Position numbers and translations under genes: made by a program
The notes under the pieces: model-generated
The model's input: the letters and a program-made list of their open reading frames with translations, nothing else
The model's database searches: none
What the model was told of the DNA's origin: nothing
Part shown: positions 1-38,385 of the stretch, piece after piece
How the letters are laid out: each line of letters opens with the position of its first letter
How positions within the stretch are numbered: position 1 is the first letter of the stretch
Assembly (NCBI GenBank): GCA_048940445.1
Contig: JBHLON010000031.1
Location: 1 to 38,385 of the forward strand
DNA from: Promethearchaeota archaeon
Lineage (GTDB): Archaea; Asgardarchaeota; Lokiarchaeia; Sigyniarchaeales; SOKP01
DNA: 38,385 bases
Direction of reading: 5' to 3'

Positions 1-174
1 TTAGGTGAATGGAAAGGAAGGGCAGGAGCCTACTCAATTAATGATAAAGCAAATGTGTTTGTAAAATCCATTAATGGCTCTTTTTCTAATGTCCTCGGTC
101 TACCATTATTCAAGATCTATAAAATATTGAAGGAGCATTTTAATTTCAATTTGCTCAAACTAGATTATCTATAA
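1..174 (+). CDS. maf: Maf-family nucleoside triphosphate pyrophosphatase, C-terminal part (truncated by window edge)
   Basis: Manual translation, frame 1: LGEWKGRAGAYSINDKANVFVKSINGSFSNVLGLPLFKIYKILKEHFNFNLLKLDYL*. Matches the Maf C-terminal motifs GE..xKAGAY..G...NVxGLP. Confidence 0.85.
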   Translation, partial: LGEWKGRAGAYSINDKANVFVKSINGSFSNVLGLPLFKIYKILKEHFNFNLLKLDYL

Positions 175-183
175 AAATATGAA

Positions 184-357
184 TTATTCTTTATTAGAGA
201 AATTATTCCAAATTCTTAAGCTCTCGTAAAATTTAAGCAGACGTTCCAATTTAATGCTCATTTGTTCATAGTATTCTTGATTTGCAAACCTATTTCTTGC
301 TAATCTTTTTGCTACTTCTAAATCATTCCGATATTTGATAATTTTCTCCTCTATCAC
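184..357 (-). CDS. small helical hypothetical protein (57 aa), not in the ORF track
   Basis: GTG-started frame MIEEKIIKYRNDLEVAKRLARNRFANQEYYEQMSIKLERLLKFYESLRIWNNFSNKE*. It fills the gap between maf and DUF1028 and is co-oriented with DUF1028. Confidence 0.55.
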   Translation of the reverse strand: MIEEKIIKYRNDLEVAKRLARNRFANQEYYEQMSIKLERLLKFYESLRIWNNFSNKE

Positions 358-449
358 AAATTTATAGCTTTAAGCTCTCTATTTTAAGAGGAGAGATATC
401 GTGATATTATCTAAGTATTATAAAAAAATCCTAATCTGAAAAGGAAATT

Positions 450-1313
450 CTACTCATTTTTTCTTAAATTTAAAATATATCTATACACAGAGCCCCACAT
501 ATATTCATCGTCTCTTTCTTTTACTTCAAAGTTGTTTGTGCCTAACCAATCTCTTAGAGCCTCTTTAGTATTTTTGTCATATATTTTATTTACGTCTCCT
601 TTATAAAAGCCATCAATTTTTAACCTTTCTTTTACAATTTTTGCCGCTTCCCCTTCTAATTTAACTATATCTTTCGGATCATCTCTTAAAAGAATAGACA
701 TATCATATACTTCAAAGACTTTACGTAATTCTTTAATAGGAGTAGGGTGCTCATCTATTCTTATATCAATATATCTGTCAGTTCCACCATCGTAAGCTCC
801 TTTCTCTTTTACTATTAGGATAGCAGCGGATTCTCGTCCTCTTTTATCACCCCCTTTTTCTTGACCAGCTTCTAAAGCAGCAAAAAATTTCTCCACTAAA
901 TCATCTTTTGTATTTTCAAAGGCTTTTGCCATTGCTTTTAGTACATCTTTAGATGCTAAAATATTTCCTTGACATGTATAATTTTTTCCAACTATATGAC
1001 CTGCCCAATCAAAACATTTTTTCCCAGTGAATGCTGAAGGGTTTCCATATGAATCTACAATTCCTATTTGTCTTTGTTCTCTTAATTCATCCTCTTTGAC
1101 TAATTCTCGAATTGTTTCTTCACTTGTGAAACCTTTTTCAAGTAAATCAAGGCCTTTTGGACCATAACTAGTATTTGCATATGCTTGTGTGGCTATAGCA
1201 CCTACATTAGCTTTGGCGAAAGGAACAATTGCCCCCACAGCCACAAACTTTGATTGAACTGCTATCCCCCACTCATGATTTTTAGGATCGAAAGCTACAA
1301 TTGAAAATGTCAT
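450..1313 (-). CDS. DUF1028 family Ntn-hydrolase-like protein with C-terminal putative peptidoglycan-binding-type domain
   Basis: N-terminal MTFSIVA...GIAVQSKFVAVGAIVP, GAIATQA, QGNIL, GGDKRGRESAA and DIRIDEHPTPIKEL motifs. The tail LKIDGFYKG...TKEALRDWLGTNNFE resembles the PG-binding-like domain of this family. Confidence 0.9.
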   Translation of the reverse strand: MTFSIVAFDPKNHEWGIAVQSKFVAVGAIVPFAKANVGAIATQAYANTSYGPKGLDLLEKGFTSEETIRELVKEDELREQRQIGIVDSYGNPSAFTGKKCFDWAGHIVGKNYTCQGNILASKDVLKAMAKAFENTKDDLVEKFFAALEAGQEKGGDKRGRESAAILIVKEKGAYDGGTDRYIDIRIDEHPTPIKELRKVFEVYDMSILLRDDPKDIVKLEGEAAKIVKERLKIDGFYKGDVNKIYDKNTKEALRDWLGTNNFEVKERDDEYMWGSVYRYILNLRKNE

Positions 1314-1490
1314 ACTATATACATTATACTGAAAAACAAATAAGATTAATCTGTATTTATCAGATATTTATAAGAATTCAAAAAATTTTAAAAGAGAAAC
1401 CTATAAAAATAATATTTCTGTAATGAAATTATTAAATTTTACATAATCTATCTTAATACAATAAAACTAAAACAAAAATTGATGGTATAA

Positions 1491-1838
1491 ATGGTAAAAC
1501 ATTATAAAAATCAAAAAATTATGAAATTCTTGGTTATCATCGGTGGTTTGGTTGGTTTAGTATTTATTATCTCTGGTTTTGCTTCTTTAGTACATGTTGG
1601 TTTTGTAGAAAATTATAGGTTTATTCCTTATTTTTTTGAACCACTTATTCTTTTAATTGTTGGATTAGTAGTAGTAGTATTAACATTATTAGTCGGGATT
1701 AAACCTAACGATCCAATTCCTTTTCACTGGCTTTTATTGTTTATCTTTGGCGTCTTACTAGTGATTTTTGGTGCGGGGATTATTGCTGGACTGTTAGTAA
1801 TTATAGCTGCGTTAATCGGATTAATTGAAGAGTTATAG
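1491..1838 (+). CDS. small integral membrane protein (about 3-4 TM helices), unknown function
   Basis: Several long hydrophobic stretches in a 115-aa ORF. Confidence 0.75.
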   Translation: MVKHYKNQKIMKFLVIIGGLVGLVFIISGFASLVHVGFVENYRFIPYFFEPLILLIVGLVVVVLTLLVGIKPNDPIPFHWLLLFIFGVLLVIFGAGIIAGLLVIIAALIGLIEEL

Positions 1839-1887
1839 AACCTAATTCTTTTTAAATAATTTTCTTTTTTTGTTTTTCATAAAAGTA

Positions 1888-2757
1888 TCAGCCTTTTACC
1901 TTATTTAAAAAAAATTTTATTATTTCTTCAGCAAGATTAACATTCGTGACTTTCTGTAAAGCAGTAAATCCCGGTATAGAATTAATTTCTAAAACCAAAT
2001 ACCCTTTTTCGCTTTCTACTATATCAACACCTGCTATCTCTGTTTTTGTAGCCTTAGCAGCTTTTATTGCTAATTCCTTCAATTCAGGCGTTAAAGCAAT
2101 CTGCTCCATTTTGGCTCCAGCATGAATATTGGTCTTCCAATTATCGCTCACTCGATACATACCCGCTATAGCTTCATCTCCTAACACAAGAATTCTAATA
2201 TCCCGATTGTAGTGCTCAATAAATTCTTGTAAATAGAAAATTTCATTCAACTGACCGAGAGCATGAATTACATTTTCAGCAAACCCTCTATCATTTATCC
2301 TTATTATACCGACCCCTCGAGAACCATAAAGAGGTTTCAATACAATATCTTCACCAAGTTCCTCGAAAGCAGTTATAGCGTCACCTGGATCTTCACAAAC
2401 TATTGTCTTTGGGGTTGGTATATCTTTTTTCTCTAAAATAAGAGATGTTAGGAACTTATCACTAGCAACTTCCAGTGTTTCTCGTGAATTAATTAACTTT
2501 ACATTATATTCTTCAATAGCCCTTAGTAAATCCAGCCTAAAAAAAATTTTTTGAGTTTGAGCTGCTCCAAAACCCCTTACAAGCGCTGCTCTTGGTTCGA
2601 GGTCTTTAAATTGATCTTCAAAATGACTTATATTAATTTTAGCAATAAATTTAGAAGGCACAAAATATCCAACACTATATCCTAACTTTTTAAATTGGGC
2701 TGAAAGAGCTTGTACTTCAGGATCTAAAGGACTAGGAGTAATAATCATTGAATGCAT
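1888..2757 (-). CDS. RimK-family ATP-grasp alpha-L-glutamate ligase (RimK/CofF/MptN-like)
   Basis: DKFLT, VLKPLYGSRGVG, YLQEFI, DIRILVLG, WKTNIHAG, AGVDI and LEINSIPGF motifs. ATG at 2757 preferred over TTG at 2775. The substrate cannot be assigned from sequence. Confidence 0.9.
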   Translation of the reverse strand: MHSMIITPSPLDPEVQALSAQFKKLGYSVGYFVPSKFIAKINISHFEDQFKDLEPRAALVRGFGAAQTQKIFFRLDLLRAIEEYNVKLINSRETLEVASDKFLTSLILEKKDIPTPKTIVCEDPGDAITAFEELGEDIVLKPLYGSRGVGIIRINDRGFAENVIHALGQLNEIFYLQEFIEHYNRDIRILVLGDEAIAGMYRVSDNWKTNIHAGAKMEQIALTPELKELAIKAAKATKTEIAGVDIVESEKGYLVLEINSIPGFTALQKVTNVNLAEEIIKFFLNKVKG

Positions 2758-2836
2758 TTTAATTCCTTTTAACAAAAATTACTTAATACAACTAGCACTA
2801 AATAAATAAATAAATTTATTTAATTTTTACATTTAT

Positions 2837-3421
2837 ATGAATACGATGGGTTTTACAGATAATGACAAGGAGACAGAGAAATTAACTAAAGTTCTCTCAT
2901 CGCTTCAAAGCATTTATGTTAAGAAACAAGAGCAATTAGAAGATTTACAATTAGAAATAAAGGAAATTCATGAAATTATAAATCGTTTGAATTCAATAAT
3001 CACAAATCAATCATTTACCAGTGCTGATGAGATATACGCTAAATTATTAAGTGAAGAATATTTTAAAGAAGCTATCCCTGAAGAAAAGGTTAAAGGTACT
3101 AATATTAAGAGAAAAATTTTTTCTGCGGATGAAAAAGATTTGCTTTGTGTACTAAATTTTTATGATTTTAAAAAGCTTGAAATCAAATTCATTGATCCAG
3201 AAATAAGAAATATAAAGGAAACATCTGAAGATTTTATTAATTCCTTTTTAAAGGGAGCTCTAATAAAGATTAAAGAAAGATATCCGAATTTAAGTGTAAA
3301 TTACAATTTTTATAAAAACACAGATAAAATAGAATATATCTATATTTCTAACCTAAATTCAATCGAAGATTATGATCTAATAACTGAAAAAATTAGAAAA
3401 CTATTAGCAAGTGAGTATTGA
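2837..3421 (+). CDS. hypothetical protein with N-terminal coiled coil
   Basis: 194-aa ORF with a heptad-rich segment (LQSIYVKKQEQLEDLQLEIKEIHEIINRLNSII). Confidence 0.75.
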   Translation: MNTMGFTDNDKETEKLTKVLSSLQSIYVKKQEQLEDLQLEIKEIHEIINRLNSIITNQSFTSADEIYAKLLSEEYFKEAIPEEKVKGTNIKRKIFSADEKDLLCVLNFYDFKKLEIKFIDPEIRNIKETSEDFINSFLKGALIKIKERYPNLSVNYNFYKNTDKIEYIYISNLNSIEDYDLITEKIRKLLASEY

Positions 3422-3422
3422 A

Positions 3423-4154
3423 ATGAAGAAAAAAAAAATTTTTGTAATATTAATATTTTATTTTATTATTTTCACATCCTCATTGTATCAAGCTCCCAGA
3501 GTAAAAGCATTTATAGATAGTCATGAAGACCCTGAAAATGATGTGTTTAGAATAGATTTAGTAAATCAAAAAATTGACAAAGTTAGTTCTCATCCTCAAC
3601 TTGATATCACGAATATTTCTCTCAATGTTACGCTTGATAGCCGACATGTGAACGTAACTTTTTTAGGAAATATAACGGGATATGATATGGAATGTAATAT
3701 TTATTTCTTTGAAAATTACAATCCAAATAACCTCACATTTGAATATAGTGTCTACTATTCCAACTTAACTGGTACAGGATTCAAGGTGATACTAGTTAAA
3801 TATATTCCTATCGGAGATCAATATGATTTTAACTTTTGGGATAACATAACTGAAAGTTGGATTTCATCTAACACCTCAGCTAGTATTATTGGTTCTTTCT
3901 CAGCTTATTCTATTGAAGCAACAATTCCTCCAGCAGCTTTCACAATAAGTGAAAATACAACTTGGTTTGCCTTATCAACCCGCTATGAGGGGAATTATAT
4001 TTACTTAGATATTGCGCCGGATTCGTTTTCTCCAGTTCAAGTAACGACTGAATCTTTTCCTTTTGAAATTTTAATATTTGTCGCAATCATAATCGTTGTA
4101 ATTTTTGGTTTTTATTTCTATAGAAAAAAAAAATTAGATAAAGCACATAATTAG
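3423..4154 (+). CDS. secreted, C-terminally membrane-anchored beta-rich surface (glyco)protein
   Basis: MKKKK plus hydrophobic signal peptide, DPENDV and DIAPD motifs, many N-x-S/T sequons, C-terminal TM helix followed by RKKK. Confidence 0.75.
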   Translation: MKKKKIFVILIFYFIIFTSSLYQAPRVKAFIDSHEDPENDVFRIDLVNQKIDKVSSHPQLDITNISLNVTLDSRHVNVTFLGNITGYDMECNIYFFENYNPNNLTFEYSVYYSNLTGTGFKVILVKYIPIGDQYDFNFWDNITESWISSNTSASIIGSFSAYSIEATIPPAAFTISENTTWFALSTRYEGNYIYLDIAPDSFSPVQVTTESFPFEILIFVAIIIVVIFGFYFYRKKKLDKAHN

Positions 4155-4300
4155 ATAGGTTTCAAATTTATGACAAAGACTTAATTCTCTCTATTTGCAA
4201 AAAATTATATTATGATAATATATTGTTTAATAAGTATAGAGTAAAATAATAATTCAGCAATTATAACAACTTTAATAAAAAGAATAGGAGTGCTGTAAGT

Positions 4301-5113
4301 TTGGCAAAAAAAAAGAAATGGCTTATAATGCCAGTAATTCATTCAAAATTCAATGATGACAAATTAGAAACAACATTGATCAACAAATCACGAGATTTAT
4401 TAACAAAAGAACAGGGTTTTGTGCCTTCATTTATATTTCTTTCCGGAAGTTTTTTTGACATTAAAGGATTTGTATATACTGGACTTCGGGCTTGGAAGGG
4501 TGCAGTTAAACCATCCGAATCGGATGAAGGAAGAAGACCATTATTAGAAGCAACTTTTGCTTCTTTATCTGTATATTTAAGCTCACTACTAGCTTTACAA
4601 TCGGATTTTTATTTTGCTTATGATGAAATTAAAGATATTTTATTAGAAAAACATCGTGAGGATCTCTGGACTATAGTATCTGAAAAATTACCCTTTATTT
4701 CATTGCCCCCAAAAGAAATGTATGGAAACCAAGTTTCTCCTATCTCCCCATATTTCGTAATAGAACAAGATGATGAATTAATTTTGGGAGAAATATACCC
4801 CTCTGCTTATTTAACTAAAGTAATCTCATCAATCAAAACAAGATTCTTTGTGTTCTTTCAATACCAAGGATATTCCGCTTTTGGATTTTTTGATTCCCTC
4901 CCTGATCGCTCTAATTTTGGATTTGAAGAAAAAGCAAGAGACTTCAATAGCGATCCTTCCTCAGAAAACCTTTTGAAATATGCCAAAAGTGCTAAAAATT
5001 TAAAAGAAGTACTAATAGCATTAATCGAAAGTCATAATAATGCTTATTTGGAACAATTTTTAATCCCAGACTATGAATTATTATTAAATAAATTATTGGA
5101 AGGTGAAGTATAA
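4301..5113 (+). CDS. hypothetical protein, translationally coupled to downstream GTPase
   Basis: 270-aa ORF with a GGAG upstream of the TTG. Its stop overlaps the next start (TAATG). Confidence 0.75.
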   Translation: MAKKKKWLIMPVIHSKFNDDKLETTLINKSRDLLTKEQGFVPSFIFLSGSFFDIKGFVYTGLRAWKGAVKPSESDEGRRPLLEATFASLSVYLSSLLALQSDFYFAYDEIKDILLEKHREDLWTIVSEKLPFISLPPKEMYGNQVSPISPYFVIEQDDELILGEIYPSAYLTKVISSIKTRFFVFFQYQGYSAFGFFDSLPDRSNFGFEEKARDFNSDPSSENLLKYAKSAKNLKEVLIALIESHNNAYLEQFLIPDYELLLNKLLEGEV

Positions 5114-5748
5114 TGGTGAATATTGGATTACTTGGCGATATAAGTGTTGGTAAAACTTCTATTTTGCGGTTATTCGTTAGATATCTTAATCGAGGGGACA
5201 TTGAAAATGTTGAAGGTGGATTGAAGGCTTCAGTTGTAAAAACTGATTTCTCAGGTGAGGCGACTGTACCCAGAGGAGATAAGGTAGATTCTCTTGATGA
5301 AAAAGAAACTAAAACCATTCATCCCAACAGAGTAGTGTTTCGAGAAGATGCCTCTGGCAAGGCTCACACGATCTTTGCCCCAGGTGGTGACCGTAGTCGC
5401 GCTGTTGTGAAGATGGGGATCATTACAATCTCCCGTATAGCCACACAGATTATAGCAGTTTTCTCTTTAGATAGAGACGTAGATAGACAATTTGAATTCT
5501 TTAATGATGTTAGATTTTTCCCTGAAAAAATTTATGTTTGTATAAACAAGGTTGACTTATTAAAAGGAGACAAGGAAAAAGAAATTGAGAAATTAAAAAA
5601 GAAGATTAATGATTTTTTCACAAAGAGGAAGATAACGGTACAAGATATCTTTGTTACATGTGGAGAGACAGTTGATAATTTTGATGATGTTGAAAAGTAT
5701 AATGATCGTGTGGCAGAAATGATTCTTAGAATCACTACTTCCCATTAA
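5113..5748 (+). CDS. small Ras-superfamily/MglA-like GTPase with non-canonical G3
   Basis: G1 GDISVGKT and G4 NKVD are present. The G3 position reads FAPGG instead of DxxG. Confidence 0.8.
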   Translation: MVNIGLLGDISVGKTSILRLFVRYLNRGDIENVEGGLKASVVKTDFSGEATVPRGDKVDSLDEKETKTIHPNRVVFREDASGKAHTIFAPGGDRSRAVVKMGIITISRIATQIIAVFSLDRDVDRQFEFFNDVRFFPEKIYVCINKVDLLKGDKEKEIEKLKKKINDFFTKRKITVQDIFVTCGETVDNFDDVEKYNDRVAEMILRITTSH

Positions 5749-5752
5749 TTAA

Positions 5753-6292
5753 CTATTGGGACTCCTTTTTTGCTTCTCTTTCCTTTAATCTAATAGATAA
5801 TTTTAGAAACAGTTTATCTAAATCTAATTGGTATCCTATTAGTGGAGTAAGAGAAATACGGTTCTTTGTTTTATCGAATATAATATATCCTTTTTTAACT
5901 AATTTCTTGATATCTTCTCGAACAGTCTTCTTTTTTCTTATTTTATGAATTTCTTGAATAGTTGAGAAACCCGAATTTTTCAAACAACATGCAAGTATAC
6001 AAAATAAGGTTGCTGCTAAACTCGGTTGATTTCCAAAAGAGTTGGAATTTATTATATCTGAAACTTCTGGCTCAAAGGTTATAAACCAATGAGAATTTAA
6101 CGGATTAAATCTAATTTGAAATCCTATTGGTTCTATAAGCTTAGATAATTCGGTAATAAGGTTTTGAAAATGTAGCGATTTATTTTTAAAGGTTATATTC
6201 AGTGCTTCTAACACTTGTTCTTCAGTAGCTCCGATATGAGTCAAATCTTCTCTCCTACTTAATAGATGCATTAATATTGAAATTTCGTTCAT
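5753..6292 (-). CDS. KITE-family tandem winged-helix SMC subunit (ScpB / Nse1-Nse3-MAGE-like)
   Basis: 179 aa. Two winged-helix-like units (ELSKLIEPIGFQIRFN..HWFI; AATLFCIL...DIKKLVKKGYI...ISLTP). Last gene of the SMC-kleisin operon. Confidence 0.65.
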   Translation of the reverse strand: MNEISILMHLLSRREDLTHIGATEEQVLEALNITFKNKSLHFQNLITELSKLIEPIGFQIRFNPLNSHWFITFEPEVSDIINSNSFGNQPSLAATLFCILACCLKNSGFSTIQEIHKIRKKKTVREDIKKLVKKGYIIFDKTKNRISLTPLIGYQLDLDKLFLKLSIRLKEREAKKESQ

Positions 6293-6304
6293 CTTAAATT
6301 CTCC

Positions 6305-6961
6305 TCATATATATAAACTATTGGTTTCTTTTTGATATTTTATCTTACCTAATTGAAGTAGATGTAGCAAATATACAAAATCTTCAAATATTTCCATTTG
6401 ATCTTTATCTATCTCGAAAATATCTTCAAATCTGCATGGCAATTTCCCCTTGATTCTTTCAAGATAAAGAAACATTTTCTCAGTAAAGTTTTGGCGAGTA
6501 ATTTCTAATAAAAATTCGGAATTTATTTTCTGACGCTTTAAGTGCTCGACTTCAATTATTTTATTTCTTTCTTTGGAAAATTTCTTATCAGACTCTACTA
6601 AAAAATTAATGGAAATCGATTCAATAGTAAATACTCTTCTACAACAAGCATCAAATAATAAAGAAATATCTTGATCACTTGGCTTTAACTCTAAAAAATT
6701 AAAGAAGAGCTTGTCATTTTCTAGAAGTTTTAGAAAGGACTTTAATTCCTCAAATTTTTGGTTTAAAAGGAAACATGCTTCTTTATATAAGGATGAATAT
6801 TTATCAATATTTTCCATATTAAGCGAATCTTTAAGATCTTGAAAAATAGGATTAAGTTCAAAACTTAACAGACTTAATTTTCCTGATAATATTTTGCTTT
6901 TTACGTTTTCGATCTTTTGGCTTATTTGATTGTAATAATCTGTAAAATTAATCATGATCAT
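6305..6961 (-). CDS. kleisin (ScpA/Nse4-like)
   Basis: N-terminal helical ACFLLNQKFEEL and C-terminal winged helix FEDIF...FVYLLHLLQLGKIKYQ. ATGA overlap with the SMC stop codon. Confidence 0.75.
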   Translation of the reverse strand: MIMINFTDYYNQISQKIENVKSKILSGKLSLLSFELNPIFQDLKDSLNMENIDKYSSLYKEACFLLNQKFEELKSFLKLLENDKLFFNFLELKPSDQDISLLFDACCRRVFTIESISINFLVESDKKFSKERNKIIEVEHLKRQKINSEFLLEITRQNFTEKMFLYLERIKGKLPCRFEDIFEIDKDQMEIFEDFVYLLHLLQLGKIKYQKETNSLYI

Positions 6962-9900
6962 TTTTCTTTTAAAATTTTTGGTTTAAAAATTGTAGAAACC
7001 TCTTTTCTACCTATCCTGGCCACACCAATTAATTTATCAGCTAATAAATATAAGTTAGTCGATGATTTGGGTAGAAACATAAGCAATTGTACTGGATTTT
7101 TTTCTAGTGTAGCTTTTATCATTTGATAGGACGCTTCTGAATTCTTATCATCTAAAAACATGCCAGCCTCATCAAACATACAAAGTGGTGAGGGTTTAAT
7201 TTCCTGCAGTGAGAGAATTAGGCAAATTGAAATCATAGAGATTTGCCCTCCACTAAGAGCCTTAAAAGACTTTAATTGCTCTTTTGTAGTTGCTGCCTTA
7301 ATTTCTATCCCTAAATCTTCAAAAGAGCCGACTAAATTAAGGGAACAAAAGGACTTTATATTAGCTGATTCGAATTTTTGGTTAATCTTTAATTCTAAAT
7401 CATTTAAAGTTGTTCTAAATTTTTCAAAATAAGTATCTTCAAGCTTAGTTTCAGTCTTAATAGCCGATTTGATATCTTTTTCTAAGCTTTTTTGATGTTT
7501 TGCAATCTCTTTCATACTAGATATTATTTGTTCCTTTTCAATTAAAATTGAATCATCCACATCTAAATATTTTAACAATTTTTTGTCTAATCTTAAAATA
7601 TCTTCTTTAATATCAGCAATAGGGCGTATTTTAATCTCTTCATTTAATACGGCACTACTTATCTCAGAATTTATTCTCTCTAAATCTTTTTCATGAGATG
7701 ATAATTCTTGTTCGAGTGTAGTCTTCTTTAAAAATTCTTGTTCTATTTTTATTTTAATATCTATATGATCCTTTTCAATATCTGATTTTTCATGTTCAAT
7801 CTCTAGCTTTTGCTTCCTTAATTTTGAGATATCAGCTTCTCTCTCATCTATATCATCCTCAATTGATTCTAAGTTCTTATATATTTCAAAGGCCTTTTTA
7901 TCTGAGCTTTGAAATCTTTCCTTCTTCGCTTCATAATCTTGTTTTAAAATTTTTAATTTTTCTTTTTGTTGTGTGAGTTTTTCATTGACTTCCTGTATTT
8001 GTTGCATATTCATATTCAATTTCGTATCCCATTTTTTTAAATCTTCATTGTAGAAATGTAACTCATCTGGTATCTCCTCAATTCTATCGTTTAATTTAAA
8101 AATTTCTGGATCCCTCTGAGACTCTGAGCTCTGAATCTGTCTTTCTGTGTCAGATATTTCATTTTGGAGTTTGTTTATATCAGTTTCAAGATTATGCACA
8201 AGATCATAGAGATGATTCTTTTTAGAGGTTAATCTTTGCTTTTGATTAAAGTTATACAATAAATCATTAAATGCTTCCTTTTTCTCGTATAGATCTTTCT
8301 GATTTTGTTCAATTGCAGAATATTTAACTTTTAAGTCAGAAATTCTTTTATTTATAGATTCGATCTCAGATTCTAATCTAGTGAGTTCTTCTTTTAGCGT
8401 ACTAACGCTAAGTAAACCCTTTAAATGTTTTTGAAAAGGGGTTTCATAGACGTAATTATAAGAGATTAACTGTTCACCTTTTAAAGTCACACATTTTCCC
8501 CTAAAATTTTGCTTCTTATAGATCTGGATAGCTGAATAGTAGTCCTCAACAACTAAACAATTTCTTACTTTAGAGTATATTACTTTTTGAATATCTATAT
8601 CATTGTTGACTACTCTTATTAACTCTGCTAGATAACCAATAACGTTATCAGCAGAAAATTCAGGTAAAGGGCGAATATCAAGCTTTTTAGATATATAAAT
8701 ATTACAGTACGCATTATATTTGTTCTTTATTTTGTTCAATAGATTTAAGGTATCCCAATCATTAACAACGAAACTAAATAATAATTTTTCTCCCAAAACA
8801 GATTCAATTGCGTAACTTAGTTTATCATCATATTGCAAAAATTCAATTATAGGGCCCTTAACTTTGTCAGATAATTCTCTTCTTTCAATTTCTTCTTTTA
8901 ATATATTAATACTAGTTGGAAATATTACTTTTCGTTCTCTTAAGGAAACTTGTAGTTTTTTAAAATTTTCTAATAGATTGGTTCTCTTAAACTGCAAATT
9001 ACTCAATTTTTTCCCTAATTCGAAAAGGTCTTTGGAATAGTTTTTTATTCTCTCATCAATGTCAAAAAGTAAATCTGAAGTAGGATTATCGAGAAACCAT
9101 TTATTTTTTTCCAATTTGTGTTCAATATCTTTGAAACTTTGGAAAATTTCATTGATTTCTGAATTGATCTCCTTTATCTTTATTTCATTCTCTTCAATCT
9201 TATTATTATAAGCTCCTTTCTTAGAAATTAAATTACGATATTCTCTTAAAAAATCTTCATTTTGTTTTAATTTCTTCCCCAGTCTATTTTGTTCTTCTAT
9301 TAACTCATCAATCTTTTCCTTCAGAGAAAGAATCTCCTTCTGAATTAGATTTATCTCATCATCTAATTTTTTACTATGACTTTCGGTGTTTTCAAAAGCT
9401 TTTTCAGAATTTATAATTTTTAGATTTAAATTATCTAATTCCTTTTTCGCTAATATTTTTTCTTTTTCCCAAATTTGAATTTTTTCAATTAGACTTTTTT
9501 TCTTATATGTTAATTGACCTAAATCTTTTGATAATACGTTAATATTTTCTTCTATCTCATTTAGCTTTGCTTTTTTTTCTAAAAGAGCAGTCTCGTATGC
9601 TTCAGATATTTTTTTAATGTCATTGATGGATATTTGCTGATCTTTTATTTTTTCTTTCAAATAAATTATGTTCTCTTCTAACTTTTGCCTATTTGCAAAT
9701 AATAATTCATCTGTAAAACTTTCCTTTTTTTCAATAAGCTTATGTTTTTCTTCTAATCGCTGGATTTTAGGTTGTAAAAGATTCAGATTAACGTTTAGGG
9801 TATTTTGCCGGCTTAATATGGATTGAAATTCTTGATTTAAATTAAGAATTCCTCTTTTTTGAAGTAAAATTTCATCTCTAAGCCCTTTCAGTCCAATCCC

Positions 9901-10389
9901 TTCTTCTAAGAATGCACAAAGTTCGATCGGTTTTAGATTTTTAATCACATCAATTTTTCCTTGACTTACAAAAGCAAATTGATTATCAGGATTTATCCCT
10001 AGGTTAGAAATTATCTCTTGTATATAATTTGCATGAACTCTATTAAAACTATTGTCAGTAGTTCTTTCTATCTCAAAGTAAGGAGAGTGAGCCCTCACTA
10101 CAATTCTTCTTATCTTAATTATTTCTTCATTTTTTTGTATATGAACTTCAACCATCGCATGATCTTGCCCATTCCTAATAAAATCAGACCATCTTTTATA
10201 TCTTTCATCCCTTTCATTACTTCCAAGAGCAAATTTGACTGCTTGAAATATTGATGTTTTTCCTGACCAATTTGGTCCAATTATAATCACAAATTTTGAA
10301 TCCTCGAATTTTACTTCATCTCTTTGAAAACTCAAAAAATTTTCCAGAATAACTTTTTTTAAATAAATCCTTTCAGTTTCAGTAGAAAT
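6958..10389 (-). CDS. smc: SMC ATPase, Smc5/6-like (about 1143 aa, probable ATT start)
   Basis: IYLKKVILENFLSF N-terminal strand upstream of the ORF-track start, Walker A GPNWSGKT, Q-loop FVSQG, long coiled coils, hinge VKGPIIEFL...AIESVLG, signature LSGGQ, Walker B/D-loop FDEAGMFLD. Confidence 0.92.
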   Translation of the reverse strand: MSTETERIYLKKVILENFLSFQRDEVKFEDSKFVIIIGPNWSGKTSIFQAVKFALGSNERDERYKRWSDFIRNGQDHAMVEVHIQKNEEIIKIRRIVVRAHSPYFEIERTTDNSFNRVHANYIQEIISNLGINPDNQFAFVSQGKIDVIKNLKPIELCAFLEEGIGLKGLRDEILLQKRGILNLNQEFQSILSRQNTLNVNLNLLQPKIQRLEEKHKLIEKKESFTDELLFANRQKLEENIIYLKEKIKDQQISINDIKKISEAYETALLEKKAKLNEIEENINVLSKDLGQLTYKKKSLIEKIQIWEKEKILAKKELDNLNLKIINSEKAFENTESHSKKLDDEINLIQKEILSLKEKIDELIEEQNRLGKKLKQNEDFLREYRNLISKKGAYNNKIEENEIKIKEINSEINEIFQSFKDIEHKLEKNKWFLDNPTSDLLFDIDERIKNYSKDLFELGKKLSNLQFKRTNLLENFKKLQVSLRERKVIFPTSINILKEEIERRELSDKVKGPIIEFLQYDDKLSYAIESVLGEKLLFSFVVNDWDTLNLLNKIKNKYNAYCNIYISKKLDIRPLPEFSADNVIGYLAELIRVVNNDIDIQKVIYSKVRNCLVVEDYYSAIQIYKKQNFRGKCVTLKGEQLISYNYVYETPFQKHLKGLLSVSTLKEELTRLESEIESINKRISDLKVKYSAIEQNQKDLYEKKEAFNDLLYNFNQKQRLTSKKNHLYDLVHNLETDINKLQNEISDTERQIQSSESQRDPEIFKLNDRIEEIPDELHFYNEDLKKWDTKLNMNMQQIQEVNEKLTQQKEKLKILKQDYEAKKERFQSSDKKAFEIYKNLESIEDDIDEREADISKLRKQKLEIEHEKSDIEKDHIDIKIKIEQEFLKKTTLEQELSSHEKDLERINSEISSAVLNEEIKIRPIADIKEDILRLDKKLLKYLDVDDSILIEKEQIISSMKEIAKHQKSLEKDIKSAIKTETKLEDTYFEKFRTTLNDLELKINQKFESANIKSFCSLNLVGSFEDLGIEIKAATTKEQLKSFKALSGGQISMISICLILSLQEIKPSPLCMFDEAGMFLDDKNSEASYQMIKATLEKNPVQLLMFLPKSSTNLYLLADKLIGVARIGRKEVSTIFKPKILKEK

Positions 10390-10397
10390 CTTGGTAA

Positions 10398-10403
10398 CCT
10401 CCT
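10398..10403 (-). promoter_or_regulatory. Shine-Dalgarno AGGAGG, 8 nt upstream of the ATT codon opening the SMC frame
   Basis: Minus strand reads AAAAGGAGGTTACCAAG-ATT-TCT-ACT. Confidence 0.7.
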
Positions 10404-10408
10404 TTTAT

Positions 10409-11656
10409 TTATCTCCCAAAGCTCTGTCTTATGTGGTCAATTTTCTTTTTTGCTTTTTCTAAATGAATTTGGGCTCTATTTGGAGAATTATTTAAAATAA
10501 AAGGATAATTTGCTAGTAATTTTCTTTCATTCTCTTCAAGAATCTCATTTTTATTTAATTTATCAATAATTATGACTAGCTCTGTATAATTCTTAGAAGC
10601 CGCATTTTCATACAATTGGCTTAGCATAAATTCAGAAATAGGTTGATCCTGAATCTCACTCACAATTGACTGTAACTTGGTAAAAGCTAACTCTTTGTCT
10701 TTAAAATGCTTTTCTGTAGCTAGTGATTCCCGATCTAAATCCTCAAACTCATCTCGAAATCTCGGATCCTTATAATAAATTGATGGTTTGAATTCCCCTG
10801 AATCGATTAAGTTGGTAATAACATCTGTTATTTCATTAGATGTTTTATTTAGCTCAAAATTAAGAAAATGCTTAAAAATAGCTAACTTAATAAGGTTCTT
10901 AATGTCTAAAATTTCCCAATCTCTAGTATAATTGATTAGTGTACTTATATCAAAAACAATCTTTGGCTTTCCTTCGGAATAATTCCTTAAAAACACCTCT
11001 CTCTCTTTAATACCTATAGGGGGAACTCTAAGGACTAAATCAAAGATCTGGTAAACATTATATGAATTTTCCCTTATATCATTAAAATTTTCATTTAACC
11101 ACACTAAAATGCTTCCATTTTTTAAATATTCAGAATTATACCTTTTTTGAAAAGTTAAAAAGACTTTAAGCAAATTTCTCCCCTTAAATAAATTAGCTGG
11201 TAATTCGCTTTGATTTATTAATATCAATCTGTTTAATTTTACTTTCTCAAAATTTTCAGGATATGTTTTAGACTCATTCTGAACTCTTTCTTTATGTTGG
11301 GTTATGTTCAACATGTTTTGAAAGATTAAATTAAAATTGTTTAAAAATTCTGATGGTGATCTTAATATTTCAAAATAATCTAACTCTATAAAATCTAAAT
11401 AGTAGTTTTTTGATATTAATCTCAAAAAGTTAGAAATGTCTGTACCTGGGGAAATATTAACTAGAAGTAAACCATTTGGCTCAAAATATGGCTGAATTTC
11501 TGAATATTCATCACTGGTTAACAAAACCTTAAAATAATTCATAATATCATTATACTTCTCCCGAAGAAAAATATCTTCTTTCTCAACTTTAATATTCGAA
11601 GGCAGGATTATCCGATAATAACTAATCTTTTTTAGTTCATTTTCAGAGTTTTTCAT
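10409..11656 (-). CDS. degenerate (probably inactive) AAA+ ATPase-like protein
   Basis: PNGLLLVNISPGTD sits at the Walker A position without GKT. FDLVLRVPPIGIKEREVFL...DISTLINYTRDWEILDIKNLIKLA resembles the classic AAA lid (FD..I.vplP....R..IL...TeG.sgaDi..L...A). Confidence 0.6.
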   Translation of the reverse strand: MKNSENELKKISYYRIILPSNIKVEKEDIFLREKYNDIMNYFKVLLTSDEYSEIQPYFEPNGLLLVNISPGTDISNFLRLISKNYYLDFIELDYFEILRSPSEFLNNFNLIFQNMLNITQHKERVQNESKTYPENFEKVKLNRLILINQSELPANLFKGRNLLKVFLTFQKRYNSEYLKNGSILVWLNENFNDIRENSYNVYQIFDLVLRVPPIGIKEREVFLRNYSEGKPKIVFDISTLINYTRDWEILDIKNLIKLAIFKHFLNFELNKTSNEITDVITNLIDSGEFKPSIYYKDPRFRDEFEDLDRESLATEKHFKDKELAFTKLQSIVSEIQDQPISEFMLSQLYENAASKNYTELVIIIDKLNKNEILEENERKLLANYPFILNNSPNRAQIHLEKAKKKIDHIRQSFGR

Positions 11657-11773
11657 ATATATAAACTCAATCTAAAAACATTAAACATTATCTACATGGG
11701 AATTTATACATAAATATTTAGCGGTAAACCTTATTCCGACAAAAAATCTCCTTAAGATTAAATTAAAGACCAG

Positions 11774-12178
11774 TTATTCAAAATGATATTCACGATAAAA
11801 ATTCATTAATTGCTCTTTAAATTCATTTTCTAAAAGACTATAATATGTAAATTTTCCTTTTTTCCACCCACGAATTAGATTGGCTTTTTCTAACTCTCTT
11901 AGATGATGAGATATTGAAGGTTGAGACTTATCCAAAATAACTTCTAATTCACATACACAACGATCTTTTTCTTTTAATGCATTAATAATAGTTAATCGTT
12001 CCCTATTTCCTAAAGCATTTAAGAATGTTAATATAGAAGATGTTTTATCATCTAACTTTAAATTTTCTCCTAATTCTTGTAAATTATTAAAAATTTTTTC
12101 ACTATCAGGACATTCTTCACAGCTACATAGCATTTCTTTGATTTCTGTTTTGCGATCGACTTTGATAAAAATCACCAA
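11774..12178 (-). CDS. arsR: ArsR/SmtB metalloregulatory repressor
   Basis: ALGNRERLTII, RCVCELEVIL-DKSQPSISHHLRELEKANLI, KKGKFTYYSL, plus extra N-terminal CSCEEC. Divergent from the acr3 operon. The exact start is uncertain (12178/12175/12166/12133). Confidence 0.92.
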   Translation of the reverse strand: MVIFIKVDRKTEIKEMLCSCEECPDSEKIFNNLQELGENLKLDDKTSSILTFLNALGNRERLTIINALKEKDRCVCELEVILDKSQPSISHHLRELEKANLIRGWKKGKFTYYSLLENEFKEQLMNFYREYHFE

Positions 12179-12244
12179 AAAAGTCTTATTATTATTTATA
12201 AATAAAACATTAAATTATAAAAATTTTATCCAAATTGAAGAACC

Positions 12245-12258
12245 TCGATTCACATCGA
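12245..12258. promoter_or_regulatory. inverted repeat TCGAT-N4-ATCGA in the arsR/operon divergent promoter, candidate ArsR operator
   Basis: Perfect 5-bp inverted repeat next to a TTTTTAT TATA-like element. It is short, so a chance match is possible. Confidence 0.3.
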
Positions 12259-12323
12259 AACCTTTTTATTTGAATAACTCTATTTATATCTTAAGCTCTA
12301 ACCATAAATGAATAAAGTAAAAT

Positions 12324-13067
12324 ATGAAAAAAAAAGTAAAGTTGACGGTTGGAGTGGTTTCTGATGGAAAATATGGGGATAGAGCCTATGAAAACATCAA
12401 AACTAAGTTTGAAACTAAATGGATACTCGTTCCAGAAATACCATCAAATGTTATGTTAGATGATTTGGTTGATCTAAACGTCCCTGAATGCGACCTTTAT
12501 ATTTCATACGTTCGTCATCCTGACATTATAATTCAACTTGTAGAACTCCAAAAGCCAATAATATTAGGAGTACTTCCTGGAATTGGTCTATATATACAAG
12601 CTAGAAAAGTCAATCCTAATGTTATTTATGCTCCTACGATGTGTTCTTTGGAACATAACACTGGCATTCCTGAGGTTGATTCCTTTACTACATATTTTGG
12701 CCGTCCTATTTATCAATTCAATTTAAATGAGAAGGGAGTAATTAACAAAATTGATATCCAACGATCATCTTTATGTGGATCTTCTAAGGCTGGAGCAGAA
12801 TTTCTCTCAAATAAAATTTTTGAAGAAAATACTCTTCAAAATTTCGCATTAAAGGTCTGTTATGAATGCCGGGCTCCACGTTTTGGTCATACATGTGATA
12901 AAGAAGTAGCTGGGCTTATTCATCTCGTTGCACTCTTTAATAGTATTTCACCTGAAGTTTTCAATAAACTTACTGATAATTTAAAAGCCTTCATTAAAGA
13001 CATAAGAAAAGAATATGAAAGAAGAACTGAAAATTCAAATATTATCTTAAAAGAGGTTGTTCGATAA
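12324..13067 (+). CDS. DUF166 family Cys-containing protein
   Basis: GKYGDRA, HPD, MCSL, FGRP, RSSLCGS, YECRA and AGLIH pattern typical of archaeal DUF166. Confidence 0.75.
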   Translation: MKKKVKLTVGVVSDGKYGDRAYENIKTKFETKWILVPEIPSNVMLDDLVDLNVPECDLYISYVRHPDIIIQLVELQKPIILGVLPGIGLYIQARKVNPNVIYAPTMCSLEHNTGIPEVDSFTTYFGRPIYQFNLNEKGVINKIDIQRSSLCGSSKAGAEFLSNKIFEENTLQNFALKVCYECRAPRFGHTCDKEVAGLIHLVALFNSISPEVFNKLTDNLKAFIKDIRKEYERRTENSNIILKEVVR

Positions 13068-13070
13068 ATT

Positions 13071-14129
13071 ATGCAAGAAGAAAAATTCGATCAAATAGAA
13101 GAAATCGTAGAAGAGAAAGGGAAAAGTATTGGGTTTTTCGAGAAGTTACTTCCATTATGGGTTGCATTATGCATTCTTATTGGGATTGTTATATCTCAGA
13201 TTATTCCTGGAATAAGTATCATAATTGATTCTTTAAAAATTGGTGAGATTTCAATACCAATCGGGATTTGTTTGTTTTTAATGATGTATCCTGCTATGTT
13301 AAATCTTCAAACATCGGAATTAAAGAAATTGGGAAAAAAACCGAAACCTATTATTTTAACTCTGATATCTAATTGGTTAATTGCCCCTTTCATAGGTCTT
13401 GCGATGGTAAAATTGTTTTTATCAGGAAATGAAGAACTTTCAGTTGCTGTCATATTACTTTCAAGTTCTCCATGTACTGCAATGGTTCTTGTATGGGGGT
13501 GGATGGCTCGAGGAAATCAAGAACAAAATGTTATTAATACTAGTTTGAATACAATAACAATAATATTTGGGTATGCTCCGATGGTTACATTATTGACTGG
13601 TATTCAGAATATTCCAATCAATTGGATACTTTTGTTATTGTCAACATTGGTTTTTATTGGACTCCCTTTATTATTGGGAATTATAACTAAAAGAATTATA
13701 ATTTCTTCTAAAGGACCAGATTGGTTCAATAAAACATATCGACCGTTAGTAGGAAAAATTTCTATTTTAGCGTTATTAACTACCTTGGTTGTCCTCTTTT
13801 CTTTGAATGGAACTGTTTTGATACAGAATCCTGATCTACTGTTATTAGTAAGTATTCCCCTTTTGGTTGGATTTGCTATTGTAGTAGGATATAACATTCT
13901 AATAACTAAATTTTTTAAACTAAAATATAAAGAGGCAGTTATAACTGTAATTATTGGATCCTCGAGTCATTTTGAAATTGCAATTGCTACTGCTATCGCA
14001 ATATACGGGGTGGGTTCAATTGCCGCATTAGGTACTACAATGGGCTTATTCTGGGAAGTACCAGTGATGTTATCAATCGTATATTTAGGCCGATATTTAA
14101 GAAAAAGAGGATTTTGGAAATCTGAATAG
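13071..14129 (+). CDS. acr3: ACR3-family arsenite efflux transporter
   Basis: FFEKLLPLWVALCI, SIPIGICLFLMMYP, SNWLIAPF, PCTAMVLVW, SSHFEIAIATAI and EVPVML motifs; about 10 TM helices. Confidence 0.95.
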   Translation: MQEEKFDQIEEIVEEKGKSIGFFEKLLPLWVALCILIGIVISQIIPGISIIIDSLKIGEISIPIGICLFLMMYPAMLNLQTSELKKLGKKPKPIILTLISNWLIAPFIGLAMVKLFLSGNEELSVAVILLSSSPCTAMVLVWGWMARGNQEQNVINTSLNTITIIFGYAPMVTLLTGIQNIPINWILLLLSTLVFIGLPLLLGIITKRIIISSKGPDWFNKTYRPLVGKISILALLTTLVVLFSLNGTVLIQNPDLLLLVSIPLLVGFAIVVGYNILITKFFKLKYKEAVITVIIGSSSHFEIAIATAIAIYGVGSIAALGTTMGLFWEVPVMLSIVYLGRYLRKRGFWKSE

Positions 14130-14171
14130 GATTATTTTATTATAAAATACAAGAAAAAAGGTATATATGTA

Positions 14172-15836
14172 ATGGCTGTTGTATATATGCGTAAATTGGA
14201 ACAAGAACCTGAAAGTTATGATTCAAAATTTACAATTCTTACAAAGGGAGTAAATATTGAAGTTCAAAATTGGGTTCTTGATCATATAAATACTGTAGAA
14301 ACAGTTTTAGAGATTGGATGTGGTACTGGTGCACTTGCCTCTAAAATAGCATTAAAGGGTAACGATGTTGTTGCGATTGATAAAGATTTTAAGATGATTA
14401 CGTATGCTATGCAGAATTATCCTCAAGAAGAAAATTTAAAACTCAAATATCAAATTGGATCTTTTTCAGATATGCCCATTGAAGATTCCTCTAAAGATGT
14501 AGTTGTGAGTACTTTTATGTTATCAGAATTGCGTCCATTTGAACAACAAATTTTTCTTCGAAATGTATGGAAAGTACTGAAACCAGAAGGGCGTTTAATT
14601 ATTGGAGCTGAATTTTTACCTTCAGGATTTTGGAGACTAATATTTAATATTAAAAGATGGTGGTATAAGAAAAAAATTAGAAGACTTCGATTGAAAAGCA
14701 CTTTCCGCGTTAAATGGTTCTTTAATTATTTACAGCAAATAGGATTTAAATTTAATACTCAAAAAAAGTGGAAACATGGGTCCATCCAAGCACTGGTACT
14801 ACAAAAGATAAATATCAATCAGAATAATGAACCCGGCTATTATCGCCCTAAACCAAAAAAATTCAAAGGAATTCAGTCTCAATTACGGATTTTTCGATGT
14901 ATCTTTACTGGTCAAGTTGATCATGTTCCTATTGAACCTGGAATATATGAATCTGGTACTCCTGATGAAAATTCCCCGATTATCGTAACTGCAAATTATG
15001 ACTATACCTACATTAAAGTAATGCGAGACTTGAAAAGGATCAATGCATGGGTATTATGTGTAGATTCTGATGGAATTAATGTGTGGTGTGCAGCTCGCGG
15101 AAATAATTTCGGAAATTCCCAAATCCTTGAGGCGGTAGGAGCATCTGGAATTCAGTATATTTCTAATAAAAAGACTTTATTGCTTCCTCAACTTTCTGCA
15201 GGGGGAGTCGCTATTCCAGAATTACCAATAAATTCTGATAAATTCCCATTTAAAGTTAAATATGGTCCTGTGTGGTCCAAATTTATCCCCGATTATTTAA
15301 AAGAAAAACCCTCTAAGAAATCAGATAAAATCAAGCTTGCTAAATTTACCACATCTCAACGTATCCGTGCTGGAATTACTCATACTACATTTCTCTTTCG
15401 AAAAGTGTTTCTTTTACCCATTGTTGTTTTACTAATACTATTTTTGGGCTTAACAATCTTTACAAATTTTGATAAGTTATGGTGGATTGGCGAAGTTTGC
15501 CTTTGGATAGTTCTCACTAATGTAATTCTATTTTCCTTGTTTCCTCTTTCAAAATTTACTCAGAGGTTTATAATTAAGGGAATTTTCTATGGATTTATTA
15601 ATATTGTCATTCTAGGTGCACTAACATGGTGGCTACATAATTCAATCTTTTATACGTTAATTAATCTGGGATTTTTCTTCTGGATTGCTTTCTTTTCAAC
15701 AATGTCTTTTAGCGGTTACACGATGGCAACAAGTCCACGAAAAATTGAAAATGAATATCCCCTGTTTAATATTTTAAATAAAATATTTTTAGTAATAAGT
15801 TTAATTTCACTAACAATTGGAGTCATATTTGTTTAA
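14172..15836 (+). CDS. fusion: class I SAM methyltransferase + HgcA-like (CdhD-family) corrinoid-binding domain + TM domain
   Basis: LEIGCGTG and VLKPEGRL methyltransferase motifs. EPGIY..G.PDENSPIIVTANY, DSDGINVWCAARG (cap-helix Cys306), LLLPQLSAGGV and YGPV motifs. 4-5 TM helices ending FSGYTMATS. Confidence 0.88.
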   Translation: MAVVYMRKLEQEPESYDSKFTILTKGVNIEVQNWVLDHINTVETVLEIGCGTGALASKIALKGNDVVAIDKDFKMITYAMQNYPQEENLKLKYQIGSFSDMPIEDSSKDVVVSTFMLSELRPFEQQIFLRNVWKVLKPEGRLIIGAEFLPSGFWRLIFNIKRWWYKKKIRRLRLKSTFRVKWFFNYLQQIGFKFNTQKKWKHGSIQALVLQKININQNNEPGYYRPKPKKFKGIQSQLRIFRCIFTGQVDHVPIEPGIYESGTPDENSPIIVTANYDYTYIKVMRDLKRINAWVLCVDSDGINVWCAARGNNFGNSQILEAVGASGIQYISNKKTLLLPQLSAGGVAIPELPINSDKFPFKVKYGPVWSKFIPDYLKEKPSKKSDKIKLAKFTTSQRIRAGITHTTFLFRKVFLLPIVVLLILFLGLTIFTNFDKLWWIGEVCLWIVLTNVILFSLFPLSKFTQRFIIKGIFYGFINIVILGALTWWLHNSIFYTLINLGFFFWIAFFSTMSFSGYTMATSPRKIENEYPLFNILNKIFLVISLISLTIGVIFV

Positions 15837-15872
15837 ATAATATAAAAAATTAATAAAATTGAAGATTAGGAG

Positions 15873-16187
15873 GTGTTATATATAACAGAAATAGATTTTA
15901 AATCATTAAATATAACAGAAATCGTAAAGGATTTGCGTATCTTTATCAATAAAGATCTCTGTAATGGTTGTGGGTTGTGCGGAGAGATTTGTCCTTTTGG
16001 ATTACCAAAACCAATTGAAGATGGAAAGTATGAAATATCAAATGCTAATCTCTGTACAGAATGTAGTGCGTGTAAAAGAAATTGCCCCACAAAGGCTATT
16101 ATCATGCAAGAACAACCTGGATGTGGATGTTTATGGAATGTTAGAAGTAGAGTAAAAAATTCTAATCAATCTTGTAATTGTTCTTAA
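15873..16187 (+). CDS. 2x[4Fe-4S] ferredoxin, HgcB-like
   Basis: CNGCGLCGEICP and CTECSACKRNCP, then PGCGC and C-terminal CNC. Directly downstream of the hgcA-like gene. The true start may be ATA at 15882. Confidence 0.88.
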   Translation: MLYITEIDFKSLNITEIVKDLRIFINKDLCNGCGLCGEICPFGLPKPIEDGKYEISNANLCTECSACKRNCPTKAIIMQEQPGCGCLWNVRSRVKNSNQSCNCS

Positions 16188-16205
16188 AATCAAGTGGTTT
16201 AAGTC

Positions 16206-16478
16206 ATGGAAAAAAATAATAAGTTAAACGTGGATATTTATGTGCCTCTAGATAGCTGTGCTTGCGAATGGGACAAGTTTATGAATCGTGTATTCGTAGT
16301 CTTGACACCCTATATTAAGCATATTAATTACAATACAAAAAATCTTAATTCTGAAGAAGCTCGAAGCCTAAATTTACATGGAAACTCTATTGTTATAGAA
16401 AATGAAAAAAAGTATACGGCTGTATTTTCATTAGAAAGAGAATTGCCTGCTCTGCTTAAAGAAAAAGGTTTGATTTAA
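16206..16478 (+). CDS. small thioredoxin-fold-like protein with CxC motif (ArsD-like metallochaperone candidate)
   Basis: VDIYVPLDSCACEW near the N-terminus of a 90-aa ORF within the operon. Fold assignment is by eye. Confidence 0.55.
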   Translation: MEKNNKLNVDIYVPLDSCACEWDKFMNRVFVVLTPYIKHINYNTKNLNSEEARSLNLHGNSIVIENEKKYTAVFSLERELPALLKEKGLI

Positions 16479-16515
16479 GTATTATCATAAGACTGGTGAA
16501 TTAAAGATTAAAAAC

Positions 16516-16863
16516 GTGGAATTTGAAATTAGTATTCCAATTAAAGGATTACAACGGGGTAAAAAATATTCTCTTGAAATCGAAGATAATACTACATTTA
16601 TAGAAGCTTTAGCATTGGTTGATAAAATTGAGATGGGAGATTCCATTAATTCGATATTTCCATTGTATGATAGTCACATTCATAGCTACCTTCAATTATT
16701 TGTAAATATAGATGAGGGTTCATTATATGGTGATGTTGGAATATTTGCATATGCACCTGATGATAATGGAGCTATGCGTAAATTTAACCCAATCAGAAAT
16801 AATATAGAATTCAACATATATCCTGACAGTTTTATTCAATTACAACCGGATGTAGGATGTTGA
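16516..16863 (+). CDS. ubiquitin/MoaD-like beta-grasp protein ending in Gly-Cys
   Basis: Strand-strand-helix opening (EFEISIP..KYSLEIEDNTTFIEALALVD) and C-terminal YPDSFIQLQPDVGC, paralleling the MoaD ending l.dgD.v.i.Ppv.GG. Confidence 0.55.
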   Translation: MEFEISIPIKGLQRGKKYSLEIEDNTTFIEALALVDKIEMGDSINSIFPLYDSHIHSYLQLFVNIDEGSLYGDVGIFAYAPDDNGAMRKFNPIRNNIEFNIYPDSFIQLQPDVGC

Positions 16864-17120
16864 TGAGAGAAAGTAAAAGAAAGATTAGACATGGGAGCTT
16901 TGAAGGCAATTATTCTTAAAAAATACGGCAAGGAGAATAAATATTTTACCCATTATTTTCAAAAACTATGATTTGGATGATATCTTTTAAAAAAATTTAG
17001 TAAAAGGTTGACAAAGGGATTGTATCCTCTATTTTTTATACTACGTATTTAAATTGATCTCCTTTTTTTTTAAAATCTGAAACTTAAAGAATAATACCTT
17101 ATTTAAATTTTCGAGTACTA

Positions 17121-18089
17121 ATGGATATTTTTACACATTTTTTAATGGCAATATTCATAAGTATCTATACTCTTTACTTCCTGCCTTTTAGTATTGTTCT
17201 TTATGCTGTGATATTGGCTGTAATTCCCGATTTTGATATTATTTTGGAACCATTACGGCGGATTAAAAAATCTAACTTTTTGTCTCATAAAGGACTTTCC
17301 CATTCTTTATTTTCGGCTTTTGCTTTTTCATTTATTACCACAATTATATTTACTATTATAACTAAGGAAGATTTTTTTATTGCATGGATTATGGGATTTC
17401 TTTTTTACAGTCTACATATTTTGCTCGATTTTGTGGCAGCATCAAAAATACCTATTTTTTATCCCTTCTCAAAAAAGAGATATCGATTTTTCATTGATAG
17501 GGCAATAAATTTCCCTTTAGCTTTAGTCTCCGGTCTTATTCTTTTATTTTATACATTAATCTTCTTCTTTTTACCACAACTTTTCTTTTCAAATCTGTAT
17601 AACTATTTTTTTGGATTTTATATAACATATTTCTCATATCGTATTGTTTCTAAAATATGGATTCAAACTAGATTACCTCCCAGTGCTCTCTACATCCCTG
17701 GTGTTATTCCCTTCACCTATTTAATCTATGAAAAAATTAATACAGAAAATTCAGATACTTTTCGATTAAAAAAAAAAATTCAATTCATGAAAAAAAATCA
17801 TATTATTTTTGAATCGAAGTTGTTGAAAACACCTGAAGATTTGAAATTTTATGATAAAGCAATAGACCTCGCAAAAGATTATGTATTTTTTACTAAGTGG
17901 GTAGCAATAATACCAGTTATAAAAAAAAGTAATGACCAATGTACTGTGATTCTAATTCTTGCAGAAAGTTATTTTCGGAAATCAGTTTATGGGCTAAAAG
18001 TGATTTTTAATAGAAGATCAGAACTAGTTGAGCAAATTTCCGAAGGGTTTAATATATTTAGACTCCTTTCAAATTTCACTATTTCATAA
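17121..18089 (+). CDS. membrane-bound metal-dependent hydrolase (YdjM-like)
   Basis: MDIFTH, IPDFD, HKGLSHS, LHILLD and IPIFYPFS motifs plus TM helices. Confidence 0.88.
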   Translation: MDIFTHFLMAIFISIYTLYFLPFSIVLYAVILAVIPDFDIILEPLRRIKKSNFLSHKGLSHSLFSAFAFSFITTIIFTIITKEDFFIAWIMGFLFYSLHILLDFVAASKIPIFYPFSKKRYRFFIDRAINFPLALVSGLILLFYTLIFFFLPQLFFSNLYNYFFGFYITYFSYRIVSKIWIQTRLPPSALYIPGVIPFTYLIYEKINTENSDTFRLKKKIQFMKKNHIIFESKLLKTPEDLKFYDKAIDLAKDYVFFTKWVAIIPVIKKSNDQCTVILILAESYFRKSVYGLKVIFNRRSELVEQISEGFNIFRLLSNFTIS

Positions 18090-18246
18090 TTAGATTCTAA
18101 AATTTAATTACGCTCGTAAACACTTTTCGTGAAAAAATCCGAGTCTAATAATAAATATTTAAATATATGTTTATCTGAAATAGTAATTGTCAAATCTAAT
18201 ATATATATAAAAATTTTTCAATAACATTTTAATAAGTGATTAAAAT

Positions 18247-19650
18247 ATGGAACGAAACACGAAAAGAATTATAGCTATAGTCGCCATCTTAGTTATCGCT
18301 GGGGCGGGTATTGGTGTTGGAGTTTGGTTTTTGTTAACTCCACCAGCATCAGTATACGTAACACCCGGAGTTTCAGGCATTCCAGATAATCGAATAATTA
18401 AAGTTGGATTACTTGGAGGCATTACCGATATACAAGGAAAAGGAAATTATGAAGGTGCTTGGCTTGCGGCTTATAATATAAATACAGCTGGTGGAGTCCA
18501 AGTTAACGGTACAACTTATTATATAGGACTTGTATCTGAAGATACAGATGAATCAAATCCTGTCCTTGATGTCACAAAAGGAGTCTCCGCTGCAGAAAAA
18601 ATTCTTGCAGTAGATGGAGCGCAGTATATCGTTGGAGGATTTAGAACAGAAGCTTTAAAAGCCTATTTAGAAGTTGTTATGGATGCTAAAAAGTTATTTC
18701 TTGGAACTGGAGCATCAACAGACTATTTCTGTTATAATGTTTACGGAGCAGCCTATTCTAGTTACAGTAGATATAAATATTGGTTTAGAGTTATGCCTAT
18801 TAATTCAACTTCATTAGGGAGTGAGACTATTAGAGAAATATTATATCTCGCAGGATATATGAGTGATCCCCTTGTACTGAACAAAACTATACATAAGGTG
18901 GCAATTATTCGAGAAGCTTTAGACTGGACCATTCCTATGGATACTGCACTTAATGACGTTCTTCCATTATATGGATTTACTATCACAAATGACATTGCAT
19001 ATCCAATTACAGCTACAGCAACTGATTTTGCTACTTATTGGAATCAAATCGAAGCTGCCGGCGCCCAAATAACAATTCCTATTATCTCTGCTCAAGGGGG
19101 AATTTACATGATGACCCAATATGCTGCTCTCCACCCACAATGTCTTATAGCAGGTATCGATGTTCAATCACAATTAGATACATTCTGGGGCGATACTACC
19201 GGAGATTGTGCATATGAAATCATAATGCAGTCAGTTCTTAGAACAAATAAATCAGCCCTAACTGTAGCCTTCTGGGATGATTTTGTGGCTACATATAATC
19301 ATGAACCACTGTATACTGCTGTAGGAGCTTATGATGCTGTGAATTTAATAGCTGAGGCTATTAACGCTACTGGAAGTTTTAGGACTCAAGAAATAATACC
19401 CTATATTGAAAGCTTTACTAAAGCTAGTCCACAGGCTGGAGCTAGCGTTACAGCACCATATTCAGCTTGGAACAAAGCTCATGATGTGTCAGAGGGGTAT
19501 CCATATGGTTTTACTTTATTCTGCCAATGGAAACCAGATAGTACAAAAGATTGTATATCTGCACCCCTTGTTTACCCAGATGTCGGGTTATACGGGAACA
19601 TAGTAACTGGAGGTATAGCACTCCCTCCTTGGGGTATTAATGACCCCTAA
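18247..19650 (+). CDS. livK: branched-chain amino acid-type ABC transporter substrate-binding protein
   Basis: N-terminal TM anchor, IKVGLLG, INTAGGVQV, GGFRTE, YWFRVMP and AYDAV motifs; heads the livHMGF cluster. Confidence 0.88.
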   Translation: MERNTKRIIAIVAILVIAGAGIGVGVWFLLTPPASVYVTPGVSGIPDNRIIKVGLLGGITDIQGKGNYEGAWLAAYNINTAGGVQVNGTTYYIGLVSEDTDESNPVLDVTKGVSAAEKILAVDGAQYIVGGFRTEALKAYLEVVMDAKKLFLGTGASTDYFCYNVYGAAYSSYSRYKYWFRVMPINSTSLGSETIREILYLAGYMSDPLVLNKTIHKVAIIREALDWTIPMDTALNDVLPLYGFTITNDIAYPITATATDFATYWNQIEAAGAQITIPIISAQGGIYMMTQYAALHPQCLIAGIDVQSQLDTFWGDTTGDCAYEIIMQSVLRTNKSALTVAFWDDFVATYNHEPLYTAVGAYDAVNLIAEAINATGSFRTQEIIPYIESFTKASPQAGASVTAPYSAWNKAHDVSEGYPYGFTLFCQWKPDSTKDCISAPLVYPDVGLYGNIVTGGIALPPWGINDP

Positions 19651-19664
19651 TAAAAACAAAATAA

Positions 19665-19678
19665 TTTCTTTTTTTTTT
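19665..19678 (+). terminator. oligo-T archaeal-type terminator after the binding-protein gene
   Basis: TTTCTTTTTTTTTT about 15 nt after the stop codon. Confidence 0.5.
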
Positions 19679-19859
19679 AAATTATATAGTATCATTTACA
19701 AATTTGAATAAAAAATAACAAACTTAAAATAAAGTTTTATATATTCTTTAATTTAAATAAGTTTAACATCACTTTGTAATAAAAATCTATAAAAATTTAG
19801 AGATTCTTTATCATAATTCTTATGTTTATCTGAAATACTAAAAGTAAAAGCGATTAAAA

Positions 19860-20822
19860 ATGGAAAAGTCAAGTAAAAAATCCCCATTAATAGTGCGTAT
19901 TGTTGAAATTGTGATCCCTTTATTCGTCATTATTGTTGGTGTCTGGATCTTAGATTTTTTAGATTATCCCATTATTGAAGTGATAATTTTTGGAACAATT
20001 GAAGCTTCTGTTTATGCCTTACTTGCTTTTGGATTCTCTTTAGTATATGGAGTTGGAGGGATCTTAAATTTATCTCATGGTGCATTCTATTTAATGGCGG
20101 GATATATTTTATTTTGGACTTTTAATATAACTGGTATAATTGGAGGCTCAATCATTTCGTTGGTTTTAATCACACTCATCGGAGGCGTTGCTTATCTTCT
20201 ACTAATACGACCATTACAAGAAAACCAGGTAGCGGTTCTTATTATGACTTTTTCACTGGGATTCTTCTTCGAAAATTTTATAAAAGTTTTTGGTGATACT
20301 ATCCCCCATGCAGTTCCTAGTATATTTGGAACTCTTAGTTTTGATATATTAGGTGTTTCGTTCCCAGCACAATTTTTTTTAATTTTAATCGGAGCATTAA
20401 TAGTAGTTGTTATTACAGGATTAGTGATAAATAAAACAAAGCTTGGTAAATCCATAAGAGCCGTTTCTCAAGATAGAGAAGCAGCAATGTTAATGGGTAT
20501 CAATGCAGATAGGGTTCTTATGTATACAGTTATGATTTCAGCATTTTTAGCAGGTATGGCGGCAATCTTATATGTACCTGCGTCATCTGTAGCGACTTTT
20601 ATGGGATGGGACGTTTTATCAACATCATTCGCTATAGTAATTTTTGGTGGATTAGGAAGTTTGAAAGGTAGTATAGTTGGGGCATTCATTCTTGGATATA
20701 CTCGGAACATTGTAAATTATTTTATTAATCCTGCTTTCTCTGCTATTGTTCCTATTGTGGTAATTGTATTAGTGCTTTTAATTAGACCTAGAGGTCTTTT
20801 TGGGAAGAAGGAAATATATTAA
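19860..20822 (+). CDS. livH: branched-chain amino acid ABC transporter permease
   Basis: YALLAFGFSLVYGVGGILNLSHG, TKLGKSIRAVSQDREAAMLMGIN, GGLGS, RPRGLFG. Confidence 0.93.
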   Translation: MEKSSKKSPLIVRIVEIVIPLFVIIVGVWILDFLDYPIIEVIIFGTIEASVYALLAFGFSLVYGVGGILNLSHGAFYLMAGYILFWTFNITGIIGGSIISLVLITLIGGVAYLLLIRPLQENQVAVLIMTFSLGFFFENFIKVFGDTIPHAVPSIFGTLSFDILGVSFPAQFFLILIGALIVVVITGLVINKTKLGKSIRAVSQDREAAMLMGINADRVLMYTVMISAFLAGMAAILYVPASSVATFMGWDVLSTSFAIVIFGGLGSLKGSIVGAFILGYTRNIVNYFINPAFSAIVPIVVIVLVLLIRPRGLFGKKEIY

Positions 20823-20852
20823 ACTTAAAATTGTAAGGAGTTATTTAAAAAA

Positions 20853-21893
20853 ATGTCACAAACAAGTGTGTTAAAAGAAAAGAGCCGTTTTAAAAAGAAA
20901 TTATCAGGTTCAAAGATATATCTCATTAACTGGATTAAAAGTTTTAAAGGTATATTAACAATTATTTGTTTAATTATTCTTTTCATTATACCACTATTTA
21001 CTCAAAATAGATATTATTTAGGTATTTTTATTGTAGCAATGATTTTTTCAATATTTGCCGCAAGTTGGGATTTCTTAGCTGGATTTACGGGACAGGTAAG
21101 CTTTGGTCAAGCAATATTTTTTGGAATTGCTGGTTATATCACTTCCTTCTTTATTCGTTTCATTTTCACTCCTTGGTTGGGAGAAACACTTTGGTGGTTA
21201 GCACTAATTATTGGGGCATGTGTTGGAGTATTATTTGGATTATTGATTGGACTTCCTGCTCTCAGACTTAAGGGACCCTATTTAGGATTAGGAACGTTCG
21301 TTCTTGGTTTAATTATATATTATGTATTCTCTAATGTTTATTTTACCCCTTGGTTGGGAGGGTCTGAAGGAATTTCCCAAATCCCCCAAATTTCTAGGAG
21401 TGCAGTACTAAATTATTATATACAATTAATCATAATGATCGTTTCTTTTGAAATTTTAATTTTAATCACTAAATCGAAAATGGGAACCGTTTTTAAATCT
21501 ATTCGAGATGATGAAAAAGGAGCAGAAGCATCAGGAATCAGTTTAACAAAATATAAAATCATTGCATTTATGATAAGTGGTTTTTTTGCAGGAATTGCTG
21601 GTAGTTTGTTCGCTATGCATAGTAGAGGAGTAAATCCTGGAGTATATCAACCCTTATATTCATTCTATGCTATAATTATGGCTTCTCTTGGAGGTATAGC
21701 AACGATTTCTGGATCTGCATTGGGCGCCTTTTTCTTTCAGTTTGTGGCTGCATTATTTACTAATTGGCCCGATATTTCAGTATTTATATTTGCAATTGCT
21801 TTGATAATAGTCATAAGATTTGCTGAATATGGTATTTTGAAGCCTTTACTAGAGAGGCTTAAAGATTTATTTGATATTTTAATAGGACGATAA
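20853..21893 (+). CDS. livM: branched-chain amino acid ABC transporter permease
   Basis: GFTGQVSFGQAIFFGIAGY, LRLKGPYL, SIRDDEKGAEASGI, YKIIAFMIS. Confidence 0.93.
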   Translation: MSQTSVLKEKSRFKKKLSGSKIYLINWIKSFKGILTIICLIILFIIPLFTQNRYYLGIFIVAMIFSIFAASWDFLAGFTGQVSFGQAIFFGIAGYITSFFIRFIFTPWLGETLWWLALIIGACVGVLFGLLIGLPALRLKGPYLGLGTFVLGLIIYYVFSNVYFTPWLGGSEGISQIPQISRSAVLNYYIQLIIMIVSFEILILITKSKMGTVFKSIRDDEKGAEASGISLTKYKIIAFMISGFFAGIAGSLFAMHSRGVNPGVYQPLYSFYAIIMASLGGIATISGSALGAFFFQFVAALFTNWPDISVFIFAIALIIVIRFAEYGILKPLLERLKDLFDILIGR

Positions 21894-21930
21894 TTATCTA
21901 TTATAATAAAAAAAATTTGTGAAAATTAGA

Positions 21931-22671
21931 ATGGGAGTTCTTTTAGAGGTTAAAAATCTAACTAAAAAATATGGCGGTTTAACAGCTGTTAATGATTTTA
22001 GTTTTGAAATTAGTCGTGGTGAATTTGTAGGATTAATTGGACCAAATGGTGCAGGAAAAACCACAATTTTTAATCTGATATCTGGATTTGAGAAACCAAG
22101 TTCGGGAAGGATCAGATTTGATGGAAGAAACATTACTGGTATGAAACCGAATAAGATAGTTAATTTAGGAATAGCTCGTACTTTTCAACTTGTAAGATCT
22201 TTTAAACTTTTAACCATACTCGATAATGTTACGGTTTCTTGTCTTTCACCAAGAGGTAAAAGAGTTGCTAAAAACTATGGAGTAGAAGAATATGCCAGTA
22301 CAATATTGGCATCTACAGGGCTAGTTGATAAAGCTAGAATCCCTCCAATTGTTCTGCCACATGGAGATTTGAGAAAACTTCAAATTGCTAAAGCTCTTGG
22401 TACTAATCCTCAATTGCTACTCCTTGACGAACCTTTTAGTGGACTTTCTCATGAAGAATCCGATGTTATTACTGAATTAATTAAAGCATTGCATGATGAT
22501 GGAACTACAATCTTTATGACTGGCCATGTGTTAAGAGAATTAATGCATCTTGTACCAAGAGTCATAGCAATGCATCAAGGTAAATTTATTATGGATGGAA
22601 CTCCTCAAGAAGTAGCAAATAATAGAGTTGTATTAGAAGCATATTTAGGTAAAGGTGAAGAATTTGCTTGA
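21931..22671 (+). CDS. livG: branched-chain amino acid ABC transporter ATP-binding protein
   Basis: GLIGPNGAGKTT, GIARTFQ, LLLLDEP, VLEAYLG. Confidence 0.93.
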   Translation: MGVLLEVKNLTKKYGGLTAVNDFSFEISRGEFVGLIGPNGAGKTTIFNLISGFEKPSSGRIRFDGRNITGMKPNKIVNLGIARTFQLVRSFKLLTILDNVTVSCLSPRGKRVAKNYGVEEYASTILASTGLVDKARIPPIVLPHGDLRKLQIAKALGTNPQLLLLDEPFSGLSHEESDVITELIKALHDDGTTIFMTGHVLRELMHLVPRVIAMHQGKFIMDGTPQEVANNRVVLEAYLGKGEEFA

Positions 22672-23368
22672 ATTAAAAAAAGTATATCATTATTATGGAA
22701 AGGCAAAATCACTGGAAGAAATTAATTTAAAAGTTGAAGAAAAATCTCTCGACGTGGTAATTGGTCCTAATGGTGCAGGTAAGTCAACACTCCTGAGAGT
22801 AATTTCAGGGCTAGAAGAACCTGATAGAGGAAAAATTACGTTCATGGGTGTAAGAATTGATGATATGAAGGCTAATGAAATTGCCAGAATGGGAATTGCA
22901 CATTGTCCAGAACGCAGAAGACTTTTTTATGATATGAGTGTTGAAGAAAATCTTCGTTTGGGTGCATACTCTCTAAAGGATAAAACGAAGTATAAAGAAA
23001 TAATGGATTTTATATTTGAATTGTTTCCACGCCTCAAAGAAAGGAAGAAACAAAGAGCAGGAACTTTAAGCGGTGGAGAACAGCAGATGTTAGCAATCGC
23101 TCGTTCACTTATGGCTAATCCGAAGCTTTTATTGATGGATGAACCTTCATTAGGTTTGGCTCCTAAAATTAAAGCAAGTATTTTTGATGCTATTCAAAAG
23201 ATCAAAAGTGAAGGAACAACGACGCTGTTAGTTGAACAAGATGCCGTATTGGGTATGAGAGTTGGTCAAAACATCCATGTTTTAGAAGAAGGTAAAATAG
23301 AAATGAGAGGAACGAGAGAACAACTAGAAAAAGAACCTCGAATTAAAAAAGTATATTTAGGAATATAG
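22664..23368 (+). CDS. livF: branched-chain amino acid ABC transporter ATP-binding protein
   Basis: GPNGAGKST, FELFPRLKER, AGTLSGGEQQMLAIAR, MDEPSLGLAP. TTG start at 22664 follows AGGTGA. Confidence 0.93.
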   Translation: MLELKKVYHYYGKAKSLEEINLKVEEKSLDVVIGPNGAGKSTLLRVISGLEEPDRGKITFMGVRIDDMKANEIARMGIAHCPERRRLFYDMSVEENLRLGAYSLKDKTKYKEIMDFIFELFPRLKERKKQRAGTLSGGEQQMLAIARSLMANPKLLLMDEPSLGLAPKIKASIFDAIQKIKSEGTTTLLVEQDAVLGMRVGQNIHVLEEGKIEMRGTREQLEKEPRIKKVYLGI

Positions 23369-23379
23369 GGTGATATAAT

Positions 23380-24882
23380 TTGTCTGCTCCGTTAGAAACA
23401 CTATTAAGAGATTCTCGAATTGATTTAGTATTATCTAGAATTGAAAAAGATCCCCTAGTAATCAAGGAAGTGATTGAAAATCTAGAAAGTGAAATTCGAT
23501 CAGTTAAATTCAACGCAATATTTGTTCTAGGAGAATTGGGAGAGAAATCTATAAATGCTGTTCCAGAATTAATGAGTTGTCTCTTAGATAATGATTGGAG
23601 TATTTGTCGTGAAGCTGCTCGAACTTTAGGGAAGATTGGAAGCAATGTAAAGGATGCTGTACCATATCTTTCGAGCTTATTAAAGAGTGAATATGACTCT
23701 ATCCGTAAAGAAGCTGCTATAGCTTTAGGTAAGATCAAAAATCCTACGCCTGAATCATTAAAAAGCCTAAATGAAGCATTGAAGGATAAGAATGAAGAAG
23801 TTCGAACAGAAGTAGTAAATGCTCTTAGTAATATTGGTCCTGAAGCAAGTGATTCAATCCCTTATTTGATGAAAAGCTTAAAAGACATAAGTTGGGCAGT
23901 TAGAACTGCTTCAGCTCAGGCTATAAAACAAATTGGTAAAGGATCTGTTAAAGCTCTGCCAAGTTTGCTCTCAACGCTTGATGATAAAGATTGGAGAGTA
24001 AGATATAGAATTGTTACCACATTAGCTGATTTGGGAGAAGCAGCGATACCAAGTTTATTAGATATGCTAAAACATAAAAATCGGATTATAAGAAAGGAGG
24101 CTATTGAAACGCTAGGAGAGATAAAACAATCTGATCCTAAAGTTATTGAGAATTTGTATTCTTTATTAAGAGACCAAAATGAAATAATCCGCGGTAAGGC
24201 TGCTGATGCCCTTCGTTCGATTGGAAGAGATTCAATACCTCTACTAATTAAGTCTTTCAATGAAAAACTGAAATTTTCATTCAGTTGGTTATTATATTGG
24301 ATACTACTTTTTTTAATGATTCCATATATGTTATTTTTATCTTCAGATTTTTTTATAATCTTCTTATTCGCTATATCTCTAATAATACCTCTAATTACTA
24401 CCCCCTATAGTATAATTAAATATTTTATAACTGACAACAGACGTAAAATAATTATTATTTCCTCAATTGGAGGCATCGGGACAGATGCTAAAGAAGCTAT
24501 CCCGTTTATGATTGAAATAATGCAAAACGATAAAAAGCCCTTACGAGTTGAGGCAGCAAGAGCGTTAGGTAGTATTGGAACTAGTTCAGAGGGTGCATTA
24601 CATGCTCTTCAACAAGCTTTAAAAGATAAATCGGCAATCGTTCGTCGAGAGGCGGCATTATCTATAGGTAAAATGGGCAAATTTGCTGAAAAGGCTATTC
24701 CATCATTGATGAATGCTTTAAATGATAAAAATCCTGATGTTAGATGGAGGTCAACTGAAGCATTAGCAAGAATTGGCGTAACTACACCAGAGATTATATC
24801 AAGCTTGAAAGCTCTTATACATGATGAATGTGATTATGTTTGTGAATCTGCGATTACTGCTTTGGATAGCTTAGAACAGTAA
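23380..24882 (+). CDS. HEAT-repeat (PBS-lyase-like) protein with an internal hydrophobic insertion
   Basis: Many repeats of the form AIPxLxxxLxDxxxxVRxxAAxALGxIG. Hydrophobic segment at about residues 298-348. Confidence 0.9.
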   Translation: MSAPLETLLRDSRIDLVLSRIEKDPLVIKEVIENLESEIRSVKFNAIFVLGELGEKSINAVPELMSCLLDNDWSICREAARTLGKIGSNVKDAVPYLSSLLKSEYDSIRKEAAIALGKIKNPTPESLKSLNEALKDKNEEVRTEVVNALSNIGPEASDSIPYLMKSLKDISWAVRTASAQAIKQIGKGSVKALPSLLSTLDDKDWRVRYRIVTTLADLGEAAIPSLLDMLKHKNRIIRKEAIETLGEIKQSDPKVIENLYSLLRDQNEIIRGKAADALRSIGRDSIPLLIKSFNEKLKFSFSWLLYWILLFLMIPYMLFLSSDFFIIFLFAISLIIPLITTPYSIIKYFITDNRRKIIIISSIGGIGTDAKEAIPFMIEIMQNDKKPLRVEAARALGSIGTSSEGALHALQQALKDKSAIVRREAALSIGKMGKFAEKAIPSLMNALNDKNPDVRWRSTEALARIGVTTPEIISSLKALIHDECDYVCESAITALDSLEQ

Positions 24883-24964
24883 TAAATTTTCAAAATCTTT
24901 TTATTGAATAATATATCTTTTGAATTATTATGAATTATCTAATTTTAGGAGGTATGTATGCAGA

Positions 24965-26653
24965 ATGAGTGAAATCAATCCTTATGCTTCTAAACCTTGG
25001 GTAAAACACTACGATAAAGGTGTTCCCGAACATATAGATTATCCAGAAATAAATGTTTATGAGTTTTTAGACAATGCAGCAAAAGATTTTGGCAGTCGTA
25101 CAGCAATATGGTATTTGAAAAATAAAATAACTTATAAAAAGTTAAAAGACTCGGCTGAGAGATTAGCTACTGCACTTGTTGGTATGGGTATTAAAAAAGG
25201 TGATGTTGTTGCCATTATGATCCCAAATTTTCCTCAATTCATAATGAGTTATTATGGAATATTAAAAGCTGGGGGAATAGTGACTTGTGTGAGTGTTCTT
25301 TATACTGAGCATGAGTTGATGTACCAATTAAATGATTCTGGAGCGGAGATTATTATTGCGTGGGACAATCAAGTAGATAAAATTAATAAAGTTAGAGATA
25401 GAACTCGTTTACGACATGTTATTATTACAAATGTATTTGATTATTCTCCAATGGCTCCAAGAAATCCTCCAGAGATATCAGGAACTCATCAATTCCTCAA
25501 TTTAATCGATAACACGAAACCAAATCCTCCTAAATTTGAAACTAATGCAAAGGAAGATATTGCATGCCTTCAATATACGGGTGGCACAACAGGTGTTCCA
25601 AAAGGTGCTATGTTAACTCATTATAATCTTGTTTCAAATTGTTTGGCTACACTTTCTTGGATAGGTACCGAATTAAATAGAGGAAAAGAAACTATTCTAA
25701 CGAATTTACCGCTTTTTCATATCTATGGACAAACCGTATGTATGAATATTCATATTCATTATGCTTCAACGATAGCATTAAACCCTGATGCACGAGATCA
25801 GAAGTCACTTTTTGAAATAATAAAAGCTACACAACCTTCAATATTTCCAGGAGTCCCGACTATGTATATGCGGTTATTAGAAAGAGATGATTTGGAAGAT
25901 TATGCTAAATATCTTAGATCTATAAGAATTTGTAATACAGGAGCTGCTCCAATGCCTCCAGAAGTTCTTAAAGAATTTGAAGAAAGAACTGGTGGAAAAG
26001 TATTAGAAGGATATGGAATGACAGAAACTTCACCAGTGACTCATAGTAATCCAATAATCGGAGAAAGAAAAATAGGTTCTGTGGGTATGCCAATACCAGA
26101 TACGGAAGTTAAGATAGTTGATATTGAAGATTATACAAAAATACTCCCTCTTGGAGAAGCAGGAGAAATTATGATGAAAGGTCCTCAAGTATTTAAAGGT
26201 TATTGGAATAAACCAGAAGAGACGGCTAATCAATTAAAGGATGGATGGGTTCTAACGGGGGACATTGGTAAAATGGATGAAGATGGTTATTTTTATATAG
26301 TAGATAGGAAGAAGGATATGATAGACGTAAGTGGGTTCAAAGTTTATCCACGTGAGCTTGAAGATGTCTTATTTGAACATGAAGCTATAGAGAATGTCGC
26401 TATTATAGGTGTTCCTAATCCAGATCTTCCAGGCAGCGAAAAAGTAAAAGCCTATATAGTGTTAAAAGATGGATATCAAGAATCTGAAGAAATGAAAAGT
26501 GAAATTAAAGGCTTTTGTCAACAAAATATGGCTCCCTATAAAGTTCCAAAATTTATTGAATTTAGGAAAGAACTTCCAGAAACCTTAGTGGGCAAAGTAC
26601 AGAGAAAGGAATTAAAGGATATTGAAGCTAAAAGACGAGGAGAAGAAGTGTAA
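24965..26653 (+). CDS. long-chain fatty acid--CoA ligase (AMP-binding)
   Basis: QYTGGTTGVPKG, EGYGMTETSP, TGDIG, DRKKD, VGKV. ATG at 24965 follows AGGAGG. Confidence 0.93.
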   Translation: MSEINPYASKPWVKHYDKGVPEHIDYPEINVYEFLDNAAKDFGSRTAIWYLKNKITYKKLKDSAERLATALVGMGIKKGDVVAIMIPNFPQFIMSYYGILKAGGIVTCVSVLYTEHELMYQLNDSGAEIIIAWDNQVDKINKVRDRTRLRHVIITNVFDYSPMAPRNPPEISGTHQFLNLIDNTKPNPPKFETNAKEDIACLQYTGGTTGVPKGAMLTHYNLVSNCLATLSWIGTELNRGKETILTNLPLFHIYGQTVCMNIHIHYASTIALNPDARDQKSLFEIIKATQPSIFPGVPTMYMRLLERDDLEDYAKYLRSIRICNTGAAPMPPEVLKEFEERTGGKVLEGYGMTETSPVTHSNPIIGERKIGSVGMPIPDTEVKIVDIEDYTKILPLGEAGEIMMKGPQVFKGYWNKPEETANQLKDGWVLTGDIGKMDEDGYFYIVDRKKDMIDVSGFKVYPRELEDVLFEHEAIENVAIIGVPNPDLPGSEKVKAYIVLKDGYQESEEMKSEIKGFCQQNMAPYKVPKFIEFRKELPETLVGKVQRKELKDIEAKRRGEEV

Positions 26654-26717
26654 CCCACTTATAATTTAACAAATCACTTAATAACTGAATCTTTTATTTC
26701 TTATTTTTTTTCATATT

Positions 26718-27323
26718 ATGCTAAATATTGTCCGTGAGTATGCAAGAAAAACATATAACTCCAGTGATATTCATGGATACCCTCATATTGAACGAGTTTA
26801 TAACTTATGTTTACAGATTGCTAAGGACTTAAATGTAAATATTGAGACTCTAAAAATTGCTGCTCTATTGCATGATATTGGAAGATTCAAACAATTAGAT
26901 AACAATTCTAAAAGAAATCATGCTGAGGTTTCAGCGTATATAGCCGAAAAATTCTTGAATTCTAAAAATTTTAAAGTTTATAAATTTGATATTAAAAATA
27001 TTCTTTATTGTATAAGAACCCATTCTTTTTCTAATGACATTTTACCTATCACTCTTGAAGCAAAAATTTTATCTGATGCAGATAAATTGGATGCAATTGG
27101 AGCTATTGGATTGTATCGCACAATAGGATACACAATTCAAAAATTAGGTAATCTAAATAATGTAATAAACCATTTAGAAAATAAAATTCTTAAAATAAAG
27201 GATTTATTATTCCTTGATATCTCAAAAAAAATCGCTGAAGATAGACATAAGATTGTTATTGATTTTTATGAAGAGATTAAAGAAGAAATTTCTTTCAAGT
27301 CTTTTGATAATAATGAACCATAA
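26718..27323 (+). CDS. HD-domain metal-dependent phosphohydrolase
   Basis: HGYPHIERV, ALLHDIGR, NHA, THSF, DADKLDAIGAIG. Confidence 0.92.
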   Translation: MLNIVREYARKTYNSSDIHGYPHIERVYNLCLQIAKDLNVNIETLKIAALLHDIGRFKQLDNNSKRNHAEVSAYIAEKFLNSKNFKVYKFDIKNILYCIRTHSFSNDILPITLEAKILSDADKLDAIGAIGLYRTIGYTIQKLGNLNNVINHLENKILKIKDLLFLDISKKIAEDRHKIVIDFYEEIKEEISFKSFDNNEP

Positions 27324-27335
27324 AGGTGTAAAAAA

Positions 27336-27797
27336 ATACCTCAGCTTGTAAAAAGTGGAAAATATATATTTGGCTGGTCAAAAGTGGGATTTAATGGCAA
27401 AATTAAAATTCCTCCAAAAGCGTATACTGAGTATAATTTAATTCAAGACAATTATGCCATTTTATTTTCTGGTAGTAAAGCTTCTGGGGGATTTGGGTTG
27501 AGTTCTCCCCGATTATTAGGAGAATCTGTCATGAAGAAAGCCTTAGCTCAACAAGACACTAAATATAAAATTAAGGAAGGGGAAATCTCTAACGGTTGTA
27601 GCAGGAAGTACTGTTGGGTTAAAATATTAGGCGATAAAAGTATTATCCTGGCAAAAGAAACTTTGGAAATATTTGGAATTGATTATAATGATTATTTACT
27701 AACTGCTAGAGGTAGTGGTTTAGCTATTGGATTTGTCGCTAAAGGTCTAATTTTTGAAGAAGCCAAAAATTATAATAATATAAAAGTATTTGAGTAA
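27336..27797 (+). CDS. tandem AbrB/SpoVT-like (swapped-hairpin) protein, probable ATA start
   Basis: The frame extends 16 codons upstream of the GTG at 27384, giving (I/M)PQLVKSGKYIFGWSKVGFNGKIKIPP. SGSKASGGFGL and RGSGLAIGFVAKG motifs follow. AGGTG lies 7 nt before the ATA. Confidence 0.7.
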   Translation: MPQLVKSGKYIFGWSKVGFNGKIKIPPKAYTEYNLIQDNYAILFSGSKASGGFGLSSPRLLGESVMKKALAQQDTKYKIKEGEISNGCSRKYCWVKILGDKSIILAKETLEIFGIDYNDYLLTARGSGLAIGFVAKGLIFEEAKNYNNIKVFE

Positions 27798-27822
27798 AAT
27801 TGCTTCTTTAAATAAAATTTTC

Positions 27823-28377
27823 TTATCTTTCATCCTTTTTAGCGTAGTTAAGAATAATACCCTCTTCAATCCAGTTCCAATGAAACATTGGTCTTTTAAA
27901 TTTCGTTTTAAATTCAAAACCAGCATTTATTATTTGCTCCTGGACTTCATTTAATTTAAGGCCATAAGAACCTATATGTGTAGCAAAATAAGATAATATT
28001 CCAGATACCTTCTTTAAAATGCGATAAATTTCACCTAATAATATGAATTTTTCGTCTCTATCTAATAAATGATAAACATCATAAAGCAGTACCATATCTA
28101 AAGAATTAGACTTTAAAGGGATTGATATCTCTTTTGATGTTCTAATAATTTCAACATTTTTAATATGGTTACTTCTAATTTTATTTATTAATACTCCTAA
28201 GGAATCATCATCATGGTCGAGAGCATAAATTTTACCTCTAAAACCCACAATTTTCGATGCAATAATCGAATAAATTCCTGTCCCACATCCAAAATCCAGT
28301 ATCTTTTGATGTTCTCGGATACCAAATTCTCTAAGTATTTCTTCCCCCTTAGAAGTTTGCCAATTTTTTACATTCAT
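27823..28377 (-). CDS. class I SAM-dependent methyltransferase
   Basis: ILDFGCGTG, GKIYALD, DMVLLYDVYH, EIYRILK. Confidence 0.9.
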   Translation of the reverse strand: MNVKNWQTSKGEEILREFGIREHQKILDFGCGTGIYSIIASKIVGFRGKIYALDHDDDSLGVLINKIRSNHIKNVEIIRTSKEISIPLKSNSLDMVLLYDVYHLLDRDEKFILLGEIYRILKKVSGILSYFATHIGSYGLKLNEVQEQIINAGFEFKTKFKRPMFHWNWIEEGIILNYAKKDER

Positions 28378-28523
28378 TTTACTAATTAAAAAAAATTGTT
28401 ATAAGATTTTTAAATAATCTTTAAAATTTTGCCTAAGGAGATTTAAATTAATATTTACTATTATCGTTTCATCTTTGACTTTAAGCTCTGTAATAGCTAA
28501 ATCGTAGAAGTACACAATTATGA

Positions 28524-29144
28524 TTATTTAATCTCCCTCCTTTTAAGAAAACTCTTAGCTAACTTCCTTGTTTTTGGACTCTGAGACCTAAGTTGACTTT
28601 TTACAAAATTAATTACTTCTACTTTATCTTCAATCGTATCAAAATACTCATCAAAAGACTGGATTACAGATGCTTTTACTAGTTCCTTTCTTTGTGGCTC
28701 ATGATGGGTTTTATCTATACTTAGTAATGTTTTGGTTACTTTTTCTCTTAAATTTGGTTTCACTTTAGCAATCTTACCTAAATTTAATGCTAAATGCGAT
28801 GCCGTCATCACACTTTTCGCATCAATTAATCCACAATATTCATCAAATAAGCGTTCAAACTTAGCTTTATTATCAACTTTTGCAAGGTTTGCAAGTAATT
28901 GAATTCCAATAACGATGTGAAAATTATTAGTACTCCTCAGTAATTTAGCAAAAAAGTCCCAATCAGGATATAGAATCTCAGGAGCTCTTTCACTTAAAAC
29001 TAACAACACTTTATTACTATTAAACCTAACATAATCATCCTTAACAAGTAAATTTCGTATTAATCTTTCACGTAGTTCTGCATCTTTTAAAGCTTTTTCA
29101 ACAAGATTTTCCGGTTTGAAGTCTTTTTTATTTAGATTTTCCAA
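28524..29144 (-). CDS. alpha-helical ARM/HEAT-like hypothetical protein
   Basis: Helical repeat character (ELRERLIRNLL..DYVRFNS..VL..LSERAPEILYP). Lies 25 bp downstream of the uvrA-like gene. Confidence 0.65.
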   Translation of the reverse strand: MENLNKKDFKPENLVEKALKDAELRERLIRNLLVKDDYVRFNSNKVLLVLSERAPEILYPDWDFFAKLLRSTNNFHIVIGIQLLANLAKVDNKAKFERLFDEYCGLIDAKSVMTASHLALNLGKIAKVKPNLREKVTKTLLSIDKTHHEPQRKELVKASVIQSFDEYFDTIEDKVEVINFVKSQLRSQSPKTRKLAKSFLKRREIK

Positions 29145-29169
29145 TTTTAAACACTAATTATAAATATAA

Positions 29170-31702
29170 TTAATATAAATAAATTCCAGTAATAGAATTT
29201 ATGTTTTCTTTTATTTGCTCAGGTGTTCCTATTGCAATCACTTTTCCCCCTTTTGGCCCTCCTTCTGGACCCAATTCAATAATGTAATCCATATAAGAGA
29301 GAATTTCGGGGTCGTGTTCAATAATTACAACACTGTTTCCTTCCTTTACTAATTGATCTAACAATTCCATTAGCTTTATAGCATCATAAAATGATAAACC
29401 CACCGTAGGTTCGTCTAATATATATAAAGATTTTCCCTTACGGACTTTTCCAAGTTCTCTAGCTAATTTAATTCGTTGAGCTTCACCTCCACTTAACGTT
29501 GGAGCAGGTTGCCCTAGTGTAATATATCCCATGCCTATCTCATCAAGAATCATTAACATATTATAAATTTTAGGTTCTGATCTAAATAAATCTAATGCTT
29601 CCTTTACTGTCATGTCAAGTAACTCTGCGATTGTTTTACCTTTATATTTAACTTCTAAAATTTCTGGTTTATATCTTAAACCTTTACATTCTTTACAAGG
29701 TATGGTAAAACTACTTAAAAACGATATTTGTAAATCTTGAGCACCACAGCCTCTACAAACGGGACACCTTCCATTATCAGAATTATATGAAAAATGTCCT
29801 GCTGAATACTTCCTCTTTCTTGCTTCTGGAGTTTTAGCATAAATATTCCTTATTTTATCCCAAATACCAATAAATGAAGAAGGAGTGGAAGTTCGCACTC
29901 TAGATATGGGCTTTTGATTAACAACAATTACACCATCCAAATTTTCCCATCCTTCTACATTTCCAGAAAATTCTGTTAGATCATCATCGTTACCTTCGTT
30001 ATCTTCATTTTCTTTTGCCAAAACCTTCTTTGTTATCCTAGAAAAATGAGGTTTTAAAAGTGGTATCAATGTATCTAACACTAAAGAACTCTTCCCTGAT
30101 CCTGAAACTCCCGCAATTCCAACCATCATACCCAGAGGAATTTTAACATTAACGCTTTTAAGATTATTTGTGTTAGCATTTTTAATAATTATAAATTTAG
30201 TATTATCATCAACCAACTTTTTTTGTTGAGTTGATTTACTGGGTAATTTTATTTTGCCTACTAAAAATTGTCCTGTATACGAATCATCAATTTGCTTAAT
30301 CCCACCTAAAGATCCTCGATAAACTATTTTTCCGCCGTTTTTTCCTGCTCCTGGACCTATATCAATAATTTCATCAGCGATGTTGATAAAATGCTTATCA
30401 TGTTCAACAATAATAACAGTATTTCCTAAATTTTTAAGTTTTTTTAAAGTATTAATTAGAGACTCTTTTTCTTTTTCATGCAGACTCATACTGGGTTCAT
30501 CTAGAATATATATAAGAGAATCGAGACCACTATCTAAATTAGTCATAAGAGACAATCTTTGTAATTCTCCTCCACTCAAGGTGGGCAATGAGCGATTTAG
30601 ATGTAAATATGATAAACCTACATTAATCATACGCTTTAAACTACTGACTAAGTTTTTCATCATTGAATTACCTTGAGGAGTTTTTATATCCTTATTTCCC
30701 AAATTTTCCAAGAATTCAATCAACTCGTCAATGGTCATTTCTGCTAATTCACCTATATGCTTCCCACTAATCTTAATTTCTCTTGCTTGTTCATTAATAC
30801 GGTAGCCGTTACATTCCTTACACTTTTTCATACTCATATATTCCTTAGTGATTTTACTTCTCCGATATGCACTTTTACTTTCGAATATAGCTCTCTCCAA
30901 ATGTGGAATTATTCCTTCAAATTCTCTTTCTAATTCACCACTAAATCTTTTTGATTCCCATTTAAACTGCAGCTTTTTTCCACTTCCATAAAGATATACC
31001 TTCTTAATCTTTTCTGGTAAATCTTTATAAGCTGTTTTAATGTCAAAATCATAAAAACTTGGTAGTTGTTCAACAAATTTGATTTGATCAGCAAAACAAC
31101 CAGAGCCTGCTCTTGTAATTTCTATTAGATTTCTATTATAATCTTGAACAATCATTTCCTCATTTAGATGCATCGTATATCCCCTTCCTTTGCAAGCCAA
31201 ACACAATCTGGCCTCTTCGATATGCTCAAGAGAGATTTCCAGATGGCTCATTAAAAGAGAAATACTTAATTTGTTTACGCTCTGTTATTATTCCACAAAT
31301 TTCACATTCTAGAGTAGTTTCATCTATAGGTTTCTTGCAAATTGGACAAACTAAAATCCCTTCTGTTGCATAAATCATACGAAGATATCCATATAATCCT
31401 GTTCTAGTTCCCACTGTAGAACGAGGGTTAAAGACACGTGTAGTTCTTTGTTCTACTGCCACAGTGGGACTAAGCCCTTCTATTATATCGAAAGGTTTCT
31501 CATCTTCAAACTTGGGAGGGAATCCAATTGATTGAAGGTATCTATTCATTCCTTCCTCAAAAATGATATCAAAAGCTAAACTGGACTTACCTGAGCCCGA
31601 TACTCCAGTAATGAGGGTAATCTTCCCTTTTGGAATTTCTAAACTAATATTCTTCAAATTATGGATTCTGGCTCCAACAATTTTTATTTCATTCATTCTC
31701 AT
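29170..31702 (-). CDS. uvrA: class II UvrA-like ABC ATPase (DrrC/UvrA2 type), split by a 31-nt candidate intron; 833 aa after splicing
   Basis: GARIHNLKNI, GVSGSGKSSL twice, NPRSTVGT, LSGGE twice, YILDEP twice, CxxC zinc modules. ORF-track pieces 31226..31702 and 29170..31251 join in frame if 31206..31236 is removed. No UvrB-binding insertion is apparent. Confidence 0.9.
31206..31236 (-). other. candidate bulge-helix-bulge (tRNA-splicing-endonuclease type) mRNA intron, 31 nt
   Basis: mRNA reads CAU-CUGG-AA^A-UCUCUCUUGAGCAUAUCGAAGAGG-CCAG-AU^U-GUG. It has a 4-bp central helix, two 3-nt bulges and flanking helices. The canonical cuts give CCA UCU GGA AUG UGU (P-S-G-M-C). Confidence 0.8.
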
Positions 31703-32054
31703 TTAGTTCCCATTTTTACATTGAGTTCATTTAAACTTAAAAAAGATTTACTAATTAAAATTTAAAGAGACGACAGAATATTTATTTAACATTTTTTCTA
31801 ATTTAATTTTATATTTAAATTGTATCCGAGAACCATTTTTATTCCTCAACGATCTCATAATAATATGAATATTTATGGTAAATTCATCAGTCTCCTTTTT
31901 CTTTAATGCTGTATAGAAGATATCTGAGACAAAAAATTCCTTTCATGCCTTGTTCTATAAGGTATGAACAAACTCTAAAAATTTATAAATTTTAATCATT
32001 GAGTTTATTAAAAATTATAGATAATTATGATTAGCATTAGATATTTGATGAACT

Positions 32055-33071
32055 ATGGAAGAAATAGCAATTCAAACAATTAATTTAACCAAAAAATTTA
32101 AAGACCTCGTTGCGGTTGATCACGTATCGGTTAAAGTAAAGACAGGTGAGATTTTCGGATTATTAGGTCCCAATGGTGCAGGAAAAACTACTTTAATACG
32201 TATGTTATGTACATTAGCGGAACCAACGGAAGGTACTGCCATGATCGCAGGTTATGATTTACGACATGACGAAAATAAGATTAGAGAGAATATAGGATTA
32301 GTATCAGAAAAGATGATAATGTATGATATGCTAACACCCCGAGAAAACTTGAAACTTTTTGGAAAGCTGTATAATATTCCAAAGAAAAAGCTTAAAGCAC
32401 GAATTGATGAATTATTGAAGTTAGTAAAAATGCAGAAATGGGGTGATAAAATGATCAGTACTTTTTCAACTGGAATGAAGCAACGAATAAATGTAATTCG
32501 AGCTTTATTGAATGAGCCTCATATCTTATTTTTAGATGAACCAACACTGGGGTTAGATCCTCAATCAACAAGTGAATTACGTTCATTTATTAAGGAGATA
32601 AATAATAAAAACAAAACTACTATTGTTTTAACGACTCACATGATGGTGGAAGCAGATCTATTATGCGATCAAATCGCCATTATTGATTTTGGTAAAATAA
32701 TTGCTTTAGACACTTCTGAAAATCTAAAACGTATGGTAATAGGAGCTGACGTCTCATTGATGGAAATAGAGATAGCAAATTTAGACAATGAGATGGTATC
32801 AATTCTCCAAAAACTTGCAGTTGTTCAACAATTAACAAGGATTTCTGACACTAAAATTAAAATCCAAGCAAAAGGAGATGATGCTTTTGATGATGTAATC
32901 GATATTGTTCGAAAATTAAATGGAAAGATTACATATATCAAAGATTTGGAACCAACTTTAGAGGATGTCTTCTTACACATGACTGGACATGAAGTAAGGG
33001 ATGAACCAAGTGAGAGTAATTTAAGTAATGTTCGTCGTTTTCATCGTCGTCGAGCAAGTAGAGTAAGATAG
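32055..33071 (+). CDS. ABC-2 type multidrug exporter ATP-binding subunit (DrrA-like)
   Basis: GLLGPNGAGKTT, FSTGMKQR, LFLDEPTLGLDPQS, LTTHMM.EAD.LCD, PTLEDVFLHMTG. Confidence 0.92.
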   Translation: MEEIAIQTINLTKKFKDLVAVDHVSVKVKTGEIFGLLGPNGAGKTTLIRMLCTLAEPTEGTAMIAGYDLRHDENKIRENIGLVSEKMIMYDMLTPRENLKLFGKLYNIPKKKLKARIDELLKLVKMQKWGDKMISTFSTGMKQRINVIRALLNEPHILFLDEPTLGLDPQSTSELRSFIKEINNKNKTTIVLTTHMMVEADLLCDQIAIIDFGKIIALDTSENLKRMVIGADVSLMEIEIANLDNEMVSILQKLAVVQQLTRISDTKIKIQAKGDDAFDDVIDIVRKLNGKITYIKDLEPTLEDVFLHMTGHEVRDEPSESNLSNVRRFHRRRASRVR

Positions 33072-33082
33072 GTGATAAAAAA

Positions 33083-34237
33083 GTGAAAATAATTAGTACA
33101 TTAAGGCATAGTATTTGGATCTGTTGGAAAGACTTACTTGAGTTTAGGCGTAGCAAACTGCGTTTGGTAATGTTAGTTTTGATGCCCTTGTTTATGATGG
33201 TAATGACCGGTTATATATTTCCCTCCAATAACACAATTTCTAACATTCCTGTTGCTGTAGCTAATCAAGATAATGGCCTATATGGTACAATATTTTATAA
33301 TGCTTTAAAGACTGCTAATAATAATACACACATGATGGTGTTGAGCAATGCTAAAGATTATGATTCTATCAAATTAGACATTCAAGATGGAAAAATTAGT
33401 GCTGGAATTTTGATTGGAGTGAACTTTTCCTCTGAATTAATGTCAGGCCATCAAGGGATCATAACAGTTGTTTTGGATCAAACTAATCCACAGATGTCTC
33501 TAATGGTAGAAACTGCATTAAATGAATTAATTAAACAATTAGGAACACAATACGCTATGCTTAATTTAAGTGCCACCTATGCACAAGTAGTTCCTTTTAA
33601 TCCTACATTTAAGGGAATTTATCCAGGTAATCCCAGTTATTTTGAATTTATGGCTCCTGGTATCATGACGATGGTGGTAATGATGGCATTAATGACGGGA
33701 TTACCACACGCAATCTCATATGAGAAGGACATAGGTACTCTAGATGGGATGTTAACAGCCCCGATTAAGAAAATATCGATAATACTTGGAAAATCACTTG
33801 CTCAGACTATCCGTGGATTAATACAAGGCATAATTGTCCTTATCTTAGCAATTCTGTTATTTAACGTTGTTATCAATGGGAGTTTATTGCTAGTGTTTCT
33901 TGTCCTTTTCTTAAATGTATTCAGTTTTGTTGGAATGGGAATCTTAATTACATCATTTACAGGGAAAGAAGAGACGGCGACCATGATGATGATGACAATT
34001 ATGTTTCCCATGATGTTTTTAAGCGGTGTATTTTTCCCAATTCAACAAATGCCAGATTTCATGCAAATAATTTCAAAGGCTCTTCCGTTAACGTATGCTG
34101 CAGATGCAATGCGGAAAGTAATGATTTTGGGTGCGGATATTTCTGCTATATCACTTGATTTTATCTTTTTAATTGTTTTTGGTGTTATCCTTTTATTAAT
34201 TGCAATACCAATGTTCAAAAGGGCAATGAAAAGATAA
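33083..34237 (+). CDS. ABC-2 type exporter permease
   Basis: N-terminal TM, extracellular IPVAVANQD domain, YFEFMAPG, EKDIGTLDGMLTAP, FLSGVFFPI, PLTYAADAMR. Confidence 0.92.
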   Translation: MKIISTLRHSIWICWKDLLEFRRSKLRLVMLVLMPLFMMVMTGYIFPSNNTISNIPVAVANQDNGLYGTIFYNALKTANNNTHMMVLSNAKDYDSIKLDIQDGKISAGILIGVNFSSELMSGHQGIITVVLDQTNPQMSLMVETALNELIKQLGTQYAMLNLSATYAQVVPFNPTFKGIYPGNPSYFEFMAPGIMTMVVMMALMTGLPHAISYEKDIGTLDGMLTAPIKKISIILGKSLAQTIRGLIQGIIVLILAILLFNVVINGSLLLVFLVLFLNVFSFVGMGILITSFTGKEETATMMMMTIMFPMMFLSGVFFPIQQMPDFMQIISKALPLTYAADAMRKVMILGADISAISLDFIFLIVFGVILLLIAIPMFKRAMKR

Positions 34238-34325
34238 TACAAATCCTTGATTAGAAAAGAATCCAAAATTTTTTCTTTCCATCAAAAATATTTTTTTTCC
34301 TTTTAACTAAGATTCTATTTTTCAA

Positions 34326-34412
34326 TTAAATAAAATATATTTTTAATGCCAAAACAGCGTTTAGGGTGATCAGTTTACTTTTTCTACTTTCTCACTCAAT
34401 ATTTACCTGAAC
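34326..34412 (-). pseudogene. decayed copy of the 3' end of the 35172..36179 gene
   Basis: Translates VQVNIE*ESRKSKLITLNAVLALKIYFI*, versus VQVNIEHKGKESKWITLNAIRALKKYYS* in the intact gene. Both share TCAATATTTACCTGAACA. Confidence 0.8.
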
Positions 34413-34477
34413 AAAGGGTTACAAAACTACTATGTTTCTTTATTCCACTGCCACAGTAGTACTATCATACCATTAAT

Positions 34478-35140
34478 CTATATCCCATTGACTTTTTGTA
34501 TTATAAAAAAAATTGAACGAAAACTTGTTGGATTTTTTCTATAAGCATTAATTTCTTTTATATATCTTTTTTGGTTTTTAAACTTTTTAGGGATATCAAT
34601 TAACTTTTCTATTTGAAGTTCTAATGGCAAAAAATAATCCTTCCCCCATGCATCATCAGGTAATTGAAAGCAATTTATTAATTTATAACCACATCTGGCT
34701 ATCATTTTTAATTTTTTTTCTTTATCACTCAAATCATCATGCACAACAATAAATCCATTACTTTTAAGCACTTTATCCCATTCTTTCAAAGCTCTCTCAA
34801 AACCGATAAATTGCATTACACCTTCAGCCCAAATAATATTAAAGCTCTCATTGGGAAAATGCATATCTAATAAAGAGCAATTAAGAGCCTCCACACGATC
34901 TGATAAATTTAATTTTTTGATTTTTTCGTTAAACTTATCCAAAGCTTCTTGATCAATATCTATTCCAATTATCTTCCCATTACTCAATTGCGCCAATTCT
35001 ATAGCTGGTATTCCCGAACCACAACCTATATCAAGTATATAAGGATTATCAATCTTTGGTAGCATTTTAAATGCTTTTCTAGTATATGGAAGAAAATTTT
35101 TACGAAGTTCTTCGATTTTAATCTCTATCTCATTTGTCAT
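34478..35140 (-). CDS. class I SAM-dependent methyltransferase
   Basis: ILDIGCGSG, IIGIDID, FPNESFNIIWAEG, VLKSNG. Confidence 0.92.
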   Translation of the reverse strand: MTNEIEIKIEELRKNFLPYTRKAFKMLPKIDNPYILDIGCGSGIPAIELAQLSNGKIIGIDIDQEALDKFNEKIKKLNLSDRVEALNCSLLDMHFPNESFNIIWAEGVMQFIGFERALKEWDKVLKSNGFIVVHDDLSDKEKKLKMIARCGYKLINCFQLPDDAWGKDYFLPLELQIEKLIDIPKKFKNQKRYIKEINAYRKNPTSFRSIFFIIQKVNGI

Positions 35141-35171
35141 ATATTTCCCATCAATTAGACTCAGTATCTTT

Positions 35172-36179
35172 CTAACTATAATACTTTTTTAATGCTCTAA
35201 TAGCATTTAAGGTGATCCACTTACTTTCTTTACCCTTATGTTCAATATTTACCTGAACACGTCCATTAAAACTTTTTTCTAATATCCATCTCCCTTCTTG
35301 AGTTTGTTTTGATAAAATTAAATCAATAGCATCTTGCATTCTATCATCCTTATACCCTAATTTTAATAAAGTGTTTAAGATTTCTAAAGCATCTATTTTC
35401 CATAATAAAGGAAAGCCAAATTGAGTCCATTCCTCCTTTGCTACAGAATTTTTTTCATGACTTTTTTTATAAACCCTATGATCAAGGATATATTCAACTG
35501 CTTTCTGAATAAAATTATCAATTTCGCTTGATCGTTTATTTTGTGGAATTTCAGCTAACGCCTTCAAACTTTTTACGACACCCATATGACATGTATGCTT
35601 TCCCCAACAACTTTTATGTTTTTCATAAGGCCACCCTTTAGGTGCTTTACTTATACTATCATCTAATCTTTGATATTGAACAATCCAATTAATAGCACGT
35701 TGAACTCGAAAGTCATCTAAATATCCAAATTTGATTAAAGCCCAAATCATATTTCCATTTAGGCAAGGGATTACTTGTTCATGGACACCCCCTTTCTCTT
35801 CATTTCCATGGACAGAGAAACCTCCACTATTACGATCTTGAGAATTTTTGAGAATAAATTCACATGTTTCTTTAATTCTATTATTATTTCCGTCTGCATT
35901 AAGTTCTGCTAAGATGATAAGAGTCCATACAGTGCCCTTATACTTTGTATATACATAAAAATTGTCTCGATTCACCCAGTATCCTCCTTCCTTTTGCTTG
36001 CTCAGAATTTTAGATACAATCATACTACTCATGATTTTTTGTTTGGCATCTTTAACTTCTTTAGAAGCAGCTGTCTTACCTAAAATGTCTACTAATGTAA
36101 AATATCTAACTGAAGGATTATTTTCTTCTAATAACCAATCTAATGGGTTTTTATTCAACATAGATTCCCAATCGCTCAA
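35172..36179 (-). CDS. prenyltransferase/squalene-cyclase-repeat (alpha/alpha barrel) protein of unknown function
   Basis: DWLLEENNPSVRY, ILSKQKEGGYW, QRLDD and ILSKQTQEGRW (QxxxGxW repeats), FGFP, SKWITLNA. TTG start at 36179 follows AGGTGA. Confidence 0.75.
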   Translation of the reverse strand: MSDWESMLNKNPLDWLLEENNPSVRYFTLVDILGKTAASKEVKDAKQKIMSSMIVSKILSKQKEGGYWVNRDNFYVYTKYKGTVWTLIILAELNADGNNNRIKETCEFILKNSQDRNSGGFSVHGNEEKGGVHEQVIPCLNGNMIWALIKFGYLDDFRVQRAINWIVQYQRLDDSISKAPKGWPYEKHKSCWGKHTCHMGVVKSLKALAEIPQNKRSSEIDNFIQKAVEYILDHRVYKKSHEKNSVAKEEWTQFGFPLLWKIDALEILNTLLKLGYKDDRMQDAIDLILSKQTQEGRWILEKSFNGRVQVNIEHKGKESKWITLNAIRALKKYYS

Positions 36180-36195
36180 GATTTTCACCTTAAAA

Positions 36196-37338
36196 TTAAA
36201 TTTTTATTCTTGATAAATTTTTAAATAAAATTTCTTCATTTTTTACAATATGTAAAACTTTCTTATGTAGTTCATTCAAATTAATTTTTTGTAAACATTC
36301 ACTATTATATTCTTCAAGAGTAATTTTTAGTGATTGAGCAAACAATGTCCAATTTTTCCTTGAAGCATCTAGAATAGGCAAGCAATCTTCGATTATCTTT
36401 ATTTCTTCATTTTTCCATGCCATAGGACCTTTCTTTATATCTGGAATTTGTAGAAGTTCCTCAAGAAAATTTTTATACAAATTTCGAAAACATGCACCTC
36501 CTGTACCCCACGTCTCTATGTATCCGTAAATAAGATCAAACATTATACTTGCTAAATAAGTTTCATGTCCCTTTGAATCAATCACCTTCTTATTCAATTT
36601 ATCATCCCATGTGAGAATAGAACTAGCAAATCTCCTTAACCCTTGTATCCCGTTATAATTCATCGAAGATCGAAGCATATTATTTACAACTTTCTGAATC
36701 GCGAGTTTTATTCCTGCTGCTAGTGGTGGATGTTTACCATCAGGACGACGTGTCATAAAAAATTGAGTATTCTGTGGATACAAAAATTTAGGGCCATAAG
36801 TTGAACTTCTCGCCGTCTTTAGGATACTAATTGGAACTGATTGAAAATCTTCGAATTCTGTATCACCTACATAAGCTATATTCTTCTCCTCATCAAATCC
36901 TGCTAATGTTATCGCATGTCCACCAAAATGAGCTTCATCAAGCTGATTAACAAAATTTTCATATGGCATATAGGCAATATCTACCCGTATTATAAGAGGC
37001 AGATTTTGTTTAATAAGCCTCTTTGATTCTTCCCATGCTTTATCAGCACTAGTAAACGATTGTTTTCTTAAAGAAATACCTAATAATCGACAAGCTAAAG
37101 ACTCTTGGTCTATTGTCCCTTGTTTACCACCAAGAAAAAAAGGTATTTTTGATTCAGGGATAAATGAAACACTCTCAGTGGTATCAAAAAATCCAAATCC
37201 TAGTGTTGCATCCAAACCAAATGCCATAGCTTCTGACATATTAAAACCAAGAAATTCGAAAAGGTCTCTCATAGCGGATGACTCACAATGTACACCGACA
37301 CGGTGGATAAAATTATTTATTATAATCTTTTGGGTCAA
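36196..37338 (-). CDS. BtrH N-terminal (papain-like C39-type) domain protein with DUF4872-like C-terminus
   Basis: HCESSAMRDL, SEAMAFGL, HFGGHAITLAGFD, YVGDT (Cys-His-Asp set), GTGGACFRNLY. Confidence 0.85.
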   Translation of the reverse strand: MTQKIIINNFIHRVGVHCESSAMRDLFEFLGFNMSEAMAFGLDATLGFGFFDTTESVSFIPESKIPFFLGGKQGTIDQESLACRLLGISLRKQSFTSADKAWEESKRLIKQNLPLIIRVDIAYMPYENFVNQLDEAHFGGHAITLAGFDEEKNIAYVGDTEFEDFQSVPISILKTARSSTYGPKFLYPQNTQFFMTRRPDGKHPPLAAGIKLAIQKVVNNMLRSSMNYNGIQGLRRFASSILTWDDKLNKKVIDSKGHETYLASIMFDLIYGYIETWGTGGACFRNLYKNFLEELLQIPDIKKGPMAWKNEEIKIIEDCLPILDASRKNWTLFAQSLKITLEEYNSECLQKINLNELHKKVLHIVKNEEILFKNLSRIKI

Positions 37339-37900
37339 TTTGACCGGCCCCCTTTTGTATTTCTTCTAAAATGATTTCCAAAAATTCAATATCTGTCTGT
37401 AAAATCTTTATTGGGTGAATAAACAGACCTCTGACATTTAATGGTTGATTAATATTACTGTTTAGCATGTCTTCTAATTCTCTTTTGTGTTTTTTTATTT
37501 TATTTAAAGAATTTGAAAAGACTTCTAATTGTTCTTGTTTTGAGAGAAAAGGAAGCATTGAAAAGGCCATATAGAAATCAGGATCATTTCTGCCTTCATA
37601 TTCATTTAGGGTGTTATAAATTTTCTTCTTTAAATTATATATTCCTTTTTCAGTAATCTGGTAGATCTTACGAATCCTGTTATCAACTTCTTCAGTATAA
37701 GAATCTACTAATCCATTCTCTTCTAGGTTTCCTAAATCACTATAAATCGAAGACATTCCAATTTGAGTCCAAGCCCTCATACCTCTCTCTTCTATCCTCT
37801 GATTAAGACTATAAGCATGAGATGGGAATTCAGAGATTAAGCCTAAAATCGCAAATTCTCGATGGTTTATAGAATAATCTTTATTGATAATATTATTCAT
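37313..37900 (-). CDS. PadR-family transcriptional regulator
   Basis: ILGLISEFPSHAYSL, SSIYSDLGNLEENGLV, RKIYQITEKG. Confidence 0.92.
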   Translation of the reverse strand: MNNIINKDYSINHREFAILGLISEFPSHAYSLNQRIEERGMRAWTQIGMSSIYSDLGNLEENGLVDSYTEEVDNRIRKIYQITEKGIYNLKKKIYNTLNEYEGRNDPDFYMAFSMLPFLSKQEQLEVFSNSLNKIKKHKRELEDMLNSNINQPLNVRGLFIHPIKILQTDIEFLEIILEEIQKGAGQIDPKDYNK

Positions 37901-38205
37901 AAAGGATATTATTCATTTAGAATATATAAATATTTCTTTATCTACAAAAGTCTAGTTTATATTTTAACATTAAATTGCATTAATGTCTATAAATAGTATG
38001 CTAACGATGTCCTTAATATCATTTAGATAAAAAAAAATAATAAATTCAGGTCCAAACCTTTTTCTAATTACAACCTAGTGTTTAAATTTGGATTTGGGCT
38101 AACGAGAGGATTAAATAAGGATAATTCACCTAAAATTTTCATTAATATGTCAAAAAATACATCTATTTTAAATAAAATAAGTGAAAAAAAAAAATTAAAA
38201 TCTCT

Positions 38206-38385
38206 TTAAGTAGAATTTAACGCTTCAAACTGGCTATTATATAATTCAGCGTAATATCCATTTCGAGCTAATAATTCTTTATGTGTACCTTGCTCTACGA
38301 TCTCTCCGTCACGAATTGCGAGGATTAAATCGGCGTTTCGAATAGTCGACAAGCGGTGAGCAATGACAAAGCTGGTTCTATTCTG
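38206..38385 (-). CDS. ABC transporter ATP-binding/permease (MsbA/MdlB-like), C-terminal fragment
   Basis: Manual translation: [59 protein letters not shown]. Confidence 0.92.

Follow-up and report, generated by a model that had tools for sequence, protein, structure and literature searches.

A candidate ArsR-controlled metalloid detoxification operon of an Asgard archaeon associates an Acr3 permease with an HgcAB-like pair and a Cys-Sec-Sec selenoprotein

The window analysed here, a 38,385-nucleotide stretch of Asgard archaeal DNA, contains six co-oriented genes that run from position 12324 to gene 7 (start at 16516) and diverge from an arsR gene on the minus strand (11774-12178). The gaps from DUF166 through gene 7 measure 3, 42, 36, 18 and 37 nt, and both coordinates and gaps agree with the original prediction of a divergent arsR and six co-oriented genes spaced by 3-42 bp. 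Cysteine clustering, which had likewise been proposed, is seen in ArsR, the DUF166 protein, the HgcB-like ferredoxin, the CxC protein and the gene 7 product. The original prediction recognised no ArsM in the window; in the cluster, only the generic methyltransferase core within gene 4 matches, scoring 45-49 bits where at least 263 are required. Profile searches detected no mer gene within the cluster.

The divergent gene encodes an ArsR/SmtB-family metalloregulator (PF01022, E 9.5e-15; NF033788, 75 bits for a cut-off of 55). It carries CSCEEC at the N-terminus and CVCEL in the region that binds DNA; both cysteine motifs and the N-terminal extension are kept in 8 orthologues. With its N-terminal Cys cluster and CVC, the predicted site could equally well sense Cd, Pb, Zn or Hg, which counts against reading the locus as a metalloid operon. 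An alignment of 10 intergenic regions was used to examine the divergent promoter region (12179-12323). A palindrome-like element (12245-12259), half of which recurs at 12229-12240, is a candidate ArsR operator, lying between TATA-like boxes on the arsR side (about 12211-12226) and the operon side (about 12288-12298). Its 13-nt core has one exact copy in the window and, with at most one mismatch, three matches where 0.24 are expected; the exact core is restricted to the closer relatives L012, L018, L019 and L022.

The first gene of the plus-strand unit (12324-13067) encodes a divergent DUF166 paralogue with six cysteines (PF02593, E 6e-31), present in 8 group-A loci; a more canonical DUF166 is encoded at C78 of the same genome. 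The functional context anticipated for DUF166 thus extends to a recurring neighbourhood in ars loci but brings no mechanism. The next gene (13071-14129, plus strand) encodes a divergent paralogue of the Acr3 arsenite efflux permeases, slightly below the TIGR00832 cut-off (276.9 against 282.8 bits), in which the conserved Cys (PCTAMV) and Glu (HFEIA) motifs are retained. Identity is 32% to a second, canonical Acr3 encoded elsewhere in the genome, and 77-82% to the permeases of related genomes in which the locus reads ArsR-Acr3-CxC-selenoprotein.

Gene 4 (14172-15836, plus strand) encodes a three-part fusion protein composed of a CpaM-like class I SAM methyltransferase (residues ~1-215), an HgcA-like corrinoid-binding domain (residues ~237-400) and five transmembrane segments (residues 412-552). 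The fusion matches PF03599 and, below the cut-offs given in brackets, NF043040 at 144 (180), NF040863 at 161 (275) and NF043039 at 166 (285) bits; its best PDB sequence match is the CFeSP gamma subunit. More than 120 Asgard clusters match it at ≥62% identity. The cap helix NVWCAARG (residues 303-310, nt 15078-15101) is invariant. Sequence inspection revealed none of the As-binding cysteines of ArsM in the methyltransferase domain, which counts against an arsenic-methylation reading.

Directly 3' of the fusion, in 25 of 25 first-set loci extending past its 3' end as well as in 20 of 20 distant loci, lies a gene for an HgcB-like 2x[4Fe-4S] ferredoxin (15873-16187, plus strand; Fer4; NF040864, 53.6 bits for a cut-off of 99) in which a GCGC motif is accompanied by a CNC tail at the C-terminus. 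Its true start may be an ATT codon 6 nt after the AGGAGGTG ribosome-binding site. The pair keeps the cap-helix Cys, the five transmembrane segments, the two Fe-S motifs and the Cys tail, and its domain make-up supports a complete predicted module for methyl transfer from SAM to corrinoid to substrate: a CpaM-like domain, an HgcA-like domain with its cap-helix Cys, and an HgcB-like ferredoxin.

Retention of the Cys-bearing NVWC cap helix, the five membrane helices and the HgcB-like Cys tail, together with the ability of ArsR sites with at least four Cys to sense Hg or Cd, could suggest that the pair is a working mercury methylase, equivalent to true HgcAB, within a mercury or multi-metal response operon. 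We consider this improbable. At 161 bits (cut-off 275) and 54 bits (cut-off 99), fusion and ferredoxin fall far short of HgcA and HgcB, respectively, and the cap helix reads ARG, instead of the (A/G)GK found in all but 5 of the 107 rows of the standalone-HgcA clade in our tree, where the fusion lies in a separate, well-supported clade outside the HgcA clade. Moreover, the sole member of this paralogue group to be tested failed to methylate Hg (PMC10083202), the operon has Acr3 as its exporter and profile searches show no mer gene in the cluster.

The two last genes encode small cysteine-rich proteins. The CxC protein (16206-16478, plus strand; 90 residues) has no Pfam or NCBIfam match in profile searches, and its AlphaFold model (pLDDT 87.7) has a thioredoxin fold, the top Foldseek matches being thioredoxins or glutaredoxins without exception. 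An invariant C-A-C opens helix 1 at its N-terminus, an ArsD-like position.

Gene 7 had been described as "Ubl-GC", a 115-residue protein ending in GC, and the feature was made to end at 16863. Both descriptions must be revised: the supposed stop at 16861-16863 is an in-frame TGA directly followed by a second (16861-16866 for the two, the Sec-Sec of a Cys-Sec-Sec motif), and the frame continues to the terminator TGA at 16969-16971, so that gene 7 (16516-16971, plus strand) encodes a selenoprotein of ~151 residues with a conserved, basic, 34-residue tail with HYF.. at its end. Sec readthrough is indicated by conservation of the double TGA and tail in 16 of 16 homologues and by tail substitutions per codon position (0.26/0.09/0.43) resembling those of the upstream coding region. 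Database copies are either cut at the TGA or translated through as WW; one paralogue has three consecutive Sec codons and the others two, and no Cys-containing version was seen among the homologues found. The N-domain is beta-grasp-like (pLDDT 67.5; best folds SAMP1 and Urm1). The thiol relay first envisaged would be in part a selenol relay, a point that the original prediction had missed.

Downstream lies a SECIS core of eukaryote/Loki type (16975-17013, plus strand; RNAalifold and pair counts) with AUGA, a 7-bp helix, an A-rich apical loop and GA(C). All 7 core helix pairs are formed in 15 of 15 sequences, with three compensatory pairs, and the whole 14-pair structure is 90% paired against at most 58% when slid. 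SECIS model R1 scores 58.5 bits here and has 20 matches, each in an independent locus and 17 immediately following a gene 7 homologue; the layout also agrees with that of the SelD 3'UTR of the same genome. In favour of Sec insertion, SepSecS and a SelD that itself contains Sec are encoded in the genome; against it, a search of the assembly, which is 93% complete, did not recover tRNA-Sec. A second small conserved hairpin follows (17014-17030, plus strand; pairs 46-60 and 45-61 covary), then two T-runs at 17032-17037 and 17063-17071, the only intergenic ones of at least six in the unit. The stretch 17014-17071 is a likely transcript end that would act as terminator, and the predicted unit thus reaches about 17070, beyond the end at 16863 first assigned.

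Comparison of species-level Asgard loci revealed the same gene order in 13-14 of 28, with fusions 57-84% identical, a recurrence that places this order beyond chance. This conservation of the neighbourhood is that of the lineage of the window; within the flanks fetched, acr3, DUF166, CxC and gene 7 are absent beside the pair in the derived clade B of its family and in 20 of 20 loci of other Asgard families. The flanking SMC, AAA-like and YdjM genes are syntenic too, hence part of the gene order could reflect inheritance rather than selection. That the genes are neighbours by descent only, making up several transcripts with unrelated roles, nevertheless seems very improbable: they share orientation, gaps of 3-42 nt and a lack of intergenic T-runs before the SECIS, and recombine as blocks (Acr3-CxC-selenoprotein, ArsM::CxC-selenoprotein, fusion-HgcB). 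Furthermore, ArsR diverges from the Acr3-CxC-selenoprotein block in 7 of 8 loci, and from the ArsM::CxC block in L087, every locus extending far enough having ArsR.

Gene content, domain make-up, conservation, modularity and Sec recoding signals are directly established, and the modularity is twofold. The core module, an arsR divergent from acr3, CxC and selenoprotein genes, is methylase-free in many related genomes and in 8 loci occurs by itself, the fusion of these genomes sitting elsewhere or not having been found; in the lineage of the window the methylase pair is placed between acr3 and the CxC gene. Within the family, the group-A context is the ancestral one. In L087, from another genus, the CxC domain (61% identity, E 7e-40) is fused to a bona fide ArsM (350 bits for a cut-off of 263), with the selenoprotein gene following and arsR divergent, such that ArsM occupies the slot filled here by the HgcAB-like pair. 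The CxC gene follows acr3 in fusion-less loci, and CxC-like genes lie within a few kb of canonical acr3/arsR in L093, L095 and L097, from two other Asgard families. This position behind Acr3 at loci without methylase, and the joining of CxC to a bona fide ArsM in one genome, support an arsenic link for the small Cys proteins.

As the core module can stand alone, ArsM can fill the slot of the pair and CxC-like genes neighbour canonical ars genes, we favour, with moderate confidence, an ArsR-type-controlled metalloid detoxification operon of two modules, probably directed at As(III) and possibly at Sb(III). In its first module (ArsR, the divergent Acr3 exporter, the thioredoxin-fold CxC protein and the beta-grasp Cys-Sec-Sec selenoprotein), the two small proteins would be soft-ligand carriers, or metallochaperones, binding As(III) and passing it to the exporter or to the methylating enzyme. 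The second, between acr3 and the CxC gene, would be a paralogue of the HgcAB mercury methylase in which the CpaM-like domain moves the SAM methyl group onto the cob(I)alamin of the HgcA-like domain, with Cys306 as cap-helix ligand; the HgcB-like ferredoxin would re-reduce cobalt, its Cys-rich tail helping to hold the substrate, and the methyl group would finally be placed on the bound metalloid. In this scheme, what induces the operon, what is methylated, each step of the chemistry and the part of the small proteins as carriers are inferred, and DUF166 is given no step. [quoted passage not shown]

The metalloid reading is weakened by the surroundings of the pair in clade B and in the 20 distant loci. 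Across the loci compared, the pair is the sole invariant unit; acr3, DUF166, CxC and gene 7 are absent from the fetched flanks in both sets, MarR lies upstream of the pair in about half of the clade B loci, and an ArsR-family gene does so in only 3 of the 20 loci from other families. The pair might act on a substrate that has nothing to do with arsenic, be it a different soft metal, a cellular methyl acceptor or, as has been proposed for true HgcAB, a halomethane; its place in the ars operon would then reflect descent or shared regulation only, and the ars function would be carried wholly by ArsR, Acr3, CxC and selenoprotein. This alternative, possible though rather unlikely, agrees with a core module complete without the pair and with the genome having its own ArsM (335 bits for a cut-off of 263, encoded behind a MarR gene). 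It also fits the dechlorination of CCl4 by heterologously expressed HgcAB (bioRxiv 10.64898/2026.04.26.720869) and the lack of Hg methylation by the fused HgcAB of P. furiosus (PMC10083202). Against it, the pair stays between acr3 and CxC with gaps of 18-42 nt across 57-84% protein identity, ArsM holds the same slot in L087, and three distant loci have an ArsR-family regulator upstream of the pair, as does true bacterial hgcAB (bioRxiv 10.1101/2022.10.17.512643). Comparative context thus supports corrinoid-dependent arsenic methylation, albeit short of proof.

The original prediction had gone further on two points. ArsR-controlled, cobalamin-dependent metalloid methylation is in line with the ArsR-type regulator and full methylation module, less so with the pairs elsewhere whose fetched flanks lack acr3, DUF166, CxC and gene 7. 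Replacement of ArsM is echoed by L087; yet with its own canonical ArsM and Acr3, this genome would not need the module for arsenic methylation, and no absent ArsM is stood in for here. Under the favoured metalloid reading, an Asgard archaeon joins an arsenite pump to an HgcA-related B12 enzyme and an unannotated Cys-Sec-Sec protein under an arsenic-type sensor, so that arsenic can be tested as a candidate substrate of this puzzling family of enzymes.

Among known systems, HgcA/HgcB (Pseudodesulfovibrio mercurii ND132; NF040863, NF040864) share the CdhD/CFeSP-type corrinoid domain, the Cys-bearing NVWC cap helix, a membrane domain of five helices and a 2x[4Fe-4S] ferredoxin as partner, which bears additional Cys at its C-terminus; SAM is the methyl source there (PMC11588087), and ars genes and an ArsR-like regulator often lie nearby. 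The fusion differs by its ARG in place of (A/G)GK, its own N-terminal SAM methyltransferase, its sub-cut-off scores and its position outside the HgcA clade, and the ferredoxin by GCGC...CNC where HgcB ends in CC. The HgcAB-like fusion plus CpaM (NF043039, NF043040) has the same three modules and belongs to the same non-GK cap-helix group; in published trees, Asgard sequences group with the fused-HgcAB clade (PMC10083202). In that named family, however, HgcA is joined to HgcB with CpaM as a protein of its own, whereas here methyltransferase and HgcA-like domains are fused, the ferredoxin is separate and the fusion scores below both cut-offs.

Canonical ars operons (arsR-acr3 with arsM, arsC or arsD) similarly combine a divergent ArsR with CVC and an Acr3 that has its catalytic Cys and Glu with an enzyme for methylation, here a predicted one and in L087 ArsM itself. 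The present operon has neither ArsA nor ArsD, its Acr3 is a divergent paralogue, its methylase is predicted to be corrinoid-dependent and its accessory proteins are the CxC protein and the selenoprotein. ArsD is likewise a small thioredoxin-fold protein of ars operons with closely spaced Cys opening helix 1; sequence and profile comparison detected no similarity to the CxC protein, which has C-x-C instead of CC plus a third Cys, lacks an ArsA partner and has a putative As(III) carrier role. The ArsM double-Sec fusions of NCBIfam (NF041537 ArsM_AhpD_UU, NF041536 ArsM_DUF2284_UU) also tie an adjacent Sec pair to arsenic methylation, and their existence counts for the metalloid reading; here the pair sits on a separate beta-grasp-like protein, dissimilar to both AhpD and DUF2284, with a basic tail and an archaeal 3'UTR SECIS. 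Its AUGA...GA core, A-rich apical loop and 3'UTR location are those of Asgard eSECIS-like elements (Mariotti 2016, as cited in PMC13188914). As in the Asgard selenoproteome (Huang 2024, PMC11227280), the genome has SepSecS and a Sec-containing SelD; the unannotated gene 7 family, however, is none of the seven Asgard selenoprotein families reported, and carries two or, in a paralogue, three Sec codons in a row.

An ORF listing combined with family scans places an ArsR/SmtB-type regulator gene (11774-12178, minus strand) opposite six co-oriented genes separated by gaps of 3-42 nt. In order, these encode a DUF166 protein, an Acr3-family permease, a 554-residue fusion of a CpaM-like methyltransferase with an HgcA-like protein (14172-15836, hereafter the fusion), a small di-cluster, HgcB-like ferredoxin (15873-16187), a 90-residue CxC protein (16206-16478) and a probable selenoprotein (16516-16971). 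The original prediction had described this cluster correctly but misread its last gene and its end coordinate. The G+C content of the window is 26-35% throughout and the cluster shows no compositional break. The source genome is a MAG of 3.64 Mb, 93% complete, and the named relatives are Asgard MAGs under labels such as Promethearchaeota, Hodarchaeota and Hermodarchaeota. In many of them, the flanks of the cluster (6958-11656 and 17121-19650) are syntenic with it at 43-81% identity; the flanking genes code for an SMC-like protein (1125 residues), an AAA-like protein (415 residues), a YdjM-family membrane protein and a substrate-binding protein.

The regulator scores above the cut-off of the ArsR/SmtB family model NF033788 (75.3 bits vs 55). 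Its metal-site cysteines, a cluster near the N-terminus and a CVC within the HTH region, are conserved; such a site, as far as the sequence can be read, does not fix the effector. A palindrome-like element (12245-12259) lies between two TATA-like boxes and is conserved in closer relatives only; the exact core of this candidate operator was not found in more distant arsR loci. Inside the unit, non-coding T-runs of at least six occur only right after a putative SECIS element (16975-17013) and a second hairpin, at 17032 and 17063, a placement that would fit a single transcript.

Residues 3-211 of the fusion match the NCBIfam model of CpaM, the corrinoid protein-associated methyltransferase (NF043040, 144.3 bits, cut-off 180), while residues ~252-544 match both HgcA (NF040863, 161.1 bits vs 275) and the "HgcAB-like fusion protein" (NF043039, 165.7 bits vs 285). 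The ferredoxin matches HgcB (NF040864, 53.6 bits, cut-off 99). These are clear matches, all below the membership cut-offs, and CpaM and the HgcAB-like family are the best-scoring named relatives of the fusion. HgcA is recognized by the cap-helix motif N(V/I)WC(A/S)(A/G)GK with its Co-ligand Cys, and HgcB by a duplicated CX2CX2CX3CP motif together with one more conserved Cys and a pair of Cys at the C-terminus. The cap helix of the window reads NVWCAARG, which keeps the Cys, lacks the GK and is invariant in 31 relatives; the ferredoxin shows the two Fe-S motifs together with a GCGC and, in its tail, a CNC. A simple hydropathy scan of the fusion finds five hydrophobic segments (residues 412-552), the number of transmembrane helices expected of HgcA, and the HgcB-like gene follows the fusion in all 45 loci that extend past it, as expected for co-encoded CpaM/HgcAB-like proteins. 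Among solved structures, those nearest in sequence are the corrinoid iron-sulfur protein subunits of CODH/ACS; no solved HgcA was found in that search. Together, the fusion and the ferredoxin keep what the chemistry needs: the cap-helix Cys, the five hydrophobic segments and an Fe-S ferredoxin with GCGC and a Cys-bearing tail. True HgcAB was recently demonstrated to take its methyl group from SAM (PMC11588087), and a fused SAM methyltransferase domain fits the chemistry of the superfamily.

Ahead of the HgcB-like gene (window 15843-15884), AGGAGGTG is followed after 6 nt by an ATT; the orthologues begin M-T-E-I-D-F at that ATT, so a start at an Ile codon may be possible. Several genomes of the window's family also hold a second full-length fusion match of ~29-30% identity with 1-3 TAA/TAG interruptions (G083:C53:18946-20454, G008:C11:17981-19477, G168:C10:233-1732 and G171:C23:30966-32480), which may be a decaying paralogue. 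A CpaM-like match at the start of contig C102 was rejected as an unrelated methyltransferase plus ATP-grasp protein.

To place the HgcA-like domain, we sorted the best 150 of 943 representatives retrieved with HMMER by architecture and cap helix, the HgcA references being assigned from motif and architecture since the representative library carries no names; a word-based search returned Asgard fragments only. Among these best 150, the standalone proteins of 300-400 residues almost all carry NVWCAAGKG, the Asgard methyltransferase fusions NVWCAARG, and proteins with a C-terminal HgcB part other non-GK variants. A FastTree phylogeny of 139 domains recovers a GK clade (support 99; GK carried by 102 of the 107 representatives of the standalone-HgcA clade) and puts the window in a separate clade of 10 (support 97). 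Methyltransferase fusions occur in several non-GK clades of this tree, one of them adjoining the HgcA-HgcB fusions. Because the tree has local support values only and is rooted on a single long outgroup, the genome's own CdhD-type protein, we rely on it only for the position of the fusion outside the GK clade. Such a position is in line with Lin et al., who placed Asgard sequences in the fused-HgcAB clade, whose sole tested member, a fusion from P. furiosus, does not methylate mercury (PMC10083202). The 327 poorly aligned N-terminal columns trimmed in that study (PMC10083202) may correspond to the methyltransferase domain described here.

The fusion was found in 57 of the 201 sampled Asgard genomes (40 of the 86 high-quality ones), and other Asgard families carry it at 30-36% identity. 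Among the 28 species-level fusion loci of a first set, 13-14 have an ars-type context (group A); the remaining loci (group B) consist of fusion and ferredoxin only, with a MarR gene upstream in about half. In a tree of the fusion, group B forms one derived clade (support 100) inside a paraphyletic group A, which suggests that within the window's family the ars context is older and was left essentially once. At 20 loci from these other families, the ferredoxin gene always follows the fusion and an ArsR-family gene lies just upstream in three; no acr3, DUF166, CxC or selenoprotein-gene homologue was found nearby. Since the pair of fusion and ferredoxin is widespread without ars genes, its general substrate need not be arsenic.

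The CxC gene is present in 46 of the 201 sampled genomes and the selenoprotein gene in 38, of which 36 are among the 40 sampled genomes of the window's family. Eight loci show arsR divergent from an acr3-CxC-selenoprotein run; in their genomes the fusion either is located elsewhere or was not detected, and their Acr3 proteins are 77-82% identical to that of the window. These fusion-less loci point to a core module of ArsR, Acr3, CxC protein and selenoprotein. In the lineage of the window, the methylase pair is inserted between acr3 and the CxC gene, and DUF166 lies between arsR and acr3. A locus of genome G135 (L087, contig C103) encodes at 6444-7556 (minus strand) a 369-residue bona fide ArsM (350 bits vs 263) that ends in a CxC domain of 90 residues with 61% identity to that of the window (E 7e-40); a selenoprotein gene with its SECIS follows, and arsR is divergent. 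ArsM thus fills at this locus the slot held in the window by the HgcAB-like pair, and its fusion links the CxC family directly with the methylation of arsenite. In two further Asgard families, CxC-like genes are likewise found at a distance of a few kb from canonical acr3/arsR, and NCBIfam includes bacterial ArsM proteins fused to UU double-Sec domains.

The Acr3 of the window scores 276.9 bits against TIGR00832 over its full length (cut-off 282.8), and its conserved Cys and Glu motifs align with those of the canonical Acr3 of the same genome, with only 32% identity between the two. Against the ArsM model NF008823, the methyltransferase domain of the fusion reaches 45 bits (cut-off 263); residues 1-236 contain a single Cys, located in the SAM motif, and the As(III)-binding cysteines of ArsM are absent. 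The genome carries a canonical ArsM (335 bits, contig C4:39769-40599) whose gene immediately follows one of the MarR family, and a canonical Acr3 (445 bits, contig C96:42464-43453) that stands alone without an adjacent arsR. MarR is also the type of regulator found upstream of the fusion in group-B genomes. The original prediction had proposed a thiol-relay, cobalamin-dependent metalloid methylation route that could replace ArsM. An arsenic-type operon with a methylation module in the position of ArsM is partly supported, but the idea of a replacement is weakened by this canonical ArsM and the second Acr3, and the wider interpretation by the many pairs that lack ars genes, by the conserved synteny of the flanks and by a regulator site that leaves the effector unfixed.

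The last gene had been predicted to end in a "...GC" terminus. The next codon is a TGA, followed by a second TGA, and the frame stays open for 34 further codons. The double TGA is conserved in all 16 homologues of the first locus set. One subtype reads C-U-U, the second U-G-U-U or D-U-U, and both continue into a basic conserved tail ending in HYF before a real stop. Substitutions per site in this tail are 0.26/0.09/0.43 at codon positions 1/2/3, against 0.22/0.11/0.43 in the 31 codons that precede the TGAs; stops abound in both alternative frames. A weak point of the recoding case is that the terminator in the window is itself a TGA; likewise, a limited word-based search retrieved no Cys-for-Sec homologue among 27 database relatives. 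Public gene calls cut the gene at the TGA or, as in two database relatives, read WW under a TGA=Trp code. The genome encodes SepSecS (482 bits vs 225) and a SelD with Sec at the canonical site. A tRNA-Sec was detected neither by aragorn nor with RF01852 in the 93%-complete MAG, a miss that is not evidence of absence since aragorn lists only 13 tRNAs in the whole MAG.

The sequence a few bases 3' of the stop codon has the layout of a 3'UTR SECIS: it runs from AUGA through a 7-bp helix and an A-rich loop to the returning strand and GAC. In each of the 15 sequences compared, all 7 pairs of the core helix are formed, three of them showing compensatory changes, and RNAalifold recovers the same helix unaided. 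The 14-pair structure is 90% paired, a figure that falls to 58% or less when the partners are slid. A covariance model of the core has only two hits across the genome, one at the present site and one after a paralogue on contig C44. Applied to 20 loci outside its training, it gave 20 matches at E 1e-5 or better, 17 of them 100-180 nt 3' of a homologue of the gene and on the right strand, and it gave none in five loci lacking such a homologue. The same layout is seen in the SelD 3'UTR of this genome, compared by eye because the model is family-specific and does not detect the SelD SECIS. Rfam returned no match to the region at E <= 10. The layout also agrees with the consensus published for Lokiarchaeia, in which an AUGA_GA core carries an AAAAA loop (PMC11227280). 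The Asgard survey that reported it lists seven selenoprotein families, found by homology to known ones, and the present family is not among them (PMC11227280). The gene probably represents a new selenoprotein family with a Cys-Sec-Sec or Sec-Gly-Sec-Sec motif.

The C44 paralogue (27291-27815; locus L078:1015-1539) encodes 157 residues of the ...HAD-U-U-AD... subtype and has its own SECIS match of 47.6 bits. Its neighbours are an opposite-strand gene for a Cys-rich protein on one side and a flavodoxin-like gene on the other, and no ars gene is near it. Two of the strongest model matches (~66 bits), at L085:4018-4056 (minus strand) and L088:8971-9009 (plus strand), adjoin no recognised homologue and may mark further unannotated selenoprotein genes. 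Another match, at L087:4615-4654 (minus strand), lies just downstream of a 223-residue ORF (4712-5383).

The N-domain of the selenoprotein, modelled with moderate confidence (pLDDT 67.5), finds its best structural matches in SAMP1 (E 0.013, TM 0.49-0.60) and Urm1. The ubiquitin-like character first attributed to this protein is thus weakly borne out at the level of the fold, but the predicted terminal Gly-Cys is not: the chain has no C-terminal Gly-Gly of the SAMP/Urm1/MoaD type and goes on as C-U-U plus 34 residues. The protein had no Pfam or NCBIfam match at E <= 0.01, and its profile no relevant match among PDB sequences. The CxC protein is modelled with higher confidence (pLDDT 87.7) as beta-alpha-beta-alpha-beta-beta-alpha, with an invariant C-A-C opening helix 1, and every top structural match is a thioredoxin or glutaredoxin. 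No family matched it at E <= 0.01, Pfam ArsD included, its profile retrieved nothing from PDB sequences, and it lacks the CC plus third Cys site of ArsD. Some orthologues have N-terminal tails rich in CC and CCG. Distant matches to the CxC family at L047-type loci (family f19) contain one in-frame TGA each (G047:C94:12638-12859, G070:C56:7149-7364 and G064:C234:2226-2441) and may be Sec-containing members of this thioredoxin-fold family.

Eight group-A loci carry DUF166; L019 and most core loci lack it. In four loci that do not have the fusion, it recurs at a distance of 2-3 kb from ars genes. At one of these (L091:2358-5546, minus strand, contig C23 of G168), DUF166 is the last of six co-oriented ORFs, in a run that also encodes an HgcB-like ferredoxin and, in 293 residues, a protein containing a GcvH-like domain; the run is divergent from an arsR-CxC pair. 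On contig C78 (48001-51918; locus L054:6002-9918), a second, more canonical DUF166 of the window's genome (164 bits) is found ~880 bp upstream of a heavy-metal P1B-type ATPase (TIGR01525, 566 bits). A role as helper of CFeSP-type corrinoid proteins might be considered, given that autotrophic growth of M. maripaludis through CODH/ACS depends on its DUF166 (bioRxiv 10.1101/2024.03.05.583561). This idea is not supported: DUF166 recurs beside ars loci devoid of the fusion, and the other DUF166 of the genome is not near cdh genes. Complex prediction of DUF166 with the fusion, from the window sequences only, scored 0.00 and is uninformative either way. The functional context anticipated for DUF166 by the original prediction stands as recurring neighbourhoods, ars loci and a P1B ATPase, but not as a mechanism.

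The best reading is that the cluster would be an arsenic-type operon, in which a conserved core with a new selenoprotein and its thioredoxin-fold partner has received an HgcAB-paralogue methylation module in the ArsM position. Whether the HgcAB-like pair might be a cobalamin-dependent arsenic (or antimony) methyltransferase, receiving its substrate from the Cys-Sec-Sec selenoprotein and the CxC thioredoxin-fold carrier, is a more speculative extension that we hold to be possible but rather doubtful. If so, the non-GK branch of the HgcAB superfamily would natively methylate metalloids and not mercury, and in Asgard archaea a chaperone system for arsenic, built on selenium, would supply Acr3 as well as the methylase. 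We know of no benefit of mercury methylation, and to our knowledge the purpose of hgcAB-type genes has long been an open question; the locus provides a concrete substrate hypothesis for a large paralogue branch, with an enzyme in the ArsM slot and dedicated, putative soft-ligand partners. Metagenomic hgcA surveys that score Asgard sequences as mercury methylators probably count a different enzyme. The small Asgard selenoproteome gains a probable new family, systematically mis-annotated as a truncated hypothetical protein.

The selenoprotein and the CxC protein form a candidate Acr3-linked chaperone pair, of which we know no equivalent; with ArsD, the CxC protein shares the general thioredoxin fold only. 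The link between hgcAB and ars genes in bacteria has already been published (PMC7438021; bioRxiv 10.1101/2022.10.17.512643). To this, the present analysis adds the dissection into two modules, the ArsM::CxC fusion, the second ArsM and Acr3 of the genome, as well as numerical evidence in favour of the SECIS and of recoding.

Follow-up and report, generated by a model that had tools for sequence, protein, structure and literature searches.

What is an HgcA-like corrinoid protein doing in an arsenic operon, joined to a methyltransferase of its own? The question is raised by a contig of a Promethearchaeota archaeon (JBHLON010000031.1), and the whole stretch of 38,385 nucleotides analysed here is referred to as the window. 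The gene order in the window is arsR (divergent), DUF166, acr3, the fusion gene, a ferredoxin gene and the genes for a 90-aa CxC protein and a 115-aa protein.

The fusion gene (14172..15836, on the forward strand like all genes described below except arsR) is a single uninterrupted ORF of 554 aa. It begins with a CpaM-like class I SAM methyltransferase domain (aa 3-211, 14178..14804), assigned by profile match and by the motifs G49-x-G51-x-G53, D70 and S118-E119. An HgcA/CdhE-type corrinoid-binding domain follows at about aa 235-390 (14874..15341) and carries the cap helix NVWCAARG (aa 303-310, 15078..15101), in which Cys306 (codon 15087-15089) is the equivalent of HgcA Cys93; the longer motif GINVWCAARG begins at aa 301. 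The C-terminal part contains five predicted TM helices (15351..15833), colinear with the HgcA membrane domain in the AF2 model and in the alignment. Pfam recognises Methyltransf_11/25 at aa 45-144 and CdhD at aa 238-343. In the AF2 model (pLDDT 79, pTM 0.72) the methyltransferase has a Rossmann fold, the corrinoid domain is alpha/beta and five long helices lie at the C-terminus, while the cap helix is modelled with low confidence. The best Foldseek match of this model is 9a0b_A, a computational HgcA model. The initial annotation had read this ORF as a SAM methyltransferase joined to an HgcA-like corrinoid domain and a TM domain, and the ORF, the profiles and the AF2 model bear it out.

The fusion was expected to recur in reads and in relatives, and it does. 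The 120 homologs listed align over 94-100% of the query with 62-92% identity, those that carry names belong to Promethearchaeota or other Asgard groups, and NVWCAARG is kept in 119 of the 120; W305 and C306 are invariant in the 69 sequences aligned. Logan contigs from two other runs (X5 14564-15252; X6 14565-14919, the latter from a different study) span the domain junction with zero differences. Near-full-length homologs and junction contigs from independent runs rule out an assembly artefact as the origin of the fusion. In the source genome it is the sole HgcA-like gene, with a separate CdhE on C21.

Among the NCBIfam models, CpaM (NF043040) matches aa 3-211 over the full model length with 144.3 bits (cut-off 180, not reached). 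It is the top-scoring of all methyltransferase models on the N-terminal domain, and the comparison with CpaM-type models that had been proposed on first reading thus singles it out as the best specific model. HgcA (NF040863) matches aa 253-544 with 161.1 bits (cut-off 275, not reached) and HgcAB-like (NF043039) scores 165.7 bits (cut-off 285, not reached). The possibility that the methyltransferase domain is an ArsM is ruled out by its score with the ArsM model PRK11873 (45.1 bits; cut-off 263, not reached) and by its single Cys, the ArsM-type As-binding cysteines being absent. The likeness to ArsM consists of the class I SAM fold and, in related genomes, of the same operon slot and 90-aa partner, whereas the alignment is limited to the generic SAM core (32% over 106 aa).

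The next gene (15873..16187) encodes an HgcB-like 2x[4Fe-4S] ferredoxin of 104 aa, identified by its ORF and a profile match. Its two CxxCxxCxxxC motifs (C30/33/36/40 and C61/64/67/71), the GCGC at 83-86 and the terminal CxC, here CNC with tail cysteines C101 and C103, are as first described, and HgcB (NF040864) is the best model (53.6 bits; cut-off 99, not reached). C86 aligns with the Cys of the HgcB GVGC and is the Cys73 equivalent, C84 being an additional Cys. The GTG start sits within a GGAGGTG ribosome-binding motif; the ferredoxins of relatives begin with ATG or TTG at the position matching ATA 15882. Hg methylation requires HgcB Cys73 and at least one tail Cys (PMC7305189). The fusion/ferredoxin pair keeps the cap-helix Cys, the TM domain, the Cys73 equivalent and the tail cysteines, and with them every residue documentable as essential for Hg methylation. 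The GxGC Cys is found in 58/59 ferredoxins of fusion loci and the Cys tail in 59/59; no paralog ferredoxin (0/37) has the GxGC Cys, and those cysteines that were counted towards the end of a paralog ferredoxin serve its clusters as ligands.

A model of the complex of fusion and ferredoxin scored 0.72 (best control 0.01), with runs agreeing in at least 86% of contacts and partner pLDDT of at least 67; the mark used is passed by 58 of 80 solved pairs and by 2 of 110 mismatched pairs. The modelled contacts are those of fusion residues 343-349 with ferredoxin residues 66-70, plus R309. As they repeat the contacts of the published HgcAB model, the pass may reflect memory of, or likeness to, that model.

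In its probable working the pair resembles HgcAB with a built-in SAM module, and by cut-off, motif or clade it appears to fall outside HgcA, HgcB, CpaM and HgcAB-like alike. It shares with canonical HgcA/HgcB the cap-helix NVWC, the five TM helices, a 2x[4Fe-4S] ferredoxin that is encoded separately downstream and has both the Cys73 equivalent and the Cys tail, the modelled interface and, at some canonical loci, nearby ars genes. Unlike canonical HgcA, the fusion has an N-terminal CpaM and AARG in place of AAGK, at 25-32% identity, and the window ferredoxin has GCGC where canonical HgcB has GVGC. The fusion fails the motif N(V/I)WCA(A/G)GK and passes the looser N(V/I)WCA(A/G) screen of PMC12484752. 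CpaM plus HgcAB-like, a paralog also present in many Asgard genomes, consists of the same three modules, but in the form of a methyltransferase plus an A-B fusion rather than a joined methyltransferase-A plus B; the window ferredoxin is a separate gene, the paralog ferredoxin is without GxGC and Cys tail, and the best trees place the two in separate clades. The large subunit of CFeSP (CdhE/AcsC) has a homologous corrinoid-binding domain (PDB 2h9a, 4c1n), but CdhE is without cap-helix Cys or TM domain and its methyl group comes from methyl-pterin carriers.

The change from GK to RG in the cap-helix motif had been taken in the initial annotation as a sign of another substrate. This argument does not hold: fused HgcAB-like proteins from Bathyarchaeia, Dehalococcoidales and Desulfobacteraceae carry NVWCAARG as well, R309 lies within the modelled ferredoxin interface, and the Hg-essential residues are kept. 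The RG motif was dismissed as a marker of clade or substrate for its recurrence in those fused proteins. The wider suggestion, that the substrate may not be Hg, loses this motif as evidence and is left with the operon context, which points to arsenic.

The arsR/acr3 operon just upstream had been overlooked in the first reading and is the main clue. The divergent ArsR/SmtB repressor (11774..12178, reverse strand) contains a CVC in its helix 3 and a CxCxxC at the N-terminus, and is the only ArsR recovered from the source genome with the query used. The operon starts with a DUF166 protein (12324..13067), followed by an Acr3 arsenite efflux transporter (13071..14129; 276.9 bits, cut-off 282.8) whose gene ends 42 bp upstream of the fusion. 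Downstream of the ferredoxin, the 90-aa CxC protein (16206..16478) gives a weak thioredoxin-fold lead (ArsD/ArsE-like) and a poor single-sequence fold (pLDDT 56); its homolog in related genomes is fused to ArsM. The 115-aa protein (16516..16863), of no known family and with GC at its end, is retained in the operon even where ArsM takes the place of the fusion. Atlas matches for these two proteins are leads only. Between arsR and the operon lies an inverted repeat, TCGAT-N4-ATCGA (12245..12258), a possible operator; a similar site was found in 4/25 loci only and none at the arsM of the source genome, and a conserved operator was dismissed, leaving the palindrome as a weak lead. A promoter and terminator scan, ill-suited to archaea, gave chance level only, and a MerB search, uninformative here, gave no match anywhere.

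A strong fusion match is present in about 98 of the 135 genomes of the source's Promethearchaeia family, and two distant Asgard families, f31 (Thorarchaeia) and f16, have related fusions. Both cultured Asgard archaea, P. syntrophicum MK-D1 (QEE17993) and Ca. L. ossiferum (UYP44054), have the fusion in a locus of arsR, acr3, fusion and ferredoxin; NCBI annotates each as a methyltransferase and nothing further, and their HgcA-model scores are 169.9 and 163.5 bits (cut-off 275). Canonical HgcA above the cut-off was found in 1 of 400 Asgard genomes. Zhang et al. in 2023 (ISME J) reportedly described hgcA-like genes in many Asgard genomes. Our literature search found no paper on a CpaM-HgcA fusion and none naming CpaM together with HgcA, a statement that does not extend to the content of Zhang et al. 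2023. Lin et al. mention Asgard sequences solely within the fused clade (PMC10083202).

Four arrangements of CpaM, the HgcA-like domain and the ferredoxin were observed. CpaM may stand next to a fused A-B protein, all three may be fused, each may have a gene of its own (in Thorarchaeia these genes adjoin heterodisulfide-reductase-like ones), or, as in the window, CpaM may be joined to A with B separate. According to the tree, a bacterial CpaM-A plus B form has a separate origin. CpaM accompanies the HgcA-like domain, fused or adjacent, in every non-canonical lineage sampled and in nearly every non-canonical locus read, and none was found near canonical hgcA at 29 loci of a Desulfobacterota sample (29 of 33 loci counted). 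The methyltransferase tree and the corrinoid tree yield matching groups, and M6, E10, Y16, GxGxG, D70, M75 and S118-E119 are common to all arrangements (55 CpaM-like proteins). Constant linkage, matching trees and shared residues suggest that CpaM fits the part of a dedicated SAM-to-cobalamin module of the corrinoid protein. The linkage and the matching clades thus agree with the built-in SAM-to-cobalamin loader of the initial annotation, but the need of HgcA for such a loader does not follow: purified canonical HgcAB, which has no methyltransferase domain, loads its own cob(I)alamin with methyl from SAM (PMC11588087).

In the tree of corrinoid and TM domains the Promethearchaeia/Thorarchaeia fusions are sister to canonical HgcA with support 99/95. 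The corrinoid domain alone, with CdhE as outgroup, groups fusions and canonical HgcA at 95/84, and at 95/87 when an independent canonical sample replaces the query-biased rows. Canonical HgcA rows form their own 100% clade with the fusion clade outside, which confirms the divergent clade first suggested. AU tests on these trees, which contain no methanogen, Nitrospina or Pyrococcus sequences, rejected neither a basal canonical HgcA (p 0.3) nor a grouping of fusions with HgcAB-like proteins (p 0.065), although the best trees separate the latter. Three trees with 95-99% bootstrap therefore indicate, with these AU alternatives remaining, that the fusion clade is the sister of canonical HgcA, and the Cys pattern of the ferredoxins agrees with the tree. 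The best trees likewise favour a loss of CpaM by canonical HgcA, the basal canonical clade being the alternative that the AU test retains.

The arsenic context is a matter of counts. An arsR, acr3, arsC or arsM gene lies within 5 kb in 28 of 41 Promethearchaeia fusion loci, and acr3, arsC or arsM in 22 of 41; these neighbour labels are BLAST-based and may under-count distant bacterial ArsR. A Cys-rich MarR is found at 8 fusion loci, including most of those without ArsR, and brings the ars-type count to 35/41; its family stands beside arsM in 11/20 arsM loci, and in the source genome too (C4:39139-40608). In f31, arsR is directly upstream of 7 of 12 fusions, while f16 has ars context at none of 7. 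Two paralogous CpaM modules, partly of the same genomes, have ars genes within 5 kb in 1/31 and 0/10 cases, and canonical hgcA of the Desulfobacterota sample in 1/29. Canonical HgcA occurs fused to ArsM, ArsP, ArsC, Trx-like and ArsR domains, and canonical hgcAB stands beside arsR/acr3/arsC in some genomes, a proximity to ars genes that has been described (PMC7438021). As the fusion loci are kin with one ancestral operon, their counts show retention of that operon and not independent events.

Two related genomes, G169 and G168, have a genuine ArsM between acr3 and the 115-aa gene, in the order arsR, acr3, ArsM, 115-aa protein. It scores 357 and 351 bits (cut-off 263) and is joined to the 90-aa protein. 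The CpaM-HgcA fusion is absent from both genomes; G168 is 99% complete, and its acr3 gene is broken. G170, which belongs to their genus, carries both, with arsM and the CpaM-HgcA fusion arranged in tandem. The ArsM-CxC fusion ORF recurs in G165 and G167, and G171 has the two genes side by side. In G167 a piece of the CpaM-HgcA fusion lies at the end of a contig, and this genome was left out of the swap count. On the simplest reading, arsM would have entered the operon and the corrinoid pair would then have been lost as redundant, in what may be perhaps one or two events. A genome-wide exclusion between ArsM and the fusion was dismissed, ArsM being present in about 15/36 genomes without the fusion and in 34/99 with it (hand count); the source genome and about a third of its fusion-bearing relatives have an ArsM of their own.

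The reading we favour, at about an even chance, is that the fusion and ferredoxin form a membrane-anchored, SAM-driven, Cys-on cobalamin methyltransferase of the ars operon, whose most likely substrate would be thiol-bound As(III) or Sb(III). Judging from its family and CVC motif, ArsR would free the operon on binding As(III). The ferredoxin would dock on the corrinoid and TM domains, as in the complex model, and reduce cobalamin to Co(I) by the chemistry of HgcAB. The CpaM domain, with its SAM motifs, would bind SAM and transfer its methyl to Co(I); in the resulting methyl-Co(III), Cys306 would be the lower ligand. The Cys tail and C84/C86 would present the thiol-bound metalloid for methylation, after the model of HgcB Cys73/94/95, perhaps supplied to the ferredoxin by the 90-aa CxC protein. 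Unmethylated As(III) would be exported by Acr3, and Hg(II) methylation is a possible side activity. Since the methyltransferase domain is without ArsM-type cysteines, As methylation would have to run via methylcobalamin, and methylcobalamin-dependent As methylation is known from methanogens (PMC13262295).

Some observations speak against As methylation. The operon partner is Acr3 and not the methylarsenite exporter ArsP, the f16 fusions are without ars context, and the source genome, like about a third of its fusion-bearing relatives, has an ArsM, which shows no clear excess in genomes that lack the fusion. P. mercurii ND132, an hgcAB carrier that lacks ArsM, formed neither mono- nor dimethylarsenic; it produced a probable thioarsenical, and deletion of its hgcAB left As(III) resistance unchanged and lowered As(V) resistance (bioRxiv 2022.10.17.512643). 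The loading of Co from SAM by canonical HgcAB alone speaks, separately, against the need for a loader.

The best surviving alternative, which we consider unlikely, is that the pair functions as an Hg methylase and is thus what HgcAB would be in Asgard archaea; its ars context would then be the unexplained co-regulation that some canonical hgcAB also show, and there would be no As turnover. The sister position to canonical HgcA in three trees speaks for it, as do the kept features required for Hg (PMC7305189) and the occurrence of canonical hgcAB, too, beside arsR/acr3/arsC (PMC7438021). The scores are, however, under the HgcA and HgcB cut-offs, the motif is without GK, and the AU p of 0.065 leaves room for a placement among fused HgcAB-like proteins, one of which gave no Hg methylation (PMC10083202). 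Hg methylation brings no known benefit, and for that reason an Hg methylase would leave both the near-core retention and the ArsM swap unexplained. Hg methylation at least as a side activity of the pair is given a little under an even chance.

Less probable still, at perhaps one chance in seven, is an arsenic chemistry other than forward methylation, in which the corrinoid would demethylate methylarsenicals or aid reduction or thiolation and the SAM domain would reactivate cobalamin, as methionine synthase uses SAM to reactivate oxidised cobalamin. Demethylation would yield inorganic As(III), the cargo of Acr3; in loci of genus g12 the fusion has flavodoxin-like and flavin-reductase-like neighbours, and the probable thioarsenical of ND132 and its lowered As(V) resistance on hgcAB deletion fit as well. 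Against this stand the lack of a conserved methyl-accepting partner in the neighbourhood, the irreversibility of SAM-to-Co(I) transfer by HgcAB (PMC11588087) and the replacement by ArsM, which favours the forward direction.

An acceptor such as a thiol, sulfide, selenide or other small molecule, with the arsenic linkage a lineage-specific regulatory recruitment, is improbable, at about one chance in ten. It would account for the f16 fusions and for the paralogous CpaM modules, which adjoin heterodisulfide-reductase-like, TetR or F420-related genes and never stand in ars operons, but the paralogs are without the GxGC Cys and Cys tail that the fusion clade keeps, and the operon and regulators of the window are of arsenic type. 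That the methyltransferase domain serves a substrate of its own and the fusion merely co-localises two activities is very improbable: canonical HgcA does manage without such a domain and is sporadically fused to many unrelated neighbours, but the near-constant CpaM linkage, the four fusion patterns, the matching clades and the family-wide invariant residues speak against it, and the absence of the ArsM cysteines makes an ArsM-like working impossible.

Arsenic methylation by a cobalamin route, our preferred reading, would bear on the history of HgcAB. It is possible, though on balance doubtful, that the fusion is a dedicated cobalamin-dependent As methyltransferase, different in mechanism from ArsM, which retains the ancestral state of CpaM, HgcA and an HgcB with Cys tail, and that the canonical Hg methylases derive from such an As-handling enzyme through loss of CpaM. 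About three quarters of Promethearchaeia genomes have the fusion, whereas canonical hgcA hardly occurs in Asgard archaea. In surveys of methylmercury genes, loose motif screens count fusion genes as hgcA and strict ones exclude them. With two cultured Asgard carriers the function is directly testable. As to what HgcAB does natively, arsenic is the leading though unproven suspect. No family in this analysis stands closer to canonical HgcA than the fusions, whose ars linkage is far tighter than that of the paralogs. The ancestral reading, if true, would tell what HgcAB evolved for.

The ars operon containing the 554-aa CpaM-HgcA-like fusion is adjoined in 15 of the 41 Promethearchaeia loci compared by a block of genes, found in the window on the minus strand (5753-11656), which encodes an SMC protein (1125 aa), a ScpB-like protein and two further, unassigned proteins of 415 and 218 aa. 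In two loci (L049, L074) acr3 is separated from the fusion by two oppositely oriented genes, one of 850 aa and one of 200 aa. The Promethearchaeia-type operon is also found on a contig labelled Nanopelagicaceae (L210), which is probably mis-binned. Further along the window, downstream of a branched-chain-type ABC transporter cluster, lies a gene for a 500-aa HEAT-repeat protein (23380-24882).

The start of the HgcB-like ferredoxin gene is ambiguous (window 15869-15884), with an ATA at 15882, six bases downstream of a GGAGGTG motif, in the window versus ATG or TTG in the relatives. The 115-aa protein (window 16516-16863), present in a second gene copy on contig C44 of the same genome, has a conserved terminal GC and belongs to no known family, the leads being weak and ubiquitin-like (beta-grasp) only.

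Ahead of the fusion, a Cys-rich MarR family stands in for ArsR in eight loci, and is a candidate arsenic-sensing regulator of Promethearchaeia. Elsewhere in the window's genome (contig C4, 39139-40608) arsM has a Cys-rich MarR of this family upstream. The operon position otherwise held by the fusion and ferredoxin is occupied in L333 (2550-3671) and L337 (2744-3856, minus strand) by the 90-aa CxC protein joined to ArsM.

Other arrangements include a Thorarchaeia paralog (L132-L141), possibly a thiol methylation system, composed of CpaM, an HgcA-like protein (NVWCGSRGG) and a short ferredoxin without Cys tail, and adjoining large heterodisulfide-reductase-like genes. CpaM-HgcA-HgcB-like triple fusions of 590-655 aa (L116-L120, L144, L146, L168) are found in Asgard archaea and one Desulfobacteraceae genome. 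The bacterial CpaM-HgcA-like fusion with a separate ferredoxin lacking the Cys tail (L284:8001-9927, L286:4237-6153), flanked by TetR and an F420H2-quinone reductase-like gene, has the arrangement seen in the window but is of independent origin.

Canonical HgcA is itself found in long forms with an extra fused domain (P0278, P0289-P0291, P0295; P0252, P0299; P0264-P0266; P0281; P0302), the partners being ArsP, ArsC-type LMWPc, thioredoxin_3, an aquaporin-family protein and ArsR. In P0254 (a 19-member cluster), P0258 and L287:3-1652 a true ArsM (341 bits) is joined to a canonical-type HgcA (460 bits) with the motif NVWCAAGE, and hgcB follows. Arsenic-operon domains are present in many long HgcA forms, and the HgcA-ArsM protein of metagenomes is a predicted direct arsenic-mercury methylase fusion.

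Follow-up and report, generated by a model that had tools for sequence, protein, structure and literature searches.

The question raised by this locus is whether a broken gene is a decayed copy or is made whole by splicing of its mRNA. The window, i.e. the whole stretch of DNA analyzed here, is the 38,385-nt contig C63 of a 3.64-Mb genome (G000, 30% GC) of a Lokiarchaeia-type Asgard archaeon. On its minus strand, two open reading frames, 31702-31226 (158 aa) and 31251-29170 (693 aa), together make up one UvrA-like gene, here named uvrA2; jointly they cover 2533 nt, which corresponds to an 833-codon frame plus 31 nt. An earlier note on this DNA had read the 31 nt as a bulge-helix-bulge (BHB) intron and the gene as a spliced mRNA rather than a pseudogene.

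Identity of the interrupted gene

The gene had previously been called uvrA-like. The family assignment stands and could be refined: by its sequence, the intron-bearing gene is a class II UvrA paralogue (PMC9328131) without the UvrB-binding domain. Exon 1 (31237..31702, minus strand) comprises codons 1-155 plus one base, carries the first Walker A motif and the first cysteine pairs, and corresponds to positions 2-144 of the PRK00349 profile. Exon 2 (29170..31205, minus strand) begins within a Met codon ahead of a CxxC motif, runs to the protein end and corresponds to positions 278-937, so that profile positions 145-277 are missing. The protein aligns to UvrA2 (2vf7) over a single stretch. It shares with the class II proteins UvrA2, DrrC and Ecm16 (PMC9328131; PDB 2vf7, 7sh1) a length of about 830 aa and the absence of the UvrB-binding domain, and neither uvrB nor uvrC is annotated among the genes of the window. 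Class IIa proteins are said to be without the cysteine pairs in the first zinc region, whereas the Asgard protein, whose predicted role is DNA protection, retains them. A canonical uvrA (968 aa) is located elsewhere in the genome, on contig C107. The paralogue is probably dispensable, and selection for its splicing would therefore be weaker than in core genes.

Structure of the insert and predicted splice register

If kept, the insert (31206..31236, minus strand) shifts the frame and brings a UGA (31228-31226) into the frame of exon 1, so that unspliced RNA would encode a 158-aa stub. All of the following elements lie on the minus strand. The exon strand CUGG (31239..31242) and the intron strand CCAG (31208..31211) form a central 4-bp helix, flanked by a 5' bulge AAA (31236..31238) and a 3' bulge AUU (31205..31207). 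The intron itself forms a hairpin (31212..31235) of 5 bp plus 4 bp with a 5-nt loop, whose stem covaries between alleles, and an outer exon-exon stem (31202..31245), in which CAU (31245-31243) pairs with GUG (31204-31202), encloses the motif. This is a BHB under the strict definition: two 3-nt bulges on opposite strands, a 4-bp central helix and flanking helices. The helix, bulges, stems and UGA positions described earlier were all reproduced when recomputed, and the inner stem UCUCU/AGAGG, described as extendable, gains 4 bp more past a 1-nt bulge.

The minimum-energy fold of the site includes the central helix, the first bulge and the inner stem; it favours a different exon-exon pairing that widens the second bulge, and the strict BHB is thus not the single minimum-energy fold. 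When the insert was shuffled, an equally strict BHB arose at the site in 0.04-0.12% of 200,000 trials. No Rfam match was found anywhere in the window, and an insert of 31 nt is too short for a group I or group II ribozyme core.

The predicted cuts lie behind the second base of each bulge, following the rule given in PMC2738675. Excision of 31236..31206 by this rule yields an 833-aa frame with FSFNEPSGMCLACKGRG. The frame is reopened by every 31-nt deletion whose first base lies from 31250 to 31226; because an open frame alone fits many such deletions, the splice register rests on orthologs. The spliced gene reads EPSGMC, which matches most of the 110 intron-less alleles described below. Moreover, Met follows Gly at the junction codon, as the BHB register has it, in 76 of 85 intron-less rows, and the three neighbouring registers give Leu, which a few orthologs have at that codon. 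The cut rule applied in the earlier note thus leads to an intact 833-aa frame that agrees with the intron-less orthologs. The split Met codon immediately precedes the CxxC that we take to open the second zinc module, an assignment in agreement with the alignment to 2vf7.

Comparison of uvrA2 alleles

The comparison covered 120 distinct uvrA2 alleles from genomes of the genus, GTDB contigs and metagenomes. Of these, 110 are free of an insert and 10 carry one of eight different 30-31-nt inserts, all at the same nucleotide. Because seven other, different inserts occupy this nucleotide in other assemblies, an assembly artefact is very unlikely. The alignment of orthologs that had been suggested provided both intron-less alleles and stems that covary with compensatory changes. 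Across seven inserts, 92.9% of the structure cells are paired and 6 cells have changes on both sides, a pairing level that slid controls (31-44%) and all of 500 shuffles failed to reach; the set consists of only seven related sequences, and the shuffle count is therefore not a probability. One mismatch in the central helix is present in each of the alleles G023 and L273.

The exon sequence around the site is uniform in the intron alleles, with GGA-ATG-TGT in 9 of 9 rows; among the intron-less rows GGA occurs in 32 of 85 and TGT in 45 of 85. Comparison with the sister genomes G017 and G019 gave dN/dS values of 0.05-0.06 for exon 1 and 0.10-0.11 for exon 2, indicating purifying selection on both. 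A full-length, endonuclease-encoding form of the intron was found in none of the 120 alleles, among which L202 and L203 are truncated or chimeric.

Probable splicing and alternative readings of the insert

Judged from its sequence, the insert is very probably a genuine BHB intron in the mRNA of a protein-coding gene. In the transcript, exon CUGG would pair with intron CCAG between the two 3-nt bulges; an EndA of the (αβ)2 type would cut behind the second base of each bulge, as expected from established archaeal biochemistry, and RtcB would join the exons to give the 833-aa class II UvrA. We hold such cutting and ligation of the uvrA2 mRNA to be highly likely. Besides an intact RtcB, the genome encodes two EndA paralogues (at C3:34241 and C62:31241). 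The Tyr-His-Lys triad is complete in one of them and the catalytic His is missing from the other, a combination that fits the (αβ)2 type. EndA of this type is reported to cut relaxed motifs (PMC5829648). The proposal of a spliced mRNA is supported by the intron-less orthologs, the covarying stems, the dN/dS of 0.05-0.11, the encoded EndA and RtcB, and inserts of the same format elsewhere in the genome, in conserved genes that include purA, mvk and the single Sm gene that was found. The further suggestion that the intron links expression to EndA/RtcB activity found nothing in its favour; in its pattern the intron resembles a mobile element that the host tolerates more than it does a regulator.

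Three other readings were weighed. The insert might instead divide the gene in two, supplying a stop, a GAGG word resembling a Shine-Dalgarno sequence and a restart codon, with the two translated pieces reassembling. The restart candidates are TTG/ATG at 31206-31204, and an upstream ATG at 31251 likewise reads through. In agreement with such a split, a TTG or ATG stands at the 3' junction in all alleles, in most of them preceded at 5-8 nt by a purine-rich word, and the break falls between zinc modules. However, the start-like codon is explained by the split Met codon, and the purine-rich word, being one arm of the covarying stem, would be sequestered. Two independently translated pieces also leave unexplained why intron bases are complementary to exon positions -6..-3, and why the same format lies within the purA P-loop, a rubredoxin CxxC and the Sm fold. 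We regard a split gene as very improbable.

Slightly less probable still is that a hairpin insertion killed a dispensable uvrA paralogue and stays unspliced. The canonical uvrA elsewhere in the genome would allow such a loss, the branch leading to the window's allele is long (0.21, compared with 0.035-0.065 in the sisters), and this allele deviates at 14 of 365 conserved columns. Against decay, intron-less alleles deviate at similar or larger numbers of conserved columns (4-30), dN/dS is about 0.1 or below on both sides of the insert, eight diverged inserts retain one fold with open exons, and the format recurs in purA, mvk, Sm, metG and uL11. Translational bypassing, of which T4 gene 60 is an example, or programmed frameshifting over the hairpin is the least probable reading: a hairpin with a stop codon does follow a GGA codon, but the landing codon is unmatched (GGA versus AGA or AAA), the required shift would differ between the 30-nt and the 31-nt inserts that share the site, and the BHB geometry is repeated in all verified genes.

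Further BHB introns in the same genome

The earlier note had suggested that such introns may be hidden genome-wide as apparent frameshifts, and this was borne out. The genome was scanned for BHB motifs whose excision joins reading frames, the candidates were compared with orthologs, and only ortholog-checked cases were counted as verified. In addition to uvrA2, six introns were verified in this way: one each in the Sm, mvk, GH38 mannosidase and purA genes, and two in fwdA. The Sm/Lsm gene, the only one found in this genome, contains a 31-nt frameshifting BHB intron (C26:3343-3313, minus strand; L035); in each of the 38 relatives for which a match exists, the gene is open. The fwdA gene (C47:62960-66616) has two 30-nt BHB introns, at C47:64002 and C47:63579; because the latter is in frame and without a stop, it is invisible to ORF finders. 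All seven verified introns are 30 or 31 nt long despite their unrelated sequences, and all lie in conserved motifs, with exon 1 ending in G-R-R and the 3' strand of the helix starting with C. Several are common to some relatives in diverged form.

Four more introns, in the rubredoxin, metG and uL11 (two) genes, were recognized by motif restoration. By these sequence comparisons the genome carries at least seven verified and about 11 probable BHB mRNA introns. The census is a lower bound, because strict scans missed plausible cases (rubredoxin, metG, uL11); taken as such a bound, the intron density is low, with a dozen or so affected genes. A BHB together with frame joining yields false positives when orthologs are not consulted: the candidates C100:13946 and C136:2421 have both features and were rejected as ordinary coding sequence by ortholog comparison. 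Loose BHB scans of the genome gave no excess above shifted controls. A motif-free comparison with 360 kb of G017, a relative from the same genus (about 319 matched segments), which is blind to introns common to both genomes, revealed no additional insert in a coding gene.

In G017, the EF-1alpha gene contains a 33-nt BHB intron within the P-loop codons (L044:7345-7313, minus strand; contig C11), and the EF-1alpha gene of the window's genome is intron-less. ARAGORN found only 21 tRNAs in the whole of the latter genome, 11 of them intron-bearing; many tRNA genes were probably missed because of multiple introns.

Probable movement of the intron between lineages

The intron alleles are dispersed over the uvrA2 tree, requiring at least five changes, and the hypothesis that they form a single clade is rejected (p-AU 4e-10 for exon 2 and 0.002 for exon 1). 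A co-conversion pattern with its breakpoint at the intron was observed in G002, L155 and G010/L171. The G002 allele is a mosaic that is G008-like to codon -82, 97% L155-like from codon -77 to +3, and G008-like again thereafter, with the switch back at about +6. In G010/L171, the intron marks the joint between a foreign exon 1 and an exon 2 with 98% identity to that of the intron-less G034. Identity steps in close pairs of alleles cluster at the intron, with 14 pairs, 13 of which include an intron allele, and with 0-2 pairs at most other positions; these mosaic pairs represent about 3-4 independent events, some of them from single metagenome assemblies.

Additionally, G010 and G031 carry a decayed, intron-less uvrA2 5' half that stops 4 nt short of the insertion point and is fused to grpE-dnaK-dnaJ (L307:1181-1636; L314:1-180). 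A simple 5-kb insertion was considered for G010; it is undercut by G031, which has the same scar and the same grpE-dnaK-dnaJ genes and no new uvrA2 within 8 kb.

In the window's own uvrA2, a search for a long imported tract found none. Its exons match those of other intron alleles exactly for only about four codons on each side, which could reflect a short tract or structural constraint. The same tract test was merely suggestive at fwdA and negative at Sm.

Nuclease-like genes and a proposed route of spread

The gene directly upstream of uvrA2 in L155 runs off the contig at its 5' end and encodes a product of 565 aa or more, which contains two copies of an HH...CxNCH repeat, both invariant. 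A 157-aa remnant of this tandem-HNH-like protein precedes uvrA2 in L177, and its C-terminus is present at the contig edge in L173. The gene or its remains thus accompany three of eight intron alleles and none of 108 intron-less alleles (Fisher p 2e-4, with the related alleles non-independent). The other five intron alleles are without it; these include the window's allele, near which neither an HNH-like nor a LAGLIDADG-like gene or remnant was found. At the corresponding place upstream of uvrA2, the window has a drrA/drrB-like ABC transporter pair (32055..34237, plus strand).

With the L155 protein as query, Pfam HNH was matched at E 0.065 only; within the family, 16 of 33 aligned members match it at E up to 0.1, the best at 6e-6. 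The structural model of the L155 protein has a pLDDT of 93, and fold searches with it gave no significant match. The family is present in 52 of 151 genomes of the order. In one case the family member lies ahead of an mvk gene that shares its intron site with mvk of the window's genome, and a BHB intron lies within about 1.5 kb at only 1 of 30 other loci of the family.

From these data, we think it reasonably likely that recombination at the intron site carries the intron from lineage to lineage, with nuclease-driven collaborative homing as the most probable cause. The putative free-standing tandem-HNH nuclease, encoded upstream in some alleles, would cut intron-less uvrA2 at the intron site; the intron would shield the allele that carries it, and repair would copy the intron together with the upstream exon into the intron-less allele. 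The window's allele would then be an intron without its nuclease gene.

The intron may also have spread without a dedicated nuclease, through many losses of an ancestral intron or through ordinary homologous recombination with crossovers in a conserved motif, which we consider the less probable course though a serious one. The inserts are alike, their site lies within a highly conserved stretch, one intron-less pair likewise steps at this position, and exon 1 of the window's allele still clusters with its intron-less sisters. However, the events in G002 and G010 are gains, since there it is the exon tract with the intron that is of foreign origin, and this course leaves unexplained both the distribution of the HNH-like gene (3/8 versus 0/108) and the scar 4 nt from the site.

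Nuclease-driven homing may also be the more general route. On balance, and with a little less assurance than for uvrA2 itself, we favour a genome-wide class of approximately 30-nt, EndA-spliced, ORF-less mRNA introns in Lokiarchaeia whose spread through collaborative homing would involve free-standing nucleases from at least two families, the partner of uvrA2 being of the tandem-HNH type and dragging exon 1 along. Two of the five free-standing LAGLIDADG-like genes in the window's genome adjoin intron genes (GH38 and fwdA).

Some neighbourhoods deserve separate mention. A free-standing LAGLIDADG-like gene stands ahead of the intron-bearing GH38 gene on contig C78 (66101-67430 and 74291-74261), is missing there in five relatives, and the intron-bearing mevalonate kinase gene lies 7 kb from this locus. 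The LAGLIDADG-like gene directly downstream of fwdA is found there in the intron-less G018 too. A frameshifted LAGLIDADG-like gene lies upstream of the intron-bearing EF-1alpha gene of G017, and a tandem-HNH-like gene adjoins an intron-less Sm gene in G008, G009, G016, G028 and G064.

Relation to known systems

The closest named comparison is the BHB intron in the cbf5 pre-mRNA of Desulfurococcales and Sulfolobales (Watanabe 2002; Yokobori 2009, PMC2738675), for which the second-bulge-base cut rule has been confirmed. Both introns are short, ORF-less coding-sequence introns (16-44 nt in cbf5) with BHB boundaries in a conserved motif, with patchy gain and loss and with a hetero-oligomeric EndA in the host. 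The uvrA2 intron differs in its Asgard host and in its gene, and it belongs to a set of at least 7-11 such introns within a single genome, almost all 29-32 nt long; some uvrA2 alleles also have recombination tracts and an adjoining nuclease-like gene. The splicing of cbf5 has cDNA support, whereas that of uvrA2 is predicted here from sequence. PMC2738675 also mentions introns predicted in other genes.

Another EndA mRNA substrate with a BHB is the 5' UTR intron of HVO_1309 in Haloferax volcanii (Schwarz 2020, PMC7714728); it is 46 nt long and lies in an untranslated region, whereas the uvrA2 intron interrupts a reading frame. Apart from its own case, that paper listed, as of 2020, just the cbf5 intron as a BHB intron of an mRNA. 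Asgard tRNA introns, treated in a 2026 preprint (bioRxiv 10.64898/2026.10.13.758758), belong to the same phylum-level group and share the BHB boundaries, the repeated gains and the (αβ)2 EndA. In contrast to our case, the preprint deals with tRNA genes, whose introns have a median length of 22-23 nt, and leaves mRNA untreated; it also leaves the arrival route open. Our literature searches, which covered papers accessible without subscription, found no report of Asgard mRNA introns; within archaeal coding regions, cbf5 was the one gene for which these papers report a BHB intron.

With respect to movement, the named comparison is collaborative homing in cyanophage S-PM2, where F-CphI is encoded next to the group I intron of psbA (PMC6083498), together with trans homing by T4 MobE (PMC2790892, PMC2988022). 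Common features are exon co-conversion, an ORF-less intron placed within a conserved motif, and a free-standing nuclease gene that adjoins the interrupted gene. The uvrA2 intron, in contrast, would be spliced by proteins through a BHB, its host is a cellular archaeon, and its partner is a putative tandem-HNH-like nuclease that is missing from the window's allele.

If these introns are indeed removed, routine splicing of mRNA by tRNA enzymes would be a trait of the archaea most closely related to eukaryotes, and many of the genes that annotations of these genomes mark as frameshifted or truncated would be intact. A nuclease-like gene beside a moving intron suggests how tiny introns spread, and the recombination tracts with the adjoining HNH-like gene offer a testable arrival route of the kind left open by the tRNA-intron study.

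Other genes in the window

Upstream of uvrA2, the padR, btrH-like, alpha-toroid and methyltransferase genes (34478-37900, minus strand) have counterparts that adjoin DUF3795 and uvrA2 in G017. In the window they are parted from uvrA2 by the drrAB-like pair on the opposite strand, and DUF3795 is absent at that place. A gene for a 500-aa HEAT/PBS-repeat protein (23380-24882, plus strand) lies downstream of a branched-chain ABC transporter cluster. At 6305-11656 (minus strand), a gene for an SMC-family ATPase (1125 aa, with a hinge) is located between genes for 415-aa and 218-aa proteins without Pfam matches, a layout that possibly represents a condensin-like or Wadjet-like unit.
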